From the NCBI GenBank assembly GCA_963736285.1, contig CAVTOA010000003.1, forward strand, positions 925,558 to 989,557: DNA of 64,000 bases, written 5' to 3'. Under the pieces are notes generated by a model. That model was not told where the DNA came from. It searched no databases and worked only from the letters and a program-made list of their open reading frames with translations. Position 1 is the stretch's first letter. Each line of letters begins with the position of its first letter. The position numbers and the translations under genes were made by a program. Below, piece by piece: positions 1 through 64,000 of this stretch. Origin of the DNA: an uncultured Acidimicrobiales bacterium (GTDB taxonomy: Bacteria > Actinomycetota > Actinomycetes > Mycobacteriales > QHCE01).

Positions 1-1
1 T

Positions 2-184
2 GCCACCACAGTCAAAGACAGGATTGAGCTAGACCTGTCCGAGGTCGGCTACGACGACGAACGGCAAATAGGTTTCGTCCGTCAAGGTTCCGCGTGCATT
101 CCGCTTGCCCACACCGCCTTGGGCAGAACTACCACCGTTACGGGCCCGGTTGGGCGACCTAGCTACGACGAGATCCTCGACTAG
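2..184 (+). CDS. partial ORF (5' end outside window); candidate graspetide (omega-ester RiPP) precursor peptide
   Basis: Frame open from base 2 to TAG 182-184: ...RIELDLSEVGYDDERQIGFVRQGSACIPLAHTALGRTTTVTGPVGRPSYDEILD*. Thr-rich then Asp/Glu-rich tail. Ends 4 nt before the GGGAG-preceded ATG of the ATP-grasp gene. Confidence 0.3.
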   Translation, partial: ATTVKDRIELDLSEVGYDDERQIGFVRQGSACIPLAHTALGRTTTVTGPVGRPSYDEILD

Positions 185-188
185 GGAG

Positions 189-1154
189 ATGGCGGTGGAT
201 GGCGGCGCGGTACTTGTGCTCACCGCTCGTTTCGATCCCACCGCGGACTTGGTGGTCGAGGAGCTGACCGCCCGCAATGTGGCGGTTTTTCGTTGTGACA
301 GTGGGGATTTCCCAACCCGACTTCAGTTAAGCGCTGAGCTAAGTGGAGAGTGGTCTGGGAAGCTGTCTTCTCCGGCTCGATCGCTAGATTTAGGGCTCGT
401 CCGATCCGCGTACTATCGCCGCCCGTCCGCCTTTCGCATGCCACTCGATATCGCCCCACACGACGAATCGTGGGCAACTACCCAAGCACGGCTAGGGTTT
501 GGCGGAGTGCTCGCGGCCGTCCCCCGGTGGTTGAACCATCCCGCTCGCATCGGATCAGCGGGGTACAAGCCTGTGCAGCTCTCTGAGGCGATTAAGGCGG
601 GCCTCGCCGTACCGCGCACGTTGTTTACCAATGACCCGGCAGCGGCACGAGATTTCGCGGCCGACGTGGGTGCCGTGGTGTACAAGCCACTCGCGGGAAA
701 CGCCGGTGACGACCACGGGCAGCCGCTCGTCATTTACACCACAGACGTGTCTGGCAGCGACCTATCCGATCCGAGTATCGCCAGCACAGTCCATTTATTT
801 CAGCAGCGCATTGTCAAAGAGTATGAGGTGCGGTTAACGGTCATCGATGCGCAGTTTTTTGCTGCTCGCATCACCACTCGGTCGCCCGATGCACCGCTTG
901 ATTGGCGCGCCGATGTCCAGTCGTTGGAGTACACACTCATCGAGACACCGTCGCATATTCGAACGAGCGTGTCAGACCTCATGCGACGCTTGGGACTGCG
1001 GTTTGGTGCGCTGGACTTCGCGGTGACACCAGAAGGCGAATGGGTCTTCTTTGAAATCAACCCGAACGGACAGTGGGGTTGGATTCAGCAAGCGACCGGT
1101 GCGCCGCTAGCGGCAACCATCGCCCAGGCGTTGATGCCAGAGCCGGAGCATTAA
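189..1154 (+). CDS. ATP-grasp ribosomal-peptide maturase-like ligase (MdnC/MvdD type)
   Basis: ORF 105-1154, start moved to ATG 189 (RBS GGGAG, avoids overlapping the upstream ORF). C-terminal GLRFGALDFAVTPEGEWVFFEINPNGQWGWI and VVYKPLAG stretches resemble ATP-grasp RiPP maturases as I remember them. Confidence 0.6.
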   Translation: MAVDGGAVLVLTARFDPTADLVVEELTARNVAVFRCDSGDFPTRLQLSAELSGEWSGKLSSPARSLDLGLVRSAYYRRPSAFRMPLDIAPHDESWATTQARLGFGGVLAAVPRWLNHPARIGSAGYKPVQLSEAIKAGLAVPRTLFTNDPAAARDFAADVGAVVYKPLAGNAGDDHGQPLVIYTTDVSGSDLSDPSIASTVHLFQQRIVKEYEVRLTVIDAQFFAARITTRSPDAPLDWRADVQSLEYTLIETPSHIRTSVSDLMRRLGLRFGALDFAVTPEGEWVFFEINPNGQWGWIQQATGAPLAATIAQALMPEPEH

Positions 1155-1188
1155 TGGGCGCATTACCGGCAGAGCCCGCACTAGTCAG

Positions 1189-2334
1189 CTATTTGGCGTA
1201 TGAGCTGACCATGCGTACCTGACCGTCGCCTCTCGTGACCTCGCCGAGCACCCAGGCGTCGACATGCCGCGCCGCCAAGACGCTAAGCGTGCGGCGGGTA
1301 GCCGAGGCGGGAATGACCGCGACCATGCCCACACCCATATTGAGCGTGGTCTCCAAGTCGGATTGCTCGATGCCGCCCGTATGCTGCACCAAGCCAAAAA
1401 TCGGCTGTGGCGTCCACGAGGAACGGTCGACGACCGCGTCAGCATTTTCCGGCAGAACCCGGTTTAGATTGCCGGGGATGCCACCACCCGTGATGTGCGC
1501 GAACGCATGGATCTCCACCTCGTCGATCAATGCCCGGCAGTCCCGGGCATAGATCGTGGTGGGGGTAAGGAGTTCTTCACCGAGGGCCCGCTGGTTCCCC
1601 AGCTCGTCGATGGTCTGGTCGAGACCCATGCCCGCCTGCTCCAACAAGACCTTACGTACCAACGAGAAACCGTTGGAGTGCAGACCAGACGCGCGCATTG
1701 CGATCAGTACGTCGCCAACCTGAACCCGTTGTGCACCCAGCAAGAGATCGGCTTCGACTACGCCGACCCCGGTCGCCGAGATGTCGTATTCGTCCTCACT
1801 GAGCACCGCTGGGTGTTCGGCGATCTCGCCGCCGATCAGGGCGCAACCGGCCCAACGGCAGCCATCGCTGATGCCGCCGACGATGCGGGCGACCTTTTCG
1901 GGAACGACTTTTCCGCACGCCAAATAGTCCAGCAAAAACAACGGCTCGGCCCCGCAGACCGCCAGGTCGTCGACGACCATCGCGACCAAGTCGATTCCGA
2001 CGGTGTCGTGAATGCCCATTTTTTGAGCAATGACTAGCTTGGTGCCGACCCCATCGGTAGAGGAAGCCAAGAGCGGTTTGGTGTATTTCTCGGTGTCGAG
2101 AGCGAATAGGCCGGCAAAGCCGCCCAGGCCGCCAATGACTTCGGGGCGAAAAGTCTTGCGGGCCTGCGGCTTGATCAGCTCCACCGCGCGGTCGCCAGCG
2201 GCGATGTTGACTCCAGCCGCACTGTAGGCAGCACCAATCGTGGTGGGCATGGGCGCGTCGGTTGCGTGGGCAGCCTTGACGGGGCTGTCGGCAACGCTGC
2301 TGTCGTCATTAGCTTTGGCGATCAGGTCGCTCAC
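1189..2334 (-). CDS. purM: phosphoribosylformylglycinamidine cyclo-ligase (AIR synthetase)
   Basis: 381-aa ORF with GGLGGFAGLF and STDGVGTK motifs; next to purF. Confidence 0.95.
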   Translation of the reverse strand: MSDLIAKANDDSSVADSPVKAAHATDAPMPTTIGAAYSAAGVNIAAGDRAVELIKPQARKTFRPEVIGGLGGFAGLFALDTEKYTKPLLASSTDGVGTKLVIAQKMGIHDTVGIDLVAMVVDDLAVCGAEPLFLLDYLACGKVVPEKVARIVGGISDGCRWAGCALIGGEIAEHPAVLSEDEYDISATGVGVVEADLLLGAQRVQVGDVLIAMRASGLHSNGFSLVRKVLLEQAGMGLDQTIDELGNQRALGEELLTPTTIYARDCRALIDEVEIHAFAHITGGGIPGNLNRVLPENADAVVDRSSWTPQPIFGLVQHTGGIEQSDLETTLNMGVGMVAVIPASATRRTLSVLAARHVDAWVLGEVTRGDGQVRMVSSYAK

Positions 2335-2393
2335 GACCGGTCCCTTCCTGGGGGTGAAAAGCGTAAATGTGCACGTTGTGCCTGCACGAGGTT

Positions 2394-4118
2394 CTAGGTA
2401 ATGCGCATGGGTTCGGTGGTGGTCTCCATTGACGAGATCTCCGGCAACGTGGTCGGCGTGCTGTGCGGGGCGGTGGACTCAAGCACATGCTTACCTAGCG
2501 CCGCCGATACGTCTATGGGGTAGACGCCATCGAAACACGCTCGACACAACCGAGACTTGGGCTGCTCGGTAGCCGCGACCAGGCCATCCAAGGAGATATA
2601 CGCCAAGCTGTCGGCGCCAATAGAGGCGCGAATGTTGTCGATGTCGATGCCGTTCGCGATCAGTTCTGCCTTATTCGCGAAGTCGATCCCGTAGAAGCAC
2701 GGCCATTTCACTGGAGGTGAGGAAATACGGACGTGGACTTCGAGCGCGCCGGCCTCGCGGAGCATGCGGACGAGTGCCCGCTGTGTATTGCCTCGCACAA
2801 TGGAGTCGTCGACGACCACTAACCGCTTGCCGCGAATGACATCGCGCAACGGATTGAGTTTCAGGCGGATCCCCAGCTGGCGAATGCTCTGGGATGGCTG
2901 GATGAAAGTGCGCCCCACATAAGCGTTTTTGACAAGTCCAAGCCCGTACGGGATGCCGCTTTCCTGTGCGAATCCGACCGCGGCAGGCGTGCCCGACTCT
3001 GGTACGGGAATGACGAGGTCGGCTTCGACCGGTTGCTCTTGCGCCAAGCCGCGTCCCACTTGGACTCGGGTGGCGTGGACGCTTCTCCCAGCGATTGTGG
3101 TGTCCGGGCGGGCCAGATACACGTACTCGAAAATGCATCCCTTGGGTTCGGGAGCCGCGAAACGCTCGGACCGCAGTCCGTTCTCGTCAATGGCCAGGAG
3201 CTCGCCGGGTTCTACCTCCCGGACAAAGGAGGCGCCCACAATGTCGAGTGCTGCGGTCTCGCTGGCGACGACCCATCCACGTTCTAGCCTGCCCAGCGAC
3301 AATGGCCGCACCCCATTAGCATCGCGAGCGGCGTAGAGCGTGGTTTCGTCCATAAACACGAAGCTGAACGCGCCACGTATTGTCGGCAACAGTTTGAGGG
3401 CTGCGGCCTGTAGTGATATGTCGGACTCGGCAGCGAGGAGGCTCGCGACCAGGGCTGTATCGCTGGTGCTTGCCACGCTGGAACTAGCAACGCCACGGCA
3501 CTCTACCTCGGCCGCGAGCTCAGACGTGTTTACTAGATTGCCGTTGTGTGCAAGCGCGACAGTGACACCGTCCGGAGTGGACCGCAGTGTGGGTTGGGAA
3601 TTCTCCCAGGTAGGCCCGCCAGTGGTGGAGTAGCGGGTGTGTCCGATCGCGATGTCGCCCTGCAACGATGCCAGAGTAGCCTCGTCAAAGACCTGTGAGA
3701 CCAGACCAAGCTCTTTATAAACCACAAGCCGTGACCGGTCGCTAATCGCAATACCGGCGGCCTCTTGGCCACGGTGTTGTAGCGCGTACAAACCGAAGTA
3801 GGTGAGCTTAGCTACCTCTTCGCCGGGGGCCCATACACCGAAAACGCCACAAGCGTCTTGTGGGCCCTTGTCGTGGGGGTCAATGTCGTGCGTGAGTTTG
3901 CCGTCGCCTCTGGGCACGGAACCTAGTCTAGTTGACGCCAGTAATTCGAATGCATTGCCGTTGGGTAACGGGTGCAACGGTCTCCTGCCGCGCCCGGAGA
4001 CTGTGTCCTGATAGGTCGCACCCCCGCGAGCGTGTGCGCCGCGCCTGGGGTTGCGTGGTCGCACCTTCTGGGGTTTCATGTCCCGCATGAATGCGCCGCA
4101 CGTCGTGAGCCCCGTCAT
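2394..4118 (-). CDS. purF: amidophosphoribosyltransferase
   Basis: CGVFGVWAP N-terminal nucleophile Cys after a propeptide, VVVDDSIVRGNT PRPP loop, C-terminal Cys ligands (CFYGID, CRACFDG). True start may be ATG 4088 or 4079 rather than 4118. Confidence 0.95.
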   Translation of the reverse strand: MTGLTTCGAFMRDMKPQKVRPRNPRRGAHARGGATYQDTVSGRGRRPLHPLPNGNAFELLASTRLGSVPRGDGKLTHDIDPHDKGPQDACGVFGVWAPGEEVAKLTYFGLYALQHRGQEAAGIAISDRSRLVVYKELGLVSQVFDEATLASLQGDIAIGHTRYSTTGGPTWENSQPTLRSTPDGVTVALAHNGNLVNTSELAAEVECRGVASSSVASTSDTALVASLLAAESDISLQAAALKLLPTIRGAFSFVFMDETTLYAARDANGVRPLSLGRLERGWVVASETAALDIVGASFVREVEPGELLAIDENGLRSERFAAPEPKGCIFEYVYLARPDTTIAGRSVHATRVQVGRGLAQEQPVEADLVIPVPESGTPAAVGFAQESGIPYGLGLVKNAYVGRTFIQPSQSIRQLGIRLKLNPLRDVIRGKRLVVVDDSIVRGNTQRALVRMLREAGALEVHVRISSPPVKWPCFYGIDFANKAELIANGIDIDNIRASIGADSLAYISLDGLVAATEQPKSRLCRACFDGVYPIDVSAALGKHVLESTAPHSTPTTLPEISSMETTTEPMRIT

Positions 4119-4334
4119 GGATGCCGCTCCCGCTGTCGTGCCTACGTGCTGTGCGCCATGTACTCACATCGACATGTGTTGTTGTCGCTAAATCTTGGCG
4201 ATCTTTCATTTTGCTTAGGCGGCTAGCTGTCCGCTCGGTCGCGACTAATAGCTGAGCGCGCTGAATTCTTGCGTTCTCGCTTCCCTGCTCTTTGTCCGTT
4301 GCCAGCAATGGTGGCGATGCCACGGGAATCACAC

Positions 4335-4976
4335 ATGAGCCTTGTTCTTAACCGTTCCGCTGTCGTATCTTCTGCCACGTATCCCCTGGCCGCGGCCTAT
4401 CTTGCGCAGCTGCCGGATGCTCAACGAGAGACCGTCAGGCGCGCGCTGGCAACACTAGAGTCAGCCGATCAGCACCAGTTGTGGGGTCTATTCGACATGC
4501 TGGCACGCCGAGCCTGCCGGGAACGGGAACTGTTGGAGACATATCTTTTCGCCCCGTCACGGTGGGGGATTACCGCCCTACACCGGATGGCAACCGACTT
4601 GGCGCACCCTGGTCTGCGTCATCTAGGCCCGACATTAGGTAGTGCGCGGACACTTACGTGGCTGCTGTATCGAGAGGCCATTCAACAGTCCGATGTGTGG
4701 TTGATGAGCGTGCCCGCGGGCTTTCGTGGCCGGATTAATGCGGGAAGGAGTTCAGTGGTGGCGAGGGTGTTGACCGGCCGGGGCATTCGGTTCACTCACT
4801 CTGGTCGGCTGGAAAACCGTCAGTTTTCCGACCGTGCCGCTGCCGATCTGCCAGGTGCCAACACATGGCTGCACGTGAGCAAAGAGTCCGCCGTGACCGC
4901 ACTGCTGGTCGCGTCACCAGCCCTAGCACCTCAACACGGCGGTGATTGGCTCACGCCGCTAAGCCAGTGGCAGTAG
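4335..4976 (+). CDS. hypothetical protein (no recognisable family)
   Basis: ORF 4269-4976; ATG 4335 preceded by GGGAA; third-position GC looks coding. 3' end overlaps the convergent SCP-like gene by 18 nt. Confidence 0.4.
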
Positions 4977-5330
4977 CAGCGAGAGATTAGCGAGGACTCC
5001 GCTGGCGGTGACCCTGCCGTCAGCTACCGCGTCCGCCCAATGCACCTGCCCAGTGCCGAGCTCGATCCAAGTACGAGCGTCGGTTTCGATTACGTTTGGC
5101 GGTGTACCTCGAGTGTGCTGAGGACCGCCCGAAGCAGCTCCACATTGGACGGCGCCATATGGCGGAACCCGAACCTCGATGGAACGCCCCGGTGCTCGTT
5201 GAGCCAGCGCTGTGAGCAGGTGTAACACGGCGCGCTGCAGCAGCGCCGGTGCGGGGTCGGTGCTGGCGGCAAAAGCCGCCAGCACCGCATCCACCGCCGT
5301 AGAGTCGTTGACTGCCCGAACCATCCGCAC
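4959..5330 (-). CDS. sterol-carrier (SCP2-like) family protein, Rv0807-like
   Basis: 123 aa. C-terminal ...[25 protein letters not shown] resembles the SCP2-like tail of small actinobacterial proteins found beside purF. Call is from memory of the family. Confidence 0.5.
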
Positions 5331-5342
5331 GTACCTCCGCTG

Positions 5343-5372
5343 CGTCGAGCTAGACCACGTCGAGCCAGACCA
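5343..5372. repeat. 2 x 15-bp tandem direct repeat
   Basis: CGTCGAGCTAGACCA CGTCGAGCCAGACCA (14/15 identical) in the 62-bp spacer between the purL stop and the SCP-like gene start. Confidence 0.85.
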
Positions 5373-5392
5373 TAGAAACCGTTGTGGTGGTG

Positions 5393-7693
5393 CTACTCGG
5401 CCGAACCAAACAGAGCGGGCAAAGTCTGCTGATGCGCCTGCCTAAGTTCCGACAATGGCACGACGAACTGGCCTTCTACCTCCAGCGTCCTTTGCACGCT
5501 GTCCACCACGCCTAATGGTGTTACCGGGACTCCGCGCGTTTCGCAGATCTGGGTAAAGCGCCGCGCGTTTTCTGGAGGCATGGCAACCAGGGTTCGAGCT
5601 GTCGATTCGCTGAACAGCCAGACAAACGGATCGGTGCCTGCCGGCAGGCACACCGTGGCGCCGATGTTATTACGCAAGACCGTCTCTGCGAGCGTCTGCG
5701 CCAGGCCACCGTCGGAAATATCGTGTGCGGCGGTCAGCAGACCCTCGTGAGAAGCGGCGAGCATGACATCGGCCAATGCTCGCTCCGCGGCGAAGTCGAC
5801 TCGCGGTGGCTGACCACCGGCGTGCCCATGTACCACCCAGGCCCATTCCGAACCCGAAAGTTCTTCGCGTACCTCGCCCAACAACATGAGAGTGTCACCG
5901 TGGTTCCGCAAACCCATCGGGGTTCGTTGGGCAACGTTGTCGATTACCCCCAGCACCCCAATGACAGGCGTGGGGTTGATGGCTGTGGTGTCAGTCTGGT
6001 TGTAAAAGCTGACGTTTCCGCCGGTCACTGGCGTGCCAAGCTCCAGGCAGCCGTCGGCCAAACCGCGTGTGGCCTCCGCGAATTGCCACATCACGGCGGG
6101 ATCCTCAGGACTCCCAAAATTGAGGCAATTGGTTACGGCGATGGGACGCGCACCGGTGACCGCGACGTTGCGATACGCCTCTGCCAAGGCGAGCTGGGCG
6201 CCGAGATAAGGATCGAGCCGGGCATAGCGACCGTTCCCGTCGGTGGCGAGCGCGATGCCACGTCCGGTCTGCTCACTGAGTCGAATGACTCCAGCGTCTT
6301 CGGGTTGAGCCAAGACCGTGTTGCCCATCACGTAGTGGTCGTACTGCTCCGTGACCCACTGACGGCTGCACAGATTTGGGCTAGCGATGAGCCGAAGCAT
6401 GGTCTCGCGAAGTTCATCCGAGGTGGACGGACGAGTCAGTGTCTCGGCGCGGTCGGCTTGCAACAAGTCTTGGTCTGCTGGTTTTTGAGCCGGGCGTTGG
6501 TAGATCGGACCATCATCGGCCAGACTCGCCGGCGGCACGTCTACGACCGTGCTCTCCCCCCAAGTGATGACCAGCCGATCCGAGTCGGTCACGGTGCCAA
6601 TAGCGGTGGCGAGCACTCCCCACTTGGCGGCGACTGCCAGCACTTGCCGCAGATGCTGTGGTTCGACTATGGCGAGCATGCGTTCCTGCGACTCGCTGGC
6701 AAGAATTTCGTGCGGCTCCATGCTGGCTTCGCGGAGGGGCACGCGCTCGAGGGCCACATGCATGCCGGAACGCCCCGCCGCTGCGGTCTCTGTAGTCGCG
6801 CAGGTCAGGCCAGCGCCACCGAGGTCTTGAATGCCCGAAATGAGCCCTTGCGCGAACAGTTCTAGACAACATTCGATCAGGAGTTTTTCGGTGAACGGAT
6901 CGCCCACCTGCACGCTGGGGCGCCGCTGGTGGCTCTCGTCGTCGAAGGTGGCCGATGCCAGGACGGAGACGCCGCCAATGCCGTCGCGCCCGGTCTTGGC
7001 CCCGAGTAGTACCACCACGTTGCCGACTCCAGTAGCTGCCGAACGTTGGATCGCATGCGCCGGCATGACGCCCACACACAACGCGTTCACCAGCGGATTT
7101 CCCTGGTATGAAGGGTCGAAGACAACCTCGCCGCCAACATTTGGCAGGCCCAAGCAGTCGCCGTATCCGGCGACTCCCGCCACTACACCAGGTAGGACGC
7201 GTGCGGTGTCCGGATGCTCGGCGGCGCCAAAACGCAGCGAATCCATGACCGCGATGGGCCGGGCTCCCATGGTCAAAATGTCGCGAACGATGCCGCCCAC
7301 CCCGGTTGCGGCGCCCTGGTACGGCTCCACATAACTGGGGTGATTGTGGCTCTCAATTTTGAAGGTGACCGCAAGCCCGTCGCCCACGTCGACAACGCCG
7401 GCGTTCTCGCCCATGCCCACCAGCAAAATGTCTTGTGCTTGTGGCGGAATCTTCTCGCCGAACTGTCGTAAGTGGACTTTGCTGGACTTGTATGAGCAGT
7501 GCTCGCTCCACATGATCGAGTACATGGCCAGTTCGGTCTGGGTAGGACGACGACCAAGGATTTCGCAGATTTTGGTGTACTCGTCCTCTTTGAGGCCGAG
7601 CTCGGCAAAAGGTTGGGCCAGCTCGGCGGACTCGGCCGCGTACCGCACTGTGTCAACGGCGGGAGCTAACTCCGAAAGGGATTCCGTGCTCAT
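5393..7693 (-). CDS. purL: phosphoribosylformylglycinamidine synthase subunit PurL
   Basis: 766 aa; [21 protein letters not shown] motif; duplicated PurM-like domains; 4-nt overlap with purQ. Confidence 0.95.
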
Positions 7694-8409
7694 GACACCA
7701 ACTTCCGCAAAGCAGAGACGAAGAAACCGAGCCCATCTGTGGATGGTCCGGTCAACAGATCCGTGGCATATTCTGGGTGCGGCATGAGCCCCACGACGTT
7801 GCCGGCGCTGTTGCTGATCCCGGCGATGTTGCGCATCGCGCCACTTGGGTCGCTGCCCAGATAGCGTGCGACGACCCGCCCGTCCGCTTCTAACTCGTCC
7901 AAAGTGGACTCATTGGCAACGTAGCGACCTTCGCCGTTTTTAATCGGAATGAGCACCTCGGCGCCAGGCTCATATGTGTTGGTCCATGCGGTCTGGGTCG
8001 ACTCAATACGCAGCAGCTGATCACGAGCGCGAAAATGCCGGTGCTGATTACGGACCAGAGCGCCGGGCAGCAGATGAGACTCGCACAAAATCTGGAATCC
8101 GTTGCAAATGCCCAACACCGGAAGTCCCTGGCCCGCCGCGCCGATAATGCTGCTCATGGCCGGGGAGAACCGGGCGATCGCGCCGCAGCGCAGGTAATCG
8201 CCATAGGAGAAGCCGCCGGGCAGCACCACCGCGTCAACCCCATGTAGGTCGGGGTCGTTATGCCACAGCGCCACCGGCTGCCCCCCGGCCCTCGCCACCG
8301 CGCGTAGCGCCTGCTGGTCGTCGAGCGATCCCGGGAAGGTGACGACTCCAATGCGTGCGCCCTCAGCGGGGGCTACAGGAGCTGACGATGATCCTAACGG
8401 AGCTGTCAC
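7690..8409 (-). CDS. purQ: phosphoribosylformylglycinamidine synthase glutaminase subunit PurQ
   Basis: GICNGFQIL catalytic Cys and MPHPE His/Glu motif; overlaps purL and purS by 4 nt each. Confidence 0.95.
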
Positions 8410-8666
8410 TGGTTAGCCTCCGGGTCTTCCAGCCGTACCCGGAAGTCCTCAATCGCCGGATTAGCGAGCATGGTTGCTGCTATTCGTTCCACCTCGGCGA
8501 GCTGTTGATCTTCGGATCCGTCGGTCAGTTCGAGCTCGAACCGTTTGCCCTGCCGCACGTTGGCCACTCCGGAAAATCCGAGAGTGGGCAAGGCATTGAC
8601 AATCGCTTGCCCTTGCGGATCGAGGATTTCAGGCTTGAGCATGACGTCGACCACGACGCGTGCCAT
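8406..8666 (-). CDS. purS: phosphoribosylformylglycinamidine synthase subunit PurS
   Basis: 86 aa; [18 protein letters not shown] motif; operon position ahead of purQ-purL. Confidence 0.9.
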
Positions 8667-8808
8667 GAGAGCTCCTTAGCGTGAGGAAACCACAGATCGT
8701 TCTTGTGAAAGCGGCCGAGAACGTCCTCCAGGTTACCGGTCAGGTCCTTAGTACTGTGACCAGCGTTGTAAAGGCACAAGTGGACGCAACCACCGTTAAG
8801 CTCTCGTC

Positions 8809-10167
8809 ATGACCCAGCCCCCACCTGAGCAGCCCCGGGCCGGGTTCGGCATGGGGCAGGATGGGTATTCGGCCGACATGGGAAGAGCCGCTCTGCACGG
8901 CAACGGTGGCGCCTACCCGATCCCCATTGCTGGTTCCATGCGGCTACACCAGCCCACTCCTTGGTATAGCCGGCGACTCGTCCACGTGCTCTTGGGTATC
9001 GCTGGTGTGGCGATCATCGTCCTCGGTGCCGCCGTCATGCTGCTGGTCTTGACTGAAAACCTTGGCATTGGTGTGTTGCTGCTGGCAGCTTCCGTGGCGA
9101 TTTTGCCGGTCCCGTTTTTGCTATTGGCGTTAATGTGGCTTGACCGCTATGAGCCCGAGCCTGCCCATTACCTGGTGTTCTCCTTTTTCTGGGGGGCTTT
9201 TGTTGCGACCGCGGTCGCCTTGTTAGTGAACTCTGTGGGCATCGAGATCTTTGCCGGGCCAAGCTCCAATCGTGCTACCAAGCTCACCGCAATCTTTGTG
9301 GCGCCACCGGCCGAAGAGATCGCCAAAGCCCTGCCTCTCTTCATTTTCTTAGTGTTAGCAGCCCTCGGCCGACGTCCGATCAATGGAGTGATCGACGGTA
9401 TCGTGTATGCGGGCATGTCTGCCGTCGGGTTCGCCTTCGTGGAGAACATTCTGTATTTCGGTCAGGCATATCTGTTAGGCAAGGCAAACAACCATGGCAA
9501 CGGCTTGTCCGGCCTCTTCGCACTATTTGGCACCTTCATTTTGCGAGGGGTGATGTCGCCTTTCGCACACCCCTTGTTTACGTGTATGACCGGCATCGGC
9601 GTGGGAATCGCGGTCCGGCATCGCAGTAGAGTAGTCCGGGTTGTTGCCCCACTACTGGGACTTTCGCTAGCGATCTCGCTGCATTCGTTCTGGAACCTGC
9701 TGGCCACCAGCGGAAATCTGCTGTGGCTCGCGGGGGGCTACGTCGGCCTCATGGTGCCGCTGTTTGTAGCCCTGGTGGTGGTGGCGGTGTGGATGCGGTC
9801 GCGTGAGGCGAAGCTGGTAGGACAAATTTTGCCGCCCTACGTGGCTGCCGGCTGGCTTTCCCGTAACGAGCTGGTCAGTATGAGCACGCTTGGTGGCCGT
9901 CGTGCCGCCCGCACCTGGGCCGGCGTCTTTGGGGGTCAGCAGGCAACAAAGGCGATGCAAGACTTTCAGCTGGCAGCGACCAAGCTGGCGTTGCTGCGAG
10001 AATCCGCGCTCAATGGTCGACGGCCCCTCGACTACCAGGAAACAGAATTGTCGTTGCTATCCACCATGGCGTCGTGCCGTCACGTCTTTAGCGTCCATGC
10101 CGCTGCCGCGACCCAGCGCTGGTTGCGCCACCGGGCGCCTCCCAGTCGTCCCGAACTGACGCCTTAA
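8809..10167 (+). CDS. PrsW-family intramembrane metalloprotease
   Basis: Multi-TM protein with EEIAK, FAFVENILY and HSFWN motifs typical of the PrsW family. Confidence 0.8.
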   Translation: MTQPPPEQPRAGFGMGQDGYSADMGRAALHGNGGAYPIPIAGSMRLHQPTPWYSRRLVHVLLGIAGVAIIVLGAAVMLLVLTENLGIGVLLLAASVAILPVPFLLLALMWLDRYEPEPAHYLVFSFFWGAFVATAVALLVNSVGIEIFAGPSSNRATKLTAIFVAPPAEEIAKALPLFIFLVLAALGRRPINGVIDGIVYAGMSAVGFAFVENILYFGQAYLLGKANNHGNGLSGLFALFGTFILRGVMSPFAHPLFTCMTGIGVGIAVRHRSRVVRVVAPLLGLSLAISLHSFWNLLATSGNLLWLAGGYVGLMVPLFVALVVVAVWMRSREAKLVGQILPPYVAAGWLSRNELVSMSTLGGRRAARTWAGVFGGQQATKAMQDFQLAATKLALLRESALNGRRPLDYQETELSLLSTMASCRHVFSVHAAAATQRWLRHRAPPSRPELTP

Positions 10168-10281
10168 GCGCTGACGCTGACCAAGTTCAGTCCATTAGCC
10201 GGATTACTGCCGGCCGACGCGACCGAGCGATCGAGCTAAGCCCAGAACAAGCGGTCAAAGATTGAGCGGTCCCGGGATGGC

Positions 10282-10326
10282 CGGTAAGAGGAATATCGGT
10301 AAGAGGTGTAGCGGTCAGAGGTATAG
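10282..10326. repeat. 3 x 15-bp tandem direct repeat
   Basis: CGGTAAGAGGAATAT CGGTAAGAGGTGTAG CGGTCAGAGGTATAG. The third unit overlaps the stop codon/3' end of the GroES-like gene. Confidence 0.85.
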
Positions 10327-10698
10327 CCCAGTGCCGTTCGCCTCCACCCGGGCCGAAGCCACGGCGTGTACGTCACGCTCCCGCAACAATATGTATTCGG
10401 CTCCGTGTATCTCTACTTCGGAGTGATCGGCGGGGTCGAAGAGCACGCGGTCACCTGTCTGAATGTTTCGCGCATTAGGTCCGACCGCGGCCGCATTAGC
10501 CCAGGCGAGTCGGCGCCCCATTGTTGCCGTTGCCGGAATGACGATTCCCCCGCTAGAACGCCTTTCTCCGGACTTACTATCGAGCCGGACTAATACGCGG
10601 TCATGCAATAGCCGAATCGGCAATCCGTTTTCGTCGTCTGCTTCCGTCAGCTGGTTACTCACCTCTATGACGGTACCGAACGTGCACACCGCGGCCAC
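10315..10698 (-). CDS. GroES/Cpn10-family co-chaperonin-like protein
   Basis: LHDRVLVRL...GGIVIP...GDRVLFD...EYILLRERDVHAV follows the Cpn10 pattern. N-terminal start uncertain. Confidence 0.65.
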   Translation of the reverse strand: MAAVCTFGTVIEVSNQLTEADDENGLPIRLLHDRVLVRLDSKSGERRSSGGIVIPATATMGRRLAWANAAAVGPNARNIQTGDRVLFDPADHSEVEIHGAEYILLRERDVHAVASARVEANGTGLYL

Positions 10699-10794
10699 AT
10701 GCCCAGTACGGTAAGCGGAACATGTGTGATGAGCGGTAAAACTGCGTTGTAGACCGCATAACGATGGAGGATTCCACTGAGCTGGTTAGCACGG

Positions 10795-12123
10795 ATGAAA
10801 GCACACCTGACGGAGCTGAAGCGGCAATCATCCGAATCGATGAGCGGGAGCGCCCCTTCGGCCGTCGCCTCTGGTTCGTCGTTGCGCAACGACGAACCAG
10901 AGGTGGTTTTCGTCCACAATGGAGAAAATCGGGTTGATGATGGTGTCCCTTACGGCGTGCGGGTCGCCGCCGCTTGGACCTGGCGTCTGCTCATCCTCGG
11001 TGTCGGCATTTACTTCCTGGTCAAGGTTATTGCTGTTCTACAGATCGCGATTATCCCTACGGCTATAGCCCTCATGCTTTCTGCTTTGTTGCAGCCGGGA
11101 GCGGCGTGGCTGCATCAGCATGGAGTGCCACGCGGCCTAGCGGCTGGCATCATGCTCATCACGGGATTGCTCACGGTCGGTGGCACCCTGTACGGCGTTG
11201 TCTATGCGTTCATCAGCGGTTTTGGCAGCCTTTCTCGCAGCGTGCGAGACGGAATTCACGAGATACAAAGATGGCTGCGCGAAGGGCCGTTTCACGTCAC
11301 AAATGGCCAGATCTCAGATGCCCTTGGTTCACTGGGTCGGATGATTTCCGACAACCAAGACGTGGTAACTCAAGGTGTGTTGGATACCGCTACCACCTTG
11401 GTCGAGGTGTTGGTCGGCTTCTTTGTTGTGCTATTCACCACCTTCTTCTTCATTAAAGACGGCAATAAGATCTGGTCGTTTTTGGTCAAATTTGCGCCGA
11501 CCACCGCTCGAAAGTCGATATACCAAGCCGGCAAATATGCCTGGCGGACGCTGATCTCGTATGTGCGCGCAACCGTCGTGGTGGCCTTCGTTGATGCCAT
11601 GGGGATCGGTGTTGCGGCGTGGCTATTGGGCGTTCCACTCGCGTTGCCATTGGGCGCCTTGGTATTCCTTACGGCCTTCATCCCCATTGTGGGTGCGGTG
11701 CTCGCGGGCACAGTAGCGGTGTTGGTTGCGCTCGTGACGCAAGGGCCCGTCACGGCCTTGCTTTTGCTGCTGGCGGTCATCGCGGTGCAACAGCTTGAGA
11801 GTCACATTTTGCAACCCTTGCTGTTAGGCAGAGCGGTCTCGGTTCATCCGTTGGCCGTCATTCTGGCGATCACCAGTGGCAGCATTCTGGGCGGCATTGT
11901 GGGCGCTTTGGTTGCTGTCCCGATTGTCGCCACGCTCAATACCGCCATCCGTTATTTGGTGCGTCAGCAACGAGGCGAACCAGTGCCAGCGGGCGAAGCG
12001 ACGCCGCCCGGCACCACATCGACCAACCAGAAGAAGGCGGCAGCGGAACGGCGTACTAGGGAGGAAGACGAGCGCGCGGAAGCCGCGGAAAAAGCCGAAG
12101 GCAATGGCGACGCCCGCGACTAG
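10795..12123 (+). CDS. AI-2E family (PerM-like) transporter
   Basis: Polytopic membrane protein with the AI-2E layout and an acidic/basic C-terminal tail. True start probably downstream of the palindrome (for example GTG 10903). Confidence 0.8.
   Translation: MKAHLTELKRQSSESMSGSAPSAVASGSSLRNDEPEVVFVHNGENRVDDGVPYGVRVAAAWTWRLLILGVGIYFLVKVIAVLQIAIIPTAIALMLSALLQPGAAWLHQHGVPRGLAAGIMLITGLLTVGGTLYGVVYAFISGFGSLSRSVRDGIHEIQRWLREGPFHVTNGQISDALGSLGRMISDNQDVVTQGVLDTATTLVEVLVGFFVVLFTTFFFIKDGNKIWSFLVKFAPTTARKSIYQAGKYAWRTLISYVRATVVVAFVDAMGIGVAAWLLGVPLALPLGALVFLTAFIPIVGAVLAGTVAVLVALVTQGPVTALLLLLAVIAVQQLESHILQPLLLGRAVSVHPLAVILAITSGSILGGIVGALVAVPIVATLNTAIRYLVRQQRGEPVPAGEATPPGTTSTNQKKAAAERRTREEDERAEAAEKAEGNGDARD
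10868..10903. repeat. perfect 36-bp palindrome
   Basis: CCTCTGGTTCGTCGTTGCGCAACGACGAACCAGAGG; all 18 base pairs checked by hand. Lies between the divergent GroES-like and AI-2E genes; encodes SSLRNDEPE on both strands. Confidence 0.95.
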
Positions 12124-12383
12124 CGGGTGGCATTGTCTAGCGCACCGCGTCGGCGGTCCACTTCGGATCCCGCTTCGGTGAGCGCCTGGTGTAGTTGATC
12201 TAGTGACGGCGCAAACTGTTGCCATGATTGCCGAAACCGTTCGGCCGCTGGCCCCGACCATGTAGTGCTTCCTAGAGAGCGATCGATGGCGCTGCGGATC
12301 TGTTGTGCTTGTTCGGCATTGCTTTTGAAAGTGGTGGCGAGTTTGCTCATCTCTTCGAGCTGACCGCCGACTGTTCCGTACAT
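12120..12383 (-). CDS. WXG100-family protein
   Basis: About 87 aa from ATG 12383 (RBS GGGGGAAG). Helical, with central W-S-G motif (STTWSGPAAERF). ORF track start 12455 is probably too long. Confidence 0.65.
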   Translation of the reverse strand: MYGTVGGQLEEMSKLATTFKSNAEQAQQIRSAIDRSLGSTTWSGPAAERFRQSWQQFAPSLDQLHQALTEAGSEVDRRRGALDNATR

Positions 12384-12524
12384 GTTGCTTCCCCCAACTG
12401 AGAATTGGCTGCGTAGGCGCCACCTGGGCCAATAGGGCATCGGTGGGTAAAGCAAAGGCTAGGAGGAAAGCTGGCGGATTTTTCGTCATCCACAGGGCAG
12501 AGATTTATCCACAGGGGACAGTCG

Positions 12525-14567
12525 TCACCGCGCTTTCTCTGCGTGTGTGGCGGTAGCGTCTAGGCGGCGTAGGGCGTCTTTGGCCGTCTCGCCATTGCTG
12601 GTGTACCAAAAAGGAGGCAGTGAGCGACGAACAAAAGCGCCGTATCCCGAGTTGTGCAAACGAGAATCCAGTACCGCAACGACACCACGATCGCTGGCAG
12701 ATCGGATCAACCTGCCAGCTCCTTGAGCTAGGCGCACCGCAGCGTGGGGTACCGAGACAGCGGCAAAGCCGGACCCGCCGTTGTCCTCAACTAGTTTGGC
12801 TCGGGCAGCGATGAGAGGGTCGTCCGGACGTGGAAATGGCAACCGGTCCACGACGACGAGCTGGCAGGTGGTACCCGGTGCATCAACGCCTTGCCACAAA
12901 GACATCACGCCAAAAAGACACGTACGGGGGTCGTCGCGGAAACGTCGTACGAGTGCGCCCAGTGTGTCCTCGCCTTGCAGCAGTATCGGCATGTCTGTTT
13001 TGTTACGAGCGATTTCGGCTGCTTGGCTGGCGGCTTTGCGGGAGGAGAACAGCCCCAACGTGCGGCCGCCGGCGGCGATGATGAGCTCGATGAGCTCGTG
13101 CTGTGCCGCGTCGGGTAACCCGGACAAACCTGGGCGGGGAAGTCTCGCGGCGACGTACAGAATTCCTTGGCGCGCGTAGTCAAACGGGGAGCCCACATCG
13201 ATGCCGCGCCATGGCGGAGTGGCTGGTTTGTCCTCTGCCGGCGTTTCTGCCGAGCGTTCCCGCCTAGGCTCAGAGTTGCTGTCTACTCGGTCAGACCCGG
13301 ACGTGAGCCCGAACGAGCGGGCCAGCTGGTCGAAGCGACCGCCGAGAGTAAGGGTTGCCGAGGTGGCGACCACCGTTCGGTCGGTGAACGCGTGAGTCGC
13401 GAGTAGACCGGCGACAGACAAGGGCGCGACTACGAGCGATTGGCGCCCCCGGTCGTCTTCCTGGATCCAGGCAACGTCGTGTTCGGACTCGCTCAGTAGC
13501 CGTTGTGTCGTCTCATTTAGCTCGCGCAGCGCTTGTTTTTGCTGGTTTTTTTCCACCGCCTGGTCGTCGTCGCCACCGATCGAGCCGATTGCCTCGGCCG
13601 CCGCCCGGGCAGCGGAGTCGATCAACGTAAGCGCCTCGGCCAGCGCAGTCGGCAACGTCACCAGCCTGCCTGGGGGAACAGTGGGGAGCGCACCCGAGAG
13701 CGCTTCTTCGGCCGCGTCGAATCGGTCGCGAATCTCTGCACCCACCAGCGATTTCAACGTACGGCTAGAGCGGCGGATGGTCTCGGGATTCAGCTCAGCG
13801 CGCGCCGCATTAGTGACATGACCCGCAAGTTCATGCGCCTCGTCGATGACTAACAGTTCGTGTGGGGGCAAAATGGTGCGCCCACCCAACATGTCCAGCG
13901 CCAGCAGGGTGTGGTTGGTGACGATGACGTCGGCTTCTCGAGCCCGCACACGTGCTTCCTCGGCGAAGCATTCCTCACCGAATGCGCAGCGAGTAGCGCC
14001 AATGCACTCGCGGGAGGGCATGGAAACTTGCCGCCAAATCAGGTCGTCAACACCGGGGTCGAGGTCGGCCCGATCGCCAGTGTCGCTGTCGGCGGCCCAA
14101 GTGCGCACGGAAGTGACTTGTTTGCCGTACCGACTTATTTCGCCAAGCCATTGCTGACCCTCTGTCTCGAAAAGCGAGTCCTCGGCATTGTCGGCGAGCT
14201 TTGCCTTACAGGCGTAGTGGTGTCGGCCCTTAAGGAGCGCAAACGTGGGTGTTCGGTCCAATATGGACGTTAAATTTGCCGCGAGTCTCGGAAGATCTGT
14301 CTCTATTAGTTGCGCCTGCAACGCCAGAGTCGCGGTGGCGACCACCACACGCTTCCCAGAATGCAGCGCGGGTACTAAATAGCCCAGAGATTTGCCGGTG
14401 CCGGTTCCCGCCTGGACCAGAAGATGCTCACCAGTCTCGATCGCCTCTGCCACTGCCCTAGCCATACGCTGCTGGCCCTCGCGTGGCACGCCGCCCGGCA
14501 TCGCACCCACCGCGGCCGCAAGAAGTTCGGGAACAGTCGGCTCGGTTTTAGGGGCGGGTGCGGGCAC
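12525..14567 (-). CDS. dinG: ATP-dependent DinG/XPD-like DNA helicase
   Basis: Walker A AGTGTGKS, DEAH box (VIDEAHEL), Cys cluster (YACKAK...RECIGATRCAFGEEC) suggesting an Fe-S domain; 680 aa. Confidence 0.85.
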   Translation of the reverse strand: MPAPAPKTEPTVPELLAAAVGAMPGGVPREGQQRMARAVAEAIETGEHLLVQAGTGTGKSLGYLVPALHSGKRVVVATATLALQAQLIETDLPRLAANLTSILDRTPTFALLKGRHHYACKAKLADNAEDSLFETEGQQWLGEISRYGKQVTSVRTWAADSDTGDRADLDPGVDDLIWRQVSMPSRECIGATRCAFGEECFAEEARVRAREADVIVTNHTLLALDMLGGRTILPPHELLVIDEAHELAGHVTNAARAELNPETIRRSSRTLKSLVGAEIRDRFDAAEEALSGALPTVPPGRLVTLPTALAEALTLIDSAARAAAEAIGSIGGDDDQAVEKNQQKQALRELNETTQRLLSESEHDVAWIQEDDRGRQSLVVAPLSVAGLLATHAFTDRTVVATSATLTLGGRFDQLARSFGLTSGSDRVDSNSEPRRERSAETPAEDKPATPPWRGIDVGSPFDYARQGILYVAARLPRPGLSGLPDAAQHELIELIIAAGGRTLGLFSSRKAASQAAEIARNKTDMPILLQGEDTLGALVRRFRDDPRTCLFGVMSLWQGVDAPGTTCQLVVVDRLPFPRPDDPLIAARAKLVEDNGGSGFAAVSVPHAAVRLAQGAGRLIRSASDRGVVAVLDSRLHNSGYGAFVRRSLPPFWYTSNGETAKDALRRLDATATHAEKAR

Positions 14568-15507
14568 GGTAGACGACCGTAGCGGATGAGGGGACTCACG
14601 TCCCGCGATGGCGGGTGCTTGTTAACGTGAGCTGTACAGGATGGCCAAGAAATATGGGCAAAGTTCATTTCTCCTTAGGCTCTAACACGAAAGGTTCGAG
14701 ATGCCCACTCTGTCGACGCGCGCTCAACGTTGGAGACGCCTAGGTTCGACCGCAGGGAGAGGTGCGCTGACTGCGCTTCCCCGTGCCGTCGTGGCTGCTG
14801 TCGCAAGTGGCGTGTTTGCGCTGGCGTTTGTGGATCCAGCGAACACGGCGCGCTGGACAATGCCCCTTGGAGTTGGAGCTTCTGTTGTCCTCAATGGCGC
14901 CCGACAGCGGGCTACGGCGGAACGCACCAGCCAGGGCTCAGGTGGACCTACAACTCGGAATCTGAGATGAGCGACCTTGAAACGCGACGGGAATCTCGCT
15001 CGCTAGTTGCAAGAACAGTAGGGAATGTAGCGTGACTGCTGTGCCGAGAAGAGTTGCCATTTCGAGCTTTTCGGTGGGCAACGCTAACCACAGCCGTATA
15101 TCCGCAAGATATGGATATTCAGTGTGACTCACCGCAGCTGCGGTAGCGGTAGCAATCGCTCCCCTGGTGAACAAGAGCGGAGGTCGCAGCAAAAATCGAT
15201 AGACCCGCTGAGCTGCTTGCGAGGTGGTGACAAACGGACGGGTCATCCGTGAGGGAAACTGAGGTCTTTCACCTTGTGTAACGGGCGGGCTCCGAGCCAA
15301 GCCGTCCGTCGTCCATCACAATCTCCAGCTAGGTGGTTGGCAGCTCCCGTGCCGTGGTCGCTACCAAACTACGAGAGCGGTGCAACTGCGGGACTGTTGT
15401 GCTGTTGCGGCAAGTTCTGGGCCCTCCTCTATTGTTCAGCTAGAAGTGGAGTCTCAAAGCCCTGGTTCACATCGCCGGCAACCCGGCTCGAAGACTGCGA
15501 GGAAACA

Positions 15508-16134
15508 GTGCGACTCAGCCTTCGCCCAAGCGAGGACGCGTTCTACGACTTTTTCTGCAAGTCCGCCGACAATCTGGCTCTGGGGGCACGAGCGCTGGTG
15601 CGGATGGCGGAGCCTGGCGCAGACTTCACCGCGATCTCGGAGAAGATGGTGGAGATCGAGCATGCCGGCGACGAAGTAACCCACGAAATGCTGCGCAAAC
15701 TCAACTCCACCTTTGTGACACCTTTCGACCGGGAAGACATCTACCGGCTCGGCTCCAATTTGGACGATGTCATCGACCATATGGAGGCCGCCGCAACACT
15801 TATGCATCTCTATGGCGAGAGCGAGATTCCCGATGTGCCGCCGGAGATGGCCGAGCAGCTGAATGTGTTGGTCCAATGTGCACGTGTGACGGCCGAGGCG
15901 ATGCCGCGGCTTAAGTCGCGCAAGAGTCTCGAAGAATACTGGATCGAAATCAATAGTTTGGAGAACGAAGGAGACCACGCCTACCGCAGGCTGTTGGCGA
16001 GGCTCTTCTCCGGCGAGTACGACGCTTTGACGGTGCTCAAGCTCAAAGAGGTTGCCGATGAGCTAGAAGCGGCGGCGGACGCGTTTGAGAATGTCGCCAA
16101 TACCGTCGAGACGATCGCGGTTAAGGAGTCCTAA
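15508..16134 (+). CDS. DUF47-family (PhoU-like) phosphate-transport accessory protein
   Basis: GTG 15508 after GAGGA gives about 208 aa, the usual DUF47 length. Immediately precedes and abuts the Pit gene. Confidence 0.8.
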   Translation: MRLSLRPSEDAFYDFFCKSADNLALGARALVRMAEPGADFTAISEKMVEIEHAGDEVTHEMLRKLNSTFVTPFDREDIYRLGSNLDDVIDHMEAAATLMHLYGESEIPDVPPEMAEQLNVLVQCARVTAEAMPRLKSRKSLEEYWIEINSLENEGDHAYRRLLARLFSGEYDALTVLKLKEVADELEAAADAFENVANTVETIAVKES

Positions 16135-17130
16135 GTGGATCTTCTGCCGATTGCCGCGATCATCCTGATCGCGTTGGCGTTCGACTTCACCAACGGCTTT
16201 CACGACGCGGCAAATGCTATCGCGACATCTGTTTCCACCAGGGCGCTCACGCCTCGTGCGGCGCTGATGTTGGCGGCTGTGGCCAACCTGGGGGGTGCGC
16301 TCATCGGCGAAGGCGTGGCCGAGACCGTGGGCAGCGGCATCATTACCCCTCCGAAGGACTCCACTGGTCTGCTGATCGTGTTCTGTGGTGTAGTCGGCGG
16401 CATCATATGGAACCTCATCACCTGGTATTTCGGACTTCCGTCCTCGTCGTCGCATGCGCTCATTGGCGGGTTGGTGGGTTCGGCGCTCGCCGCCAGCGCC
16501 TCAGTCCATTGGATGGGCATCCTCGACAAAGTGATCATTCCGATGATCGCCTCACCCATTGTCGGTTTTGTGCTCGCATACCTTTTGATGGTCGCCATTC
16601 TGTGGGCGTTTCGCCGGTCGCAGCCAGGCAAAGTCAACCGTGGCTTTCGGTTGGCGCAGACGGGGTCAGCCGCCGCTATGGCGCTGGGCCATGGTTTGCA
16701 GGATGGCCAGAAAACCTCCGGTGTCATTGTGCTGGCGCTAGTGGTTGGCGGATATCAAGAAGGCAGCTCCATCCCGCTGTGGGTGAAGTTCGCGGTCGCC
16801 ACCGCGTTGGCGCTGGGCACGTATTCGGGCGGCTGGCGGGTCATGCGGACGTTGGGACGCCGGATTATTCACCTTGATCCGCCGCGGGGTTTTGCCGCCG
16901 AGACCGCGGCCGCGAGCGTCCTCTATACCACCGCGTATGTCTTCCAAGCTCCCATCTCGACCACTCACACCATTACTGCCGCGGTCATGGGTGTGGGGGC
17001 CACCAAGCGATTGTCGGCGGTGCGATGGGGGGTGGCCAACAATATTGTGACCGCTTGGGTGTTGACGCTGCCCGCTGCGGCGGTGGTCGCTGGTGCCGCT
17101 TATCTGCTGTTGCACCTCGTACTGTTCTAA
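16135..17130 (+). CDS. pitA: inorganic phosphate transporter, PiT family
   Basis: GFHDAANAIATSV signature near the N-terminus and its repeat near the C-terminus; polytopic. Confidence 0.9.
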   Translation: MDLLPIAAIILIALAFDFTNGFHDAANAIATSVSTRALTPRAALMLAAVANLGGALIGEGVAETVGSGIITPPKDSTGLLIVFCGVVGGIIWNLITWYFGLPSSSSHALIGGLVGSALAASASVHWMGILDKVIIPMIASPIVGFVLAYLLMVAILWAFRRSQPGKVNRGFRLAQTGSAAAMALGHGLQDGQKTSGVIVLALVVGGYQEGSSIPLWVKFAVATALALGTYSGGWRVMRTLGRRIIHLDPPRGFAAETAAASVLYTTAYVFQAPISTTHTITAAVMGVGATKRLSAVRWGVANNIVTAWVLTLPAAAVVAGAAYLLLHLVLF

Positions 17131-17150
17131 GCGGCCGAACGACCGTGTCG

Positions 17151-18062
17151 TCAAAATAAGGCAGCCTGGACGCCGGTGATGTGGGGGCTGTGGAGCGGCA
17201 CGGATGGTAGCCATGACGACGGCACCGAATAGCCAGGTGTGCTGAGTACGCTCCAGCCGCGTAGTAGCCGTCCATCCAGCACCAGCGTTTTCTCCGCACT
17301 ATCGAGGATCATCCAACTACCAGCCAGCACACGTAGCCTGCCAGAGATTATGGCGTCGGGTGCGAGCTCTGTGATGCGCTGCGGTGAGTCCGGCAAAGGG
17401 GTGGAAAGCCCGAACAATTCGGTGTGGTCATGCACTTGGTGGGGCGTCATAAGGTCCAGAGTGGACGGTAAGGTGACCTCGTTGATTATCCGTTGCCGCT
17501 GTCTGCGTAATTCCGTTGCCCGTTGCTCGGCGGAACCCAGGGACCACCACTGGGTGCATTTTTGTTCTGTGGTCACCCGCTCCACCGCCAGCCCGGATTG
17601 CGCGACCGCGAGCTCTGCCCGCCTTATCACGGTGAGTGAGCCCCGCGCGAGCCAGGTAAATGCGATAGCCGCCTGCTCGCATAGGCGGCTAGCTTGACGC
17701 TCGGCGGCGGTCATGCCGACCTTGAACACCTTCGGGCCAAACCACGCAAGATATAGCTGGTAGCAACGGCCGTCATCTTTGGCATAGCCACGCACATAGG
17801 GAGTGGTCGGGTCGGCGTTCACACAATTGACGCACTGGCTGCGCATACTCGACGCCGGCAGCAACGCCCCTTTGGTGCACGCGGTTCGTTGCCCGTTGTC
17901 AAAAATTCCGACGCAGTGTCGAGGGCTTTGTGTCCGCAAAACGATGTGTTCGCCGAGCGTCAACACCGTGCGTTGCTCTTCGCTGGAATGCGTGACGAGC
18001 GCAGCACGCCGGTCGTGCCAGCGCACCCCAGTACACAGGTGATGTTCGGCGTTAGCGGACAC
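17151..18062 (-). CDS. conserved hypothetical protein, possibly DUF2797 (Cys-containing zinc-ribbon-like)
   Basis: 303 aa with Cys pairs (CT...C, CVNC). Family name recalled, not verified. Confidence 0.45.
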   Translation of the reverse strand: MSANAEHHLCTGVRWHDRRAALVTHSSEEQRTVLTLGEHIVLRTQSPRHCVGIFDNGQRTACTKGALLPASSMRSQCVNCVNADPTTPYVRGYAKDDGRCYQLYLAWFGPKVFKVGMTAAERQASRLCEQAAIAFTWLARGSLTVIRRAELAVAQSGLAVERVTTEQKCTQWWSLGSAEQRATELRRQRQRIINEVTLPSTLDLMTPHQVHDHTELFGLSTPLPDSPQRITELAPDAIISGRLRVLAGSWMILDSAEKTLVLDGRLLRGWSVLSTPGYSVPSSWLPSVPLHSPHITGVQAALF

Positions 18063-18257
18063 GTGTGACGTCCGTTCTATCTCAACGTGCTCGTGCGTTA
18101 GCCGTCAGGGAAATGTGCAAAATCTCCGCTGCTACTGGTTGTCCACCGTTGCGCCCGAGCATAACCACACCACCACGGTCCACAGTGGACCAAGGTCGAG
18201 CAACGTCGGGTTCGGTAACGGCGCTGGGCATATGTGAAGGCGCTTTCTCGGCCAGAA

Positions 18258-18734
18258 TTAATGTGTCGGCCTGGGTATGGGCACGGCTATCTGATGCGTA
18301 GTGCCAGTCTCATCGTTGAAGCGCACCACTAATGTGACTGGTTCACCGCCGTCGGGTGGGTAATAAAATGCTGGCGCTAACCCCTGCCACTCGCAACGGT
18401 GGGTTGTGCCCGCGGGTAAAGATCCTATCGAGGTATGAAAAGCCTGCCCATCGTGGCCGCTTCCTTTTCCAAAACGCAGTGATGCGGTGAGGAAGAAAAA
18501 GTCGCGCTGGATGCGGTTGGTAATAGGCGTCGCAAGGATGAGGAAATTGTCTTTGTGCGCGGTCGGCGCGATATTCCAGTTTATGAAGAGGGCGTCCTTG
18601 AAAGCTCGCTGTGCTTTCTTCATTTTCTTTCTGCCTCTGAGAAAGAAAATTAGTAAAAAAATACCTAATGCGAATATGAGAATTGGCCTGCCCCACAGGA
18701 AAATATCAAGTGGAGTGGACAAATTGTCAAACAT
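18258..18734 (-). CDS. hypothetical single-pass membrane protein in a low-GC islet
   Basis: N-terminal TM (ILIFALGIFLLIFFL) followed by RGRKKMKK. The 5' half of the ORF is conspicuously AT-rich for this genome. Confidence 0.45.
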   Translation of the reverse strand: MFDNLSTPLDIFLWGRPILIFALGIFLLIFFLRGRKKMKKAQRAFKDALFINWNIAPTAHKDNFLILATPITNRIQRDFFFLTASLRFGKGSGHDGQAFHTSIGSLPAGTTHRCEWQGLAPAFYYPPDGGEPVTLVVRFNDETGTTHQIAVPIPRPTH

Positions 18735-18858
18735 TTAAACCGCCATGGTTAAGGCACCGGACAGATTGTGTGACCATCACTCATTCCTAGCACATGCTGA
18801 CACCCCACCCACGGGGCGCGATAGCGCCGCCGGCGAGCTCCCTTTGCGCTGTCTTGTC

Positions 18859-19167
18859 TTATTGCGTCACGAAGTGAATTCCGCCGGCCCACCTGGGCGT
18901 TTCCGACGAAGCTGGCGTGGCCCATGGCGGGCCGCGATGCGCTTCAGTGCGGATGTGGGTGCTGGTGGTGTATTCGCTGCGTGTGTCAGCGGTCGCGACG
19001 AACCACTCGGCTGTGGTGCCGTGCGGCAGCGCCGCCATAATGAGACCCATTGCGACTAAGAAGACCGCCGCAAATATCGTTTCTCTGCCGGCTCCGGCCC
19101 GCACAACTTGAGAGCCACCGCGTCCATGTGCCCGTGACATGCTCCCACCCCCGGCGGAAGGTATCAA
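18859..19167 (-). CDS. small secreted/anchored protein with an alternate (SipW/TasA-type-like) signal peptide; possibly truncated
   Basis: Basic N-terminus, hydrophobic core IFAAVFLVAMGLIMAAL, then HGTTAEW resembling the G-T-x-A-x-W end of alternate-type signal peptides. The mature part is only about 50 aa. Confidence 0.3.
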   Translation of the reverse strand: MIPSAGGGSMSRAHGRGGSQVVRAGAGRETIFAAVFLVAMGLIMAALPHGTTAEWFVATADTRSEYTTSTHIRTEAHRGPPWATPASSETPRWAGGIHFVTQ

Positions 19168-19245
19168 AGCCGAAGCGTGAATGGTGTTCGCCGCGCGGTA
19201 AATTAGTCCGATTTGGTACGAATGTCGCCACGTGTACTCGGGCCG

Positions 19246-20352
19246 TCAGGGCGCCCGCACCGAGTCAATCGTGTATTCCACATCGTTGGTCCACTGAGTG
19301 AAGCCCAATTTTCGATACAGCGCTACCGCTGCCGTGTTTGATGCGTCCACATAGAGCATTACCTGTGCGATTGAACGTGACGCCAGATATCGCAGCCCAA
19401 GCTGGGTCAGTGCTTTGCCCAGTCCGCTTCCGTGTGCTGCGGGGTCTACTGCCAGCACGTATACCTCGCCGAGTGACTGACCTAGGTCTGGGCCGGTGTG
19501 AGAGCCAGCTGGATGGATTTTCGTCCAATGAAACCCGAGTATCTCGCCGCTGCTTTTTCGGACCGCGAGCAAGAACCCGTCCGGATCGAACCAGGGCTCG
19601 TTTTCGCGAGCGACGAAGTCGTTTATCGTCCATCCACCTTGGTCTGGCAGCCGCACAAAAGCGCGGGCATTGACCGCCAAGACGGCGGGCTCGTCATGTC
19701 CGATGTGGAATGGACGAACGGATATTCCGGTGGGCAGCACCGGCTTTTCCCGCAGATCCTGAGCAAGCGGTGCATTGGCGCCTGGCGAGGCGGTCTGGTG
19801 CGTACCTTCGTCGACGAGCGACCGGCCCAAGATGAGAAGGACTCGCGAACGGCGCGCTCCGAGAGTGTGCGCGAGCGCCGCCGCGCCCGGATGGTCGCCG
19901 TGAGCCCATATGCGGAGCTGACCAGCCGCGCGGTGCACCGCGGTCTCAGCGAGTTCGCGTCCGATACCGCGCTGTCGTGCACCCGGATGCACCACCAACG
20001 CGGCGTTTATGGCCTGCGGCCCATGGTCATGCGTACTGGAAGGGCCTAGGGTGCTCGGCTCGGAGGTCTCAGCGCGAAGGTGGAGATACCCCACGAGGCG
20101 CGCGCCCTGATAGGCGAGTACGTGCTGCTGATTGCGCGAGTCGCTAGCAGTATGACGAGCACTGGTGCCGTGTATGTCTAGCCGGACATCATCGGAGAGC
20201 GGATCGGCTCTGTCGGTGTGCTGTGCTGCGGCGGCCAGCGTCAACACCTCATCGGCATGGGCTGGCGACAGGTTCGAATAACGCCGTAGCTCGACGCGCG
20301 GTGCTTTGGCCGCGCCGTCGCCGAGGCCCTGGTCTTCGCGGTGCTCAGCCAT
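19246..20352 (-). CDS. mshD: mycothiol synthase (tandem GNAT acetyltransferase)
   Basis: Two GNAT halves (QRGIGREL and HGSGLGKAL acetyl-CoA loops). ATG 20352 overlaps the glnR stop by 8 nt. Synteny with glnR as for Rv0818/Rv0819. Confidence 0.85.
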
Positions 20353-21064
20353 GCTGTGTGACTCGGCTTTCTTCAGGTAACGGACGCAGCGCGGGTGCGA
20401 CAAATCGGTAGCCCACATGACGAACGGTGCCGATCATCGCCTCATGTTCGCTGCCGAGTTTGGCGCGCAACCGCCGCACATGGACATCGACGGTGCGAGT
20501 GCCGCCGAAGTAGTCGTAGCCCCAGACTTCCCGCAGGAGCTGCTCCCTGCTGTATACCCGGCCGGGGTGTTGCGCCAGGTACTTCAGGAGCTCGAATTCT
20601 TTGTAGGTCAGATCTAGCGGACGGCTGCGCACCCGCGCGGTATAGGTGTCGCCCTCGATGGTGAGGTCGCCGGCGCGGATCGTGTCGCTGGTGGTCTTCG
20701 CCTCGGCGACCCGATGCACTAGGCGAAGCCGGGCTGTTATCTCTGCTGGGCCGGCGGTGGTGAGTAAAAAGTCGTCAATGCCCCAGTCGGGCGAGATAGC
20801 TGCGAGACCGCCCTCGGTCACGATGGCGAACAGCGGAGCCCGCAGACCCGTGGTGTGAAGGAGTCGGCACAGCGATCGTGCGTCGGCGAGATCCTCTTTC
20901 GCGTCGACGAGTACCGCGTCGGGATTGGTCCGCTGTGCGTGGGGCAACGCGACATGCGCCTGCCGTGCGGCGCGCCGCACATGGTGATTCAGCAGCTCAA
21001 GAGCTGGGAGTAATTGACTCACTGCCGACGTCAGCGGTAGCGGCGTCAGCAGCAAGATCTCCAT
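20345..21064 (-). CDS. glnR: orphan OmpR-family response regulator GlnR
   Basis: Close match to remembered Rv0818: [46 protein letters not shown]. Confidence 0.85.
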
Positions 21065-21161
21065 ATCGTCCGAGGATAAGGCTTGGCTGGCCGATATGCC
21101 CTAGGACGCGAGGGATGCTGGGGGCGGTCAGCTGCCGGGGCCGTTCTGGCACGATCGAGTA

Positions 21162-22112
21162 GTGCATAGTCGCAGGGACGATCGCAATCGAGACACCGAG
21201 CGGACCGAACAGTTCCACATGCGGGTCCAACGAAGCATCAACGACACCGCTGCTATCCCCGTGCTCCGAAAGTCGGGGCCGTGGTCGCCGCTCGTGGCAG
21301 CGGCGATAGCGCTTGGCGTGGGAGTAACGATGTCGCTGGGCGCGGTGTCGTTGCTGAGCTTCGCCTTTGTGGTGTTGCTCGTGCAGGCGGCGACCATTGT
21401 GGTGTGGTTGGCGGTAGTTGTGCCTCCGGCGCCAACGGTGCTGATCGCGTCCGGCGCCACCGCAGCGGTGTTGGCTGACGTATTGACGACATGGGTTACC
21501 ACTGCCTCGCTTACCGGTCTGGCGATCAGCGGTGCGGCCGGCTTCTTTGTGGCCATCGGAGGCCAGCTGTTGCTGGGCCAACGTCGGGAGCAAGTGACGG
21601 TGGCGTTGGCACAGTCGCTGACCCTGGTCGCCGTGGTTATCAGCACCGCTGCCGCGATAGTGGTGCGACGTCACTTTTATGGGCCCAAGCTGTTGTTGGC
21701 GGGCCTTGCTGCGGTGACGGTCGGATTAGTCGTCGCGAACCTGCTTGACCATTGGAAACAACACCCAGAGGTGCATCCGGCGGTTCCCCGAGGAATAGTC
21801 GGAGGCGCGGCTGGCGTGTTGGCGTCCACGTTGGTGTACCCGGCGGTATTGGAGATCACTAGGTGGAGTGGGTTCTCGGGCGTGGACGTTTTCGCCATCG
21901 CCAGCGCAGCCCTTGCCGGACTGGTAATCGGTGCGGTCGTGCTATTGGTCGACCTTGGCGTGGCGTATGAGCGAGCCGGACGACCGATGATGGAGCAACG
22001 AGGAGACGTTCATGGCTGGCAGAGGTGGACGGAGTTGGCGGTCGCGCCGCTGATCTCTGTTGCGACAAGTGGGGCTTTTATTTATACGGCAGCCGCGTTG
22101 TTGACCCGCTAG
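21162..22112 (+). CDS. polytopic membrane protein, function unknown
   Basis: 316-aa ORF with about 8 hydrophobic segments; start uncertain. Confidence 0.5.
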   Translation: MHSRRDDRNRDTERTEQFHMRVQRSINDTAAIPVLRKSGPWSPLVAAAIALGVGVTMSLGAVSLLSFAFVVLLVQAATIVVWLAVVVPPAPTVLIASGATAAVLADVLTTWVTTASLTGLAISGAAGFFVAIGGQLLLGQRREQVTVALAQSLTLVAVVISTAAAIVVRRHFYGPKLLLAGLAAVTVGLVVANLLDHWKQHPEVHPAVPRGIVGGAAGVLASTLVYPAVLEITRWSGFSGVDVFAIASAALAGLVIGAVVLLVDLGVAYERAGRPMMEQRGDVHGWQRWTELAVAPLISVATSGAFIYTAAALLTR

Positions 22113-22185
22113 CGTCGATGTTCCCGCCCCGAATCCTCCGGACCGAATGCCGGCAACCGCGCGCCAGGAAAGAAATGAGATAACC

Positions 22186-22956
22186 ATGACCGCGAACACT
22201 GACGGCTACGGTCGGGCTAGCAATCGCGCAACCCGACGCCGGCGTCGCTGGCCCTGGGTGTTGTTAATTGTTGCCGTGGTGCTCGCCGCGCTGTGTGTCG
22301 TGGTCGATCGGGCGTCAGCGAAAGTAGCGGAAAATAAACTGGTGCCGGTGGTGAGTAATGCGGCCCAAGATCAGGGATTTGATCCGAAACATACCTCTGT
22401 CGACATTCAGGGTTTTCCGTTTTTGTCTCAGGTAGCGCGGGGCGATCTGCGGTCCGTGCATGTCCATATGTCCGATGTGGAGACGAACTCGCTGACGGTG
22501 GACGCGCTCGATGCCACGTTTCATCAGATCAGTTTTCCCCGAGATATTCTCACCGGCTCGGATCCGCATGACGTGACCGCGCAACGTGCTAACGGTTATC
22601 TGGCGGTCGATCCCGCGCGCATCCAGCGGGCAGCGCAAATCGACGGGTTGTCTCTGTCTACCAAGAGCGACTCGTTACGCGCGACGCTACCTGTTACTTA
22701 TCAAGGCGTATCCGTCACTCTTGCGGGAAGGGTCGGTGCAAGCGTGGAGGGAAACCAAGTGGCGTTCTCGCTGCACGACGTTTCCGCTGGGGGCATCACG
22801 GTTCCCGCTCAAGTCGTGGAGCATTTCACCAGCGGCTTCCATCCGGTGCTCAATGTTCCGCACCTACCGTTCGACCTGAGCGTTGATCGTCTCGGTGCGG
22901 GAGATGGCAAGGCGAGGCTGTATGTGTCCGCTCGGGACGTGCCGCTCGTCCGCTAG
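22186..22956 (+). CDS. LmeA/DUF2993-family lipid-binding envelope protein (Rv0817c-like)
   Basis: Arg-rich N-terminus plus TM anchor (WPWVLLIVAVVLAAL), then DRASAKVAENKL...IQGFPFLSQ, typical of DUF2993. Confidence 0.7.
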   Translation: MTANTDGYGRASNRATRRRRRWPWVLLIVAVVLAALCVVVDRASAKVAENKLVPVVSNAAQDQGFDPKHTSVDIQGFPFLSQVARGDLRSVHVHMSDVETNSLTVDALDATFHQISFPRDILTGSDPHDVTAQRANGYLAVDPARIQRAAQIDGLSLSTKSDSLRATLPVTYQGVSVTLAGRVGASVEGNQVAFSLHDVSAGGITVPAQVVEHFTSGFHPVLNVPHLPFDLSVDRLGAGDGKARLYVSARDVPLVR

Positions 22957-23032
22957 TGAATACTGACGAAGTACTGACGAACGTAAGGATGTTGGCGCGC
23001 TCCCGCGCGCCCACCACCGAAAGGGGCTCCCG

Positions 23033-23392
23033 GTGCGGGCTCTCGTTATCAAGACCACTGCCGGAATGGATGCTCCAGAGCGCTGCTCGCAGGCGTTTAC
23101 GGTGGCTGTCACGGCGATGGCCGCCGGGGCGCAAGTGTCGCTATGGCTTACTGGAGAGTCGACCTGGTTTGCCGTGCCGGGTAGGGCTGAGGAGTTTGAA
23201 CTTCCGCATAGCGCCCCGTTGCCGGAGACCCTCAGCGCGCTGATAGCGGGGGCACAGGTCACAGTGTGTACCCAGTGCGCGGCGCGGCGGGGCATCGATT
23301 CGTCCACTGTGATCGATGGCGTCAGGATCGCTGGTGCGGCCACGTTCACTGAAGAAATTCTTGCCGACGACGTGCGGGCGTTAGTGTATTAG
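23033..23392 (+). CDS. DsrE-family sulfur-relay-like protein
   Basis: 119 aa; LVIKTTAG...CSQAF...VCTQCAARRGI pattern of DsrE/DsrF-like proteins; GTG start. Confidence 0.7.
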   Translation: MRALVIKTTAGMDAPERCSQAFTVAVTAMAAGAQVSLWLTGESTWFAVPGRAEEFELPHSAPLPETLSALIAGAQVTVCTQCAARRGIDSSTVIDGVRIAGAATFTEEILADDVRALVY

Positions 23393-23527
23393 TTCAGCAC
23401 CGCTGGCCGCCGTTCAACGCACCTATGTGGACGCGAAGAGCGGGAGACGAGGACAACGCGGCCAGGCGAAGTGCGGGAAAACGACGCAGGCTAGTACCCC
23501 TACCCACACAACCTCTAAGCTTGCCCG

Positions 23528-23665
23528 GTGTTCACGATCGTCTTCATGTGTCTGCTCGTTGCGGTGCTCGCCGCCGTCGCGTTTCTAGCTGGCTATGTCG
23601 CGTACAAGCTGTTTCTTCATATGCCAAGACAGCGCTATGACCGCTCTCGCTGGGGGACTCGATGA
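23528..23665 (+). CDS. candidate 45-aa single-TM micro-protein
   Basis: GTG 23528; (M)FTIVFMCLLVAVLAAVAFLAGYVAYKLFLHMPRQRYDRSRWGTR*. Its TGA overlaps the ATG of the next gene (ATGA at 23662-23665). Below the ORF-track cutoff. Confidence 0.3.
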   Translation: MFTIVFMCLLVAVLAAVAFLAGYVAYKLFLHMPRQRYDRSRWGTR

Positions 23666-24237
23666 CCAACAATCCTGGCTATCCTTTTATCGAGACCGAC
23701 GACCTACGAACAGGTCCTGACTTGCACCCCACCTTGCTGGGGCTGTTGCCGTTGGTTGGGCAATGGCGGGGCACGGGTAAGGGCGGGTATCCCAACTCCG
23801 ACGATTTCGAGTTCGCCCAAGAAATCCGTTTCAGTCACGATGGCCGGCCGTTTTTGGCATACGAGTCACGCATGTGGTTAATCGACGATGAGGGTCGTCC
23901 GATCCGTCCGTATGCCCGCGAGACGGGGTGGTGGCGTCCGGCGTTGGCGTCGCTCCAAGATGGAACCGTCCAAGAAGAACGCGACACTAACGAGCTCGAC
24001 GTGTTGGTGACCGACGCGAGCGGTGTCATCGAGCTCTATGCCGGCCAGATCGATGGCACCAAGTTCGAGCTATCGAGCGACTTTGTGGCACGTACCGCCC
24101 GCGCCAGTGAGGTAAGCGCGTTCCATCGGCTCTACGGAATCGTCGAGGGCGACCTGTTGTATGCGGTCGACAAAGCCGCAGATGGCCACCCGCTTACTCC
24201 GCATCTGTCCGCCCGGTTGACCCGCGTTGCCGGCTGA
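23662..24237 (+). CDS. FABP-like/nitrobindin-family beta-barrel protein (Rv0813c-like)
   Basis: LVGQWRGTGKGGYP motif and about 190 aa; synteny next to the Rv0812-like gene. Confidence 0.8.
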   Translation: MTNNPGYPFIETDDLRTGPDLHPTLLGLLPLVGQWRGTGKGGYPNSDDFEFAQEIRFSHDGRPFLAYESRMWLIDDEGRPIRPYARETGWWRPALASLQDGTVQEERDTNELDVLVTDASGVIELYAGQIDGTKFELSSDFVARTARASEVSAFHRLYGIVEGDLLYAVDKAADGHPLTPHLSARLTRVAG

Positions 24238-24303
24238 GTCGCGTATGGACACTCGTCGGCAAGGGCGGGCGGTGTCCGTGTCGCCTGCTGCGTCGACCGT
24301 CGA

Positions 24304-25194
24304 TTAACGGAATCCAAGGAGCGCGCTAAACGTTTCGGTGTGGGGCGAGACGGGCAGCGGCCTGCCGTCCAACTCCCGCACGGGCACGATCCCGCGCACG
24401 CTTGAGCAGAGCCAGACGCCGTCGCATTGGGGTAGCTCGTTGACGTGAATGGGCCGGTGCTCGGTGCGCAATCCGAGCTCGCCCGCCGCTTCAAACATGG
24501 CCGTCACCGTGATGCCAGGCAGAATGCCGAGGTCATGGGGGGTGGTTGCGAGGGTGTCTCCGGTGAGCCAGAACACGCTGGACGTGGGGCCTTCCAGCGC
24601 TACACCGTCCATTGTGGTCAGTAAGACTTCTTCGGCGTCTCGACCGGCTGCTTCGCGCAACGCGGCCATGTTCGCCGCGTAGGACAGTGACTTGACGCCG
24701 CCCAGCAACCAAGGTGCGCTTGCCCGGGCTTCGGCGGAGATCCCGATCGTCAAGCTGGCGACCCGCACACCGTCGCGGCGCGCGGCGGGAAATCCCGCCG
24801 GGAGCGGATACACCAACGCGTAAACGGTGGGGAGCCGATGCTGGTCGGGGATGTATTCGGGGCCACGGGAGCAGACCAGCTTGATGCCGGCCTCGACGTC
24901 GTCAGGCCATGCCGCGATCGCGGTGTGCACGAGTTCTGCCAACTGTGCTCGGCTTGGCGGCACGATGTGTAGTCGCTCGGTGGAACGTGCAAGTCGGTCG
25001 AGATGGTCTTGCAGCAGCCAGGCAGTGTTGCCACGAACATGCATGGTTTCGAATGCGCCGTCTCCACGAGTAGCTCCGAGGTCGTCTGCGCGCAGTACGG
25101 GGGTAGCTAGAGGCACGACCTTGGGGCGGAGCCGCTCCATGGTGGCGCCGTCAGCGGAGAGTGGCGCCAATATGGCCAATACTGGGGTAGTCAT
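24304..25194 (-). CDS. class IV aminotransferase (aminodeoxychorismate lyase / D-amino-acid transaminase-like, Rv0812-like)
   Basis: 296 aa; fold-type IV pattern (RGDGAFET, ...GILPGITV...); divergent from the ygfZ-like gene as in M. tuberculosis. Confidence 0.75.
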   Translation of the reverse strand: MTTPVLAILAPLSADGATMERLRPKVVPLATPVLRADDLGATRGDGAFETMHVRGNTAWLLQDHLDRLARSTERLHIVPPSRAQLAELVHTAIAAWPDDVEAGIKLVCSRGPEYIPDQHRLPTVYALVYPLPAGFPAARRDGVRVASLTIGISAEARASAPWLLGGVKSLSYAANMAALREAAGRDAEEVLLTTMDGVALEGPTSSVFWLTGDTLATTPHDLGILPGITVTAMFEAAGELGLRTEHRPIHVNELPQCDGVWLCSSVRGIVPVRELDGRPLPVSPHTETFSALLGFR

Positions 25195-25205
25195 CGCCCT
25201 ACCTT

Positions 25206-26249
25206 ATGTTGACTGCCTATCCTCGAATCATGCTTGCCATTGCTGAGGCCGTTGCGTCCGAGGGAAAAGACGCCGGTATTGCCGCGCATTATGGAGACCC
25301 CTTTCGGGAACAACGCACGTTGGCTGAGTCCGTGGGTGTTGTCGACCGCAGTAATCGCGGTGTGCTCACGGTTACCGGTGAAGACAGGCTCAGCTGGCTG
25401 CACACACTGACGACGCAACACCTGGAGAAGTTGCCGACGGGAAAAGGCACAGAGGCGCTGGTCCTTTCGCCCCATGGCCACATCGCCCGTCATCTGTTGA
25501 TATCCGAGTTGGCTGACGAGGGCGCTGGCACTACCTGGATCGATGTGGAGCCTGGCGCCAACGCCGAGCTTCTGTCCTTCTTGGACACAATGAGGTTCAT
25601 GCTGCGCGTGCACCCGAAAGACGTCACCGCAGAGTGGGCGCTGCTGTCGGTCCTTGGACCAGAAACGCCTCGTGCGCTGGCGGCATTGGGCGCCCACCCG
25701 ACAGAGCCGTATGACGTAGTGGCATTGCCGGACGGCGGATGGGTGCGGCGCATGCCGTGGCCGGCCAGCGACAACGCCGACGTGTTGGTGCCTCGGTCTG
25801 GTGTCGCGGCGGTCATCGATTTGTTGGCGGATGCCGGTGTTCCTGTCTGCGGCATGGAGGCATACGAGGCGCTGCGGGTTGCTGCCCGTCGCCCACGGCT
25901 AGGCCAGGAAACGGACCATCGCACCATCGTGCAAGAGCCAAATTGGCTGCCGACCGCAGTGCATCTCAACAAGGGTTGTTACCCCGGGCAAGAGACGGTG
26001 GCGAAGGTGCACAACGTGGGGCAGCCCCCGCGTCGCATGGCTCTGTTGCATTTGGACGGTTCGTCGGACGAGTTGCCGGCCCATGGCACTCCGGTTTTCC
26101 GCGACGAGCGTGAGATTGGTTTTGTCGGCACGGCGGTGCGTCACTACGAGTGGGGGAACATTGCGCTCGCGCTGGTAAAGCGGACAACGCCTGATGACGC
26201 CGAACTCATGGTCGCCGGTAGTCGCGCCGCAATCGACACCCCCGAGTAG
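25206..26249 (+). CDS. ygfZ: folate-binding YgfZ/CAF17-family protein
   Basis: KGCYPGQE signature plus GcvT-like N-terminal domain. Confidence 0.85.
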   Translation: MLTAYPRIMLAIAEAVASEGKDAGIAAHYGDPFREQRTLAESVGVVDRSNRGVLTVTGEDRLSWLHTLTTQHLEKLPTGKGTEALVLSPHGHIARHLLISELADEGAGTTWIDVEPGANAELLSFLDTMRFMLRVHPKDVTAEWALLSVLGPETPRALAALGAHPTEPYDVVALPDGGWVRRMPWPASDNADVLVPRSGVAAVIDLLADAGVPVCGMEAYEALRVAARRPRLGQETDHRTIVQEPNWLPTAVHLNKGCYPGQETVAKVHNVGQPPRRMALLHLDGSSDELPAHGTPVFRDEREIGFVGTAVRHYEWGNIALALVKRTTPDDAELMVAGSRAAIDTPE

Positions 26250-26310
26250 GGCGTTCCGTCGCCCAGCCCCGCGTTGCGTTGCTCATGCACCGTCGCGCCG
26301 CCGCGCACGT

Positions 26311-26332
26311 GATGCTTGCAAATGCAAGCATC
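26311..26332. promoter_or_regulatory. operator-like palindrome upstream of the XRE regulator
   Basis: GATGCTTGCA-AA-TGCAAGCATC: 10-bp perfect arms, 47 bp upstream of ATG 26379. Confidence 0.4.
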
Positions 26333-26378
26333 GACCTCTACGGTTGCAAGCGTGTCTACCGATCCTGATCTCCCCATC

Positions 26379-26831
26379 ATGCAGATGGTCGTCAGTGAGA
26401 TCGGTGAGTTCATTCGCGAGCAGCGACGAAACGCGCACGTGTCATTGCGGCAGCTGGCGCAAAAAGCCGGTGTGAGCAACCCTTATCTCAGCCAGATTGA
26501 GCGGGGGATTCGTAAACCCAGTGCAGAGGTCTTGAGCCAGATCGCGACTGCGTTGCGCATCTCGACGTCGGTCATGTTCTCGCGTGCAGGGCTTCTGCAA
26601 GCGCAGGAGGGCGCTGACGTCGCTACCGCGATTGCGGGCGACTCCGCGCTCACCCCGGAGCAAAAGCGGGTATTGATCGAGATCTACCAGCAGTTTCGAT
26701 CCACCACCCAAGCTCTCAGCGACCCGGGTGGTCCATTCGTTAATGGCGGCGAAGCGGCGCTCGGAGAGTTACGTCCCAAGGGCAAGTCACAGCCAAAGAG
26801 TCAGAAACAACCGATTGAGGAGCCGTCATGA
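26379..26831 (+). CDS. XRE-family HTH transcriptional regulator (Rv0474-like)
   Basis: LRQLAQKAGVSNPYLSQIERG HTH. Start moved to ATG 26379 (MQMVVSEIGEF...). 4-nt overlap with the next gene. Confidence 0.8.
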   Translation: MQMVVSEIGEFIREQRRNAHVSLRQLAQKAGVSNPYLSQIERGIRKPSAEVLSQIATALRISTSVMFSRAGLLQAQEGADVATAIAGDSALTPEQKRVLIEIYQQFRSTTQALSDPGGPFVNGGEAALGELRPKGKSQPKSQKQPIEEPS

Positions 26832-27460
26832 GTGAAAAAACTTTGCCGAGCCCGCTGTATGCAGCTGCTGCTGTCGGCGACCTCGTCGCCAAAAAACTGC
26901 AGAAATGGGGCCCGGAACTGCAGAAAAAAGCTGATGCGCTGCCAAAGGAAGCGCAGCGTCTTGCTGGGGAAGCGCCAGACACGCTCCGCCGTTGGGTGCG
27001 GACCGGGCAACAGCAGCTTGGTCGTTTCGCCACCGATATTCCCTCGTATGCTGCCCAGCTCCGGCAGTTCGCGCAGGCCAAGGCGGAGCGGGTTGACACT
27101 GATGCGATGCGTGAGAGAGCACGGGGTGTCCGTCAGAACATTGAGGTCAACGTCAAGGCTGTGGGCGGAAAGGCGCTGAGTCTCTACGGCGGCTTGGTCG
27201 CGCGAGGAAAAGCCCTCGTTGACGAACGGGATGCTAACGGCGCTGGTACCTCGTCTGTTTCAAAGCGGACCGTCGTAGCGCCGACAACACAAAAGCAACC
27301 TGTGAGCAAGACCACTGTTGCGTCGGGGAAGAAGAAGCCAACCAGTAAGGCAACGAAGCCAGCTAAGTCCGCGAAGTCTGTCGGTGTGAAGTCTGGCAAC
27401 GCTAGCAAGTCGACCAAGGCCGCCCGCCCGGCGGCTACGGAGCAAGACAATAAGGCATAA
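26828..27460 (+). CDS. HbhA-like coiled-coil protein with Lys-rich C-terminal tail
   Basis: N-terminal PLYAAAAVGDLV, helical middle, C-terminal KKKPTSKATKPAKSAKSVGVKSGNASKSTKAARPA. Position between the Rv0474-like and DUF2516 genes matches hbhA (Rv0475). Confidence 0.6.
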   Translation: MSEKTLPSPLYAAAAVGDLVAKKLQKWGPELQKKADALPKEAQRLAGEAPDTLRRWVRTGQQQLGRFATDIPSYAAQLRQFAQAKAERVDTDAMRERARGVRQNIEVNVKAVGGKALSLYGGLVARGKALVDERDANGAGTSSVSKRTVVAPTTQKQPVSKTTVASGKKKPTSKATKPAKSAKSVGVKSGNASKSTKAARPAATEQDNKA

Positions 27461-27470
27461 CGCATTAATC

Positions 27471-27500
27471 AGGGGCCGGCAGCAGCGGTTGCCGGCCCCT
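27471..27500 (+). terminator. GC-rich hairpin after the hbhA-like gene (no U-tract)
   Basis: AGGGGCCGGCA-gcagcggt-TGCCGGCCCCT: 11-bp perfect stem, 10 nt after the stop codon. Confidence 0.45.
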
Positions 27501-27563
27501 CGGCAGAATTCCACTAGCTCGGGCCGTTGGCAGGCGGGCGACGCGACTACATAGGCTGGTGCC

Positions 27564-27869
27564 ATGGCGACGTTGTGGGTCGATCCGATCATCACCACTA
27601 TCGATAGTGCAATCTTTGTGGTTTCGGTGGTGATCGATATTTGGGCGTTCATTCATTGCGCAACGCAGCGCTCCGACGCCTTCGATGCCGTAGGAACTAT
27701 GGCGAAGAACCGCTGGCTTCTTTTGATCGGTGGCACGTTCCTGCTGTCATTTTTCTTAATCTTTTTGAGCACGCTCTTTTCGTTGATCGCGCTTGCCGCG
27801 TCATTGATTTATCTGCTCGACGTCCGCCCCGCGATCCGAGACGTTATCAACGGCTCCTCAAACTGGTGA
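27564..27869 (+). CDS. DUF2516-family membrane protein (Rv0476-like)
   Basis: 101 aa, 3 hydrophobic segments, IDIWAFIHCATQR motif. Confidence 0.7.
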   Translation: MATLWVDPIITTIDSAIFVVSVVIDIWAFIHCATQRSDAFDAVGTMAKNRWLLLIGGTFLLSFFLIFLSTLFSLIALAASLIYLLDVRPAIRDVINGSSNW

Positions 27870-27918
27870 TTCAGCTTGGCCACAGTTAGTTCTGATGTGA
27901 CCAGGTAGTAGGTGGTGG

Positions 27919-28707
27919 CTACCGTGCGCGTAATGCCTGGATGAGCGCGGTCTCACCCTTAACCGTAAGCAGTGAGATGGGCACTCTGCCCCATACCGCG
28001 AGGAGTAGGTCGCTTGCGGTGCCTTGTGCGATAGCCGCTATTTCTGGTGCGTCGTCGAACCAGCCACCCGTGTCGAGCAAAGTGATGCCGTTGTCGCGAA
28101 TGCGTACGTCCCACGCTGCGTCGATGTCTGTTGCGGCGAGCCTGGCAACCCCGGTGACGTTAATGGGCTCGGCGATGCGTCCGACGGGCAAGAATGAGTC
28201 GAGAACTTCATCGACCCCGTCAACTGCGAGTTCTGGCGGATCGATCGGCTCGGGAAGGCCCAGCGCTGTTTGCACATCCCACCGATGGATTGATGTCTCG
28301 TGTGCCATGCGTCGGTGCCAAAAAGCAGCGGTCTGCTGCTGAGGGGACCAATTCCACGCGGGTGTCCCCGGATCGAGCGCTTCTAGAGTGGTGACTACAT
28401 CAGCGAAAGACTCATCCCACCATTCCAACACTGCTTCGCCGCTGGGCGGGACAGGCCGTTCCTCCTCAGGGCGTTTGCTGACGTCAGCTACTGCTTTGTT
28501 GAACGGAAAGCGGTATTTTCGGCCAAGGTGGCCGACTAAGTCGTGCACTGTCCAATCGGGACATGAAGGCACTGGCTTGTCGAGATCGGCGGGCGTGATC
28601 GCGGCGCGGAAAGCGCCGGCTTCGCGGCGTAGGGAGTCGATCCAAAAGTCTTTTGAGGGGCTCACGCCGCCAAGCCTAGAGCGTGGTCGGATCGAATGGG
28701 CGACCAT
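27919..28707 (-). CDS. maleylpyruvate-isomerase-family mycothiol-dependent enzyme (DinB fold)
   Basis: N-terminal WTVHDLVGHLG metal-site His motif; about 260 aa. Confidence 0.7.
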   Translation of the reverse strand: MVAHSIRPRSRLGGVSPSKDFWIDSLRREAGAFRAAITPADLDKPVPSCPDWTVHDLVGHLGRKYRFPFNKAVADVSKRPEEERPVPPSGEAVLEWWDESFADVVTTLEALDPGTPAWNWSPQQQTAAFWHRRMAHETSIHRWDVQTALGLPEPIDPPELAVDGVDEVLDSFLPVGRIAEPINVTGVARLAATDIDAAWDVRIRDNGITLLDTGGWFDDAPEIAAIAQGTASDLLLAVWGRVPISLLTVKGETALIQALRAR

Positions 28708-28720
28708 CTAGGGTCTAAGG

Positions 28721-29800
28721 GTGCTTCAAGAAACAAGAACACCGTTAGCTGCCCTCACGACGTTGAACATGGGCGGGCCGGCGAGCTCGGTCATCGAGGT
28801 CGCCACGCTCGAGGAGACGGTAGACGCGGTTCGGTCCATTGATGCGGCCGGGCAACCGCTTTTGCTGCTCGCGGGCGGCAGCAATGTGGTTATGTCGGAC
28901 GCGGGGTTTCCCGGCGTGGTGGTGCTATTGCGCTCGCGAGGGGTGGAGTGCGAGGCGCTGGCCGACCCCAACGCGGTGCTGGTGCGGGTTGCTGCTGGTC
29001 ACCCGTTTGACGAGCTAGTGGCGTATTGCGTTGACGCCGGTTTTGCCGGCTTGGAGTGTTTGTCTGGTGTCCCTGGTTCGGCTGGTGCCACCCCCATTCA
29101 GAACGTGGGCGCGTATGGCCAAGAGGTCGCCGAGGTGATTCGGTCGGTCACCGCGTATGACCGCACCATTGGTGAGGTGGTCGAGTTATCGCCGGAACAA
29201 TGCGCATTCACGTACCGGAACAGCATTTTTAAGCACAACGATCGCTATGTGGTGTTGAGAGTCGACTTTGTATTACGCCGCGACATGTACGGTGGCCCGC
29301 TTCGCTATGGCGAGCTCAGTCGTCGGTTGGGTGTCGGATCCGAGCGCGGTAAGTCGGACGGCAAAGCCCAGCTAGCGGACATTCGCGGCGCTGTCTTGGA
29401 GCTGCGCCGTGGCAAAGGCATGGTCATAGATCCGGAAGATCCAGATTCCCGCAGCGTGGGCTCGTTCTTCACTAATCCAGTGCTGAGCTCGGATGCCTGG
29501 ACTTCGTTGCAACAACGGGTTGCGGCGGAGCACCCCGCGCTCGATATTCCACATTGGACTCAAGAGGATGGCTCGGTCAAGATCCCCGCGGCATGGTTGG
29601 TGGAGCACGCTGGCTTCGCGAAGGGCTACCGGCGGGGCGGCGTGGCGATTTCGTCGAAGCACACGCTGGCGCTCATCAACTGTGGTGACGGCAGCCCCGC
29701 TGAGCTGCTCGAGCTGGCGCGCGAGATCCGCAACGGCGTGAGAGCCCAATATGAGGTGGAACTAATCAACGAACCGGTCCTCGTCGGCGAAAAGCTCTAA
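28721..29800 (+). CDS. murB: UDP-N-acetylenolpyruvoylglucosamine reductase
   Basis: FAD-binding PCMH domain (LLLAGGSNVV), GAYGQEV, C-terminal MurB domain; GTG start. Confidence 0.9.
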   Translation: MLQETRTPLAALTTLNMGGPASSVIEVATLEETVDAVRSIDAAGQPLLLLAGGSNVVMSDAGFPGVVVLLRSRGVECEALADPNAVLVRVAAGHPFDELVAYCVDAGFAGLECLSGVPGSAGATPIQNVGAYGQEVAEVIRSVTAYDRTIGEVVELSPEQCAFTYRNSIFKHNDRYVVLRVDFVLRRDMYGGPLRYGELSRRLGVGSERGKSDGKAQLADIRGAVLELRRGKGMVIDPEDPDSRSVGSFFTNPVLSSDAWTSLQQRVAAEHPALDIPHWTQEDGSVKIPAAWLVEHAGFAKGYRRGGVAISSKHTLALINCGDGSPAELLELAREIRNGVRAQYEVELINEPVLVGEKL

Positions 29801-29812
29801 CTAAGTGACCCG

Positions 29813-30365
29813 CTAATTCCGATGAACTTTGTGGTTTGATGCTTGCGCTCTCGGGCGGACGACGAGCAGATCGATGTTGACGTGCGCTGGGCGGGTGGCG
29901 GCCCAGGCGATGCACTCTGCGACATCCTCGGCGACTAGCGGTTCCGGAACGCCGGCGTAGACGGCGGTAGCACGTTCTGAGTCACCGGAGAACCGCACCA
30001 GCGAAAACTCCTCTGTCCGCACCCCCGGGGTCAGCATTCTCGATGGGGTCCTGCCCCTTGGCGCCTCCGGCGTTGTTGACCAGCAGCTGGAGGTGGCCCG
30101 GAAGTGCATCAACGGCACGAGCGAAGTCATCGACAGAGTCTTGTTCTGTCACATCCAGGGTGAGCGCGGTGCCGCCTATCTCCGCTGCCATGGCGTCGAG
30201 CCGGTCGCGTCTCCGGGCGCCCACGATGACGTGGAAGCCGTCCGTTGCCAGTCGGCGAGCGGTCGCGGCTCCGATCCCGCTGCTGGCGCCCGTGACGACC
30301 GCGAGGGGCTTTACTGGGGTGTTTTCCGGTTGATGTTCTCGGCTCAGGCTCATAGCAGCTCCCAC
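29813..30365 (-). pseudogene. short-chain dehydrogenase/reductase remnant with internal deletion (Rv0484c-like)
   Basis: The N-part (VTGASSGIG ... NNAGGAKGQDPIENAD) and C-part (PGVRTEEFSLVRFSGD ... HVNIDLLVVRP) lie in different frames and join near 30023-30032. About 70 aa including the catalytic Ser-Tyr-Lys are absent. Span is 553 nt, not a multiple of 3. Confidence 0.7.
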
Positions 30366-30501
30366 TGACCGATTTCGGAGGTAAAGCGGCGAGCCACGTA
30401 GGCCAGTCTGGCTTCGCTGGCTGAGGTTGCCACATGGAAATGCGGTTGCGCCGTTGGGGGTTGATGTCTATCGCGGAAACTGACCGAGGAGAATTACGAC
30501 G

Positions 30502-31779
30502 GTGATACGGCGTCTTGCGACCATCTCTATGCACACCTCCCCGCTAGACCAACCCGGAACCGGTGACGCCGGAGGCATGAATGTCTATCTCGCCGAAACG
30601 TCGAAACGCATTGCTGAGCGCGGCGTGCAGGTAGAAGTTTTTACTCGAGCCACGAGCTCCCAGGCGCCGCAGAGCATGGAGCTGGCCCCCGGTGTGTTGG
30701 TGCGCAATGTGCCTGCCGGTCCGTTCGAGGGCAACAACAAAGACGATTTACCCGGGCAGTTGTGTGCCTTCACCTGGGACGTTTTACGCGCGCACGCTGT
30801 CGGTGAGGCAGATAGCGCCGCCACCGGATTCGACGCTATCCATTCGCATTATTGGCTTTCCGGGCAGGCGGGGCGTGCCGCACGTCGTCGCTGGGGCGTG
30901 CCGCTCGTGCACACCGCACATACGTTAGGCCGGGTCAAAAACGCCCATCTTGCGCCCGGTGATCGCCCTGAGTCGGCGGTGCGCATCACCGGAGAGCAGC
31001 TGGTGTCCAATGAGGCCGATGCGCTGGTGGCCAACACCGACGATGAGGCGCGGCAGCTCTGTCACCGATACGGCGCCTGTGGCGTGAAGGTCGAGGTTGT
31101 GCCGCCAGGGGTCGACCTTGAGGTCTTTCATCCGGGCGCCGAAGCCGCTCGTGTAGCGGCCCGGAACAAGTGGGGGGTGCCAGCGGACCATTTTGTGGCG
31201 CTCTTCGTTGGACGAATTCAGCCGCTAAAAGCCCCGGACGTGCTGGTACGTGCGGCGGCTCGGCTCGCGGTGCAGCCGGCACTGCGTAATCGACTGACCG
31301 TTGTCATCTGCGGTGGCCAGAGCGGCTCGGGATATGGCGAGGCAGAACTTAGAGGCCTGGCGGCAGGTTTGGGCTTAAGCGAGGTCGTGCGATTTGTGGA
31401 GCCGCTGCCGGCAGCGCAATTGGCGGAACTGTATCGGGCCGCCGACGTCACGGTGGCGCCGAGCAGAAGTGAATCGTTTGGTTTGGTCGCGGTGGAGTCG
31501 CAGGCGTGTGGCACACCGGTGGTCGCTGCTGCTGTCGGTGGGTTGTTGACCGCGGTTGCTGACGGCAGCTCCGGGGTGCTTGTGGGCGGCCATCGTCCGG
31601 ACGACTATGCAACCGTGCTGCAACGAATGGCCGAGTCTCCGCAATGGCGTGCGTCGCTGTCGGCCGGCGCGGTGCGTCACGCGTCTGCGTTCTCGTGGGA
31701 TCGGACAGTGGACGGACTGCTCGCGGTATACGACCACGTCGCCACCGCGCGCGCCTACCAACTGGCTGAGGCGGTGTGA
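30502..31779 (+). CDS. mshA: D-inositol-3-phosphate glycosyltransferase
   Basis: [20 protein letters not shown]-terminal motif; GT4 fold; 425 aa; GTG start. Confidence 0.9.
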
Positions 31780-31782
31780 TCC

Positions 31783-32277
31783 GTGGCAGAGGCTAAGGAA
31801 AGACTCGTCGGCTATCTTGACCAGCTCGGCGCCGATTACGAACGGCAGGGCGACGACCATCTCGTCGTCACGTTGCCGGGGATCGCCAAACAGCAGACCA
31901 TCTGCCATCTGATCGTGGGTGATCATGCGCTACGCATCGAAGCGTTTGTGATGCGCCACCCGGACGAAAACCACCAACAGCTTTACGAGTATGTGCTGCG
32001 TGCCAACGCCCGTATGTATGCGGTGGCGTTCAGTATTGACGCCGCCGGCGATGTGTTCTTGGCCGGGCGAGTTGCGCTGGATTCACTGAGCCTCGAGGAG
32101 CTTGACCGGCTGCTCGGGTCGGTGGCGCAATACGCTGACAGCACCTTTAACCAGCTGCTGACAATTGGCTTCCCGTCCGCCATTCGTCGCGAATGGGCCT
32201 GGCGTGAATCCCGGGGCGAGTCGCTGGCCAACTTGGCCGCCTTCGCCGACTGGGCCCAGGTGCCTGGGCAGCAGTAG
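31783..32277 (+). CDS. YbjN-domain protein (Rv0487-like)
   Basis: 164 aa directly after mshA as in M. tuberculosis. Family assignment from memory. Confidence 0.65.
   Translation: MAEAKERLVGYLDQLGADYERQGDDHLVVTLPGIAKQQTICHLIVGDHALRIEAFVMRHPDENHQQLYEYVLRANARMYAVAFSIDAAGDVFLAGRVALDSLSLEELDRLLGSVAQYADSTFNQLLTIGFPSAIRREWAWRESRGESLANLAAFADWAQVPGQQ
32164..32253. repeat. direct repeat copy A (3' end of the ybjN-like gene)
   Basis: 84/90 identical by hand alignment to 33225-33314. Confidence 0.9.
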
Positions 32278-32383
32278 TGAGGCAAGTCCCGGGTGGCCCG
32301 CACATCCTTGCTTTACCCCTGGCGGCTCCGTAGATTAGGGGTGAGCTGTCCGTACGTTGTACGGACGACAGAGAGGATGGGCG

Positions 32384-32665
32384 ATGACCGCGCCAACTAA
32401 GCGGCTGGAAGTAAGGCTCGATGCTGCGGACAAAAAACTGATTGAGCGAGCCGCACAGCTGCGCCGAGAGACAATGACCGCATTCGTGTTGAGGAATGCT
32501 CGCGAAGCTGCACGTGAGACGCTCCGCCGCGAGCAGGTGACAACTGTGCCTTCCGATTTTTACGACCAGATGATCGCCTCACTCGATGCTCAACCAGCAC
32601 CAAATGGAGCCCTCACTGATGCTGCCCGCCGACTACGCGACTCAGTCGATGGGGGCGGAGAGTGA
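32384..32665 (+). CDS. tacA: DUF1778-family (TacA/AtaR-type RHH) antitoxin
   Basis: TKRLEVRLDAADKKLIERAAQLRRETMTAFV is the DUF1778 pattern. RBS GAGAGGA before ATG 32384. GTGA overlap with the toxin gene. Confidence 0.8.
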   Translation: MTAPTKRLEVRLDAADKKLIERAAQLRRETMTAFVLRNAREAARETLRREQVTTVPSDFYDQMIASLDAQPAPNGALTDAARRLRDSVDGGGE

Positions 32666-33171
32666 GTGCATCGTTCGCCACCACTGCGCTGTCGGGTGTT
32701 CACCGCTTAGATGACTTTGACTGTGGTCAGCCCCAGCTGAACAGTTGGCTTGCTCATTCAGCCCGTCACTCCATGTCTAATAACACCGCCCGCACTTTCG
32801 TGTGGACACCACGGGACGAACGGGAGCGGGTTGTGGCGTATTACTCACTGGCCGGACACGTTATTGAGCGGAGTGCTATGCCAGCCAAGATTGGGCGTGG
32901 GAGTCCGGATTCCTCGCCAGCAGTGCTGTTGGCCCGGCTCGCGGTGGCCAAAAACATGCAAGGCGAAGGGTTGGGCGCGATGCTGCTGGCGGAGGCGCTC
33001 ACTCGGGCGGCTCGTACGGCGCAGATCGTGGCCGCCCGGTTCGTCGTGGTTGATGCCATCGACGAGTCGGCTGCCATGTTTTATGCCAGGTACGGATTCA
33101 CTCGCATTCTCGGCGACAGCCGCCTCTTTCGGAAGATGAGTGACATCGCCCGGGACGTGCTGCAGTTCTGA
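32662..33171 (+). CDS. tacT: GNAT-family acetyltransferase toxin (TacT/AtaT type)
   Basis: 169 aa. GNAT acetyl-CoA loop QGEGLGAMLL; C-terminal FYARYGF. Translationally coupled to the DUF1778 gene. Confidence 0.8.
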   Translation: MSASFATTALSGVHRLDDFDCGQPQLNSWLAHSARHSMSNNTARTFVWTPRDERERVVAYYSLAGHVIERSAMPAKIGRGSPDSSPAVLLARLAVAKNMQGEGLGAMLLAEALTRAARTAQIVAARFVVVDAIDESAAMFYARYGFTRILGDSRLFRKMSDIARDVLQF

Positions 33172-33224
33172 TTCAGACACGAACGGTTTCCCCACGCACC
33201 GAGTACGTTCAAATGCTGTTGATG

Positions 33225-33314
33225 ATTGGCTTCCCGTCCGCCATTCGTCGCGGATTGGCCTGGCGTGAATCCCGCGGCGAGTCGCTGGCAAACCTAGCCG
33301 CCTTCGCCGACTGG
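33225..33314. repeat. direct repeat copy B (orphan duplicate of the ybjN-like 3' end)
   Basis: Translates to GFPSAIRRGLAWRESRGESLANLAAFADW versus GFPSAIRREWAWRESRGESLANLAAFADW in the intact gene. No upstream gene body. Confidence 0.9.
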
Positions 33315-33524
33315 CCTCGGTGCCTGAAGTTGAGTAGCCGGTGGGGCTGGGCAGATAACGACCGTGTGCTCGTCTATTCGGGACAAGTCACCGTAATTAT
33401 CTCGAGGTCGCTAGGTCTGATATCGGACTAACGGGTCGTTCGACATGAGTTACCAACCAGCGAAGGTAAAGTTAGCGGGCGCAAGTTAGGCTGAGGCGAC
33501 GGGCTAAGCGTCAGGAGGTGCGGC

Positions 33525-33767
33525 ATGGCAGCGCGCAATTCGGCAGGTTTCAGTTGGGCGAGAATGCTCACAGCTACTGGCAAAGTTGGAAAAGGAACCA
33601 AAGACATGTGGGACCATGCCGTTGCCGTCCTCACGCGAGGAGGCAAGTGGATGATGGGCTTGGTTATGAAGGCGCGGGCAGTTGCTGAAAAGGCGCAGAC
33701 AACCACCCCACGATCCGGCGAAACGCCCGCTCCTAATGGGCAACACGTAAAAAGAGTAGCTGTCTAG
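33525..33767 (+). CDS. hypothetical small basic protein
   Basis: Strong RBS AGGAGG 6 nt before ATG 33525; 80 aa; no recognisable family. Confidence 0.3.
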   Translation: MAARNSAGFSWARMLTATGKVGKGTKDMWDHAVAVLTRGGKWMMGLVMKARAVAEKAQTTTPRSGETPAPNGQHVKRVAV

Positions 33768-33949
33768 CCTTTCGCTGCGTCTGGCTTGCACGCAGTCGCC
33801 CCCGCTCACAGTTGCCGGTGTACCCCGCGCCGGTGCGCCCGCAATACGAGTGCGTAATAAAGCGGGTTATCGTCCGCCCATGCGCGTCCGTGTGACCGTC
33901 GCCTTGCTGCCACTGCGCAGTGTGCCGTCCCGGCTTATGACTGCCGCCT

Positions 33950-34351
33950 TCATGTGAGTTCGGTGAGAAGGTTTTCTACCCGTGTCTGGATGTCATCGCG
34001 AATACCGCGAACCGCATTGAGGTCTTGGCCGCCTGGGTCATCTACTGGCCAATCTTGGTAGCGCTTGCCCGGGAAAACAGGACAAGCATCCCCACAGCCC
34101 ATCGTGATGATCACATCGGCGGCCTTGGCGTTACCCCAGGTGAGCTTGGTCGGTGTTTGGCCGCCGATATCGATGCCGACCTCAGCCATGGCCTGCACCG
34201 CCATGGGGTTGATGGCGTCAGCCGGCTCAGAGCCCGCAGAGTAGATCTCCACCCTGTCGGCGGCCAGGTGGTACAGCCAGCCAGCGGCCATGAGGGATCG
34301 GCCCGCGTTGTGCACGCACACAAACAACACGATTGGCTTGTTGGTCTTCAT
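33950..34351 (-). CDS. arsC: arsenate reductase / LMW-PTP family
   Basis: CVHNAGRS CX5R P-loop and downstream CGDAC. Start set at MKTNKPIVLFV. Confidence 0.8.
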   Translation of the reverse strand: MKTNKPIVLFVCVHNAGRSLMAAGWLYHLAADRVEIYSAGSEPADAINPMAVQAMAEVGIDIGGQTPTKLTWGNAKAADVIITMGCGDACPVFPGKRYQDWPVDDPGGQDLNAVRGIRDDIQTRVENLLTELT

Positions 34352-34491
34352 AGAATCTGCGGTGTTCATGCGCTCACGGCCGTCCTGTCGGGCAACTCTG
34401 ATAGTGCTTGCAGTGCGTGGGGTTTGATACTAGTTAGTGGGGGCTGCCCCCAAAGCAGACCCTTCAATGCTCGGTGTCTGGGTGCAGACCG

Positions 34492-35991
34492 TTAATGGCT
34501 GTTGGTGAGTTCCCCAGACAGCGTTTGGTGCATTTCCTCGCTGGGCTGGTTCAAACCGATGATTTCTACGGTTTTTTCACGTGTTTCATATTTGGTGGTG
34601 ATGGCATCGAGGGCGGCGATTGAGGAGGCATCCCAAATGTGGGCGTCAGTTAAATCGATGACGACATGGTCGGGGTCGTTTGCGCAGTCGAATTGATACA
34701 CCAAGTCGTTGGAGGACGCGAAGAACAACTCACCGGTCACTGCATAGACAACATGCCCGCCCTCGGGGTCGGTGACGGAGGTGACATTGACCAGGTGAGC
34801 GACGTGTTTAGCGAATAGCACCATTGCGGTGATTGAGCCGACAACGACGCCGATAGCGAGGTTGTGGGTGGCGACCACGGTGATGACGGTGATGGCCATG
34901 ACCAGAGTTTCGCTGCGCGGCATTAGTTTCAAAGTCTTGGGGGCGATGGAGTGCCAGTCGAAGGTGAGGAACGCGACCAAGATCATCACTGCGACCAGTG
35001 CCGCCATCGGGATGGTGGACACGGCGGGCCCGAACGCGATGCACAGAACCATCAGAAAGACACCGGCCAGGAAAGTGGACAGTCGGGTACGGGCACCGTT
35101 TTTGACGTTGATCATGGTTTGGCCGATCATCGCGCAACCACCCATACCGCCGAACAACCCGCTAACAATGTTGGCGACACCTTGCCCGATGGATTCGCGG
35201 GTTTTGTTGGAGTGGGTGTCGGTAAGGTCGTCGACGAGTTTGGCGGTCATCATCGACTCCATCAATCCCACCAACGCCAACGCGAGAGCAAATGGCGCGA
35301 TGATCTTGAGAGTGTCGAGGGTGAACGGCACATCGGGCAGGCCCGGTACGGGTAGCGAGGATGGGAGTTGGCCCTTGTCGCCGACTGTGGGCACCGAGAT
35401 GCCGGCCGCAACAGTCAGGCTCGTCAAGATCGCGATGGACACCAAGGGCGCGGGAATCGTTTTGGTGAGTTTCGGGAACACAACCATCGTCACCAAACCA
35501 CCCACCACAAGTGGGTACACGGCCCAGGGCACATTGCGTATTTCGGGGACTTGCGCCAGGAAAATAAGAATGGCTAGGGCGTTGACGAACCCAACCATGA
35601 CACCACGCGGTACGAACCGCATCAGTTTGGCCACACCTAGCGCACCCAACACAATTTGGAACAGCCCACCAACGATGACGGCCGCGATCAGGTAGCCCAG
35701 TCCGTATTGGTGGTTTAGCGGCGCAATAACTAATGCGATCGCGCCGGTTGCCGCAGAGATCATCGCCGGGCGGCCACCGACGATCGCAATGGTGACGGCC
35801 ATGGTGAATGAGGCGAACAAGCCCACGCTCGGATCAACGCCGGCGATGATGGAGAACGAGATCGCCTCCGGAATCAGCGCCAACGCCACCACGAGTCCAG
35901 CCAAAACCTCGGTGCGAAACACTTTCGGGGACAGCCAGCTGGGGCGAAACCGCCGTAGTTGGGCAAGGGGCAGCGCGGTCGTGATCTGCAA
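34492..35991 (-). CDS. SulP-family anion transporter with C-terminal STAS domain
   Basis: 499 aa; polytopic core plus STAS-like tail (VVIDLTDAHIWDASSIAALD). Confidence 0.9.
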   Translation of the reverse strand: MQITTALPLAQLRRFRPSWLSPKVFRTEVLAGLVVALALIPEAISFSIIAGVDPSVGLFASFTMAVTIAIVGGRPAMISAATGAIALVIAPLNHQYGLGYLIAAVIVGGLFQIVLGALGVAKLMRFVPRGVMVGFVNALAILIFLAQVPEIRNVPWAVYPLVVGGLVTMVVFPKLTKTIPAPLVSIAILTSLTVAAGISVPTVGDKGQLPSSLPVPGLPDVPFTLDTLKIIAPFALALALVGLMESMMTAKLVDDLTDTHSNKTRESIGQGVANIVSGLFGGMGGCAMIGQTMINVKNGARTRLSTFLAGVFLMVLCIAFGPAVSTIPMAALVAVMILVAFLTFDWHSIAPKTLKLMPRSETLVMAITVITVVATHNLAIGVVVGSITAMVLFAKHVAHLVNVTSVTDPEGGHVVYAVTGELFFASSNDLVYQFDCANDPDHVVIDLTDAHIWDASSIAALDAITTKYETREKTVEIIGLNQPSEEMHQTLSGELTNSH

Positions 35992-36105
35992 AACGGTTAC
36001 CTATCCAAGTCGTGCGTCATCGCTAAGCGTTGAAGGTGGTCTCGGGAGTGCACCCGATGAGATCCGGGAGAATAGGGTGGGGCGACAGCCACACACTCAC
36101 GAATA

Positions 36106-36131
36106 ACTCTACTCTAACGTAAGGGTAGAGT
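36106..36131. promoter_or_regulatory. imperfect dyad in the SulP/MerR divergent spacer (candidate MerR operator)
   Basis: ACTCTACTC-taacgtaa-GGGTAGAGT: 8/9 complementary arms, 44 bp upstream of the merR-like ATG. Confidence 0.35.
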
Positions 36132-36174
36132 GCGACGTCTAGGGTGCTGATAGAGATCCAGCTCACAAGGGAGC

Positions 36175-36567
36175 ATGAGTATGGAAAGCGGGCATGCGCA
36201 GATCGGTGAGGTCGCCGCACGTACTGAGCTATCGCTACGCACCATCCGTCACTACGAGGAGATTGGCTTGGTAACACCTTCGGCGCGTAGCCACGGTGGC
36301 TTCCGTCTATATACCGAAGGCGACGTGGTGCGGCTACTGCTCATCCGGCGTATGAAACCCCTCGGTTTCACCCTCGAAGAAATGCGAGATTTGCTCGATA
36401 TTACGGCGCGGCTCGATAGCCCCGATGCCGTCACGGCAGCTGAGCGTGACGCGCTGACGCAGCGACTGCGGCAATATCACGAAAAGGCCCTTGACCGTGT
36501 TCGCGACCTACATATACAGGTTCAACGCGCCGAAGAATTTGCTACCGCGTTGGGAAAACGCCTCTAG
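36175..36567 (+). CDS. MerR-family transcriptional regulator
   Basis: IGEVAARTELSLRTIRHYEEIGLV HTH; coiled-coil C-terminus without metal-binding Cys. Confidence 0.85.
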   Translation: MSMESGHAQIGEVAARTELSLRTIRHYEEIGLVTPSARSHGGFRLYTEGDVVRLLLIRRMKPLGFTLEEMRDLLDITARLDSPDAVTAAERDALTQRLRQYHEKALDRVRDLHIQVQRAEEFATALGKRL

Positions 36568-36941
36568 ATCGCCGCATCGTCAGTCTTCGGCGTTGAGTCG
36601 CGATTGGCAGTACGAGTTGCTTGGCTATTCGGGTTCATATAGGGAAACCAGTCCTCAAAGACGGGTCGGACTGACAAGCAGGTCAGCATCGTTGTACTGG
36701 CTAGCCATAGTCTCTCGACCGCCGGCCAGCTTTGAAAACAGCCGTAGCCTTAGACGAACGTCAGAAAATCGATACGAGTCGGTTGCGTATCTAAATCGAC
36801 CGTGCCTACCATTGCTGTCGCTGCGCGTATGTAGCGATTGTGAGCGATATTCACTCCAACTGAACGCGGTATTGGCGAACACATCCGTCGGGCGCCGGTG
36901 CGCGCCCTCCTGTCCGAACCCCTGCACGGGAAGTCCCATTT

Positions 36942-38579
36942 ATGGATCCGCAGACAATTTATCGACGTCGCTGGGGCATTTTGAGCGTCCTTGTCCTCTG
37001 CTTGTTAGTCGTCATTCTCGACAACACGATTCTGAACGTTGCCCTCAAAACGATCCAAGAAGATCTGGACGCAAGTCAGAGTCAGCTCGAGTGGGCGGTC
37101 AATTCCTATACCTTGGTTTTTGCGGGACTCATGTTCACCGCGGGCATTTTGGGTGACCGGTTTGGCCGGCGGTTGTTCCTGATAGCCGGGCTCCTGCTTT
37201 TTGGCGGAGCATCGGCACTCTCGGCATGGTCCGGCAGCGCGGACAGGCTCATCGCAACCCGGGCACTTATGGGTATCGGTGCGGCTATGGTGCAGCCGCA
37301 GACGTTGTCGATCATTACCAACGTTTTTCCCGCGCGAGAACGCGGCAAAGCCATTGGCGTGTGGGCCGGCTTCAGCGGGTTGGCGATCGCGCTCGGCCCT
37401 GTCACCGGCGGGTTTTTGCTGGAGCACTTTTGGTGGGGCTCGGTGTTCTTAGTCAATGTGCCGTTCGTGATTGTGGGCGCTGTCCTACTAGGACTTTTTG
37501 TGCCGGAGTCTCGTGATCCGTCGCCCCAACGCATTGACCCACTCGGTGTGCTGCTGTCGGTGGCCGGGTTGACGGCGCTTGTGTACGGCATTGTGAAGGG
37601 CGGCAACCTCAATGACTGGACCGCTCCACAGGTGACGGTGCCGATTGTCGGCGGCATTGTGCTGCTGGCGGTTTTCGCGATGGTGGAGCGGCGCAGTTCG
37701 CATCCGTCGTTGGATGTCAGCCTGTTCCGTAAGCCGGCGTTCTCGGCCGCCACAGTATCGATTGGCCTTACCTTCTTCGCGATGATGGGCGCCACGTTCT
37801 ATATGACGTTCTATCTGCAAGCGGTGCGAGGTTACGCTCCGCTGCCCGCGGGCGCGCTCGTCGTGCCGGTGTCTATCGCGATTGGCATTACCGCGCCATT
37901 GTCGAGCAGGTTTGTGCGTCGGTTCGGCACAAAATCGGTGGTCACCGTGGGCATGCTCGTGACCGGGCTTGCGCTTGGCTCGTACTTCTTCGTCGGGCGT
38001 GAGACTCCTATTTGGATGCTGGAAGTGATCGTGTTCACGATGGGCCTTGGCATGGGCAATGTGATGGCGCCCGCCACGTCGTCGATTATGGGCACTGTTC
38101 CCAAGCAGAAAGCCGGCGCCGGCTCGGCGGTCAACAACACGATTCGAATGGTGGGTGGCGCGCTAGGCGTTGCCATCCTGGGCTCGGTGCTGTCGGCTAA
38201 TTACCGCTCCAGTCTTGGCGATCAGGTTAATGTCCTTCCGGCGGCTGCCCGGCACGACGCGGGCGAGTCCATTGGTGGCACGCTCGATGCGGCAGGCAAG
38301 CTTGCGGGTGCGGTCAAAGCTGGTCAGGCGCCGCCACAGGTTCTAGCACAGCTTCCCAATCTGGTGGACGCGGCTAAAGACTCATTCGTGCAGGCGATGC
38401 ACGTCACGTCGGCATTCGCTTTTGTCGTCGTCTGGTGCGGCGCTTTTCTAGCTGCGCGCTTTTTGCCCGGCAAACGAGCCGAGGTTGCGGCCGGCGACGC
38501 CGAGTATGCCGCCGAGCAGAAGGCCATGGCTGACGGGAAGAAGACGGGGGACGAACCCTTGTTGGAAGGTGACGAATGA
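36942..38579 (+). CDS. MFS transporter, DHA2 (14-TMS EmrB/QacA-like) family
   Basis: 545 aa; GILGDRFGRR motif A; about 14 hydrophobic segments. Confidence 0.9.
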   Translation: MDPQTIYRRRWGILSVLVLCLLVVILDNTILNVALKTIQEDLDASQSQLEWAVNSYTLVFAGLMFTAGILGDRFGRRLFLIAGLLLFGGASALSAWSGSADRLIATRALMGIGAAMVQPQTLSIITNVFPARERGKAIGVWAGFSGLAIALGPVTGGFLLEHFWWGSVFLVNVPFVIVGAVLLGLFVPESRDPSPQRIDPLGVLLSVAGLTALVYGIVKGGNLNDWTAPQVTVPIVGGIVLLAVFAMVERRSSHPSLDVSLFRKPAFSAATVSIGLTFFAMMGATFYMTFYLQAVRGYAPLPAGALVVPVSIAIGITAPLSSRFVRRFGTKSVVTVGMLVTGLALGSYFFVGRETPIWMLEVIVFTMGLGMGNVMAPATSSIMGTVPKQKAGAGSAVNNTIRMVGGALGVAILGSVLSANYRSSLGDQVNVLPAAARHDAGESIGGTLDAAGKLAGAVKAGQAPPQVLAQLPNLVDAAKDSFVQAMHVTSAFAFVVVWCGAFLAARFLPGKRAEVAAGDAEYAAEQKAMADGKKTGDEPLLEGDE

Positions 38580-39214
38580 GCCCGGGCGAGAAATCGCGAG
38601 CTGTCGTTCTGACACAGACTCAGACGAAAGTGGGGCGCCGGCCAGGTCGGCCTCGCAGCGAGGAAGTGGAGAAGGCGATCCTCGATGCTGCGCTGGAAGT
38701 CGTGGCCGACGAAGGGCTTCCGGCGCTGAGTATTGAAGCGGTCGCGCACCGAGCAAAGGTCGCCAAAACGACGATCTATCGTCGTTGGGGTAGCAAAGGC
38801 GAGCTACTGGTGGACGCTGTTGCTCGGCTGAAGGGCCCGATACCCGTTCCACCTGGTGATGGGGTCCGGTCTGATCTCATTTGGCTACTTAAGAGGACCC
38901 GTGACAATGGTCGTCGTGGTCTCGCCGACCGGATCTTTACCAAGCTTTTTGCCGATGCTGAGGTAGTGGGTGAAGGTCTGGTGGAGGCGTGCCGGCAGCG
39001 CACCATCGTGCCTCGGAGGGAAGTCACAAAGTCGGTGCTGGAGCGTGGGGTTGCCGAAGGCATGGTAAGAGACGATACGAACCTGGATCTCGCGGTGGAT
39101 TTGCTGACCGCGCCCGGGATAGTAGCTCGCGCGACCCGTCCCTACCTGCATACTGATGAAGAGATCGCCTCCATCGTCGACATAGTCCTAAGAGGACTCG
39201 CGCCCATTGACTAG
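38576..39214 (+). CDS. TetR/AcrR-family transcriptional regulator
   Basis: N-terminal HTH (LSIEAVAHRAKVAKTTIYRRWGSKGEL). 4-nt overlap with the MFS gene. Confidence 0.9.
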   Translation: MSPGEKSRAVVLTQTQTKVGRRPGRPRSEEVEKAILDAALEVVADEGLPALSIEAVAHRAKVAKTTIYRRWGSKGELLVDAVARLKGPIPVPPGDGVRSDLIWLLKRTRDNGRRGLADRIFTKLFADAEVVGEGLVEACRQRTIVPRREVTKSVLERGVAEGMVRDDTNLDLAVDLLTAPGIVARATRPYLHTDEEIASIVDIVLRGLAPID

Positions 39215-39253
39215 CCCTCGGAACCCCCGCCCCACGCTGTGCCGTGGCTTCTT

Positions 39254-39306
39254 TGTTTGACCGGTGAGATTGCCGGGAAAACACCGGCAATCTCACCGGT
39301 CAAACA
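39254..39306. repeat. 53-nt perfect hairpin (23-bp stem, 7-nt loop)
   Basis: TGTTTGACCGGTGAGATTGCCGG-gaaaaca-CCGGCAATCTCACCGGTCAAACA, in the tetR-gpmA spacer. No flanking U-tract. Confidence 0.95.
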
Positions 39307-39340
39307 GGCAGGCGAACTCAGGCATGGCAGGCTATTGGCC

Positions 39341-40120
39341 ATGACAACGATCGCCAGCCATACTGCCGCACGTGAGTCGCACACGCTCGTTTTGTTGCGC
39401 CACGGTGAGAGCGAATGGAATGCCAAGAATCTGTTTTCGGGCTGGGTCGATGTCGGGCTTTCGGGCAAAGGGGAAGACGAAGCGCATCATGGTGGAGCAC
39501 TGATCGCAGAGGCGGGCCTGGAGCCCAGCGTTCTGCATACGTCACTGTTGCGACGCGCGATTCGCACCGCGGAGATCGCATTGAACACTGTGGACAGACA
39601 GTGGATTCCGGTGCGACGGTCGTGGCGACTCAACGAGCGTCACTACGGCGACCTTCAAGGCCGCAACAAGAAGCAGACGCTAGAGAAATTTGGCGAAACA
39701 CAGTTCATGCAATGGCGACGTTCGTACGACATCCCGCCCCCGGAGATCGCCGACGACGCGGAGTATTCACAGTTCCATGACCCTCGCTACGCCGCTCTGC
39801 CACCAGATGCGCGCCCCAAAGCCGAATGTCTCAAAGATGTGTTGGATCGCATGCTGCCGTATTGGTATGACGCGGTAGTCCCAGATTTGCGAATGGGACA
39901 CACCGTGATGGTGGTTGCGCACGGCAATTCGTTGCGGGCGTTGGTCAAACACTTGGACGGCATCAGCGATGACGACATTGTCGAGCTGAACATTCCCACC
40001 GGCATTCCGCTGCGCTACGAGCTCGATGCGAATTTGGTACCCGTCAATCGTGGTGGCACTTATCTGGACCCAGAGGCCGCAAGAGTCGCGGCAGAAGCCG
40101 TCAAGAACCAAGGCCGCTAG
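39341..40120 (+). CDS. gpmA: 2,3-bisphosphoglycerate-dependent phosphoglycerate mutase
   Basis: [12 protein letters not shown] catalytic His motif. Start moved to ATG 39341, downstream of the hairpin. Confidence 0.9.
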
Positions 40121-40131
40121 CGTCCAACTAA

Positions 40132-40191
40132 CTTTTTTGCGGATTGCCCGCAATTTTGGCACCAAATATTGCGGGCAATCCGCAAGAAAAG
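40132..40191. repeat. nested near-perfect palindrome, family copy 1
   Basis: CTTTTTTGCGGATTGCCCGCAATTTTGGCACCAAATATTGCGGGCAATCCGCAAGAAAAG. The 17-nt arm TTGCGGATTGCCCGCAA is identical to the copy at 63702-63757. Confidence 0.95.
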
Positions 40192-40210
40192 CGAGCGGGG
40201 TGGCGGGCGG

Positions 40211-40983
40211 CTAAGGCTGGGTCGGGCGAGCGGTCTCGGTCGCGGGATGCACGGCAATGAGCCCATTGGCTTCGCGGATTGTGCACAACCGAGCCAACTC
40301 GCGGTACGCGGATGCTCCTATGAGCTCGTTGAGCTCTGCGGCATAACTGTGAAAGACCGGTTCGCCCGCGGTGTGCGTGCTCGGGGCCGAGGTGCACCAC
40401 CAATGAAGGTCGTGACCTCCGGAGCCCCATCCGCGTCGGTCAAACTCCGTCAGGCTCGTGACGAGTACGTCGGTGTCGTCGGTGCGCTTAGTCCATTCCT
40501 GTTCGCGCCGAATGGGTAGCTGCCAACAGACGTCGGGTTTGTATTTGAGAGGGTGCTTTTCGTCGCGTAGTGCTTGCGCGTGGAGCGCGCAACCGGCGCC
40601 TCCGGCAAAACCAGGGCGATTCAGGAAAATGCAGGCACCATCAATTACCGCCGTGCGCCGACGTTCGTCATCGTCGAGCTCGTCTACTTCGGTCCATGCT
40701 TCGTAGCCACGGACGTAATGCTGCCACGTGTTGCGATTGAGCCGACGCACGGCAGCGCGCACCCGTTTCTCGTCGTCGTCATCGGTGAAGAACGCGCCAT
40801 GACTGCAGCAGCCGTTATCCTGTTGGCCCGCGACGATGCCGTGGCAGCCTTTCCCGAAAACACAGTGCCAGCGGGAGAGCAGCCAGGTGAATCTGCCCGC
40901 ACCAGGTGTTCGTCGTTGGCGGGGTCGACGAATTCGATCCATTCCCGCGTGAAATCCAGTGGGGTTTCCCTCTCGGCCGGCAT
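40211..40983 (-). pseudogene. Rv0495c-like Cys-rich conserved protein, apparent -1 frameshift
   Basis: The N-terminus [31 protein letters not shown] (frame of ORF 40684-41037) continues as [18 protein letters not shown] in the frame of ORF 40211-40942. The junction is at an AA/TT run near 40890. Confidence 0.6.
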
Positions 40984-41161
40984 TTGACGCAGAACGGGGG
41001 TGGGTAAGTCCACCGGGAGGTGATGTGTCACCCGCACAGCCTAGAGCCCAGGGTATTTTGATCCGATTTGAGTGAACTAATGGTTCGCAAAGGCGTGCTG
41101 AGTCGGCAAAAATGACCCTCCGTACAAAATTCCGCGCGCGGGTCCAGCTATTCTCTGCTAG

Positions 41162-42067
41162 GTGAGCTCTCTAGATGACCCCTCCAGATCGTTGTTGGAC
41201 GAGGTGTGCTCAACCGCCCTGCCCAACCCCGATATCCCCGTGGGTCTGTCGACCGCAGCCGCGTACCCCGAGCGGACGGCGGCCGCCTTTGAAATCGCAG
41301 CGGCGCTGGGCTACGACGGTGTCGAGGTCATGGTGTGGGCAGATCCGGTCAGCCAAAATGTTGCCGAGCTCGCCCGCCTCTCTGAACGTTTTGACATCCC
41401 CATTCTCTCCGTGCACGCGCCATGCCTGATTTTCACGCAGAGAGTATGGTCACCCGATCCGATGACTCGTCTCGATATGGCTGCTCAGACCGCGAGCAAG
41501 TTGGGCGCTCCCACGGTAGTAGTGCATCCGCCGTTTAGGTGGCAGCGTGACTACGCGCGAGGCTTCGCCGAGCAGATCGCCCGAATCTCGCACGATACGG
41601 GCGTCACGCTCGCTGTAGAAAACATGTATCCATTGAAGACAAAGAATCGCAACTGGCACCCGTACCACCCTCACTGGGACCCCACCGAGGTTGGCTTCAG
41701 CGATTACACATTGGACCTTTCCCACGCGGCCACGGCACACACAAACTCGCTGGACCTCGCCGAGCGAATGGGCGGCAATTTGTCACACATACATTTGGGC
41801 GACGGCACTGGCAGTTTCAAAGACGAGCATTTGATTCCGGGACGGGGCACGCAGCCGTGCGCCGAGGTCTTGCAAATGCTTGCCCGCAATGGGTTTAAGG
41901 GCTCTGTGGTAGCCGAGATCAGCACCCGGCATATCAAGCTTCGGCACGGTAGGGAGCTACGCGAAGCGGAGCTAGCCGAGACGTTGGCCTTTGCCCGGCA
42001 ACACTTGGCGACGCCGGTCCCAGCTCCCGCGCCCCCTGCCCCAGCGGTCTCTGCCGCCGTCGTGTGA
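41162..42067 (+). CDS. sugar phosphate isomerase/epimerase (xylose-isomerase-like TIM barrel, Rv0498-like)
   Basis: GYDGVEV, SVHAP, VVHPP, LAVEN and HLGD strand-end motifs. Confidence 0.8.
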
Positions 42068-42146
42068 CCATACCCGCCATGTGACGTTGCCCTGTGGGGG
42101 CTCTGCGGCGGGAAGCGTGACAGCGAAACCACTCTATGATGCTGGC

Positions 42147-43067
42147 ATGTTGCGATCGGTGATTTTGGCGGCCTCCCGCAGTAAGCGGTTGGAGAAGCTG
42201 ATTGAGGCGGCGCCGCCCAGTCGGGCGGTAGTGCGGCGGTTTGTCGCGGGAGTCTCCACAGAGGACGCTTTGTCGGTTGCGCGTTCCCTCGCCGCCACAA
42301 GACTCACCGCGACGTTGGATTATTTGGGTGAAGACAGCGCCGATCCGGCACAAGCGGATGTCGTCAAGGCGGCCTACCTCCAGCTGATCGCGGGGCTAGT
42401 TGAGCATGAGCTCACGGGCACTACTGAGGTCAGCCTGAAACTTTCGGCGCTGGGTCAGCGGTTCGATCGGTCTCGCTCGGTGAGCTTTGCCGCCGAGATC
42501 TGTCGCGTTGCGAGAGAGGCTGGCACCACCGTCACCTTGGATATGGAAGACCACACCACCACCGACACCACGCTAGAAGCGTTGGTGGAGTTACGAAAAG
42601 ACTTTCCCGAGACCGGGGCGGTGCTGCAGGCGCAGCTGCGGCGCACGGAGGCGGATTGCCGCGATCTTGCGACGAGTGGTTCACGGGTGCGGCTATGTAA
42701 GGGCGCCTATGAGGAACCGGAGTCGGTGGCGTTTCGCTCACCCTATGACGTGGCGCGTTCGTATGTCCGCTGCACAAATGCGCTGCTCGCGGGCGCTGGA
42801 TACCCCATGTTTGCCACCCATGATCCGCGGTTGATCGACATCGTGATCGATCGCGCACCCGCCTATGGGCGCGACGACACCAGCTTTGAATTTCAGCTGC
42901 TCTACGGTGTGCGCCCCGAAGGGCAGCGGCGGCTCGCCGCACTCGGCTATCTCGTGCGGGTCTATGTCCCTTATGGCACCCAGTGGTACGGCTATTTGAT
43001 GCGGCGATTGGCCGAGCGTCCGGCAAACCTGACATTCTTTTTGCGATCGTTGGCTTCTCGTCGGTAG
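42147..43067 (+). CDS. proline dehydrogenase
   Basis: Start set at MLRSVIL. FVAG...A, LDYLGE, LDMED, RLCKGAY and ATHD motifs of monofunctional PutA-like PRODH. Confidence 0.8.
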   Translation: MLRSVILAASRSKRLEKLIEAAPPSRAVVRRFVAGVSTEDALSVARSLAATRLTATLDYLGEDSADPAQADVVKAAYLQLIAGLVEHELTGTTEVSLKLSALGQRFDRSRSVSFAAEICRVAREAGTTVTLDMEDHTTTDTTLEALVELRKDFPETGAVLQAQLRRTEADCRDLATSGSRVRLCKGAYEEPESVAFRSPYDVARSYVRCTNALLAGAGYPMFATHDPRLIDIVIDRAPAYGRDDTSFEFQLLYGVRPEGQRRLAALGYLVRVYVPYGTQWYGYLMRRLAERPANLTFFLRSLASRR

Positions 43068-43114
43068 TAGTGCGTCGCTGTTTTTCATCGTTGTCTTCGT
43101 CCTAAGGGGTACTC

Positions 43115-43918
43115 ATGGACACTCTCGCGATCGTTGGTGTGGGCACGTTGGGCGAGGTTCTGCTGGGCGGCTTGTTGAGCGGCGGTTGGGATGCGGAGCG
43201 CATTGTGGTGGTGGGACGCCGTCCAGAACGAGTGACCGAGATCGAAAATCGCTATGGCGTCCGGGGGGTGACCGTTCCGGAGGCCGCGTCCGCTCAGACG
43301 CTGGTCATCGCCGTTAAGCCACAAGACATCGCTGGTTTGCTTAACGAGTTAGCTCCCCACATTCACCCAGCGCAACTGGTGATTTCCTTGGCCGCCGGTG
43401 TGCCTACGTCCTACCTCGAACGCATGCTTGGCGAGCGGGTTCCGGTGGTGCGTGTCATGTCGAACACCCCTGCGCTGGTGGATGAGGCGATGAGTGCGAT
43501 GAGTGCCGGCCAGCATGCTGATGAAACGCATCTTGCTGCCACCGAAGCGATCTTGTCGCCGGTGGGCAAAGTGTTGCGGCTTTCCGAGTACCAACAAGAC
43601 GCGGTGACCGCGCTGTCTGGCTCCGGGCCGGCCTATTTTTTCTACCTGGTGGAATCGATGATCGATGCCGGGATTTTGTTGGGGTTGCCCCGGACGGTCG
43701 CCGCGGACTTGGTGCTGCAGACCGCGTTTGGTGCGGCGAAAATGCTGCGTGACTCGGGTGAGCATCCGGTGCGGCTCCGTGAAGCGGTCACCTCACCTGC
43801 CGGGACCACCATTAATGCGATTCGTGAGCTAGAAAAGCATGGCGTACGCGCTGCGGTGATCGCGGCGATAGAGGCGGCAAGGGATCGTTCGGCGGAGATT
43901 GGCAAGGGCTTCAAGTAG
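43115..43918 (+). CDS. proC: pyrroline-5-carboxylate reductase
   Basis: Rossmann N-terminus and C-terminal SPAGTTINAIRELE motif. Confidence 0.9.
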   Translation: MDTLAIVGVGTLGEVLLGGLLSGGWDAERIVVVGRRPERVTEIENRYGVRGVTVPEAASAQTLVIAVKPQDIAGLLNELAPHIHPAQLVISLAAGVPTSYLERMLGERVPVVRVMSNTPALVDEAMSAMSAGQHADETHLAATEAILSPVGKVLRLSEYQQDAVTALSGSGPAYFFYLVESMIDAGILLGLPRTVAADLVLQTAFGAAKMLRDSGEHPVRLREAVTSPAGTTINAIRELEKHGVRAAVIAAIEAARDRSAEIGKGFK

Positions 43919-44125
43919 GAGACCCTGGTGGCCCGCGTGTGGCATTTCTTTGGGTACATCTCGGTGGGTGGGTCCGGATTTACCCTCGTCCCATCTCTCG
44001 ACGGGGTGATTTGCGGCGTTTACTGTTGTTTGTGAACTTCTGCGCTGCGAGGTGCTGGCGAGAATATTGCTAGCAGGTCTGGTGTGGTGCGGAGAGCCGT
44101 TTGCGACAGTGCTCGGAGGTGTGCC

Positions 44126-44398
44126 ATGTCTGTTCCACGCTCGCCGTCACGTTCTGCGCTCAGCCCCGCATCCACGGCGACAAGAAGCTCTCGAGCGGAA
44201 CCGCCACGCTCGCCTTCGCTGGCGAATGTGCGCTTCTTGACCGTATCTGAAGTCGCACGGCTCATGCGCGTCTCCAAGATGACCGTGTATCGGCTGGTGC
44301 ATTCCGGCGAACTGCATGCTGTCCGGGTTGGACGGTCGTTTCGGGTGCCGGAAAACGCTGTGCACGCATACCTGAAGGACGCTTTTACCCAGGCCTGA
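44126..44398 (+). CDS. excisionase-family HTH DNA-binding protein (Rv0500A-like)
   Basis: GGAGG RBS before ATG 44126; LTVSEVARLMRVSKMTVYRLVHSGELHAVRVGRSFRV. Confidence 0.75.
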   Translation: MSVPRSPSRSALSPASTATRSSRAEPPRSPSLANVRFLTVSEVARLMRVSKMTVYRLVHSGELHAVRVGRSFRVPENAVHAYLKDAFTQA

Positions 44399-44543
44399 AT
44401 CGTTGCGGAGTTGCGCCACCAGGGTTGCGGTCGATCACCTTACGCTTGACCTAATGCCGGTCGATGCGACGCTAACGGCTACCCTATGAAGCTCAGAGTC
44501 AGGCCCAACGGCGTGAGCGCAATTCGAATTTGAAGGACTTGGT

Positions 44544-44642
44544 ATGGGATCGGTTGTTAAGAAGCGTCGCAAGCGGATGGCCAAGAAGAAGCACCGCAAG
44601 CTCTTGAAGAAGACTCGCGTCCAGCGTCGTAACAAGAAGTAG
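44544..44642 (+). CDS. 30S ribosomal protein bS22 (Rv0500B-like)
   Basis: 32-aa [41 protein letters not shown]. Below the ORF-track cutoff. Conserved position after the HTH gene. Confidence 0.85.
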
Positions 44643-44657
44643 CCGGGGGCGCGCGGA

Positions 44658-45686
44658 GTGGCGCCTCGGGTCGTACTCGTCACAGGAGTGGGTCGCCACA
44701 TCGGTGCACGTGTGGCGGCCCGGCTTGCCGCTGACGACTCGGTAGAACGAGTCATCGGTGTCGACAATGCCACCATGCATGGCGATGCGGCTGGCACGGG
44801 CGTCGAGTTCGTGCATGCCGACATTCGCGCGCCACTCATTGGCGCGATCCTCACCAGCACCCACGTCGACACAGTGGTTCACACCCACGTCACCGATATT
44901 TCCGTGGGCTCGCATGGCCGAGACGCGGCAAAAGAACTTAACGTCATCGGTTCCATGCAGCTGCTGGCGGCATGCGGAAAAGCGGCGGGCGTTCGCAAAC
45001 TGGTCGTGAGATCCTCGACCGCGGTATATGGATCGTCGCCGCATAACCCCGCGATGTTTACCGAAGACCACGAAGCCGCGTCAAATCTGCGCGGCTACAG
45101 TCGAGACTTCGCCGATGTCGAGTCCTATGTCCGCAGTTTTAGCCGACGGCGTCCCGACACGATGGTTTCGACTCTTCGACTGGCGAACGTGATGTCACCG
45201 CTGGTCAGTACAGCATTGACGCGATACTTCGGTTATTCATCGCCACCAACGGTGCTTGGGTTTGATCCCCGAATACAGTTTGCGCACCTGGACGACTGCG
45301 TAGAGGCGTTGTACGCGGCGACGGTGCGAGATCACCCCGGTGTCTTTAACGTCGCCGGTCCGGGGGTCATGACGCTCTCGCAGGCGATCCGGCGAGCGGG
45401 CAGCATGCCGTTGCCGGTTCCACGGATCGTTGCCTCTGCGATCGATGCGCTGGGAAAGCTGAACCTTTCCGGGGAGCTGCTGGACTTTCTTACCCACGGC
45501 CGAGTGGTAGACATTGCCCGGTTGACCACCGAGGTTGGTTATCGGCCACGATTTTCGACGGCTGCGGCCTTCACCGATTTTGTGCGCGGCAGTCGACGCG
45601 ACGCACCATTGCCAGCGGACAAGGCGCGAGCCTGGGAGAAATCGTTGTGGTCTGGATATCTTCGGTTGCGGGGCCGCGATGAGTAG
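44658..45686 (+). CDS. NAD-dependent epimerase/dehydratase family protein (Rv0501-like)
   Basis: VLVTGVGRHIGARV Rossmann motif; 342 aa; GTG start. Confidence 0.8.
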   Translation: MAPRVVLVTGVGRHIGARVAARLAADDSVERVIGVDNATMHGDAAGTGVEFVHADIRAPLIGAILTSTHVDTVVHTHVTDISVGSHGRDAAKELNVIGSMQLLAACGKAAGVRKLVVRSSTAVYGSSPHNPAMFTEDHEAASNLRGYSRDFADVESYVRSFSRRRPDTMVSTLRLANVMSPLVSTALTRYFGYSSPPTVLGFDPRIQFAHLDDCVEALYAATVRDHPGVFNVAGPGVMTLSQAIRRAGSMPLPVPRIVASAIDALGKLNLSGELLDFLTHGRVVDIARLTTEVGYRPRFSTAAAFTDFVRGSRRDAPLPADKARAWEKSLWSGYLRLRGRDE

Positions 45687-46587
45687 CGAGGCAGAGGGGC
45701 ACTCCCCGACGAGAACCTCGGAGAATGCGCCAGCAACGGCACCAAAGGCCGCCCGGGCACAGGGTCCAGATCTCTGGGATCAGCGCATCGCGGCCACGCT
45801 TAATTTTCTCCGGCGTCGAGTCACCGGCAACTATCACATCGACGATTTCGGCTATGACCAAGACTTCACCGAGAAGCTGCTCGCACCGCCACTTCGGGAG
45901 CTCTACCAAAAGTGGTTCCGGGTGCGGGTGAGCGGCTTGGAGCATGTGCCCGACTCTGGCGCCGCGTTGGTCGTCTCTAATCATGCTGGGGTGGTGCCAC
46001 TCGATGGTGCCATGCTCGCTATCGCACTTCTTGACCACCACCCCGCGCATCGACATCTCCGGATGCTCGCCGCCGACTTGGTGTTTCGCATGCCGTTTGT
46101 CGGGTCTGTTGCCCGTAAGGCTGGTGCCACGCTGGCTTGTCCCGACGATGTGCGGCGACTGCTTGCTGCGGGAGAACTCACCGGCGTCTTTCCGGAGGGC
46201 TTTAAGGGGAGCGGAAAGCTGTATCGCGACCGATACAAGTTGCAGCGATTCGGTCGGGGTGGGTTTGTGTCGGCCGCGTTGCATGCTGGTGCGCCGATTA
46301 TTCCCTGCGCGATCGTGGGTGCCGAAGAGACATATCCGATGATCGCCAATGCGAAAACGTTGGCCCGTCTGCTTAAACTGCCGTATTTTCCGATTACGCC
46401 GACGTTTCCCTGGCTCGGACCGTTGGGCGCGGTGCCTATGCCGTCCACATGGCATATCGAATTTTGCCCACCAGTCGACACCGCCGGGCAAGCTGCTCAC
46501 GCTGATGACCCTCTGGTGGTGTTCAACCTTGCTGACCAGGTGCGAGAGACGATCCAGCAAAAGCTGAACCAGCTCCGCGACAACTAA
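45679..46587 (+). CDS. lysophospholipid (1-acylglycerol-3-phosphate-type) acyltransferase family protein (Rv0502-like)
   Basis: Start ATG 45679 overlaps the upstream stop (ATGAGTAG). NHAG...D box and GVFPEG motif. Confidence 0.8.
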   Translation: MSSEAEGHSPTRTSENAPATAPKAARAQGPDLWDQRIAATLNFLRRRVTGNYHIDDFGYDQDFTEKLLAPPLRELYQKWFRVRVSGLEHVPDSGAALVVSNHAGVVPLDGAMLAIALLDHHPAHRHLRMLAADLVFRMPFVGSVARKAGATLACPDDVRRLLAAGELTGVFPEGFKGSGKLYRDRYKLQRFGRGGFVSAALHAGAPIIPCAIVGAEETYPMIANAKTLARLLKLPYFPITPTFPWLGPLGAVPMPSTWHIEFCPPVDTAGQAAHADDPLVVFNLADQVRETIQQKLNQLRDN

Positions 46588-46651
46588 GGCGGCTCGAACC
46601 GTCGACGTGGCAATCGCAGCGTCGAGAAATGCTGTCGCGCCACTCAGTCCA

Positions 46652-47527
46652 CTATGGACGGTCGCGATGACGGCGTACGGCTATGCCTACAGCGAAGGCG
46701 CCCGCGAGCAGTGCACCCGCCCCGGCGATGCCGGGTACGCCGACACTCACGGCTTTGCGTGCGCGTCGGAAATCGTGGACGGGCCAGCCCTGCGCCTTGG
46801 CATAGCGGCGAAGCTGCCTGTCAGGGTTGATCGCCACCGGATGGCCCACGCTGGTAAGCAGAGGCAGGTCATTGATCGAGTCGCTATATGCGCTAGATCG
46901 AGCGAGGTCGAGATTCTCGCGCTCAGCAAGGGCCTTGATCGCATGCGCCTTACTAGCACCGTGCAACAGCTCGCCCACGAGCCGGCCTGTGTAGCGTCCG
47001 TTGGCGACCTCGGCAACGGTGCCGAGCGCGCCCGTGAGCTGAAGTCGGCTGGCGATCACATTCGCTAGCTCCGCCGGCGTGGCTGTAACTAGCCATACCT
47101 GCTCGCCCCGGCTCAGATGTTCCTCGGCGAATCCCAATGTTCCTGGCCAGATGCGGTCAGCGATGAGGTCGTCGTAGATTTCTTCGCCGTACCGCTGTAT
47201 CTCGGCGACCTCCCGATCGGCGACAAACGCCAATGCCGTTTCTTGCGTTCGGTCTAGACCGCTCAGGTTCTCTTTGCCGACCATTCTGAACCGGAGTTGC
47301 TGTCCGGCAAACCGTGCAAGGTCGCGAGTAGTGAAAAATTTGCGGGCCGCCAAGCCGCGCGCGAAGTGATATATCGACGCACCCATGATCATGGTGTTGT
47401 CTACATCGAAAAATGCTCCGATTTTGCCGTTGGCGGGGATCTGTGTCTCTGTGGCTGCCGGCGCTCTGGTGGCGGTGGCGCCGTCTGTGCTGTGGACCTG
47501 GGCAGCTGAGGCCGTCGTCGCGGACAT
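46652..47527 (-). CDS. HAD-IB family hydrolase (SerB-like, Rv0505c-like)
   Basis: FFDVDNTM motif I, SDSINDLPLL motif IV, hydrophobic C-terminal tail. Confidence 0.8.
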   Translation of the reverse strand: MSATTASAAQVHSTDGATATRAPAATETQIPANGKIGAFFDVDNTMIMGASIYHFARGLAARKFFTTRDLARFAGQQLRFRMVGKENLSGLDRTQETALAFVADREVAEIQRYGEEIYDDLIADRIWPGTLGFAEEHLSRGEQVWLVTATPAELANVIASRLQLTGALGTVAEVANGRYTGRLVGELLHGASKAHAIKALAERENLDLARSSAYSDSINDLPLLTSVGHPVAINPDRQLRRYAKAQGWPVHDFRRARKAVSVGVPGIAGAGALLAGAFAVGIAVRRHRDRP

Positions 47528-47563
47528 GCTGAGCAGACTACCTGGCCAGCATGGGTTGTTCGG

Positions 47564-48658
47564 CTATTTGCCTGCGTCTATCACGGCGCCGATCACGCCG
47601 CCCAATAAGCCGAGGACCCCGTTGCCGGTGCCGTCTTTAGCTGGGCGTGCGCTTTGTTGTATGCCGGGCAACTGTGCGTTTCCGTTGGGGTTTGCTAGCA
47701 AGCCGTCGCTGTGAGAGGCCAAGGGGTTGTCGCCGCTTGCTGACGCTGACGGCTTACCAGATGGGCTTGCCGTGGGCGTGAGTGAGCCTGGCCCTGCAGG
47801 ACCAGGCTTGGCTGCTCCAGGCTGTTCTTGAAGCGCGGAGCAGGTGCGGGGAACGGGGCCAAGCTCGTCGCTTCGGCCGGTACCCGAGTAGTCGGCTGTG
47901 CACAGCAAGGACGGTCGCAACGCATTGGCCCGCGAGTCCACCTGCTCTATGACCCCGAGTGAATCCAGTGCGCGTTGGCGGCTGTCCACTCGTAACCGAT
48001 TGATCAGGCTCGCCAATCCGTGCCGTTGGCTAGCGGTGAACGAGTCGACCGTCTCCAGCGGCGCGGTTGATCTACGTTGCACCGCTGCTCCGCTGAGCTC
48101 GAGCATGCCACTACGGGTATCCGCGTCCATGTCGTCGAGAGCGCGGGCGAGCTCACCGCGATCGTCGTGTATTTTTTCTGCTTCCTTGAGTCGGGTCTTC
48201 GCGAACTGTAGGTGTAGCTCGCCTCGGCTTACGTCGGACTGGGCGAGCGCAAGCTGTGCGGCTTCCCTGCTCCGTTTGATGCCGTACAAGGCGTCGCCAG
48301 GGTTTGCGCCAGTACTGGCCAGACCAACGCCAGACAAGCCCACCAGTGCAGCCAATGTGCCGCTGACGAGCGCGACGCGCCGAGGGGCGAACCGTTTGGT
48401 GTGAGCGGGAGTTTTGGAGGCGGTCTCCTCTGGTGTGTGATTTTTTCGGCCGACCCCTTGAACGGCGGCAACAGCCAGCAGCCGGGTACGGAAACGATCG
48501 CGGAAGGCCGGGTCTATCTGGATTTCGTCGCCAAGAGCTCTGGTGCGCTCTCCAAGCATGAGCAGCGGAGAAAACTCGTCATGAGCGGGAGGATGCTCGG
48601 CCTCCAACAGATTGTTGAACTGTTCGGCGGCGCGACGCTCCCATGGAGTGACAATCAC
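47564..48658 (-). CDS. putative anti-sigma factor (DUF5667-like), single-pass membrane protein
   Basis: N-terminal ERRAAEQFNNLLE motif, one TM (VALVSGTLAALVGLSGVGLA), coiled middle, Pro/Ala/Ser-rich tail. Downstream of the sigma gene. Confidence 0.55.
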   Translation of the reverse strand: MIVTPWERRAAEQFNNLLEAEHPPAHDEFSPLLMLGERTRALGDEIQIDPAFRDRFRTRLLAVAAVQGVGRKNHTPEETASKTPAHTKRFAPRRVALVSGTLAALVGLSGVGLASTGANPGDALYGIKRSREAAQLALAQSDVSRGELHLQFAKTRLKEAEKIHDDRGELARALDDMDADTRSGMLELSGAAVQRRSTAPLETVDSFTASQRHGLASLINRLRVDSRQRALDSLGVIEQVDSRANALRPSLLCTADYSGTGRSDELGPVPRTCSALQEQPGAAKPGPAGPGSLTPTASPSGKPSASASGDNPLASHSDGLLANPNGNAQLPGIQQSARPAKDGTGNGVLGLLGGVIGAVIDAGK

Positions 48659-48915
48659 TCTGCAAACCCCCTCTCTCCCGCATGGACTGTCCTATTTGCT
48701 GGGACATATGGTGCGTCCGCAAGCGCGGACGAGGACACCGTCACCGCGAACAACGGAGTGGGGGCTAGCTTGGTTACGGCCTGTGGTTGCCTTTTTTCTG
48801 ACGTGATTACTTCGTTACTGCTGGTCACAGCACTAATCGGCCATTTTTGGGTCATAAATGTGGTGGCATGAGTCACAGCATGTGCTTGTATTCGCGGCAC
48901 ATGGACCGATGTCAT
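48655..48915 (-). CDS. candidate 86-aa ORF filling the sigma/anti-sigma gap
   Basis: Its ATG overlaps the sigma stop (ATGA) and its TGA overlaps the anti-sigma GTG (GTGA). Third-position GC is only about 53% by hand count, so coding status is doubtful. Confidence 0.2.
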   Translation of the reverse strand: MTSVHVPRIQAHAVTHATTFMTQKWPISAVTSSNEVITSEKRQPQAVTKLAPTPLFAVTVSSSALADAPYVPANRTVHAGERGFAE

Positions 48916-49634
48916 GGCATGAACCCCTCTGGCAGAAGTCGGCCTAGCGACCGGACGGCTCGATATTGCAATGCTTTTATCGCGCCATCGTTCTTGTCCA
49001 TTACGTGTGCGGTCTCGCTAACGGACAGCCCTTCTAGGAACCGCAGCACAATGCACTCTTGCTGTTCGGGGTTCAGCTTTTTAATGGCGTCCAGCAAGGT
49101 GGCGTTGGTGAGCTTGTCGAGTACTTCTGCTTCCGGCCGCCCACCGATTCCTTGAGCCTCTTGGTCTTGATCGAGCATGTCCGCGGTGGCTACTTCTAAC
49201 CGGAACCGTCCTGATTTGAAGTGGTCAGCGATGAGGTTGCGGGCGATCGTTACTAGCCATGCCCCTAAGTCGCGTCCCTGCCAGCTCACGCTGCCGATGC
49301 GGCGAAGGGCTCGAAGAAAAGTCTCGCTGGTCAGGTCTTCCGCGAGTGCTTTGGTGCCGACGCGAAAGAAAATGTACTTGTAGACGGTCTCGGCGTAGCA
49401 ATCGTAGATCTCGCCAAACGCTTCCGCGTCGCCTTCTTGTGCTCGGCGGACGACGTCCCAAATGGTGCCGCGTTCCGCCGGCTGGGGGGTGTGTTGGCTG
49501 GGGGGGGTGTCCGAATGAGATGGAGGGTGTGGTGCGGGGGGAGTGTTTACCTTGGGTAAGACCGCGGTGTCCTCGACTGACGGTCTTATTCGTTGTCGTG
49601 GGGATAGGCGTGAACGACCTGTAACGCCCCCCAT
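48912..49634 (-). CDS. ECF-type sigma-70 family RNA polymerase sigma factor with Pro-rich N-terminal extension
   Basis: Region 2 (AEDLTSETFLRAL, WLVTIARNLIADH) and region 4 HTH (LSVSETAHVMDKNDGAIKALQYRAVRSL). Start uncertain (ATG 49634 up to 49841). Confidence 0.85.
   Translation of the reverse strand: MGGVTGRSRLSPRQRIRPSVEDTAVLPKVNTPPAPHPPSHSDTPPSQHTPQPAERGTIWDVVRRAQEGDAEAFGEIYDCYAETVYKYIFFRVGTKALAEDLTSETFLRALRRIGSVSWQGRDLGAWLVTIARNLIADHFKSGRFRLEVATADMLDQDQEAQGIGGRPEAEVLDKLTNATLLDAIKKLNPEQQECIVLRFLEGLSVSETAHVMDKNDGAIKALQYRAVRSLGRLLPEGFMP
49500..49507. repeat. G8/C8 homopolymer inside the sigma-factor coding region
   Basis: Eight consecutive G on the + strand, coding ...DTPPSQ... on the - strand. 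G6 runs at 49484-49489 and 49536-49541. Confidence 0.95.
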
Positions 49635-50202
49635 ACCGCCAACGCTTTCACTACTAGTGGCGGAGCGAGAGTGTGCATATAAGCCGGAGCGATCGAGAAG
49701 GGCTATTCGCAGTACGTGCCGGAGTGAGACAAAGCCACGGGCAACTTGACGTGCGAAACCACCATGCGGCGCAAATGCCGCGAACACCTGTGCTTGCTCT
49801 TCGCACGCGGTGTTAGCTGTACGCACATATGTTGTACTCACGACGCCATCAGGTCGACCACGACCACCACTGCTCCGGGATTGTCCATTGACCGAGGGTG
49901 GTTACACCGGGTGTACCGGAGATAACGGTGAGATCATACGTGCGTTGCGTCACAGCGCTAGGGGTGTGGCGACATTACTTTTGAAAACGACTTAAAATAT
50001 GGCAACTGTAGCCGCTGTTTGTGCTGGTCGATCCAGGTGAGACCTGTTTACGTGATTTAAGACTCCTTCGCGTTGTCGGGCGAGTCCGTGGTTTAACGGT
50101 TGATCGCAGGCACTCCGGTCATATAGCGGATCATACGTCCAATATGGACAGTTCCGCGTATGGCCGCCTACAGCAATATTATCGTCGGAGAGGACGAGCT
50201 CG

Positions 50203-50457
50203 ATGGCAACTGCTATGCGCCAGGTAACTCTGCTATCGCGCCCCGGTTGTCACCTATGCGACGAAGCGCGGATTGTGGTGGCACGGGTCTGTGGTGCCCT
50301 CGATGATGTTTCGTGGTCGGAAGCCAATGTGGACACAGATCGCCTACTTGCTTACGACTATGGTGACCGCGTCCCAGTGGTGCTGGTGGACGGTGTCGAA
50401 CACGGGTTCTGGCGGGTCGACGAGTCACGTCTCATGGCTGAGCTCCAGAGCGAGTGA
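50203..50457 (+). CDS. glutaredoxin-like protein (DUF836, Rv0508-like)
   Basis: RPGCHLCDEA CxxC motif; about 80 aa. Confidence 0.75.
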   Translation: MATAMRQVTLLSRPGCHLCDEARIVVARVCGALDDVSWSEANVDTDRLLAYDYGDRVPVVLVDGVEHGFWRVDESRLMAELQSE

Positions 50458-50494
50458 GTGCGATGAGGCAGTGCATGCGGAAGGAGCGGTGGCA

Positions 50495-51151
50495 ATGACA
50501 GCTCATGTGGTGTGGGACTGGAATGGCACATTGTTTTCCGATGCGGACGCGGTCTTGGCCGCCACCAATGACACTTTCGCTGCCTTTGGGATACCCGCCC
50601 TATCCGCGCAGGAGTACCGGACACTCTTCGTTCGACCGCTCACGCATTTTTACGCCAAGGTTTTCGGCCGTGCACTTACCACAGTGGAGTTTGGACGGCT
50701 AGACGCGTTATTTCATGACCACTACCTCGCACGTAGCCGTGAATCAGCGCTCGATCCAGACGCACTGCCTACGCTCGCCGAATTTGCCGAGCGGGGCACG
50801 ACGCAGTCGCTGCTGTCGTTGTGGACACATCGCGAGTTAACCGAGCTGGTGGAAAAGTTATCCGTGAAACAATATTTCTGCCGGGTAGACGGTCGGCGGG
50901 GGCACAATATGGTGGGCAAAGCAGAGCCGTTAGCCCGCCATCTCACCGCTCTGGGGCTCTCCTGCGCTGACGTGGTGCTCGTCGGCGATTCTTTAGACGA
51001 TGCCGCAGCGGCGAGGTCGGTAGGCACGCGGTGCGTGCTGTTCGACGGCGGTAGCCATGAGCCCGCCGACTTGGTCAACACCGGCTACCCCGTGGTGGCC
51101 TCGCTCCGCGAAACCGTGCGGCTACTCTCCGGTAATGAGGTTGAGGCGTAA
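50495..51151 (+). CDS. HAD-family hydrolase
   Basis: AAGGAG RBS before ATG 50495. VWDWNGTLF motif I variant; VGDSLDD motif IV. Confidence 0.7.
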   Translation: MTAHVVWDWNGTLFSDADAVLAATNDTFAAFGIPALSAQEYRTLFVRPLTHFYAKVFGRALTTVEFGRLDALFHDHYLARSRESALDPDALPTLAEFAERGTTQSLLSLWTHRELTELVEKLSVKQYFCRVDGRRGHNMVGKAEPLARHLTALGLSCADVVLVGDSLDDAAAARSVGTRCVLFDGGSHEPADLVNTGYPVVASLRETVRLLSGNEVEA

Positions 51152-51313
51152 TGCGTGGTATTGGAGTGAAGATCCGCAATTGGAGTGAGCAAATTTTGTG
51201 TGCACGTCGCGAAGAAGCTACCGTGGGGTTCGCTGTTCGGCATTTAGCACACGTTGCCCGCACCAAAAACGTCGGCTTTGCCTGCCCTTTTATCGGTCTT
51301 TCGTTGAGAGTAA

Positions 51314-52780
51314 ATGAACGTCCTCGTTATTGGTATTAACCACCGCACCGCCGCGATCAGTTTGCTGGAGCAAGCCGCGGCGGGTACGAGCGACGCCTCC
51401 AACGTGCTCCGTTCGGCGCTGGCGTGTAGCGATGTCACCGAAGCGGTCGTTTTGTCGACGTGTCACCGGGTGGAGATATACGCAGCGGTCACCACGTTCC
51501 ACGGTGCGTTGAGTGAGCTGGGCGCGGTCCTTGCCTCACATGTAGGAACGTCGCTTCCCGACATCGCCGAACACTTATATGCCTATTACGCCGACGAGGC
51601 CGTCTCACACACGATGCGGGTAGCGTCCGGTTTGGACTCGTTGGTTGTCGGCGAACCACAGATTTTGGGGCAGCTACGAGCGGCCTACACCAAAGCTGTT
51701 CAGTCAGACGCCGCGGGCACGTTGCTCCACGAGCTCATACAGCGCGCGCTGCGCGCGGGTAAAAAAGTGCACGCCACCACCGATATCGATCGTCGCGCTC
51801 CTTCCGTCGTTTCTGCCGCGTTAGAGCTAGCATGGCCAGCCCTACAGCCGACATGTGGCGAATGGTCCGAAGTGGACGCGGTCGTTATTGGCGCCGGGTC
51901 TATCGCGGGGGTGGCCACGGCGGCTTTGCGGCGAGCTGGCGTTACCCGGATAACAGTCGTCAACCGCACATTCAACCGGGCTCAGCAGCTGGTAGAAAGT
52001 GCTGCTCAGGTTGGTCAGGGAGCGCGGTTTTCAGCGCGGCCATGGTCGGCTTTGCCGGAGCTTCTGGCAACGAGTGACCTAGCGATTTGCGGTACTGGCG
52101 CACAGGAACCCGTGCTGACTCTCGAACACTTTGCCCCACCGCTGTCCAGGCCGTTGGTCGTCTGCGACGTCGCCCTGCCGCGTGATACTGATCGTGCCGT
52201 CGATGAGTTGTCAGGTGTCACCGTCATCGATATGGAACAGCTCACGCGGGCATTGGCCACGCAAGACGAGCGGACCGCAGCAGCCGACTTGGGTGATCAG
52301 CGTGATCAGGCGACGCCATCGCTTTCGAGCCCGTCAACGAATGCGGATGTCGACGCGGCGGAACGCATTGTGGCCGAAGAAGCCGCCGAGTTCATCGCGT
52401 GGCAGCAAGCCATGGGAGTGGCGCCGACAGTTGCCGCATTGCGAGCCAGGGCGCAGACGATCGTGGCGGGTGAATTCGCTGCGCTGGATGGCCGTCTGCC
52501 GGCTCTGACAGCAGAGGAACGTTCCGAAGTGGAACGAACTGTGCACCGCATCGTCAACAAACTATTGCACGCACCTACTGTGCGCATGAAAGAACTTGCG
52601 GCCACACCTGGAGGGGACCGATACGCCGACGTTATGCGGGAGCTTTTTTCGCTGGACGAGGGCGCATCCGACGCCGATTCATCAAACAGCACCGCGACGG
52701 TGCCGCCGGCGGGTCAACAAGTACCCGGCTTGGGCGTGATCGGGAGTCAGGTAGTGGCGGCGTTGGAGGCCAACTCATGA
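51314..52780 (+). CDS. hemA: glutamyl-tRNA reductase
   Basis: LSTCHRVEIY catalytic-Cys motif (canonical TCNR; here His replaces Asn), VIGAGSIAG, LLHAPTVRMKE. ATGA overlap with hemC. Confidence 0.9.
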   Translation: MNVLVIGINHRTAAISLLEQAAAGTSDASNVLRSALACSDVTEAVVLSTCHRVEIYAAVTTFHGALSELGAVLASHVGTSLPDIAEHLYAYYADEAVSHTMRVASGLDSLVVGEPQILGQLRAAYTKAVQSDAAGTLLHELIQRALRAGKKVHATTDIDRRAPSVVSAALELAWPALQPTCGEWSEVDAVVIGAGSIAGVATAALRRAGVTRITVVNRTFNRAQQLVESAAQVGQGARFSARPWSALPELLATSDLAICGTGAQEPVLTLEHFAPPLSRPLVVCDVALPRDTDRAVDELSGVTVIDMEQLTRALATQDERTAAADLGDQRDQATPSLSSPSTNADVDAAERIVAEEAAEFIAWQQAMGVAPTVAALRARAQTIVAGEFAALDGRLPALTAEERSEVERTVHRIVNKLLHAPTVRMKELAATPGGDRYADVMRELFSLDEGASDADSSNSTATVPPAGQQVPGLGVIGSQVVAALEANS

Positions 52781-53728
52781 CTTCGGGCAATACCCCATCG
52801 CCATTGCGTCTGGGGACGCGTGGCAGTGCGCTGGCATTAGCGCAGTCACAACAGATCGCTGATGCGATACGTGAGTCCTCTGGCCGCGATGTGGAGCTGG
52901 TGCACGTATCGACCGCAGGCGATCGGTCTAGTGCCCCGATTCCGCAGCTAGCGACGAACCCTGGCGTTTTTGTCTCCGCTCTTCGCGATGCCTTAGCTCG
53001 CTGGTGAGGTCGATATCGCGGTCCACTCCTATAAAGATTTGCCCACCGCGCCTGTACCTGGTGTTTCGCTCGCGGCGGTGCCACTACGGGAAGATCCACG
53101 AGACGTATTGGTGAGCCTCGGGAACGTGCCGCTACGCGAGCTCGCCGCCGGAGCGCGAGTGGGCACGGGCGCACCGCGTCGGGTGGCACAAGTGCTCGCC
53201 GTGCGGCCGGATCTGACCTGCGTTCCCGTGCGTGGCAATGTCGACACTCGGCTAGGTCGCGTTCGCGAAGGCGACCTTGACGGCGTGGTTTTGGCGTATG
53301 CCGGGCTGGCTCGACTCGGCCGGGCCAACGACCTGAGCGAGGCGCTCGACCCGGAGGTCATGCTGCCTGCGCCTGCCCAAGGCGCACTTGCGGTGGAATG
53401 CCGATCATCCGATTCTGAACTTCACGATGTGCTCGCAGCCCTTGACGACCCTCTTACCAGAGTGGCGGTCACGGCTGAGCGAGCGATGCTCTCCACATTG
53501 GAGGCCGGTTGCGCTGCGCCGGTCGGTGCCTATACCGAAGTCTGCGATGTCTTCGGTGAGGCGCATCTTCACCTACACGGAGCGGTGATCGCCACCGATG
53601 GCGGTCGCGCCATTCGGCGCTCGCTCTCCATTCCACTGCACGATGCGGCTTCTCGCTCCGATCAGCTTGGCCAGCGGCTCGCCGCTGAGCTGCTGTCTGC
53701 GGGCGCTGCCGCCCTAATGGGGGTTTAA
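52777..53728 (+). pseudogene. hemC: porphobilinogen deaminase with apparent +1 frameshift
   Basis: Frame 1 ends ...LRDALARW* (TGA 53005-53007). The next frame reads GEVDIAVHSYKDLPTAPVPGVSLAAVPLREDPRDVLV onward to 53728. There is one extra base near 53002. Confidence 0.8.
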
Positions 53729-53733
53729 CTCAC

Positions 53734-55317
53734 ATGACTCGCCGAAAGTCCGTTGGCCGCATCACAATTCTGGGCGCAGGGCCTGGTGATCCCGGCCTGT
53801 TGACGAGCCGTGCGCTGGCCGCACTTGCGACGGCAGAATTGCTCGTTGCTGATCCTGCTTTGCCCGGGCCACTGGTGGACGCCGTCACGGAGTGCCGCAC
53901 CAGCCGAGGCCGAGTTTGTGATGGCCGAAGGTGAACCGAGCGAGGTGGCTAAGGCATTGCTCGCCGGGGCGCGGGCGAGCCGGATGGTAGTTCGGTTGGT
54001 GCACGGCGACCCCTTCACCAACGCAGACGTCATCACAGAGGTGCAGGCGCTAGCCAAGACGACGGTGCCATTCGAGGTACTCCCGGGCATTAGCCATGCG
54101 GCTGGCGTTTCTACTTACGCGGGTACGCCGCTGGGAGAGATCCGCACCATGGTCGATGTCGTCGATGTCGCGGCGATAGATTTCCCGGCGCTAGTGACCG
54201 CGCCAGGTTCGCTAGTTCTTACCGTGACGGCCTCAGAGCTTGCGGCCGTGCGCGACGGCCTACTCAAAGCCGGTATGGACAAAGACATCCAGGTCAGTGT
54301 GACTGGTGAAGGCACGAGTGACATCCAGTCCACCTCGGTGTCGACATTGGATGCCTTGGTCGATGTGGCTGTGGGGCTTTTTGGGCGCCTGGTCGTCACT
54401 ATTGGCGATGCGGTTGCTTTGCGGCCCAAGCTTGGCTGGTGGGAGTCCCGTCCGCTGTTTGGTTGGAAGGTGTTGGTTCCTCGCACCAAGGAACAAGCTG
54501 GTGCGATGAGCGCTGGACTGCGTGAATGGGGCGCCATCCCAACCGAGGTTCCGACCATCGCCGTCGAGCCGCCGCGAACCCCAGCGCAGATGGAGCGCGC
54601 CATCAAGGGCCTCGTCGACGGACGCTATGCCTGGGTGGTGTTTACCTCCGCCAATGCTGTCCGCGCCATTTGGGAAAAGTTTGAGGAACATGGCCTGGAT
54701 GCTCGCCACTTTGGTGGGGTCAAAATCGCTTGCATCGGCGAAGCAACCGCAGACGCGGTCCGCGCCTTCGGTATCCACCCGGAGCTGCTGCCCGAGCATG
54801 AGCAGTCCAGTGTGGGGCTGCTTGAGAGCTTCCCGCCGTTCGACAGCGTGCTGGACCCGATCAACCGCGTGCTGCTGCCACGAGCGGACATCGCCACAGA
54901 GACGCTCGCTGCCGGGCTAGTTGAGCGGGCTGGGAGGTCGACGACGTCACCGCCTACCGCACGGTGCGGGCGGCGCCGCCGCCCGCCGAGATTCGGGACG
55001 CCATCAAGTCGGGCGGGTTCGATGCGGTGCTGTTTACCTCGTCGTCGACGGTGCGCAACTTGGTCGGGATTGCCGGCAAGCCTCACGCCCGTACGGTCAT
55101 CTCCTGCATCGGGCCGAAGACCGCCGAGACCGCCCAAGAGCTGGGGCTGCGGGTGGACGTGCAGCCGGAGAGCGCTGACGTGCCCTCGCTGGTGAGGGTC
55201 TTGGCCGATTACGCGGTGGAGCTCGCGAGAGAAGATGGCCAACATGACGACAAAGCCGCGCCGTGGGCGCGAAGATCCAGGGCCCGACCGCTGGCGCCAC
55301 GGAAGAGCCCTTTCTAG
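53734..55317 (+). pseudogene. hemD: bifunctional uroporphyrinogen-III C-methyltransferase / uroporphyrinogen-III synthase with two apparent frameshifts
   Basis: ILGAGPGDPGLLT start. First break near 53893 (...LVDAVTE / AAPAEAEFVMAEG...). Second break near 54929 in a G-run (...LVER / GWEVDDVTAYRTVRAAPPPAEIRDAIKSGGFDAVLFTSSSTVRNLVG...). Matches remembered Rv0511 across all three frames. Confidence 0.8.
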
Positions 55318-55418
55318 CGCCCAAAGTAGCTAAGAGGCGAGGTTGGTTGGTGGGCTCGGCTTCTGCGGAGTCAGCCAACCAATTTCCGTGATATCGTCTG
55401 CTATCGCGGAGGTGTTTG

Positions 55419-55640
55419 ATGAGTAATGTGCTGGTGCGAGATATCCCGCAAAATGTACTTGCCGCGCTCGATGCGCATGCTGCCCGCTGTGGCATTTCCC
55501 GTAATGAGTACATTCGTCGGCGGCTGGCGCAGGATGTCGCGACTATGTGTGCTCCCGTTTCGGTAGCGGATCTGCGTGGTTTTTCTGCGGCCTTTTCTGA
55601 TTTGGCCGACACGTCAGTGATGAACGAGGCATGGAAGTGA
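55419..55640 (+). CDS. vapB: RHH (FitA/Arc-like) VapB-type antitoxin
   Basis: [46 protein letters not shown]. 3' end overlaps the PIN gene. Confidence 0.7.
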
Positions 55641-56041
55641 GCGACTGGTTGATCGACAAGTCGGCGTTGGTCCGACTGGGTGACAGCTCGGATGCGGCTG
55701 AGTGGGCTAATCGGATAGAGCGTGGGCTAGTGCGGATCGCAACCGTGACGCGGCTTGAGGTCGGCTACTCTGCTCGTTCGGCGTTGCGGGCCCGGGCCGC
55801 TTTTCAAACTCCGCCACTGTCGGTGATGCCGGTGGAGTACGTCACTCCGACCATTGAGGATCGTGCTGTGGAGGTCCAACTGCTGTTAGCGGAGCAGGGT
55901 CAGCATCACGCCCCATCGATCCCTGATTTGATCATTGCCGCGACTGCCGAGCTGGCCGGGATCACGGTTCTTCATGTGGACAAGGACTTCGATCTCATCG
56001 CAGGTCTGACAAGGCAGCCAGTCGAGCGACTGCACATATAG
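55631..56041 (+). CDS. vapC: PIN-domain VapC-type toxin
   Basis: N-terminal LIDKSAL acidic site, later [25 protein letters not shown]; 136 aa. Confidence 0.8.
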
Positions 56042-56506
56042 ACACGTTGCAAGGCACCCATCGGACAGGAGTCGATGCGCCCTGGCGATGTTGTTTAGAA
56101 GCTGGGCCCCCGGTGTTGGTGCGGTTATGTGAGATTTTCCGCGACCGAAGCCCGATGCAGACTGAATATGACGAGTCAGATGTGGAGCGTCGGATCCGAG
56201 GTATGGGTGCTGAGTGATACGGTGCCAAGCCCGCTACGGTGACGCATACTGGCGCCTATGCGGCATGCGGGCTCGATCCTGTGCGTCCACGGAATGGTTT
56301 GGATGAAGTCCTCTGCCACGGTGGGCACGCACGGTCGGTCGGCCAGGTCTCCCAGGGCGTCGCGCCCGGTTAAAGCTGAGGGAGCGACGGGTCGTAAGTG
56401 GGGTCTTGGTAGAGGTCCGGGTGGCGTCTGAGCAGCGAGGTACGGGCCAATCCACAACAGCTTTGCCAATGTCGGGCGAATTGTCCGAAAACAAGTGGGC
56501 GGCGAG

Positions 56507-59429
56507 CTAGCAGTGGCTCCCGCTCACCGCGACGACCGTGCGCGAGAAGCCCACGATGTCGATGCCATCGTCGCTGACTACGGCCGTAACCGTATCGGCA
56601 TAGGTCTCGCCTAGAGACTTGAACTCTCCACTGGGGTAGGCGGCGCCGGGATGTATGTAGTAGATATAGCCCTCGGTGCTTCACATGAGTTGCCGTCAGC
56701 GTTTTCCGACGAGTTGGAGGCGTGCTCTTTCTCTGTCACGCTGAAGGTGACCACCGAGCTTCCGCCACTTAAGTACACGGCATTCGCATTGCTACCGGCC
56801 GAGAACTGGATCCGCACGAAAATGTGGTTGATCGCGTAGTTGGTGAGGTCGCCCTGGTTCTTTTCGACCAAATCACTGGTGTTCTTGCCAGGCTTGAATT
56901 CCTTGTCATTTTTGCCATTGAGATAGTCGGCATAGCGCTGAGAAAGATTGGAGACAATTATTTGTTGTCGTTGCCGGTCTTCTTGGGACGGCGGCTTAGC
57001 GAACCCATCGCTGTCAGTAGGTATGGGTGTGGTCATCTTGTTGTCGTACTGCACGCCGATCAGGGTCGCTTTCCAGATCTCTTGTGCGGACGTGCGAGCA
57101 AACGCGATAGTGAGGTAGTAGTTGCCGTCGGCATTGTCAGTGACGTGTCCAAATGCGACGAACGTGGCGGGGAACTTATACTGTCGCGCCACCGCGACTC
57201 TGTCGACAGTGAGCGGGAGTTTGTTGACCGCCGGACGATCTTCTTGCTCAAGTCCTAGCTCGCTCGCCTGTTTGGTGGCCGGACCAGCCGTGTGGCTCGC
57301 GTAGCTGTCGTTTTGCACGGTCCCCCAGAATTGAACGAAAACCGTCTTGGCTTCGCTAGGGGTGATGATCTCTTTCGCTTCTGCGCGCGGTGTGGCTTGG
57401 GCGATGACAGCGGTCGCGGTGACGACCGTTGCAACCGCCGCTCCGGCGACGATCTTCAGCGCCGTTCCAAGCTTGCCCACGGTGGACGCGGTGGCGGCGC
57501 TACTGCTGGCAGTTGTGGTGCTCGCACCGGTGGCGCCTACTGCACCACTGCTAGTGACGCCCATGCCAGTCCCGCCGGCAACGGTCGCCCCGGACCCCGT
57601 GCCGACACCTGATGCCACCGCGGTGCCCGGCGCGATACTCGCTCCCGCCGCGGGCGTCGCCGCGGCGCCGGCCGTCGCGCCCGCCCCAGCTCCCGCGCCG
57701 AGGGCCCCGGCGGCCCCAGTCACGCTGGTGAGGATCGCCGATACTGCTCCACTCAAAGCGGAACGAGCGCCCCATTCGGAGCCGTAGGCGGTGATCGCGG
57801 CGTCTTCTAGCGCTGCCAGGAACGCATTGGTGTCGGGGTAGCGCAGCATGGGGTCTTTGACGGTCGCGGTGGCGACGACAGCTGCCAGCGCTGGGTGCAC
57901 ATTGTCGGTGATGGCCAGATCGGGCGGCGGCATGTGGAGATGCGCGTCCAAGGTGGACCGAATGGTGGGGCCGGTAAATATTTTGCGGCCGGTTAGCAGT
58001 TCCGCCAGGATCACCCCGCAGGCGTAAATATCGCTGCGGGGGTTAAGCGGCTGGTCGGTAATTTGCTCGGGGCTCATGTACGACGGCGAGCCCTCAACAT
58101 CGCCCCCGGTCACCGCGCCAGGGCGCACTAGTCCGTAGTCGATCAGCCGAGAGACACCATGGAGGTCCACCAGAATGTTGTCCGGTTTGACGTCCCGGTG
58201 CACCAGGCCATGCTCGTGAATATGGCCGAGCCCATGGAGTGCGCCACGAAGAACCCCAAGCGCTTGCTCGCCGGTCAACCGTCGGTAGGTGCGCAGCAGC
58301 TGTCGAAGCGTGACACCCTCGACAAGTTCCGTGACGATGGTGATTTGGCCTGGTACGGAGAGAAAGTCCAATAGCGGCACACAGTTGGGGTGCGAAAGCC
58401 GCCGCATCAACTCTGCCTCGGCGAAGAAGCGGTGCACGAAATTCATGTCACGGCATAGCTCGGGGCTGAGGACTTTGAGCGCCACGGCCCGACCGTTGAG
58501 CGGGTCAATGGCGCGGAAAGTAGTGCCGCTAGCCCCCTTACCCAGGACCGCTTGTAGCTGGTAACGGCCAATGACGGCGCCGGCAGGCAGCGCCTTATAA
58601 GGACTCTTCGCCACTGTGACGCGGCCACGACGGAACGACAACAGCGTCAGGGCCGCAAATGCGATGGCCACGATCGGCGAGAGCAGATAGCCCCAGCTGT
58701 TAGTGGTGGCGAAGGTGCCGGACTCGTACAGCACAAACGCCTCGCCGAACCCAGCAATCGCTCCTAACAGGAACGCGATCACCGCTTTGGCCGCCCTAGG
58801 CCCACGGCGTCGTCGCGCAACGAAGACCCCCACGACGCTGCCCGCCAGGGCCAGCAAAAAGCCACCTGCGCCGAAGAAGGTCGTGAGCGGATGCCGGGTG
58901 GTTTGCACGGTGAGGCTTAGGTCGCATGTGGAGCTGTGTGCGTCTACGCCGACGCGCCGCACCGCATTGTCGGGTGCGGTGAACGGGCCATTGACGGATC
59001 GCGTTCGAGTTTTGCTGGAGGTCTCGGAAGTCTGAGAGGACTTGCTGGTCGTGACGCCGAGAGTCGTCGTGGTCATGGTCTGGTCGGTGCCGACACTTTT
59101 GGTGGACTCAACCATGACCACTAGGTGACTGCCCGGTTTGACCTGCCAGATGTCTTGGTCTGTGAGGCGAACCGCTTTGGCTTTGCCCGTCACACCTTTT
59201 TTGCTGAGCTCTGCGGCTGCGTCGCGCGCTGACTTGCTGAGGATGCGCTGTAGCCGGTCACCGTGCAACCACCAGTGGTGCCGGCGTTGGCTTGCCCTGC
59301 GAGAGGTAACGAAAGCAGGAGCCCGCCCGCTATGCCGAGCCCAACGGTGAGCCAGCGGCGCCAATGTGGTGACACCGCACGGTTGCGCCTGGACGGAAAA
59401 ATGGCACGGCGGCGGGGATGTGACAGCAC
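56507..59429 (-). pseudogene. Hanks-type Ser/Thr protein kinase with signal peptide / ectodomain / 3 TM / kinase / TM / ectodomain layout; two apparent frameshifts
   Basis: GKGASG...VALKV, HRDVKPDN, DYG and SPE motifs. N-terminal signal-like piece is in ORF 59190-59429 (frame change near 59230). The C-terminal 54 aa (STEGYIYYIHPGAAYPSGEFKSLGETYADTVTAVVSDDGIDIVGFSRTVVAVSGSHC*) lie in another frame with high GC3, ending at TAG 56507 (frame change near 56668). Confidence 0.7.
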
Positions 59430-59587
59430 GAGTTGAGCCTAATCCGTGAGTACTGTGCACATTTGAGTACCCGTGGAATCTGTGGCGCACTGTTATCAAC
59501 CGCGTGGGACAAACCATAACGTCTACCGCATGTAGACCCCTGCGGCTAACTGGCTGCGGGCCAGGTAAAGTCCGCAAGGTGAGAAAT

Positions 59588-60667
59588 GTGGACACCGCAG
59601 CCTCGTATTCATCGATCTCGTCCGAGACGGGGTCTTCCGGCCTCAGTAGCATTTGTCCCGGTTTGCCGGGGGACAGGCGCGGACCTTCTGGGAGCTTTCC
59701 CACGGTTCGTCCTCGACGATTGCGCCGAACCGAGCCATTGCGGCGGCTCGTTGCGGAGACTCGGCTGCACCCAGCTGAGCTGGTGTTGCCTCTCTTTATT
59801 AAAGAAGGCCTGACCGAGCCACGGGACATCTCGAGCCTGCCCGGTGTGCAACAGCACAGCATGGATTCATTGCGACGGGCAGCAGCCGAGGCGGTCGCGG
59901 CCGGTGTCGGGGGCCTCATGCTTTTCGGTGTTCCGGCAGAGCGCGATGCGGTCGGCAGCGCGGGCACAGACACTCATGGGGTGTTGCAGCGCGCCATCGC
60001 GGGCGTGGTGCAGGAGGTAGGCGCGGATACGGTCGTCATGAGCGACCTGTGCCTCGACGAATTTACCGACCACAGTCACTGCGGCGTCCTTACTAAGACC
60101 GGCGAGGTCGACAACGACGCGACCCTGCTGCGCTATGCCGAAATGGCAGTAATCCAAGCCGATGCTGGGGCGCACGTGGTGGGCACCTCCGGAATGATGG
60201 ACGGCCAGGTTGGGGTAGTGCGGGCAGCTCTCGATGCCGCAGGCCACACCGACACGGTCGTCCTTGCTTATGCCGCCAAATATGCCTCGGGGTGCTACGG
60301 GCCATTCCGTGAAGCAGTCGAGTCGACATTGCAGGGCGACCGCAAGACCTATCAGCAGGACCCCCCCAACGCGCGGGAGGCGCTACGCGAGGTTGCGTTG
60401 GATCTCGCCGAGGGCGCTGACATCGTCATGATCAAGCCAGCATTGCCCTATTTGGACATTGTCCGGACCGTCGCTGATGCGGTGGACGTGCCGGTCGCCG
60501 CGTATCACGTGTCTGGCGAATACGCGATGGTGGAGGCGGCCGCAGCCAACGGCTGGATCGACCGCGACTGGGTCATTGACGAGTCGCTCACCAGCATCAA
60601 ACGCGCCGGCGCCAACATCATCCTCACTTACTGGGCTACTGAGGTTGCTCAACGACTGAACGGCTAA
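59588..60667 (+). CDS. hemB: porphobilinogen synthase (ALA dehydratase)
   Basis: [16 protein letters not shown]-terminus, [10 protein letters not shown] and YHVSGEYAM active-site regions. GTG 59588 after AAGGTGAG. C7 run at 60361-60367. Confidence 0.9.
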
Positions 60668-60676
60668 CGCGGAGCA

Positions 60677-61985
60677 ATGGCTATCACCGACACTTCTCAC
60701 GACGCTTCTCAGCAGTGGTTCTCTCGGGCACAAGAGGTCATTCCGGGCGGAGTGAACTCGCCCGTGCGGGCGTTCGGCGCGGTCGGCGGCGTTCCCCGGT
60801 TTTTCGCCCGCGGCGAGGGACCCTATCTGTTTGATGTGGACGGTCACCGTTACGTCGACCTCGTCTGCTCCTGGGGTCCGCTGATACTGGGGCATGCGTA
60901 CCCCGCGGTGGTAACCGCATTGCTCGAAGCCGCAGTTCGTGGCACATCTTTTGGTGCTCCTAGCCCAGCCGAGGTAGAGCTGGCGGAAGAGATACAGCGC
61001 CGAGTCGCCCCCGTCGAGCAGGTTCGGTTGGTCGAACTCTGGCACCGAGGCAACGATGAGCGCTATTCGATTGGCGCGGGGTTTCACAGGTCGCAGCAGG
61101 GTAGTGAAGTTCGCGGGTTGTTACCACGGACATGTCGACGCGCTATTAGCCAATGCTGGCTCAGGAGTGCTCACCTTCGGCTTGCCAGACTCGCCAGGTG
61201 TAACCCGTGCGACCGCCGCCGAGACTCTGGTGTTGCCCTACAACGACATCGACGCGGTGCACGCGGCCTTCGCCGAGCACGGTGACGACATCGCTTGTGT
61301 CATCACCGAAGCGGTGCCGGCAAACATGGGTGTGGTGCCGCCACTGCCGGGCTTCAACCAGGCACTACGCGATATCTGCCATGCCCACGGCGCACTGTTC
61401 ATTGTGGACGAAGTCCTCACCGGTTTCCGACTGTCGCCGGCTGGCTGGTTCGGCGTCGAAGGTGTGGCCGGCGACCTCTTTACCTTTGGAAAAGTAATGG
61501 GCGGTGGGTTGCCCGCCGCCGCTTTCGGTGGCCGGGCAGACGTAATGGCGCAGCTCGCTCCCGCCGGTCCGGTGTATCAAGCAGGCACGCTGTCCGGAAA
61601 CCCGCTGGCCTGTGCTGCCGGGCTGGCCACGTTGCAGCAGGCGACGCCCGCCGTCTACGACAAGCTCGACAACGCCGCCGATGTGCTGGTCACAGGGGTG
61701 GCTCGCGCGTTGGCGGAGGCGGGGGTGGCGCACCATATCCCTCGGGCCGGCAATCTCTTCAGCGTTTTCTTCGGCGACAACGGCCAACACGATGCCCCTC
61801 GATTCGCCGCTTTCTTCCATGCCATGCTGGACCAAGGCGTCTACCTGCCCCCGAGCGGTTTCGAAGCCTGGTTTGTGTCCGCCGCCCACGATGACGAAGC
61901 ACTGGAACACATTCTTGCGGCATTGCCGCGGGCTGCCCGAGCTGCGGCAGCGGTAGAGGCAGAGCCATCGGCGGCTACCTCGTAG
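60677..61985 (+). pseudogene. hemL: glutamate-1-semialdehyde 2,1-aminomutase with apparent +1 frameshift
   Basis: [10 protein letters not shown] in frame 1 up to ...VEQVRLV. The next frame reads [33 protein letters not shown] ... FGKVMGGG. There is one extra base near 61034. Confidence 0.8.
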
Positions 61986-62033
61986 CACGCGGTAGAACAG
62001 CTCATAGAACGAAGCCTTCGTGATGAGGAGATC

Positions 62034-62690
62034 ATGAGTCAACCGGTTCGCACAGTTGTCCACGTGATCCGTCATGGCGAAGTGCACAACCCGAACGGCA
62101 TTTTGTACGGCACCGCGCCCGGTTTTGTCCTGTCTGCTCGCGGTGAACAGATGGCATCTGCGGCAGCGAACTATCTAGCTGGATGCGACATCCAAGCAGT
62201 GGTGGCGAGCCCACTGGAACGAGCCCAACAGACCGCCTACCCCGTGGCGTCACAACAGGGCTTGCCGATCGCCACAGACGAACGACTCATCGAAGCATGG
62301 AATTTCTTTGCCGGGCGCACGGTCACCCGCAGCGACCTGTACCGGCATTTCTACAAGCTGTACAACCCATTCCGGCCCTCATGGGGCGAGCCTTACCGTC
62401 ATATCGCGGCCCGGATGACGGCAGCGGTCGCCAACCTGCGCCGCCATGCGGCAGGCCGGGAGGCAGTGGTCGTGAGCCATCAGCTTCCTATATGGACGCT
62501 GCGGCTATCGCTACAAGGCAGGCGGCTGTGGCACGATCCGCGAAACCGAGAATGCGCCCTCGGCAGCATTACCTCGCTCCGGTTCGACGACGACAAACTG
62601 GCGTGGGTCGACTACCACGTTCCCGCGCCGGAGTTGGTAGCCGCGGCGCTAGCCGAGGACCAAGAAAAGAAACGCCTGGTGAAACGATGA
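62034..62690 (+). CDS. histidine phosphatase family protein (Rv0525-like)
   Basis: VIRHGEVHNP RHG motif; 218 aa. Confidence 0.8.
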   Translation: MSQPVRTVVHVIRHGEVHNPNGILYGTAPGFVLSARGEQMASAAANYLAGCDIQAVVASPLERAQQTAYPVASQQGLPIATDERLIEAWNFFAGRTVTRSDLYRHFYKLYNPFRPSWGEPYRHIAARMTAAVANLRRHAAGREAVVVSHQLPIWTLRLSLQGRRLWHDPRNRECALGSITSLRFDDDKLAWVDYHVPAPELVAAALAEDQEKKRLVKR

Positions 62691-62844
62691 CTTCACAATT
62701 TTTATCCCCTCTTATCGGCACGCTCGTCGAGCTTCCCGCTGGAACATTTCTCCGCGGCTTGCGTACCCTCGTACGCGGCGCCTTGTTCGAAATGTCCCAG
62801 CAGAACCCTCGCCTTCAAAGCCGAACGGCCTCACGAAAGGTGCG

Positions 62845-63420
62845 ATGAAGAGGTCTTGGCTTGCTGGTTTGGTGGCGGTGTTGGTTTTTGCTGGTGGGTG
62901 TAGCGCGGGTTCGGACTCAGTGGACCAACAAGCGGGTGGCGAAAATCGCTATGTGGCCGGCGACGGCACGGTGTCCCGGTATTCAGTGGGGAAGCGCCCT
63001 GCGGCGCCACAAGTCTCTGGCTCCCTATTGGACGGAAAGAAGTTTGATTTAGCCAAATACCGCGGCAAGGTAGTGGTGTTCAACTTTTGGGGAGAATGGT
63101 GCGCACCCTGCCGAGCTGAGGCGCACAATCTCGAACAGGTTTACACAGCGACTAAAGACAGCGGAGTGCGGTTCATCGGTGTGAATGTGCGCGATTCCCG
63201 AGATCGAGCCAAAGCATTCGAACACTCCTACGGCATTACTTATCCGAGTATTTTCGATCCCGACGGTCGGGTAGCGCTTACCTTTCGAAAGACCCCGCCT
63301 AATTCAATTCCGTCGACCATCGTGATTGACCGAAAAGGTCGAGTCGCCGCAGTGTTCCGCAAAGCTCTTCTTACGGAAGATTTGCAGCCAGTAGTGGAGC
63401 AGGTCACCAAAGAAAAATAA
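62845..63420 (+). CDS. TlpA/ResA-family thiol-disulfide oxidoreductase lipoprotein (Rv0526-like)
   Basis: Lipobox FAGGC after a signal peptide; WGEWCAPCRAE thioredoxin motif. Confidence 0.85.
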   Translation: MKRSWLAGLVAVLVFAGGCSAGSDSVDQQAGGENRYVAGDGTVSRYSVGKRPAAPQVSGSLLDGKKFDLAKYRGKVVVFNFWGEWCAPCRAEAHNLEQVYTATKDSGVRFIGVNVRDSRDRAKAFEHSYGITYPSIFDPDGRVALTFRKTPPNSIPSTIVIDRKGRVAAVFRKALLTEDLQPVVEQVTKEK

Positions 63421-63427
63421 AACTTGT

Positions 63428-63697
63428 TTAGATGTCCCGCCAAGGTGATTCCGTTTCCGCGCGGGCTGCGGCGGTGACCTCCGTCGCGGAGACTTTAGCT
63501 CGTTCAGGGCGATTGGCTGCCCGCTGCAACACCTCGGCAACCGTGAGTCGAATGCCTTGTTGAACAATGACATCCATTTCTTCTGCACTAGTGGCGTCAC
63601 CATCAGAAATGGGTTTTTTGACTTCGGCTAGCCGGCGTTGATCTTTGAAATTGAGGAGAAGTAACAACGTTTCGATCACCGTTGCCATGCTAACCAT
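63428..63697 (-). CDS. hypothetical small protein
   Basis: ORF 63428-63769 trimmed to ATG 63697, because the longer version runs into the palindrome. No recognisable family. Confidence 0.25.
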   Translation of the reverse strand: MVSMATVIETLLLLLNFKDQRRLAEVKKPISDGDATSAEEMDVIVQQGIRLTVAEVLQRAANRPERAKVSATEVTAAARAETESPWRDI

Positions 63698-63701
63698 TTT
63701 G

Positions 63702-63757
63702 TTTTTTGCGGATTGCCCGCAAATTTTGCGGCAAAAATTGCGGGCAATCCGCAAAAA
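63702..63757. repeat. nested near-perfect palindrome, family copy 2
   Basis: TTTTTTGCGGATTGCCCGCAAATTTTGCGGCAAAAATTGCGGGCAATCCGCAAAAA: one mismatch from perfect symmetry. Same 17-nt arm as 40137-40153. Confidence 0.95.
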
Positions 63758-64000
63758 GCGGGCAGGCACCCTGGGGTGAGGGCCAGCGAGAGTTCGTTGA
63801 CTCGACGAACCCGCAGCTCAGACGTGCATACGACCGGTACGTTGGTGGAGGTGCTTCTCTGAAGCATAGGATTCTGTTACCGACAATTGGTTGCGCATGA
63901 TGGCGGCTCAGCGAAGTTAGCGGGGGTTGAGGTGTCCTCGGGTGCGTCGGGTGGTGGCGCAGCGGGTGCGTAGTCGTTGGTTGACGGGGTTGCGGAAACC

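Follow-up and report, generated by a model that had tools for sequence, protein, structure and literature searches.

Of the five genes that serve the early steps of tetrapyrrole synthesis, three (hemC, cysG/hemD and hemL) are broken by single-base indels in a 64,000-nt stretch of actinobacterial DNA (the window), and the remaining two, hemA and hemB, are open. The probable explanation is early neutral decay of this pathway in the course of genome reduction, within an ancestral hemA-hemC-(cysG/hemD)-hemB...hemL cluster. The pathway looks recently abandoned, since the six indels were found only in three of its five early genes. Decay is sparse, affecting 4 of approximately 58 genes in the window and concentrated in one pathway; independent decay, of the deletion type, was seen outside the hem genes in a short-chain dehydrogenase gene (29985-30467), which ends at profile position 94 of 195.

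Organization of the hem cluster and host lineage

The cluster opens on the forward strand with hemA (glutamyl-tRNA reductase, 488 aa; 51314..52780), which has full matches to the Pfam families GlutR_N, Shikimate_DH and GlutR_dimer, and the stop codon of which overlaps the start of hemC (ATGA). It is followed on the same strand by hemC (hydroxymethylbilane synthase; 52777..53728) and by a cysG/hemD fusion encoding TP_methylase and HEM4 domains (53734..55317). Between hemD and hemB lies an insert of approximately 4.2 kb, compared with a spacing of only about 100 bp in relatives. This insert carries a forward-strand vapBC-like pair, made up of a vapB-like RHH antitoxin gene (55416-55640, with a FitA-like RHH match) and a PIN-type vapC-like ORF (55631-56041) that was recognized by eye from its translation and had no match in NCBIfam, as well as a membrane Ser/Thr protein kinase gene on the reverse strand (56611..59115). 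The Pkinase domain of the latter lies at ORF residues 471-677, its C-terminal domain is unassigned, and its start is uncertain (ATG at 59115 or 59076); a 1120-codon ORF reaching 59973 is an open frame antisense to the 5' end of hemB. The forward-strand genes hemB (porphobilinogen synthase; 59588..60667) and hemL (glutamate-1-semialdehyde 2,1-aminomutase; 60677..61985) follow, then an intact histidine-phosphatase family gene (62034..62690, +), which is syntenic with relatives, and a gene for a TlpA/ResA-like thiol-disulfide oxidoreductase (62845..63420, +). The earlier note had called this last gene intact, and it is so: its product has a WCAPC motif, is 56% identical to the orthologue at the related locus L044, and matches the ResA subfamily below the cut-off.

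The order ECF sigma, DUF5667, Glrx ... hemACDB ... hemL, His_Phos, Redoxin is common to the window and to the related loci L044 and L045, and because of this conserved position the hem cluster is regarded as the ancestral copy. The gene rex, found 5' of hemA in relatives, is absent from that position in the window. The arrangement in Streptomyces is rex-hemACD and that in Mycobacterium tuberculosis is hemA-hemC-hemD-hemB ... hemL-(phosphatase)-(thioredoxin-like)-ccdA. The window resembles the actinobacterial arrangement in its gene order, the cysG-like/HEM4 fusion, the stop-start overlap of hemA and hemC, and the flanking Glrx, ECF sigma, His_Phos and Redoxin genes, but it differs in lacking rex 5' of hemA, in the insert between hemD and hemB, and in the frameshifts in three genes. 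The M. tuberculosis arrangement also includes ccdA, which is not seen after the redoxin gene as far as the window extends.

Window proteins were placed on a contig of 1,497,830 bp. The closest database matches were 76-77% identical for PurL, 49% for HemA and 66% for HemC, none of them from a close relative, and a HemA scan of species-representative genomes returned distant loci only (40% identity or less). As the best PurL match is 76-77% identical, the lineage is considered undescribed; PurL groups it nearest Cryptosporangium and uncultured 'Mycobacteriales'. Scans of the window for tRNAs and Rfam families gave zero matches.

Six indels in three genes and the state of the other two

Indel sites were set using tblastn with the intact orthologues of L044 and L045, together with DNA alignments, and all six were read from the consensus sequence of a single assembly. 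Comparison with sister genomes had been proposed in the earlier note; the copies in L044 and L045 were found to be intact, syntenic and in a single frame at all break points, and they define each break. Five of the indels are +1 and one is -1. In hemC there is a +1 near 52995, leading to a premature stop at 53005-53007, with PF01379 positions 1-64 matched in 52777-53007 and positions 78-206 in 53039-53728 in a different frame; the source's own hemC gene call is a 200-aa fragment. The cysG/hemD fusion has four, namely a +1 at 53887, a -1 at 54927/8 (G4 to G3), and two in its tail, a +1 at ~55224/5 and a +1 at ~55265 (GG to GGG), and its Pfam matches are each divided between neighbouring ORFs that differ in frame (PF00590 into 1-35 and 60-210, HEM4 into 2-141 and 154-230). 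In hemL an additional G at 61034 (+1) splits PF00202 into 10-91 and 99-403, again in adjacent ORFs of different frame. The remaining alignment gaps in hemC, hemD, hemL and hemB are multiples of 3; the exception is a 10-nt gap at 55296, where the end of the hemD tail cannot be aligned. Breaks in these three genes had been reported before at four sites, each of which was recovered within a few bases by the split Pfam domains, tblastn and DNA alignments; the total had been too low, as both sites in the hemD tail were missed. Judged from the sequence, hemC, cysG/hemD and hemL are pseudogenes in which indels cut the catalytic domains.

The frame-restored products indicate how recent these changes may be. 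With one base removed, HemC scored 295 bits against TIGR00212 (cut-off 164) and kept the cofactor cysteine motif EAGCAAPVG, and restored HemL scored 581 bits against TIGR00713 (cut-off 527) and kept the PLP-lysine motif FGKVMGGG. The restored HemD fusion scored 119.7 bits against NF004593, compared with 117.4 and 117.5 for the intact proteins of L044 and L045; like these intact fusions (about 117-120 bits), it lies below the single-domain cut-offs. Departures from invariant columns number 0-2 per gene (0/43 in hemB, and 1/43, 2/58 and 1/69 in the others). Since almost every invariant residue is preserved in the restored products, which have equivalog-level scores, the inactivation of hemC, hemD and hemL appears to be recent, in agreement with the earlier view that these are recent single-base indels and not divergent genes. 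A long period of relaxed selection on the hem genes was considered and rejected, as branch lengths relative to the L044-L045 distance (hemA 1.1, hemC 0.7, hemD 1.3, hemB 0.6) bracket that of PurL (about 1.1) and are not elevated; the ratio for Glrx, the other control, was 1.4. GC3 was likewise rejected as a sign of decay, the hem genes falling inside the window range except for a patch in hemD.

Both hemA and hemB consist of a single open frame, as had been noted before. HemA scored 477 bits against NF000744 (cut-off 429) and aligned in a single frame over its full length to L044 and L045 at 48% identity; hidden compensated frameshifts were ruled out by this continuous frame and by zero alternative-frame matches. 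The earlier note had pointed to TCHR where TCNR is normal beside the catalytic cysteine. The motif is present and is no anomaly: a search with the pattern TCHRVEIY retrieved 17 GluTR genes with TCHR from actinomycete, Chloroflexota and archaeal genomes, with homologues of hemC, hemD, hemB or hemL at many of these loci, including all four of the actinomycete ones. Because TCHR is found so widely, the His-for-Asn change was ruled out as a lesion and is, on this comparison, a natural variant. Among the 119 nearest HemA homologues the asparagine is invariant at this position, and the window HemA differs at 6 of the 93 highly conserved columns, for the most part by conservative changes, which suggests a long branch rather than decay. 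The hemB ORF is open from 59504, with a probable GTG start at 59588, and ends at 60667. Its product covers ALAD profile positions 2-316 of 317, scored 455 bits against NF006762 (cut-off 297), is 75-77% identical to relatives and contains the metal-site motif (14 residues); the C7 run mentioned in the earlier note lies in frame at 60361-60367.

Real mutation, assembly error and other explanations

The main competitor to pathway decay is an assembly or polishing artefact, in which the organism's genes would be intact and all six indels would be errors of the consensus; for example, reads of co-occurring relatives could have been recruited wrongly to conserved regions of a contig assembled from a metagenome. 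We regard this as unlikely, although it has several points in its favour. Only a single assembly is available, related long contigs are long-read metagenome assemblies, and all but one of the six indels are +1 insertions, with zero nonsense mutations and nearly no conserved residues lost, a pattern expected of consensus errors. In addition, three of the six lie inside or at the edge of a compositionally odd, highly conserved stretch of approximately 500 nt in the 3' part of hemD, where GC3 is about 0.88 (0.69 on average in the window) and the nucleotide sequence is 82-89% identical to that of distant relatives, so that a local consensus problem could be present there. A chimera or horizontal transfer was rejected for this patch, which is equally conserved in the three taxa and no closer to either relative, with no donor indicated. 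Against the artefact, no frame changes were found in 49 other genes (44.4 kb, judged by complete Pfam domains or by tblastn matches in one frame), and the probability that uniform errors would strike hemC, hemD and hemL alone in the 50.8 kb of coding DNA checked is 1.9e-7. None of the six sites is in a long homopolymer, whereas the 160 runs of at least 5 nt in the window (33 of at least 6 nt), the usual sites of long-read error, break no reading frame checked; among them are the C7 of hemB, a T7 in dinG and G6/C6 runs in purL and purQ. There is no indel in purL, the protein of which is equally conserved (76% to relatives), the interleaved hemA, hemB, vapBC-like pair and kinase gene are all clean, and GC3 is ordinary around the sites in hemC and hemL and the first site in hemD, though the hemL site is in a locally conserved motif. 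No shared sequence motif, such as might accompany a methylation-motif error, was seen at the six sites. As the indels are confined to three hem genes and lie outside long homopolymers, random assembly error is an unlikely source. The bias towards insertions also has a biological parallel: mutation-accumulation lines of M. smegmatis yielded 141 insertions, 66 deletions and 856 substitutions (PMC4938668), under which spectrum at least five insertions out of six has P = 0.38, so the 5:1 excess and the zero nonsense mutations would fit the spectrum of an actinobacterium lacking mismatch repair.

If the lesions are real, synthesis might still continue from intact copies of all three broken genes or from an entire second cluster elsewhere in the genome. 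The window covers 64 kb, and the genome is at least 1.5 Mb long, but nothing positive speaks for such redundancy and we consider it improbable: the broken cluster occupies the ancestral syntenic position, no other HemC from the 1,497,830-bp contig was among the best 120 HemC matches, and duplicate housekeeping pathways would not be expected in so small a genome. Expression through programmed ribosomal frameshifting or transcriptional slippage has no supporting point and can be given almost no weight, as six separate sites would all need it, slippery motifs of the X XXY YYZ or prfB type are lacking at all of them, none of the shifts occurs in the L044 or L045 orthologues, and in hemC the homology switches frame 9 nt 5' of the stop. 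A further question is why hemA and hemB are open. If all five genes had turned neutral together, the probability of no indel in these two is 0.05-0.08, which is marginally unexpected. That selection rather than luck has kept them open, through either a retained truncated branch in a pathway split between partners or a non-heme role, is improbable. It is a slim prospect that the branch would run from Glu-tRNA through GSA and, slowly without HemL, ALA to porphobilinogen, which would be handed to a partner finishing the tetrapyrrole, and there is little likelihood that GluTR or ALAD instead serves a non-heme role.

Under early decay of the pathway, selection on de novo tetrapyrrole synthesis would have been lost recently in a genome-reducing lineage, and small insertions and deletions would then pile up at the normal mutational rate. 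With its four indels, hemD was probably the first gene to go, and hemA and hemB are most likely open since they have not been hit yet. The insert and the missing rex would be expected of an operon that has ceased to be maintained. The cell may now import heme or porphyrin, or may have dropped heme-dependent functions. The late heme genes hemE, hemY/G, hemH and chdC lie outside the window, in which no heme-uptake genes were recognized. An intact nitrobindin-type heme-binding gene (23662-24237) and the intact ResA/TlpA-like gene count against the decay reading, because they make it seem that heme is still used.

Comparison with known losses and significance

The genome of Mycobacterium leprae is rich in pseudogenes, and its decay offers one comparison. 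Another is the symbiont 'Streptomyces philanthi', for which incipient genome erosion is described (PMC8092579). The present lineage and these two are alike in being high-GC actinobacteria in which relaxed selection leaves recognizable pseudogenes; in the window, by comparison, decay is sparse and falls in one pathway. Small-genome Actinobacteria of the acI/Nanopelagicales and Actinomarinales lack a functional pathway for making heme de novo and depend on an external supply, loss of the pathway is widespread in uncultivated lineages, and supplementation with hemin or catalase was the key to acI culture (Kim et al., 10.1101/2021.01.11.426183). These are also actinobacteria with small genomes, but heme auxotrophy, which is documented in them, is putative here. 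Their enzymes are simply missing, whereas here the five early genes are recognizable at the ancestral locus, two of them open and the others with single-base breaks, which suggests a much earlier stage of loss; by PurL, moreover, the lineage is not nearest acI. The suggestion in the earlier note that such a loss is unusual in this order is a weak one, given an undescribed lineage on a 1.5-Mb contig and the auxotrophy documented in small-genome actinobacteria (10.1101/2021.01.11.426183).

This kind of gene loss is familiar, here caught early, and it points to no new mechanism. Provided that the indels are real, they would offer a dated snapshot of an essential cofactor pathway being dropped while its catalytic residues are untouched, in a host lineage without a sequenced close relative and with a contig of just 1.5 Mb. 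They would predict either external heme or porphyrin dependence or a heme-free physiology, a prediction that is practical for culturing because of the part that hemin or catalase played with acI (10.1101/2021.01.11.426183), and the organism would probably be dependent on a host or community.

Reading frames of the hem cluster

The hem cluster occupies 51.3-62.0 kb of the window on the plus strand and consists of hemA, hemC, a cysG-like/hemD fusion, hemB and hemL. Both hemA (51314-52780, plus strand, 488 aa) and hemB (plus strand, open from 59504, ALAD profile positions 2-316 of 317) occupy single reading frames by ORF listing and Pfam, in agreement with the earlier note, which had described these two genes as uninterrupted. 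In hemC, cysG/hemD and hemL, the Pfam domains are divided among neighbouring ORFs in differing frames. To locate the breaks, tblastn and nucleotide alignments were run with the proteins and DNA of two relatives, L044 (an uncultured actinobacterium, 2.33-Mb contig) and L045 (Cryptosporangium aurantiacum), both of which have an unbroken, syntenic cluster. These alignments revealed a +1 indel in hemC (~52995), four indels in hemD (+1 at 53887; -1 at 54927/8, G4 to G3; +1 at ~55224/5; and +1 at ~55265, GG to GGG), and a +1 indel in hemL (61034). The four breaks first reported from reading the sequence were all recovered, but that count was too low, as it missed the two indels in the hemD tail. The match of the basic C-terminal tail of HemD to L044 and L045 starts out in frame 2 (REKMANMTTKPRR) and continues in frame 3 (GAKIQGPTAGA), and there are therefore six indels in all, five +1 and one -1. 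Remaining gaps in hemC, hemD, hemL and hemB have lengths divisible by three, except for a 10-nt gap at 55296, where the end of the hemD tail cannot be aligned.

HemA could be aligned in one frame from end to end, and contains a 21-residue insertion in the linker preceding the dimerisation domain. It has TCHR beside the catalytic cysteine, where Asn is invariant among the 119 nearest homologues, and this had been singled out as an anomaly. A search with the pattern TCHRVEIY returned 17 TCHR-bearing GluTR genes, which belong to actinomycete, Chloroflexota and archaeal genomes. Many of these genes, including all four from actinomycetes, have hemC, hemD, hemB or hemL homologues at the same loci. 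The motif is a natural variant. HemB is 75-77% identical to its relatives and shares with them a Cys-to-Asp metal-site variant; it also has a private Gly to Ser change, reading DHSHCG (60029-60075) against HGHCG in 17 of the 21 sequences compared. HemC likewise has a private substitution in a conserved motif, LATNPGVF (52945-52965) in place of the relatives' LGGTGVF.

Age of the damage and origin of the indels

With the indels undone in silico, HemC and HemL exceed the NCBIfam equivalog cut-offs, and HemD scores the same as the intact L044 and L045 proteins. Departures from invariant columns (7-23 homologues from fetched loci) number 0/43 in HemB, 1/43 in HemC, 2/58 in HemD and 1/69 in HemL, which is inside the spread of intact sequences, and the HemC cofactor cysteine, HemL PLP lysine and HemB lysines are retained. 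When window branch length is expressed relative to the L044-L045 distance, the hem genes are not above PurL or Glrx. Because of these restored scores, kept residues and unraised branch lengths, the apparent inactivation of the hem genes is judged from sequence to be recent relative to the lineage's long branch, which bears out the proposal that the breaks are recent single-base indels and not divergent genes. In Mycobacterium smegmatis mutation-accumulation lines, 856 substitutions, 141 insertions and 66 deletions were recorded (PMC4938668). At these proportions, six indels would be accompanied by only about 25 substitutions in 3.8 kb, and the 5:1 excess of insertions has P = 0.38; the absence of a nonsense codon and the insertion excess are both consistent with it. 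If all five genes had turned neutral together, the probability of zero indels in hemA and hemB would be 0.047 (0.079 without the first hit). Their freedom from indels is thus only marginally unexpected and is read as chance; retention of hemA and hemB by selection is a low-probability alternative.

The window is a consensus sequence, and random or homopolymer-type error could in principle have produced the indels. The source annotation calls hemC as a 200-aa fragment, so the window is faithful to the deposited assembly. Outside the three broken genes, however, 49 genes (44.4 kb) in the window are without a frame change. Pfam coverage of the ORFs at 0-51 kb is full-length, and single-frame tblastn matches to relatives' genes were obtained for proC, an HTH_17 gene, epimerase, acyltransferase, HAD, DUF5667, sigma factor, Glrx, His_Phos and Redoxin, as well as for purS, purQ, purL, purF and purM against a further relative, L046. 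For six uniformly placed indels, the probability of all landing in hemC, hemD and hemL is 1.9e-7. The window contains 160 homopolymer runs of at least 5 nt, 33 of them of at least 6 nt, and none breaks a checked reading frame; these include a T7 run in a DinG-like gene and the C7 run in hemB, which had been pointed out earlier and is indeed present with its frame unbroken. The six indel sites lie in non-repetitive sequence or runs of 2-4 nt, and have no common motif. Since the indels are confined and the homopolymers leave the checked frames unbroken, random or homopolymer-type error is unlikely, though it keeps a small probability.

The 3' part of hemD may hint at a local consensus problem, as a stretch of odd composition there (54770-55260, ~500 nt or ~165 codons) contains or borders three of the four hemD indels. 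GC3 here is ~0.88, which 1% of 30-codon windows outside the stretch attain; the mean for the window is 0.69 (SD 0.09). At the nucleotide level the stretch is 82-89% identical to both distant relatives, L044 and L045, versus ~60-70% across the remaining hemD, and the two relatives are 87-94% identical to each other within it. The patch may reflect nucleotide-level constraint or recombination, and with its three indels it slightly lowers confidence that these are real pseudogenes.

Gene arrangement and genome state

In L044 and L045 hemD and hemB are ~100 bp apart, whereas the window has an insert of ~4.2 kb (55318-59587). The insert carries a vapBC-like pair, made up of a vapB-like RHH gene (55416-55640) and a vapC-like ORF of PIN type (55631-56041). 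It also carries a gene on the minus strand (56611 to ~59115) for a membrane Ser/Thr kinase, in which several membrane segments are predicted at the N-terminus; the kinase further has an Ala/Gly-rich linker and, at its C-terminus, a domain of ~370 aa without a family match. The kinase-bearing ORF (56611-59973, minus strand, 1120 codons) extends well beyond the kinase domain on the upstream side, where it covers the 5' end of hemB in antisense. The extension probably stayed open by chance, the DNA being GC-rich, and the kinase likely starts at ATG 59115 or 59076. Immediately upstream of hemA, L044 (9192-10004) and L045 (9163-9957) have the redox-sensing repressor gene rex. In the window that position is taken by an ORF for a HAD-family hydrolase (50273-51151), and no part of the 64 kb matches rex. 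Downstream, the His_Phos gene is intact, as is the TlpA/ResA-like gene, as had been reported. Synteny stops after the latter. The redoxin gene of L044 is overlapped by ccdA, but no ccdA follows in the window; a short ORF on the minus strand (63428-63697) is present instead, with a perfect palindrome of 27 nt (63703-63757) ahead of it, and the GC content of 63421-64000 falls to 0.57.

The window proteins were located on a 1,497,830-bp contig. Its source is an undescribed, deep-branching lineage that has no sister genome in the database, because the best database matches are only 76-77% for PurL (Cryptosporangium and 'Mycobacteriales' assemblies), 49% for HemA and 66% for HemC. The window shows further traits of a genome that is shrinking or in flux, namely a truncated dehydrogenase, a coding density of ~84%, with gaps that in several places reach 0.5-0.8 kb, and toxin-antitoxin modules. 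The short-chain dehydrogenase remnant (29985-30467, minus strand), between murB and a GT4 gene, covers adh_short positions 3-94 of 195 with just 185 bp left before murB, and is a deletion-type pseudogene. Five intergenic stretches of 0.4-0.8 kb (14568-15273, 18735-19245, 33172-33949, 36568-36941 and 56042-56610), in which no convincing ORF, tRNA or Rfam match was found, may be remnants of lost genes. A pair made up of a tacA-like antitoxin and a GNAT toxin (32345-33171) has copies of a 100-nt direct repeat on both sides (32154-32253 and 33215-33314, 91% identical). The 3' end of a ybjN-like gene forms the first copy, which suggests insertion of the module with a duplication.

Tetrapyrrole synthesis and known parallels

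Tetrapyrrole synthesis has probably been abandoned recently in this organism, with the hem cluster decaying by small indels of an ordinary kind. The HemC and HemD steps would be lost; loss of HemL by itself would be leaky. Heme may still be in use, as is hinted by the sequences of two intact genes, the ResA-like gene and a THAP4/nitrobindin-type gene for a heme-binding beta-barrel (23662-24237). The latter scores 168 bits in Pfam and 100 bits with the NCBIfam peroxynitrite isomerase model, which has a cut-off of 225. The nitrobindin-type gene for a heme protein is kept while the genome appears to be losing heme synthesis.

Loss of heme synthesis is well documented among pathogens and symbionts. 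It has also been documented in free-living actinobacteria with small genomes, such as acI and Actinomarinales (10.1101/2021.01.11.426183), and frameshift pseudogenes are described as typical of eroding actinobacterial genomes (PMC8092579). Decay of the hem cluster would be a known kind of loss, notable solely for its early stage and for the undescribed lineage in which it occurs.
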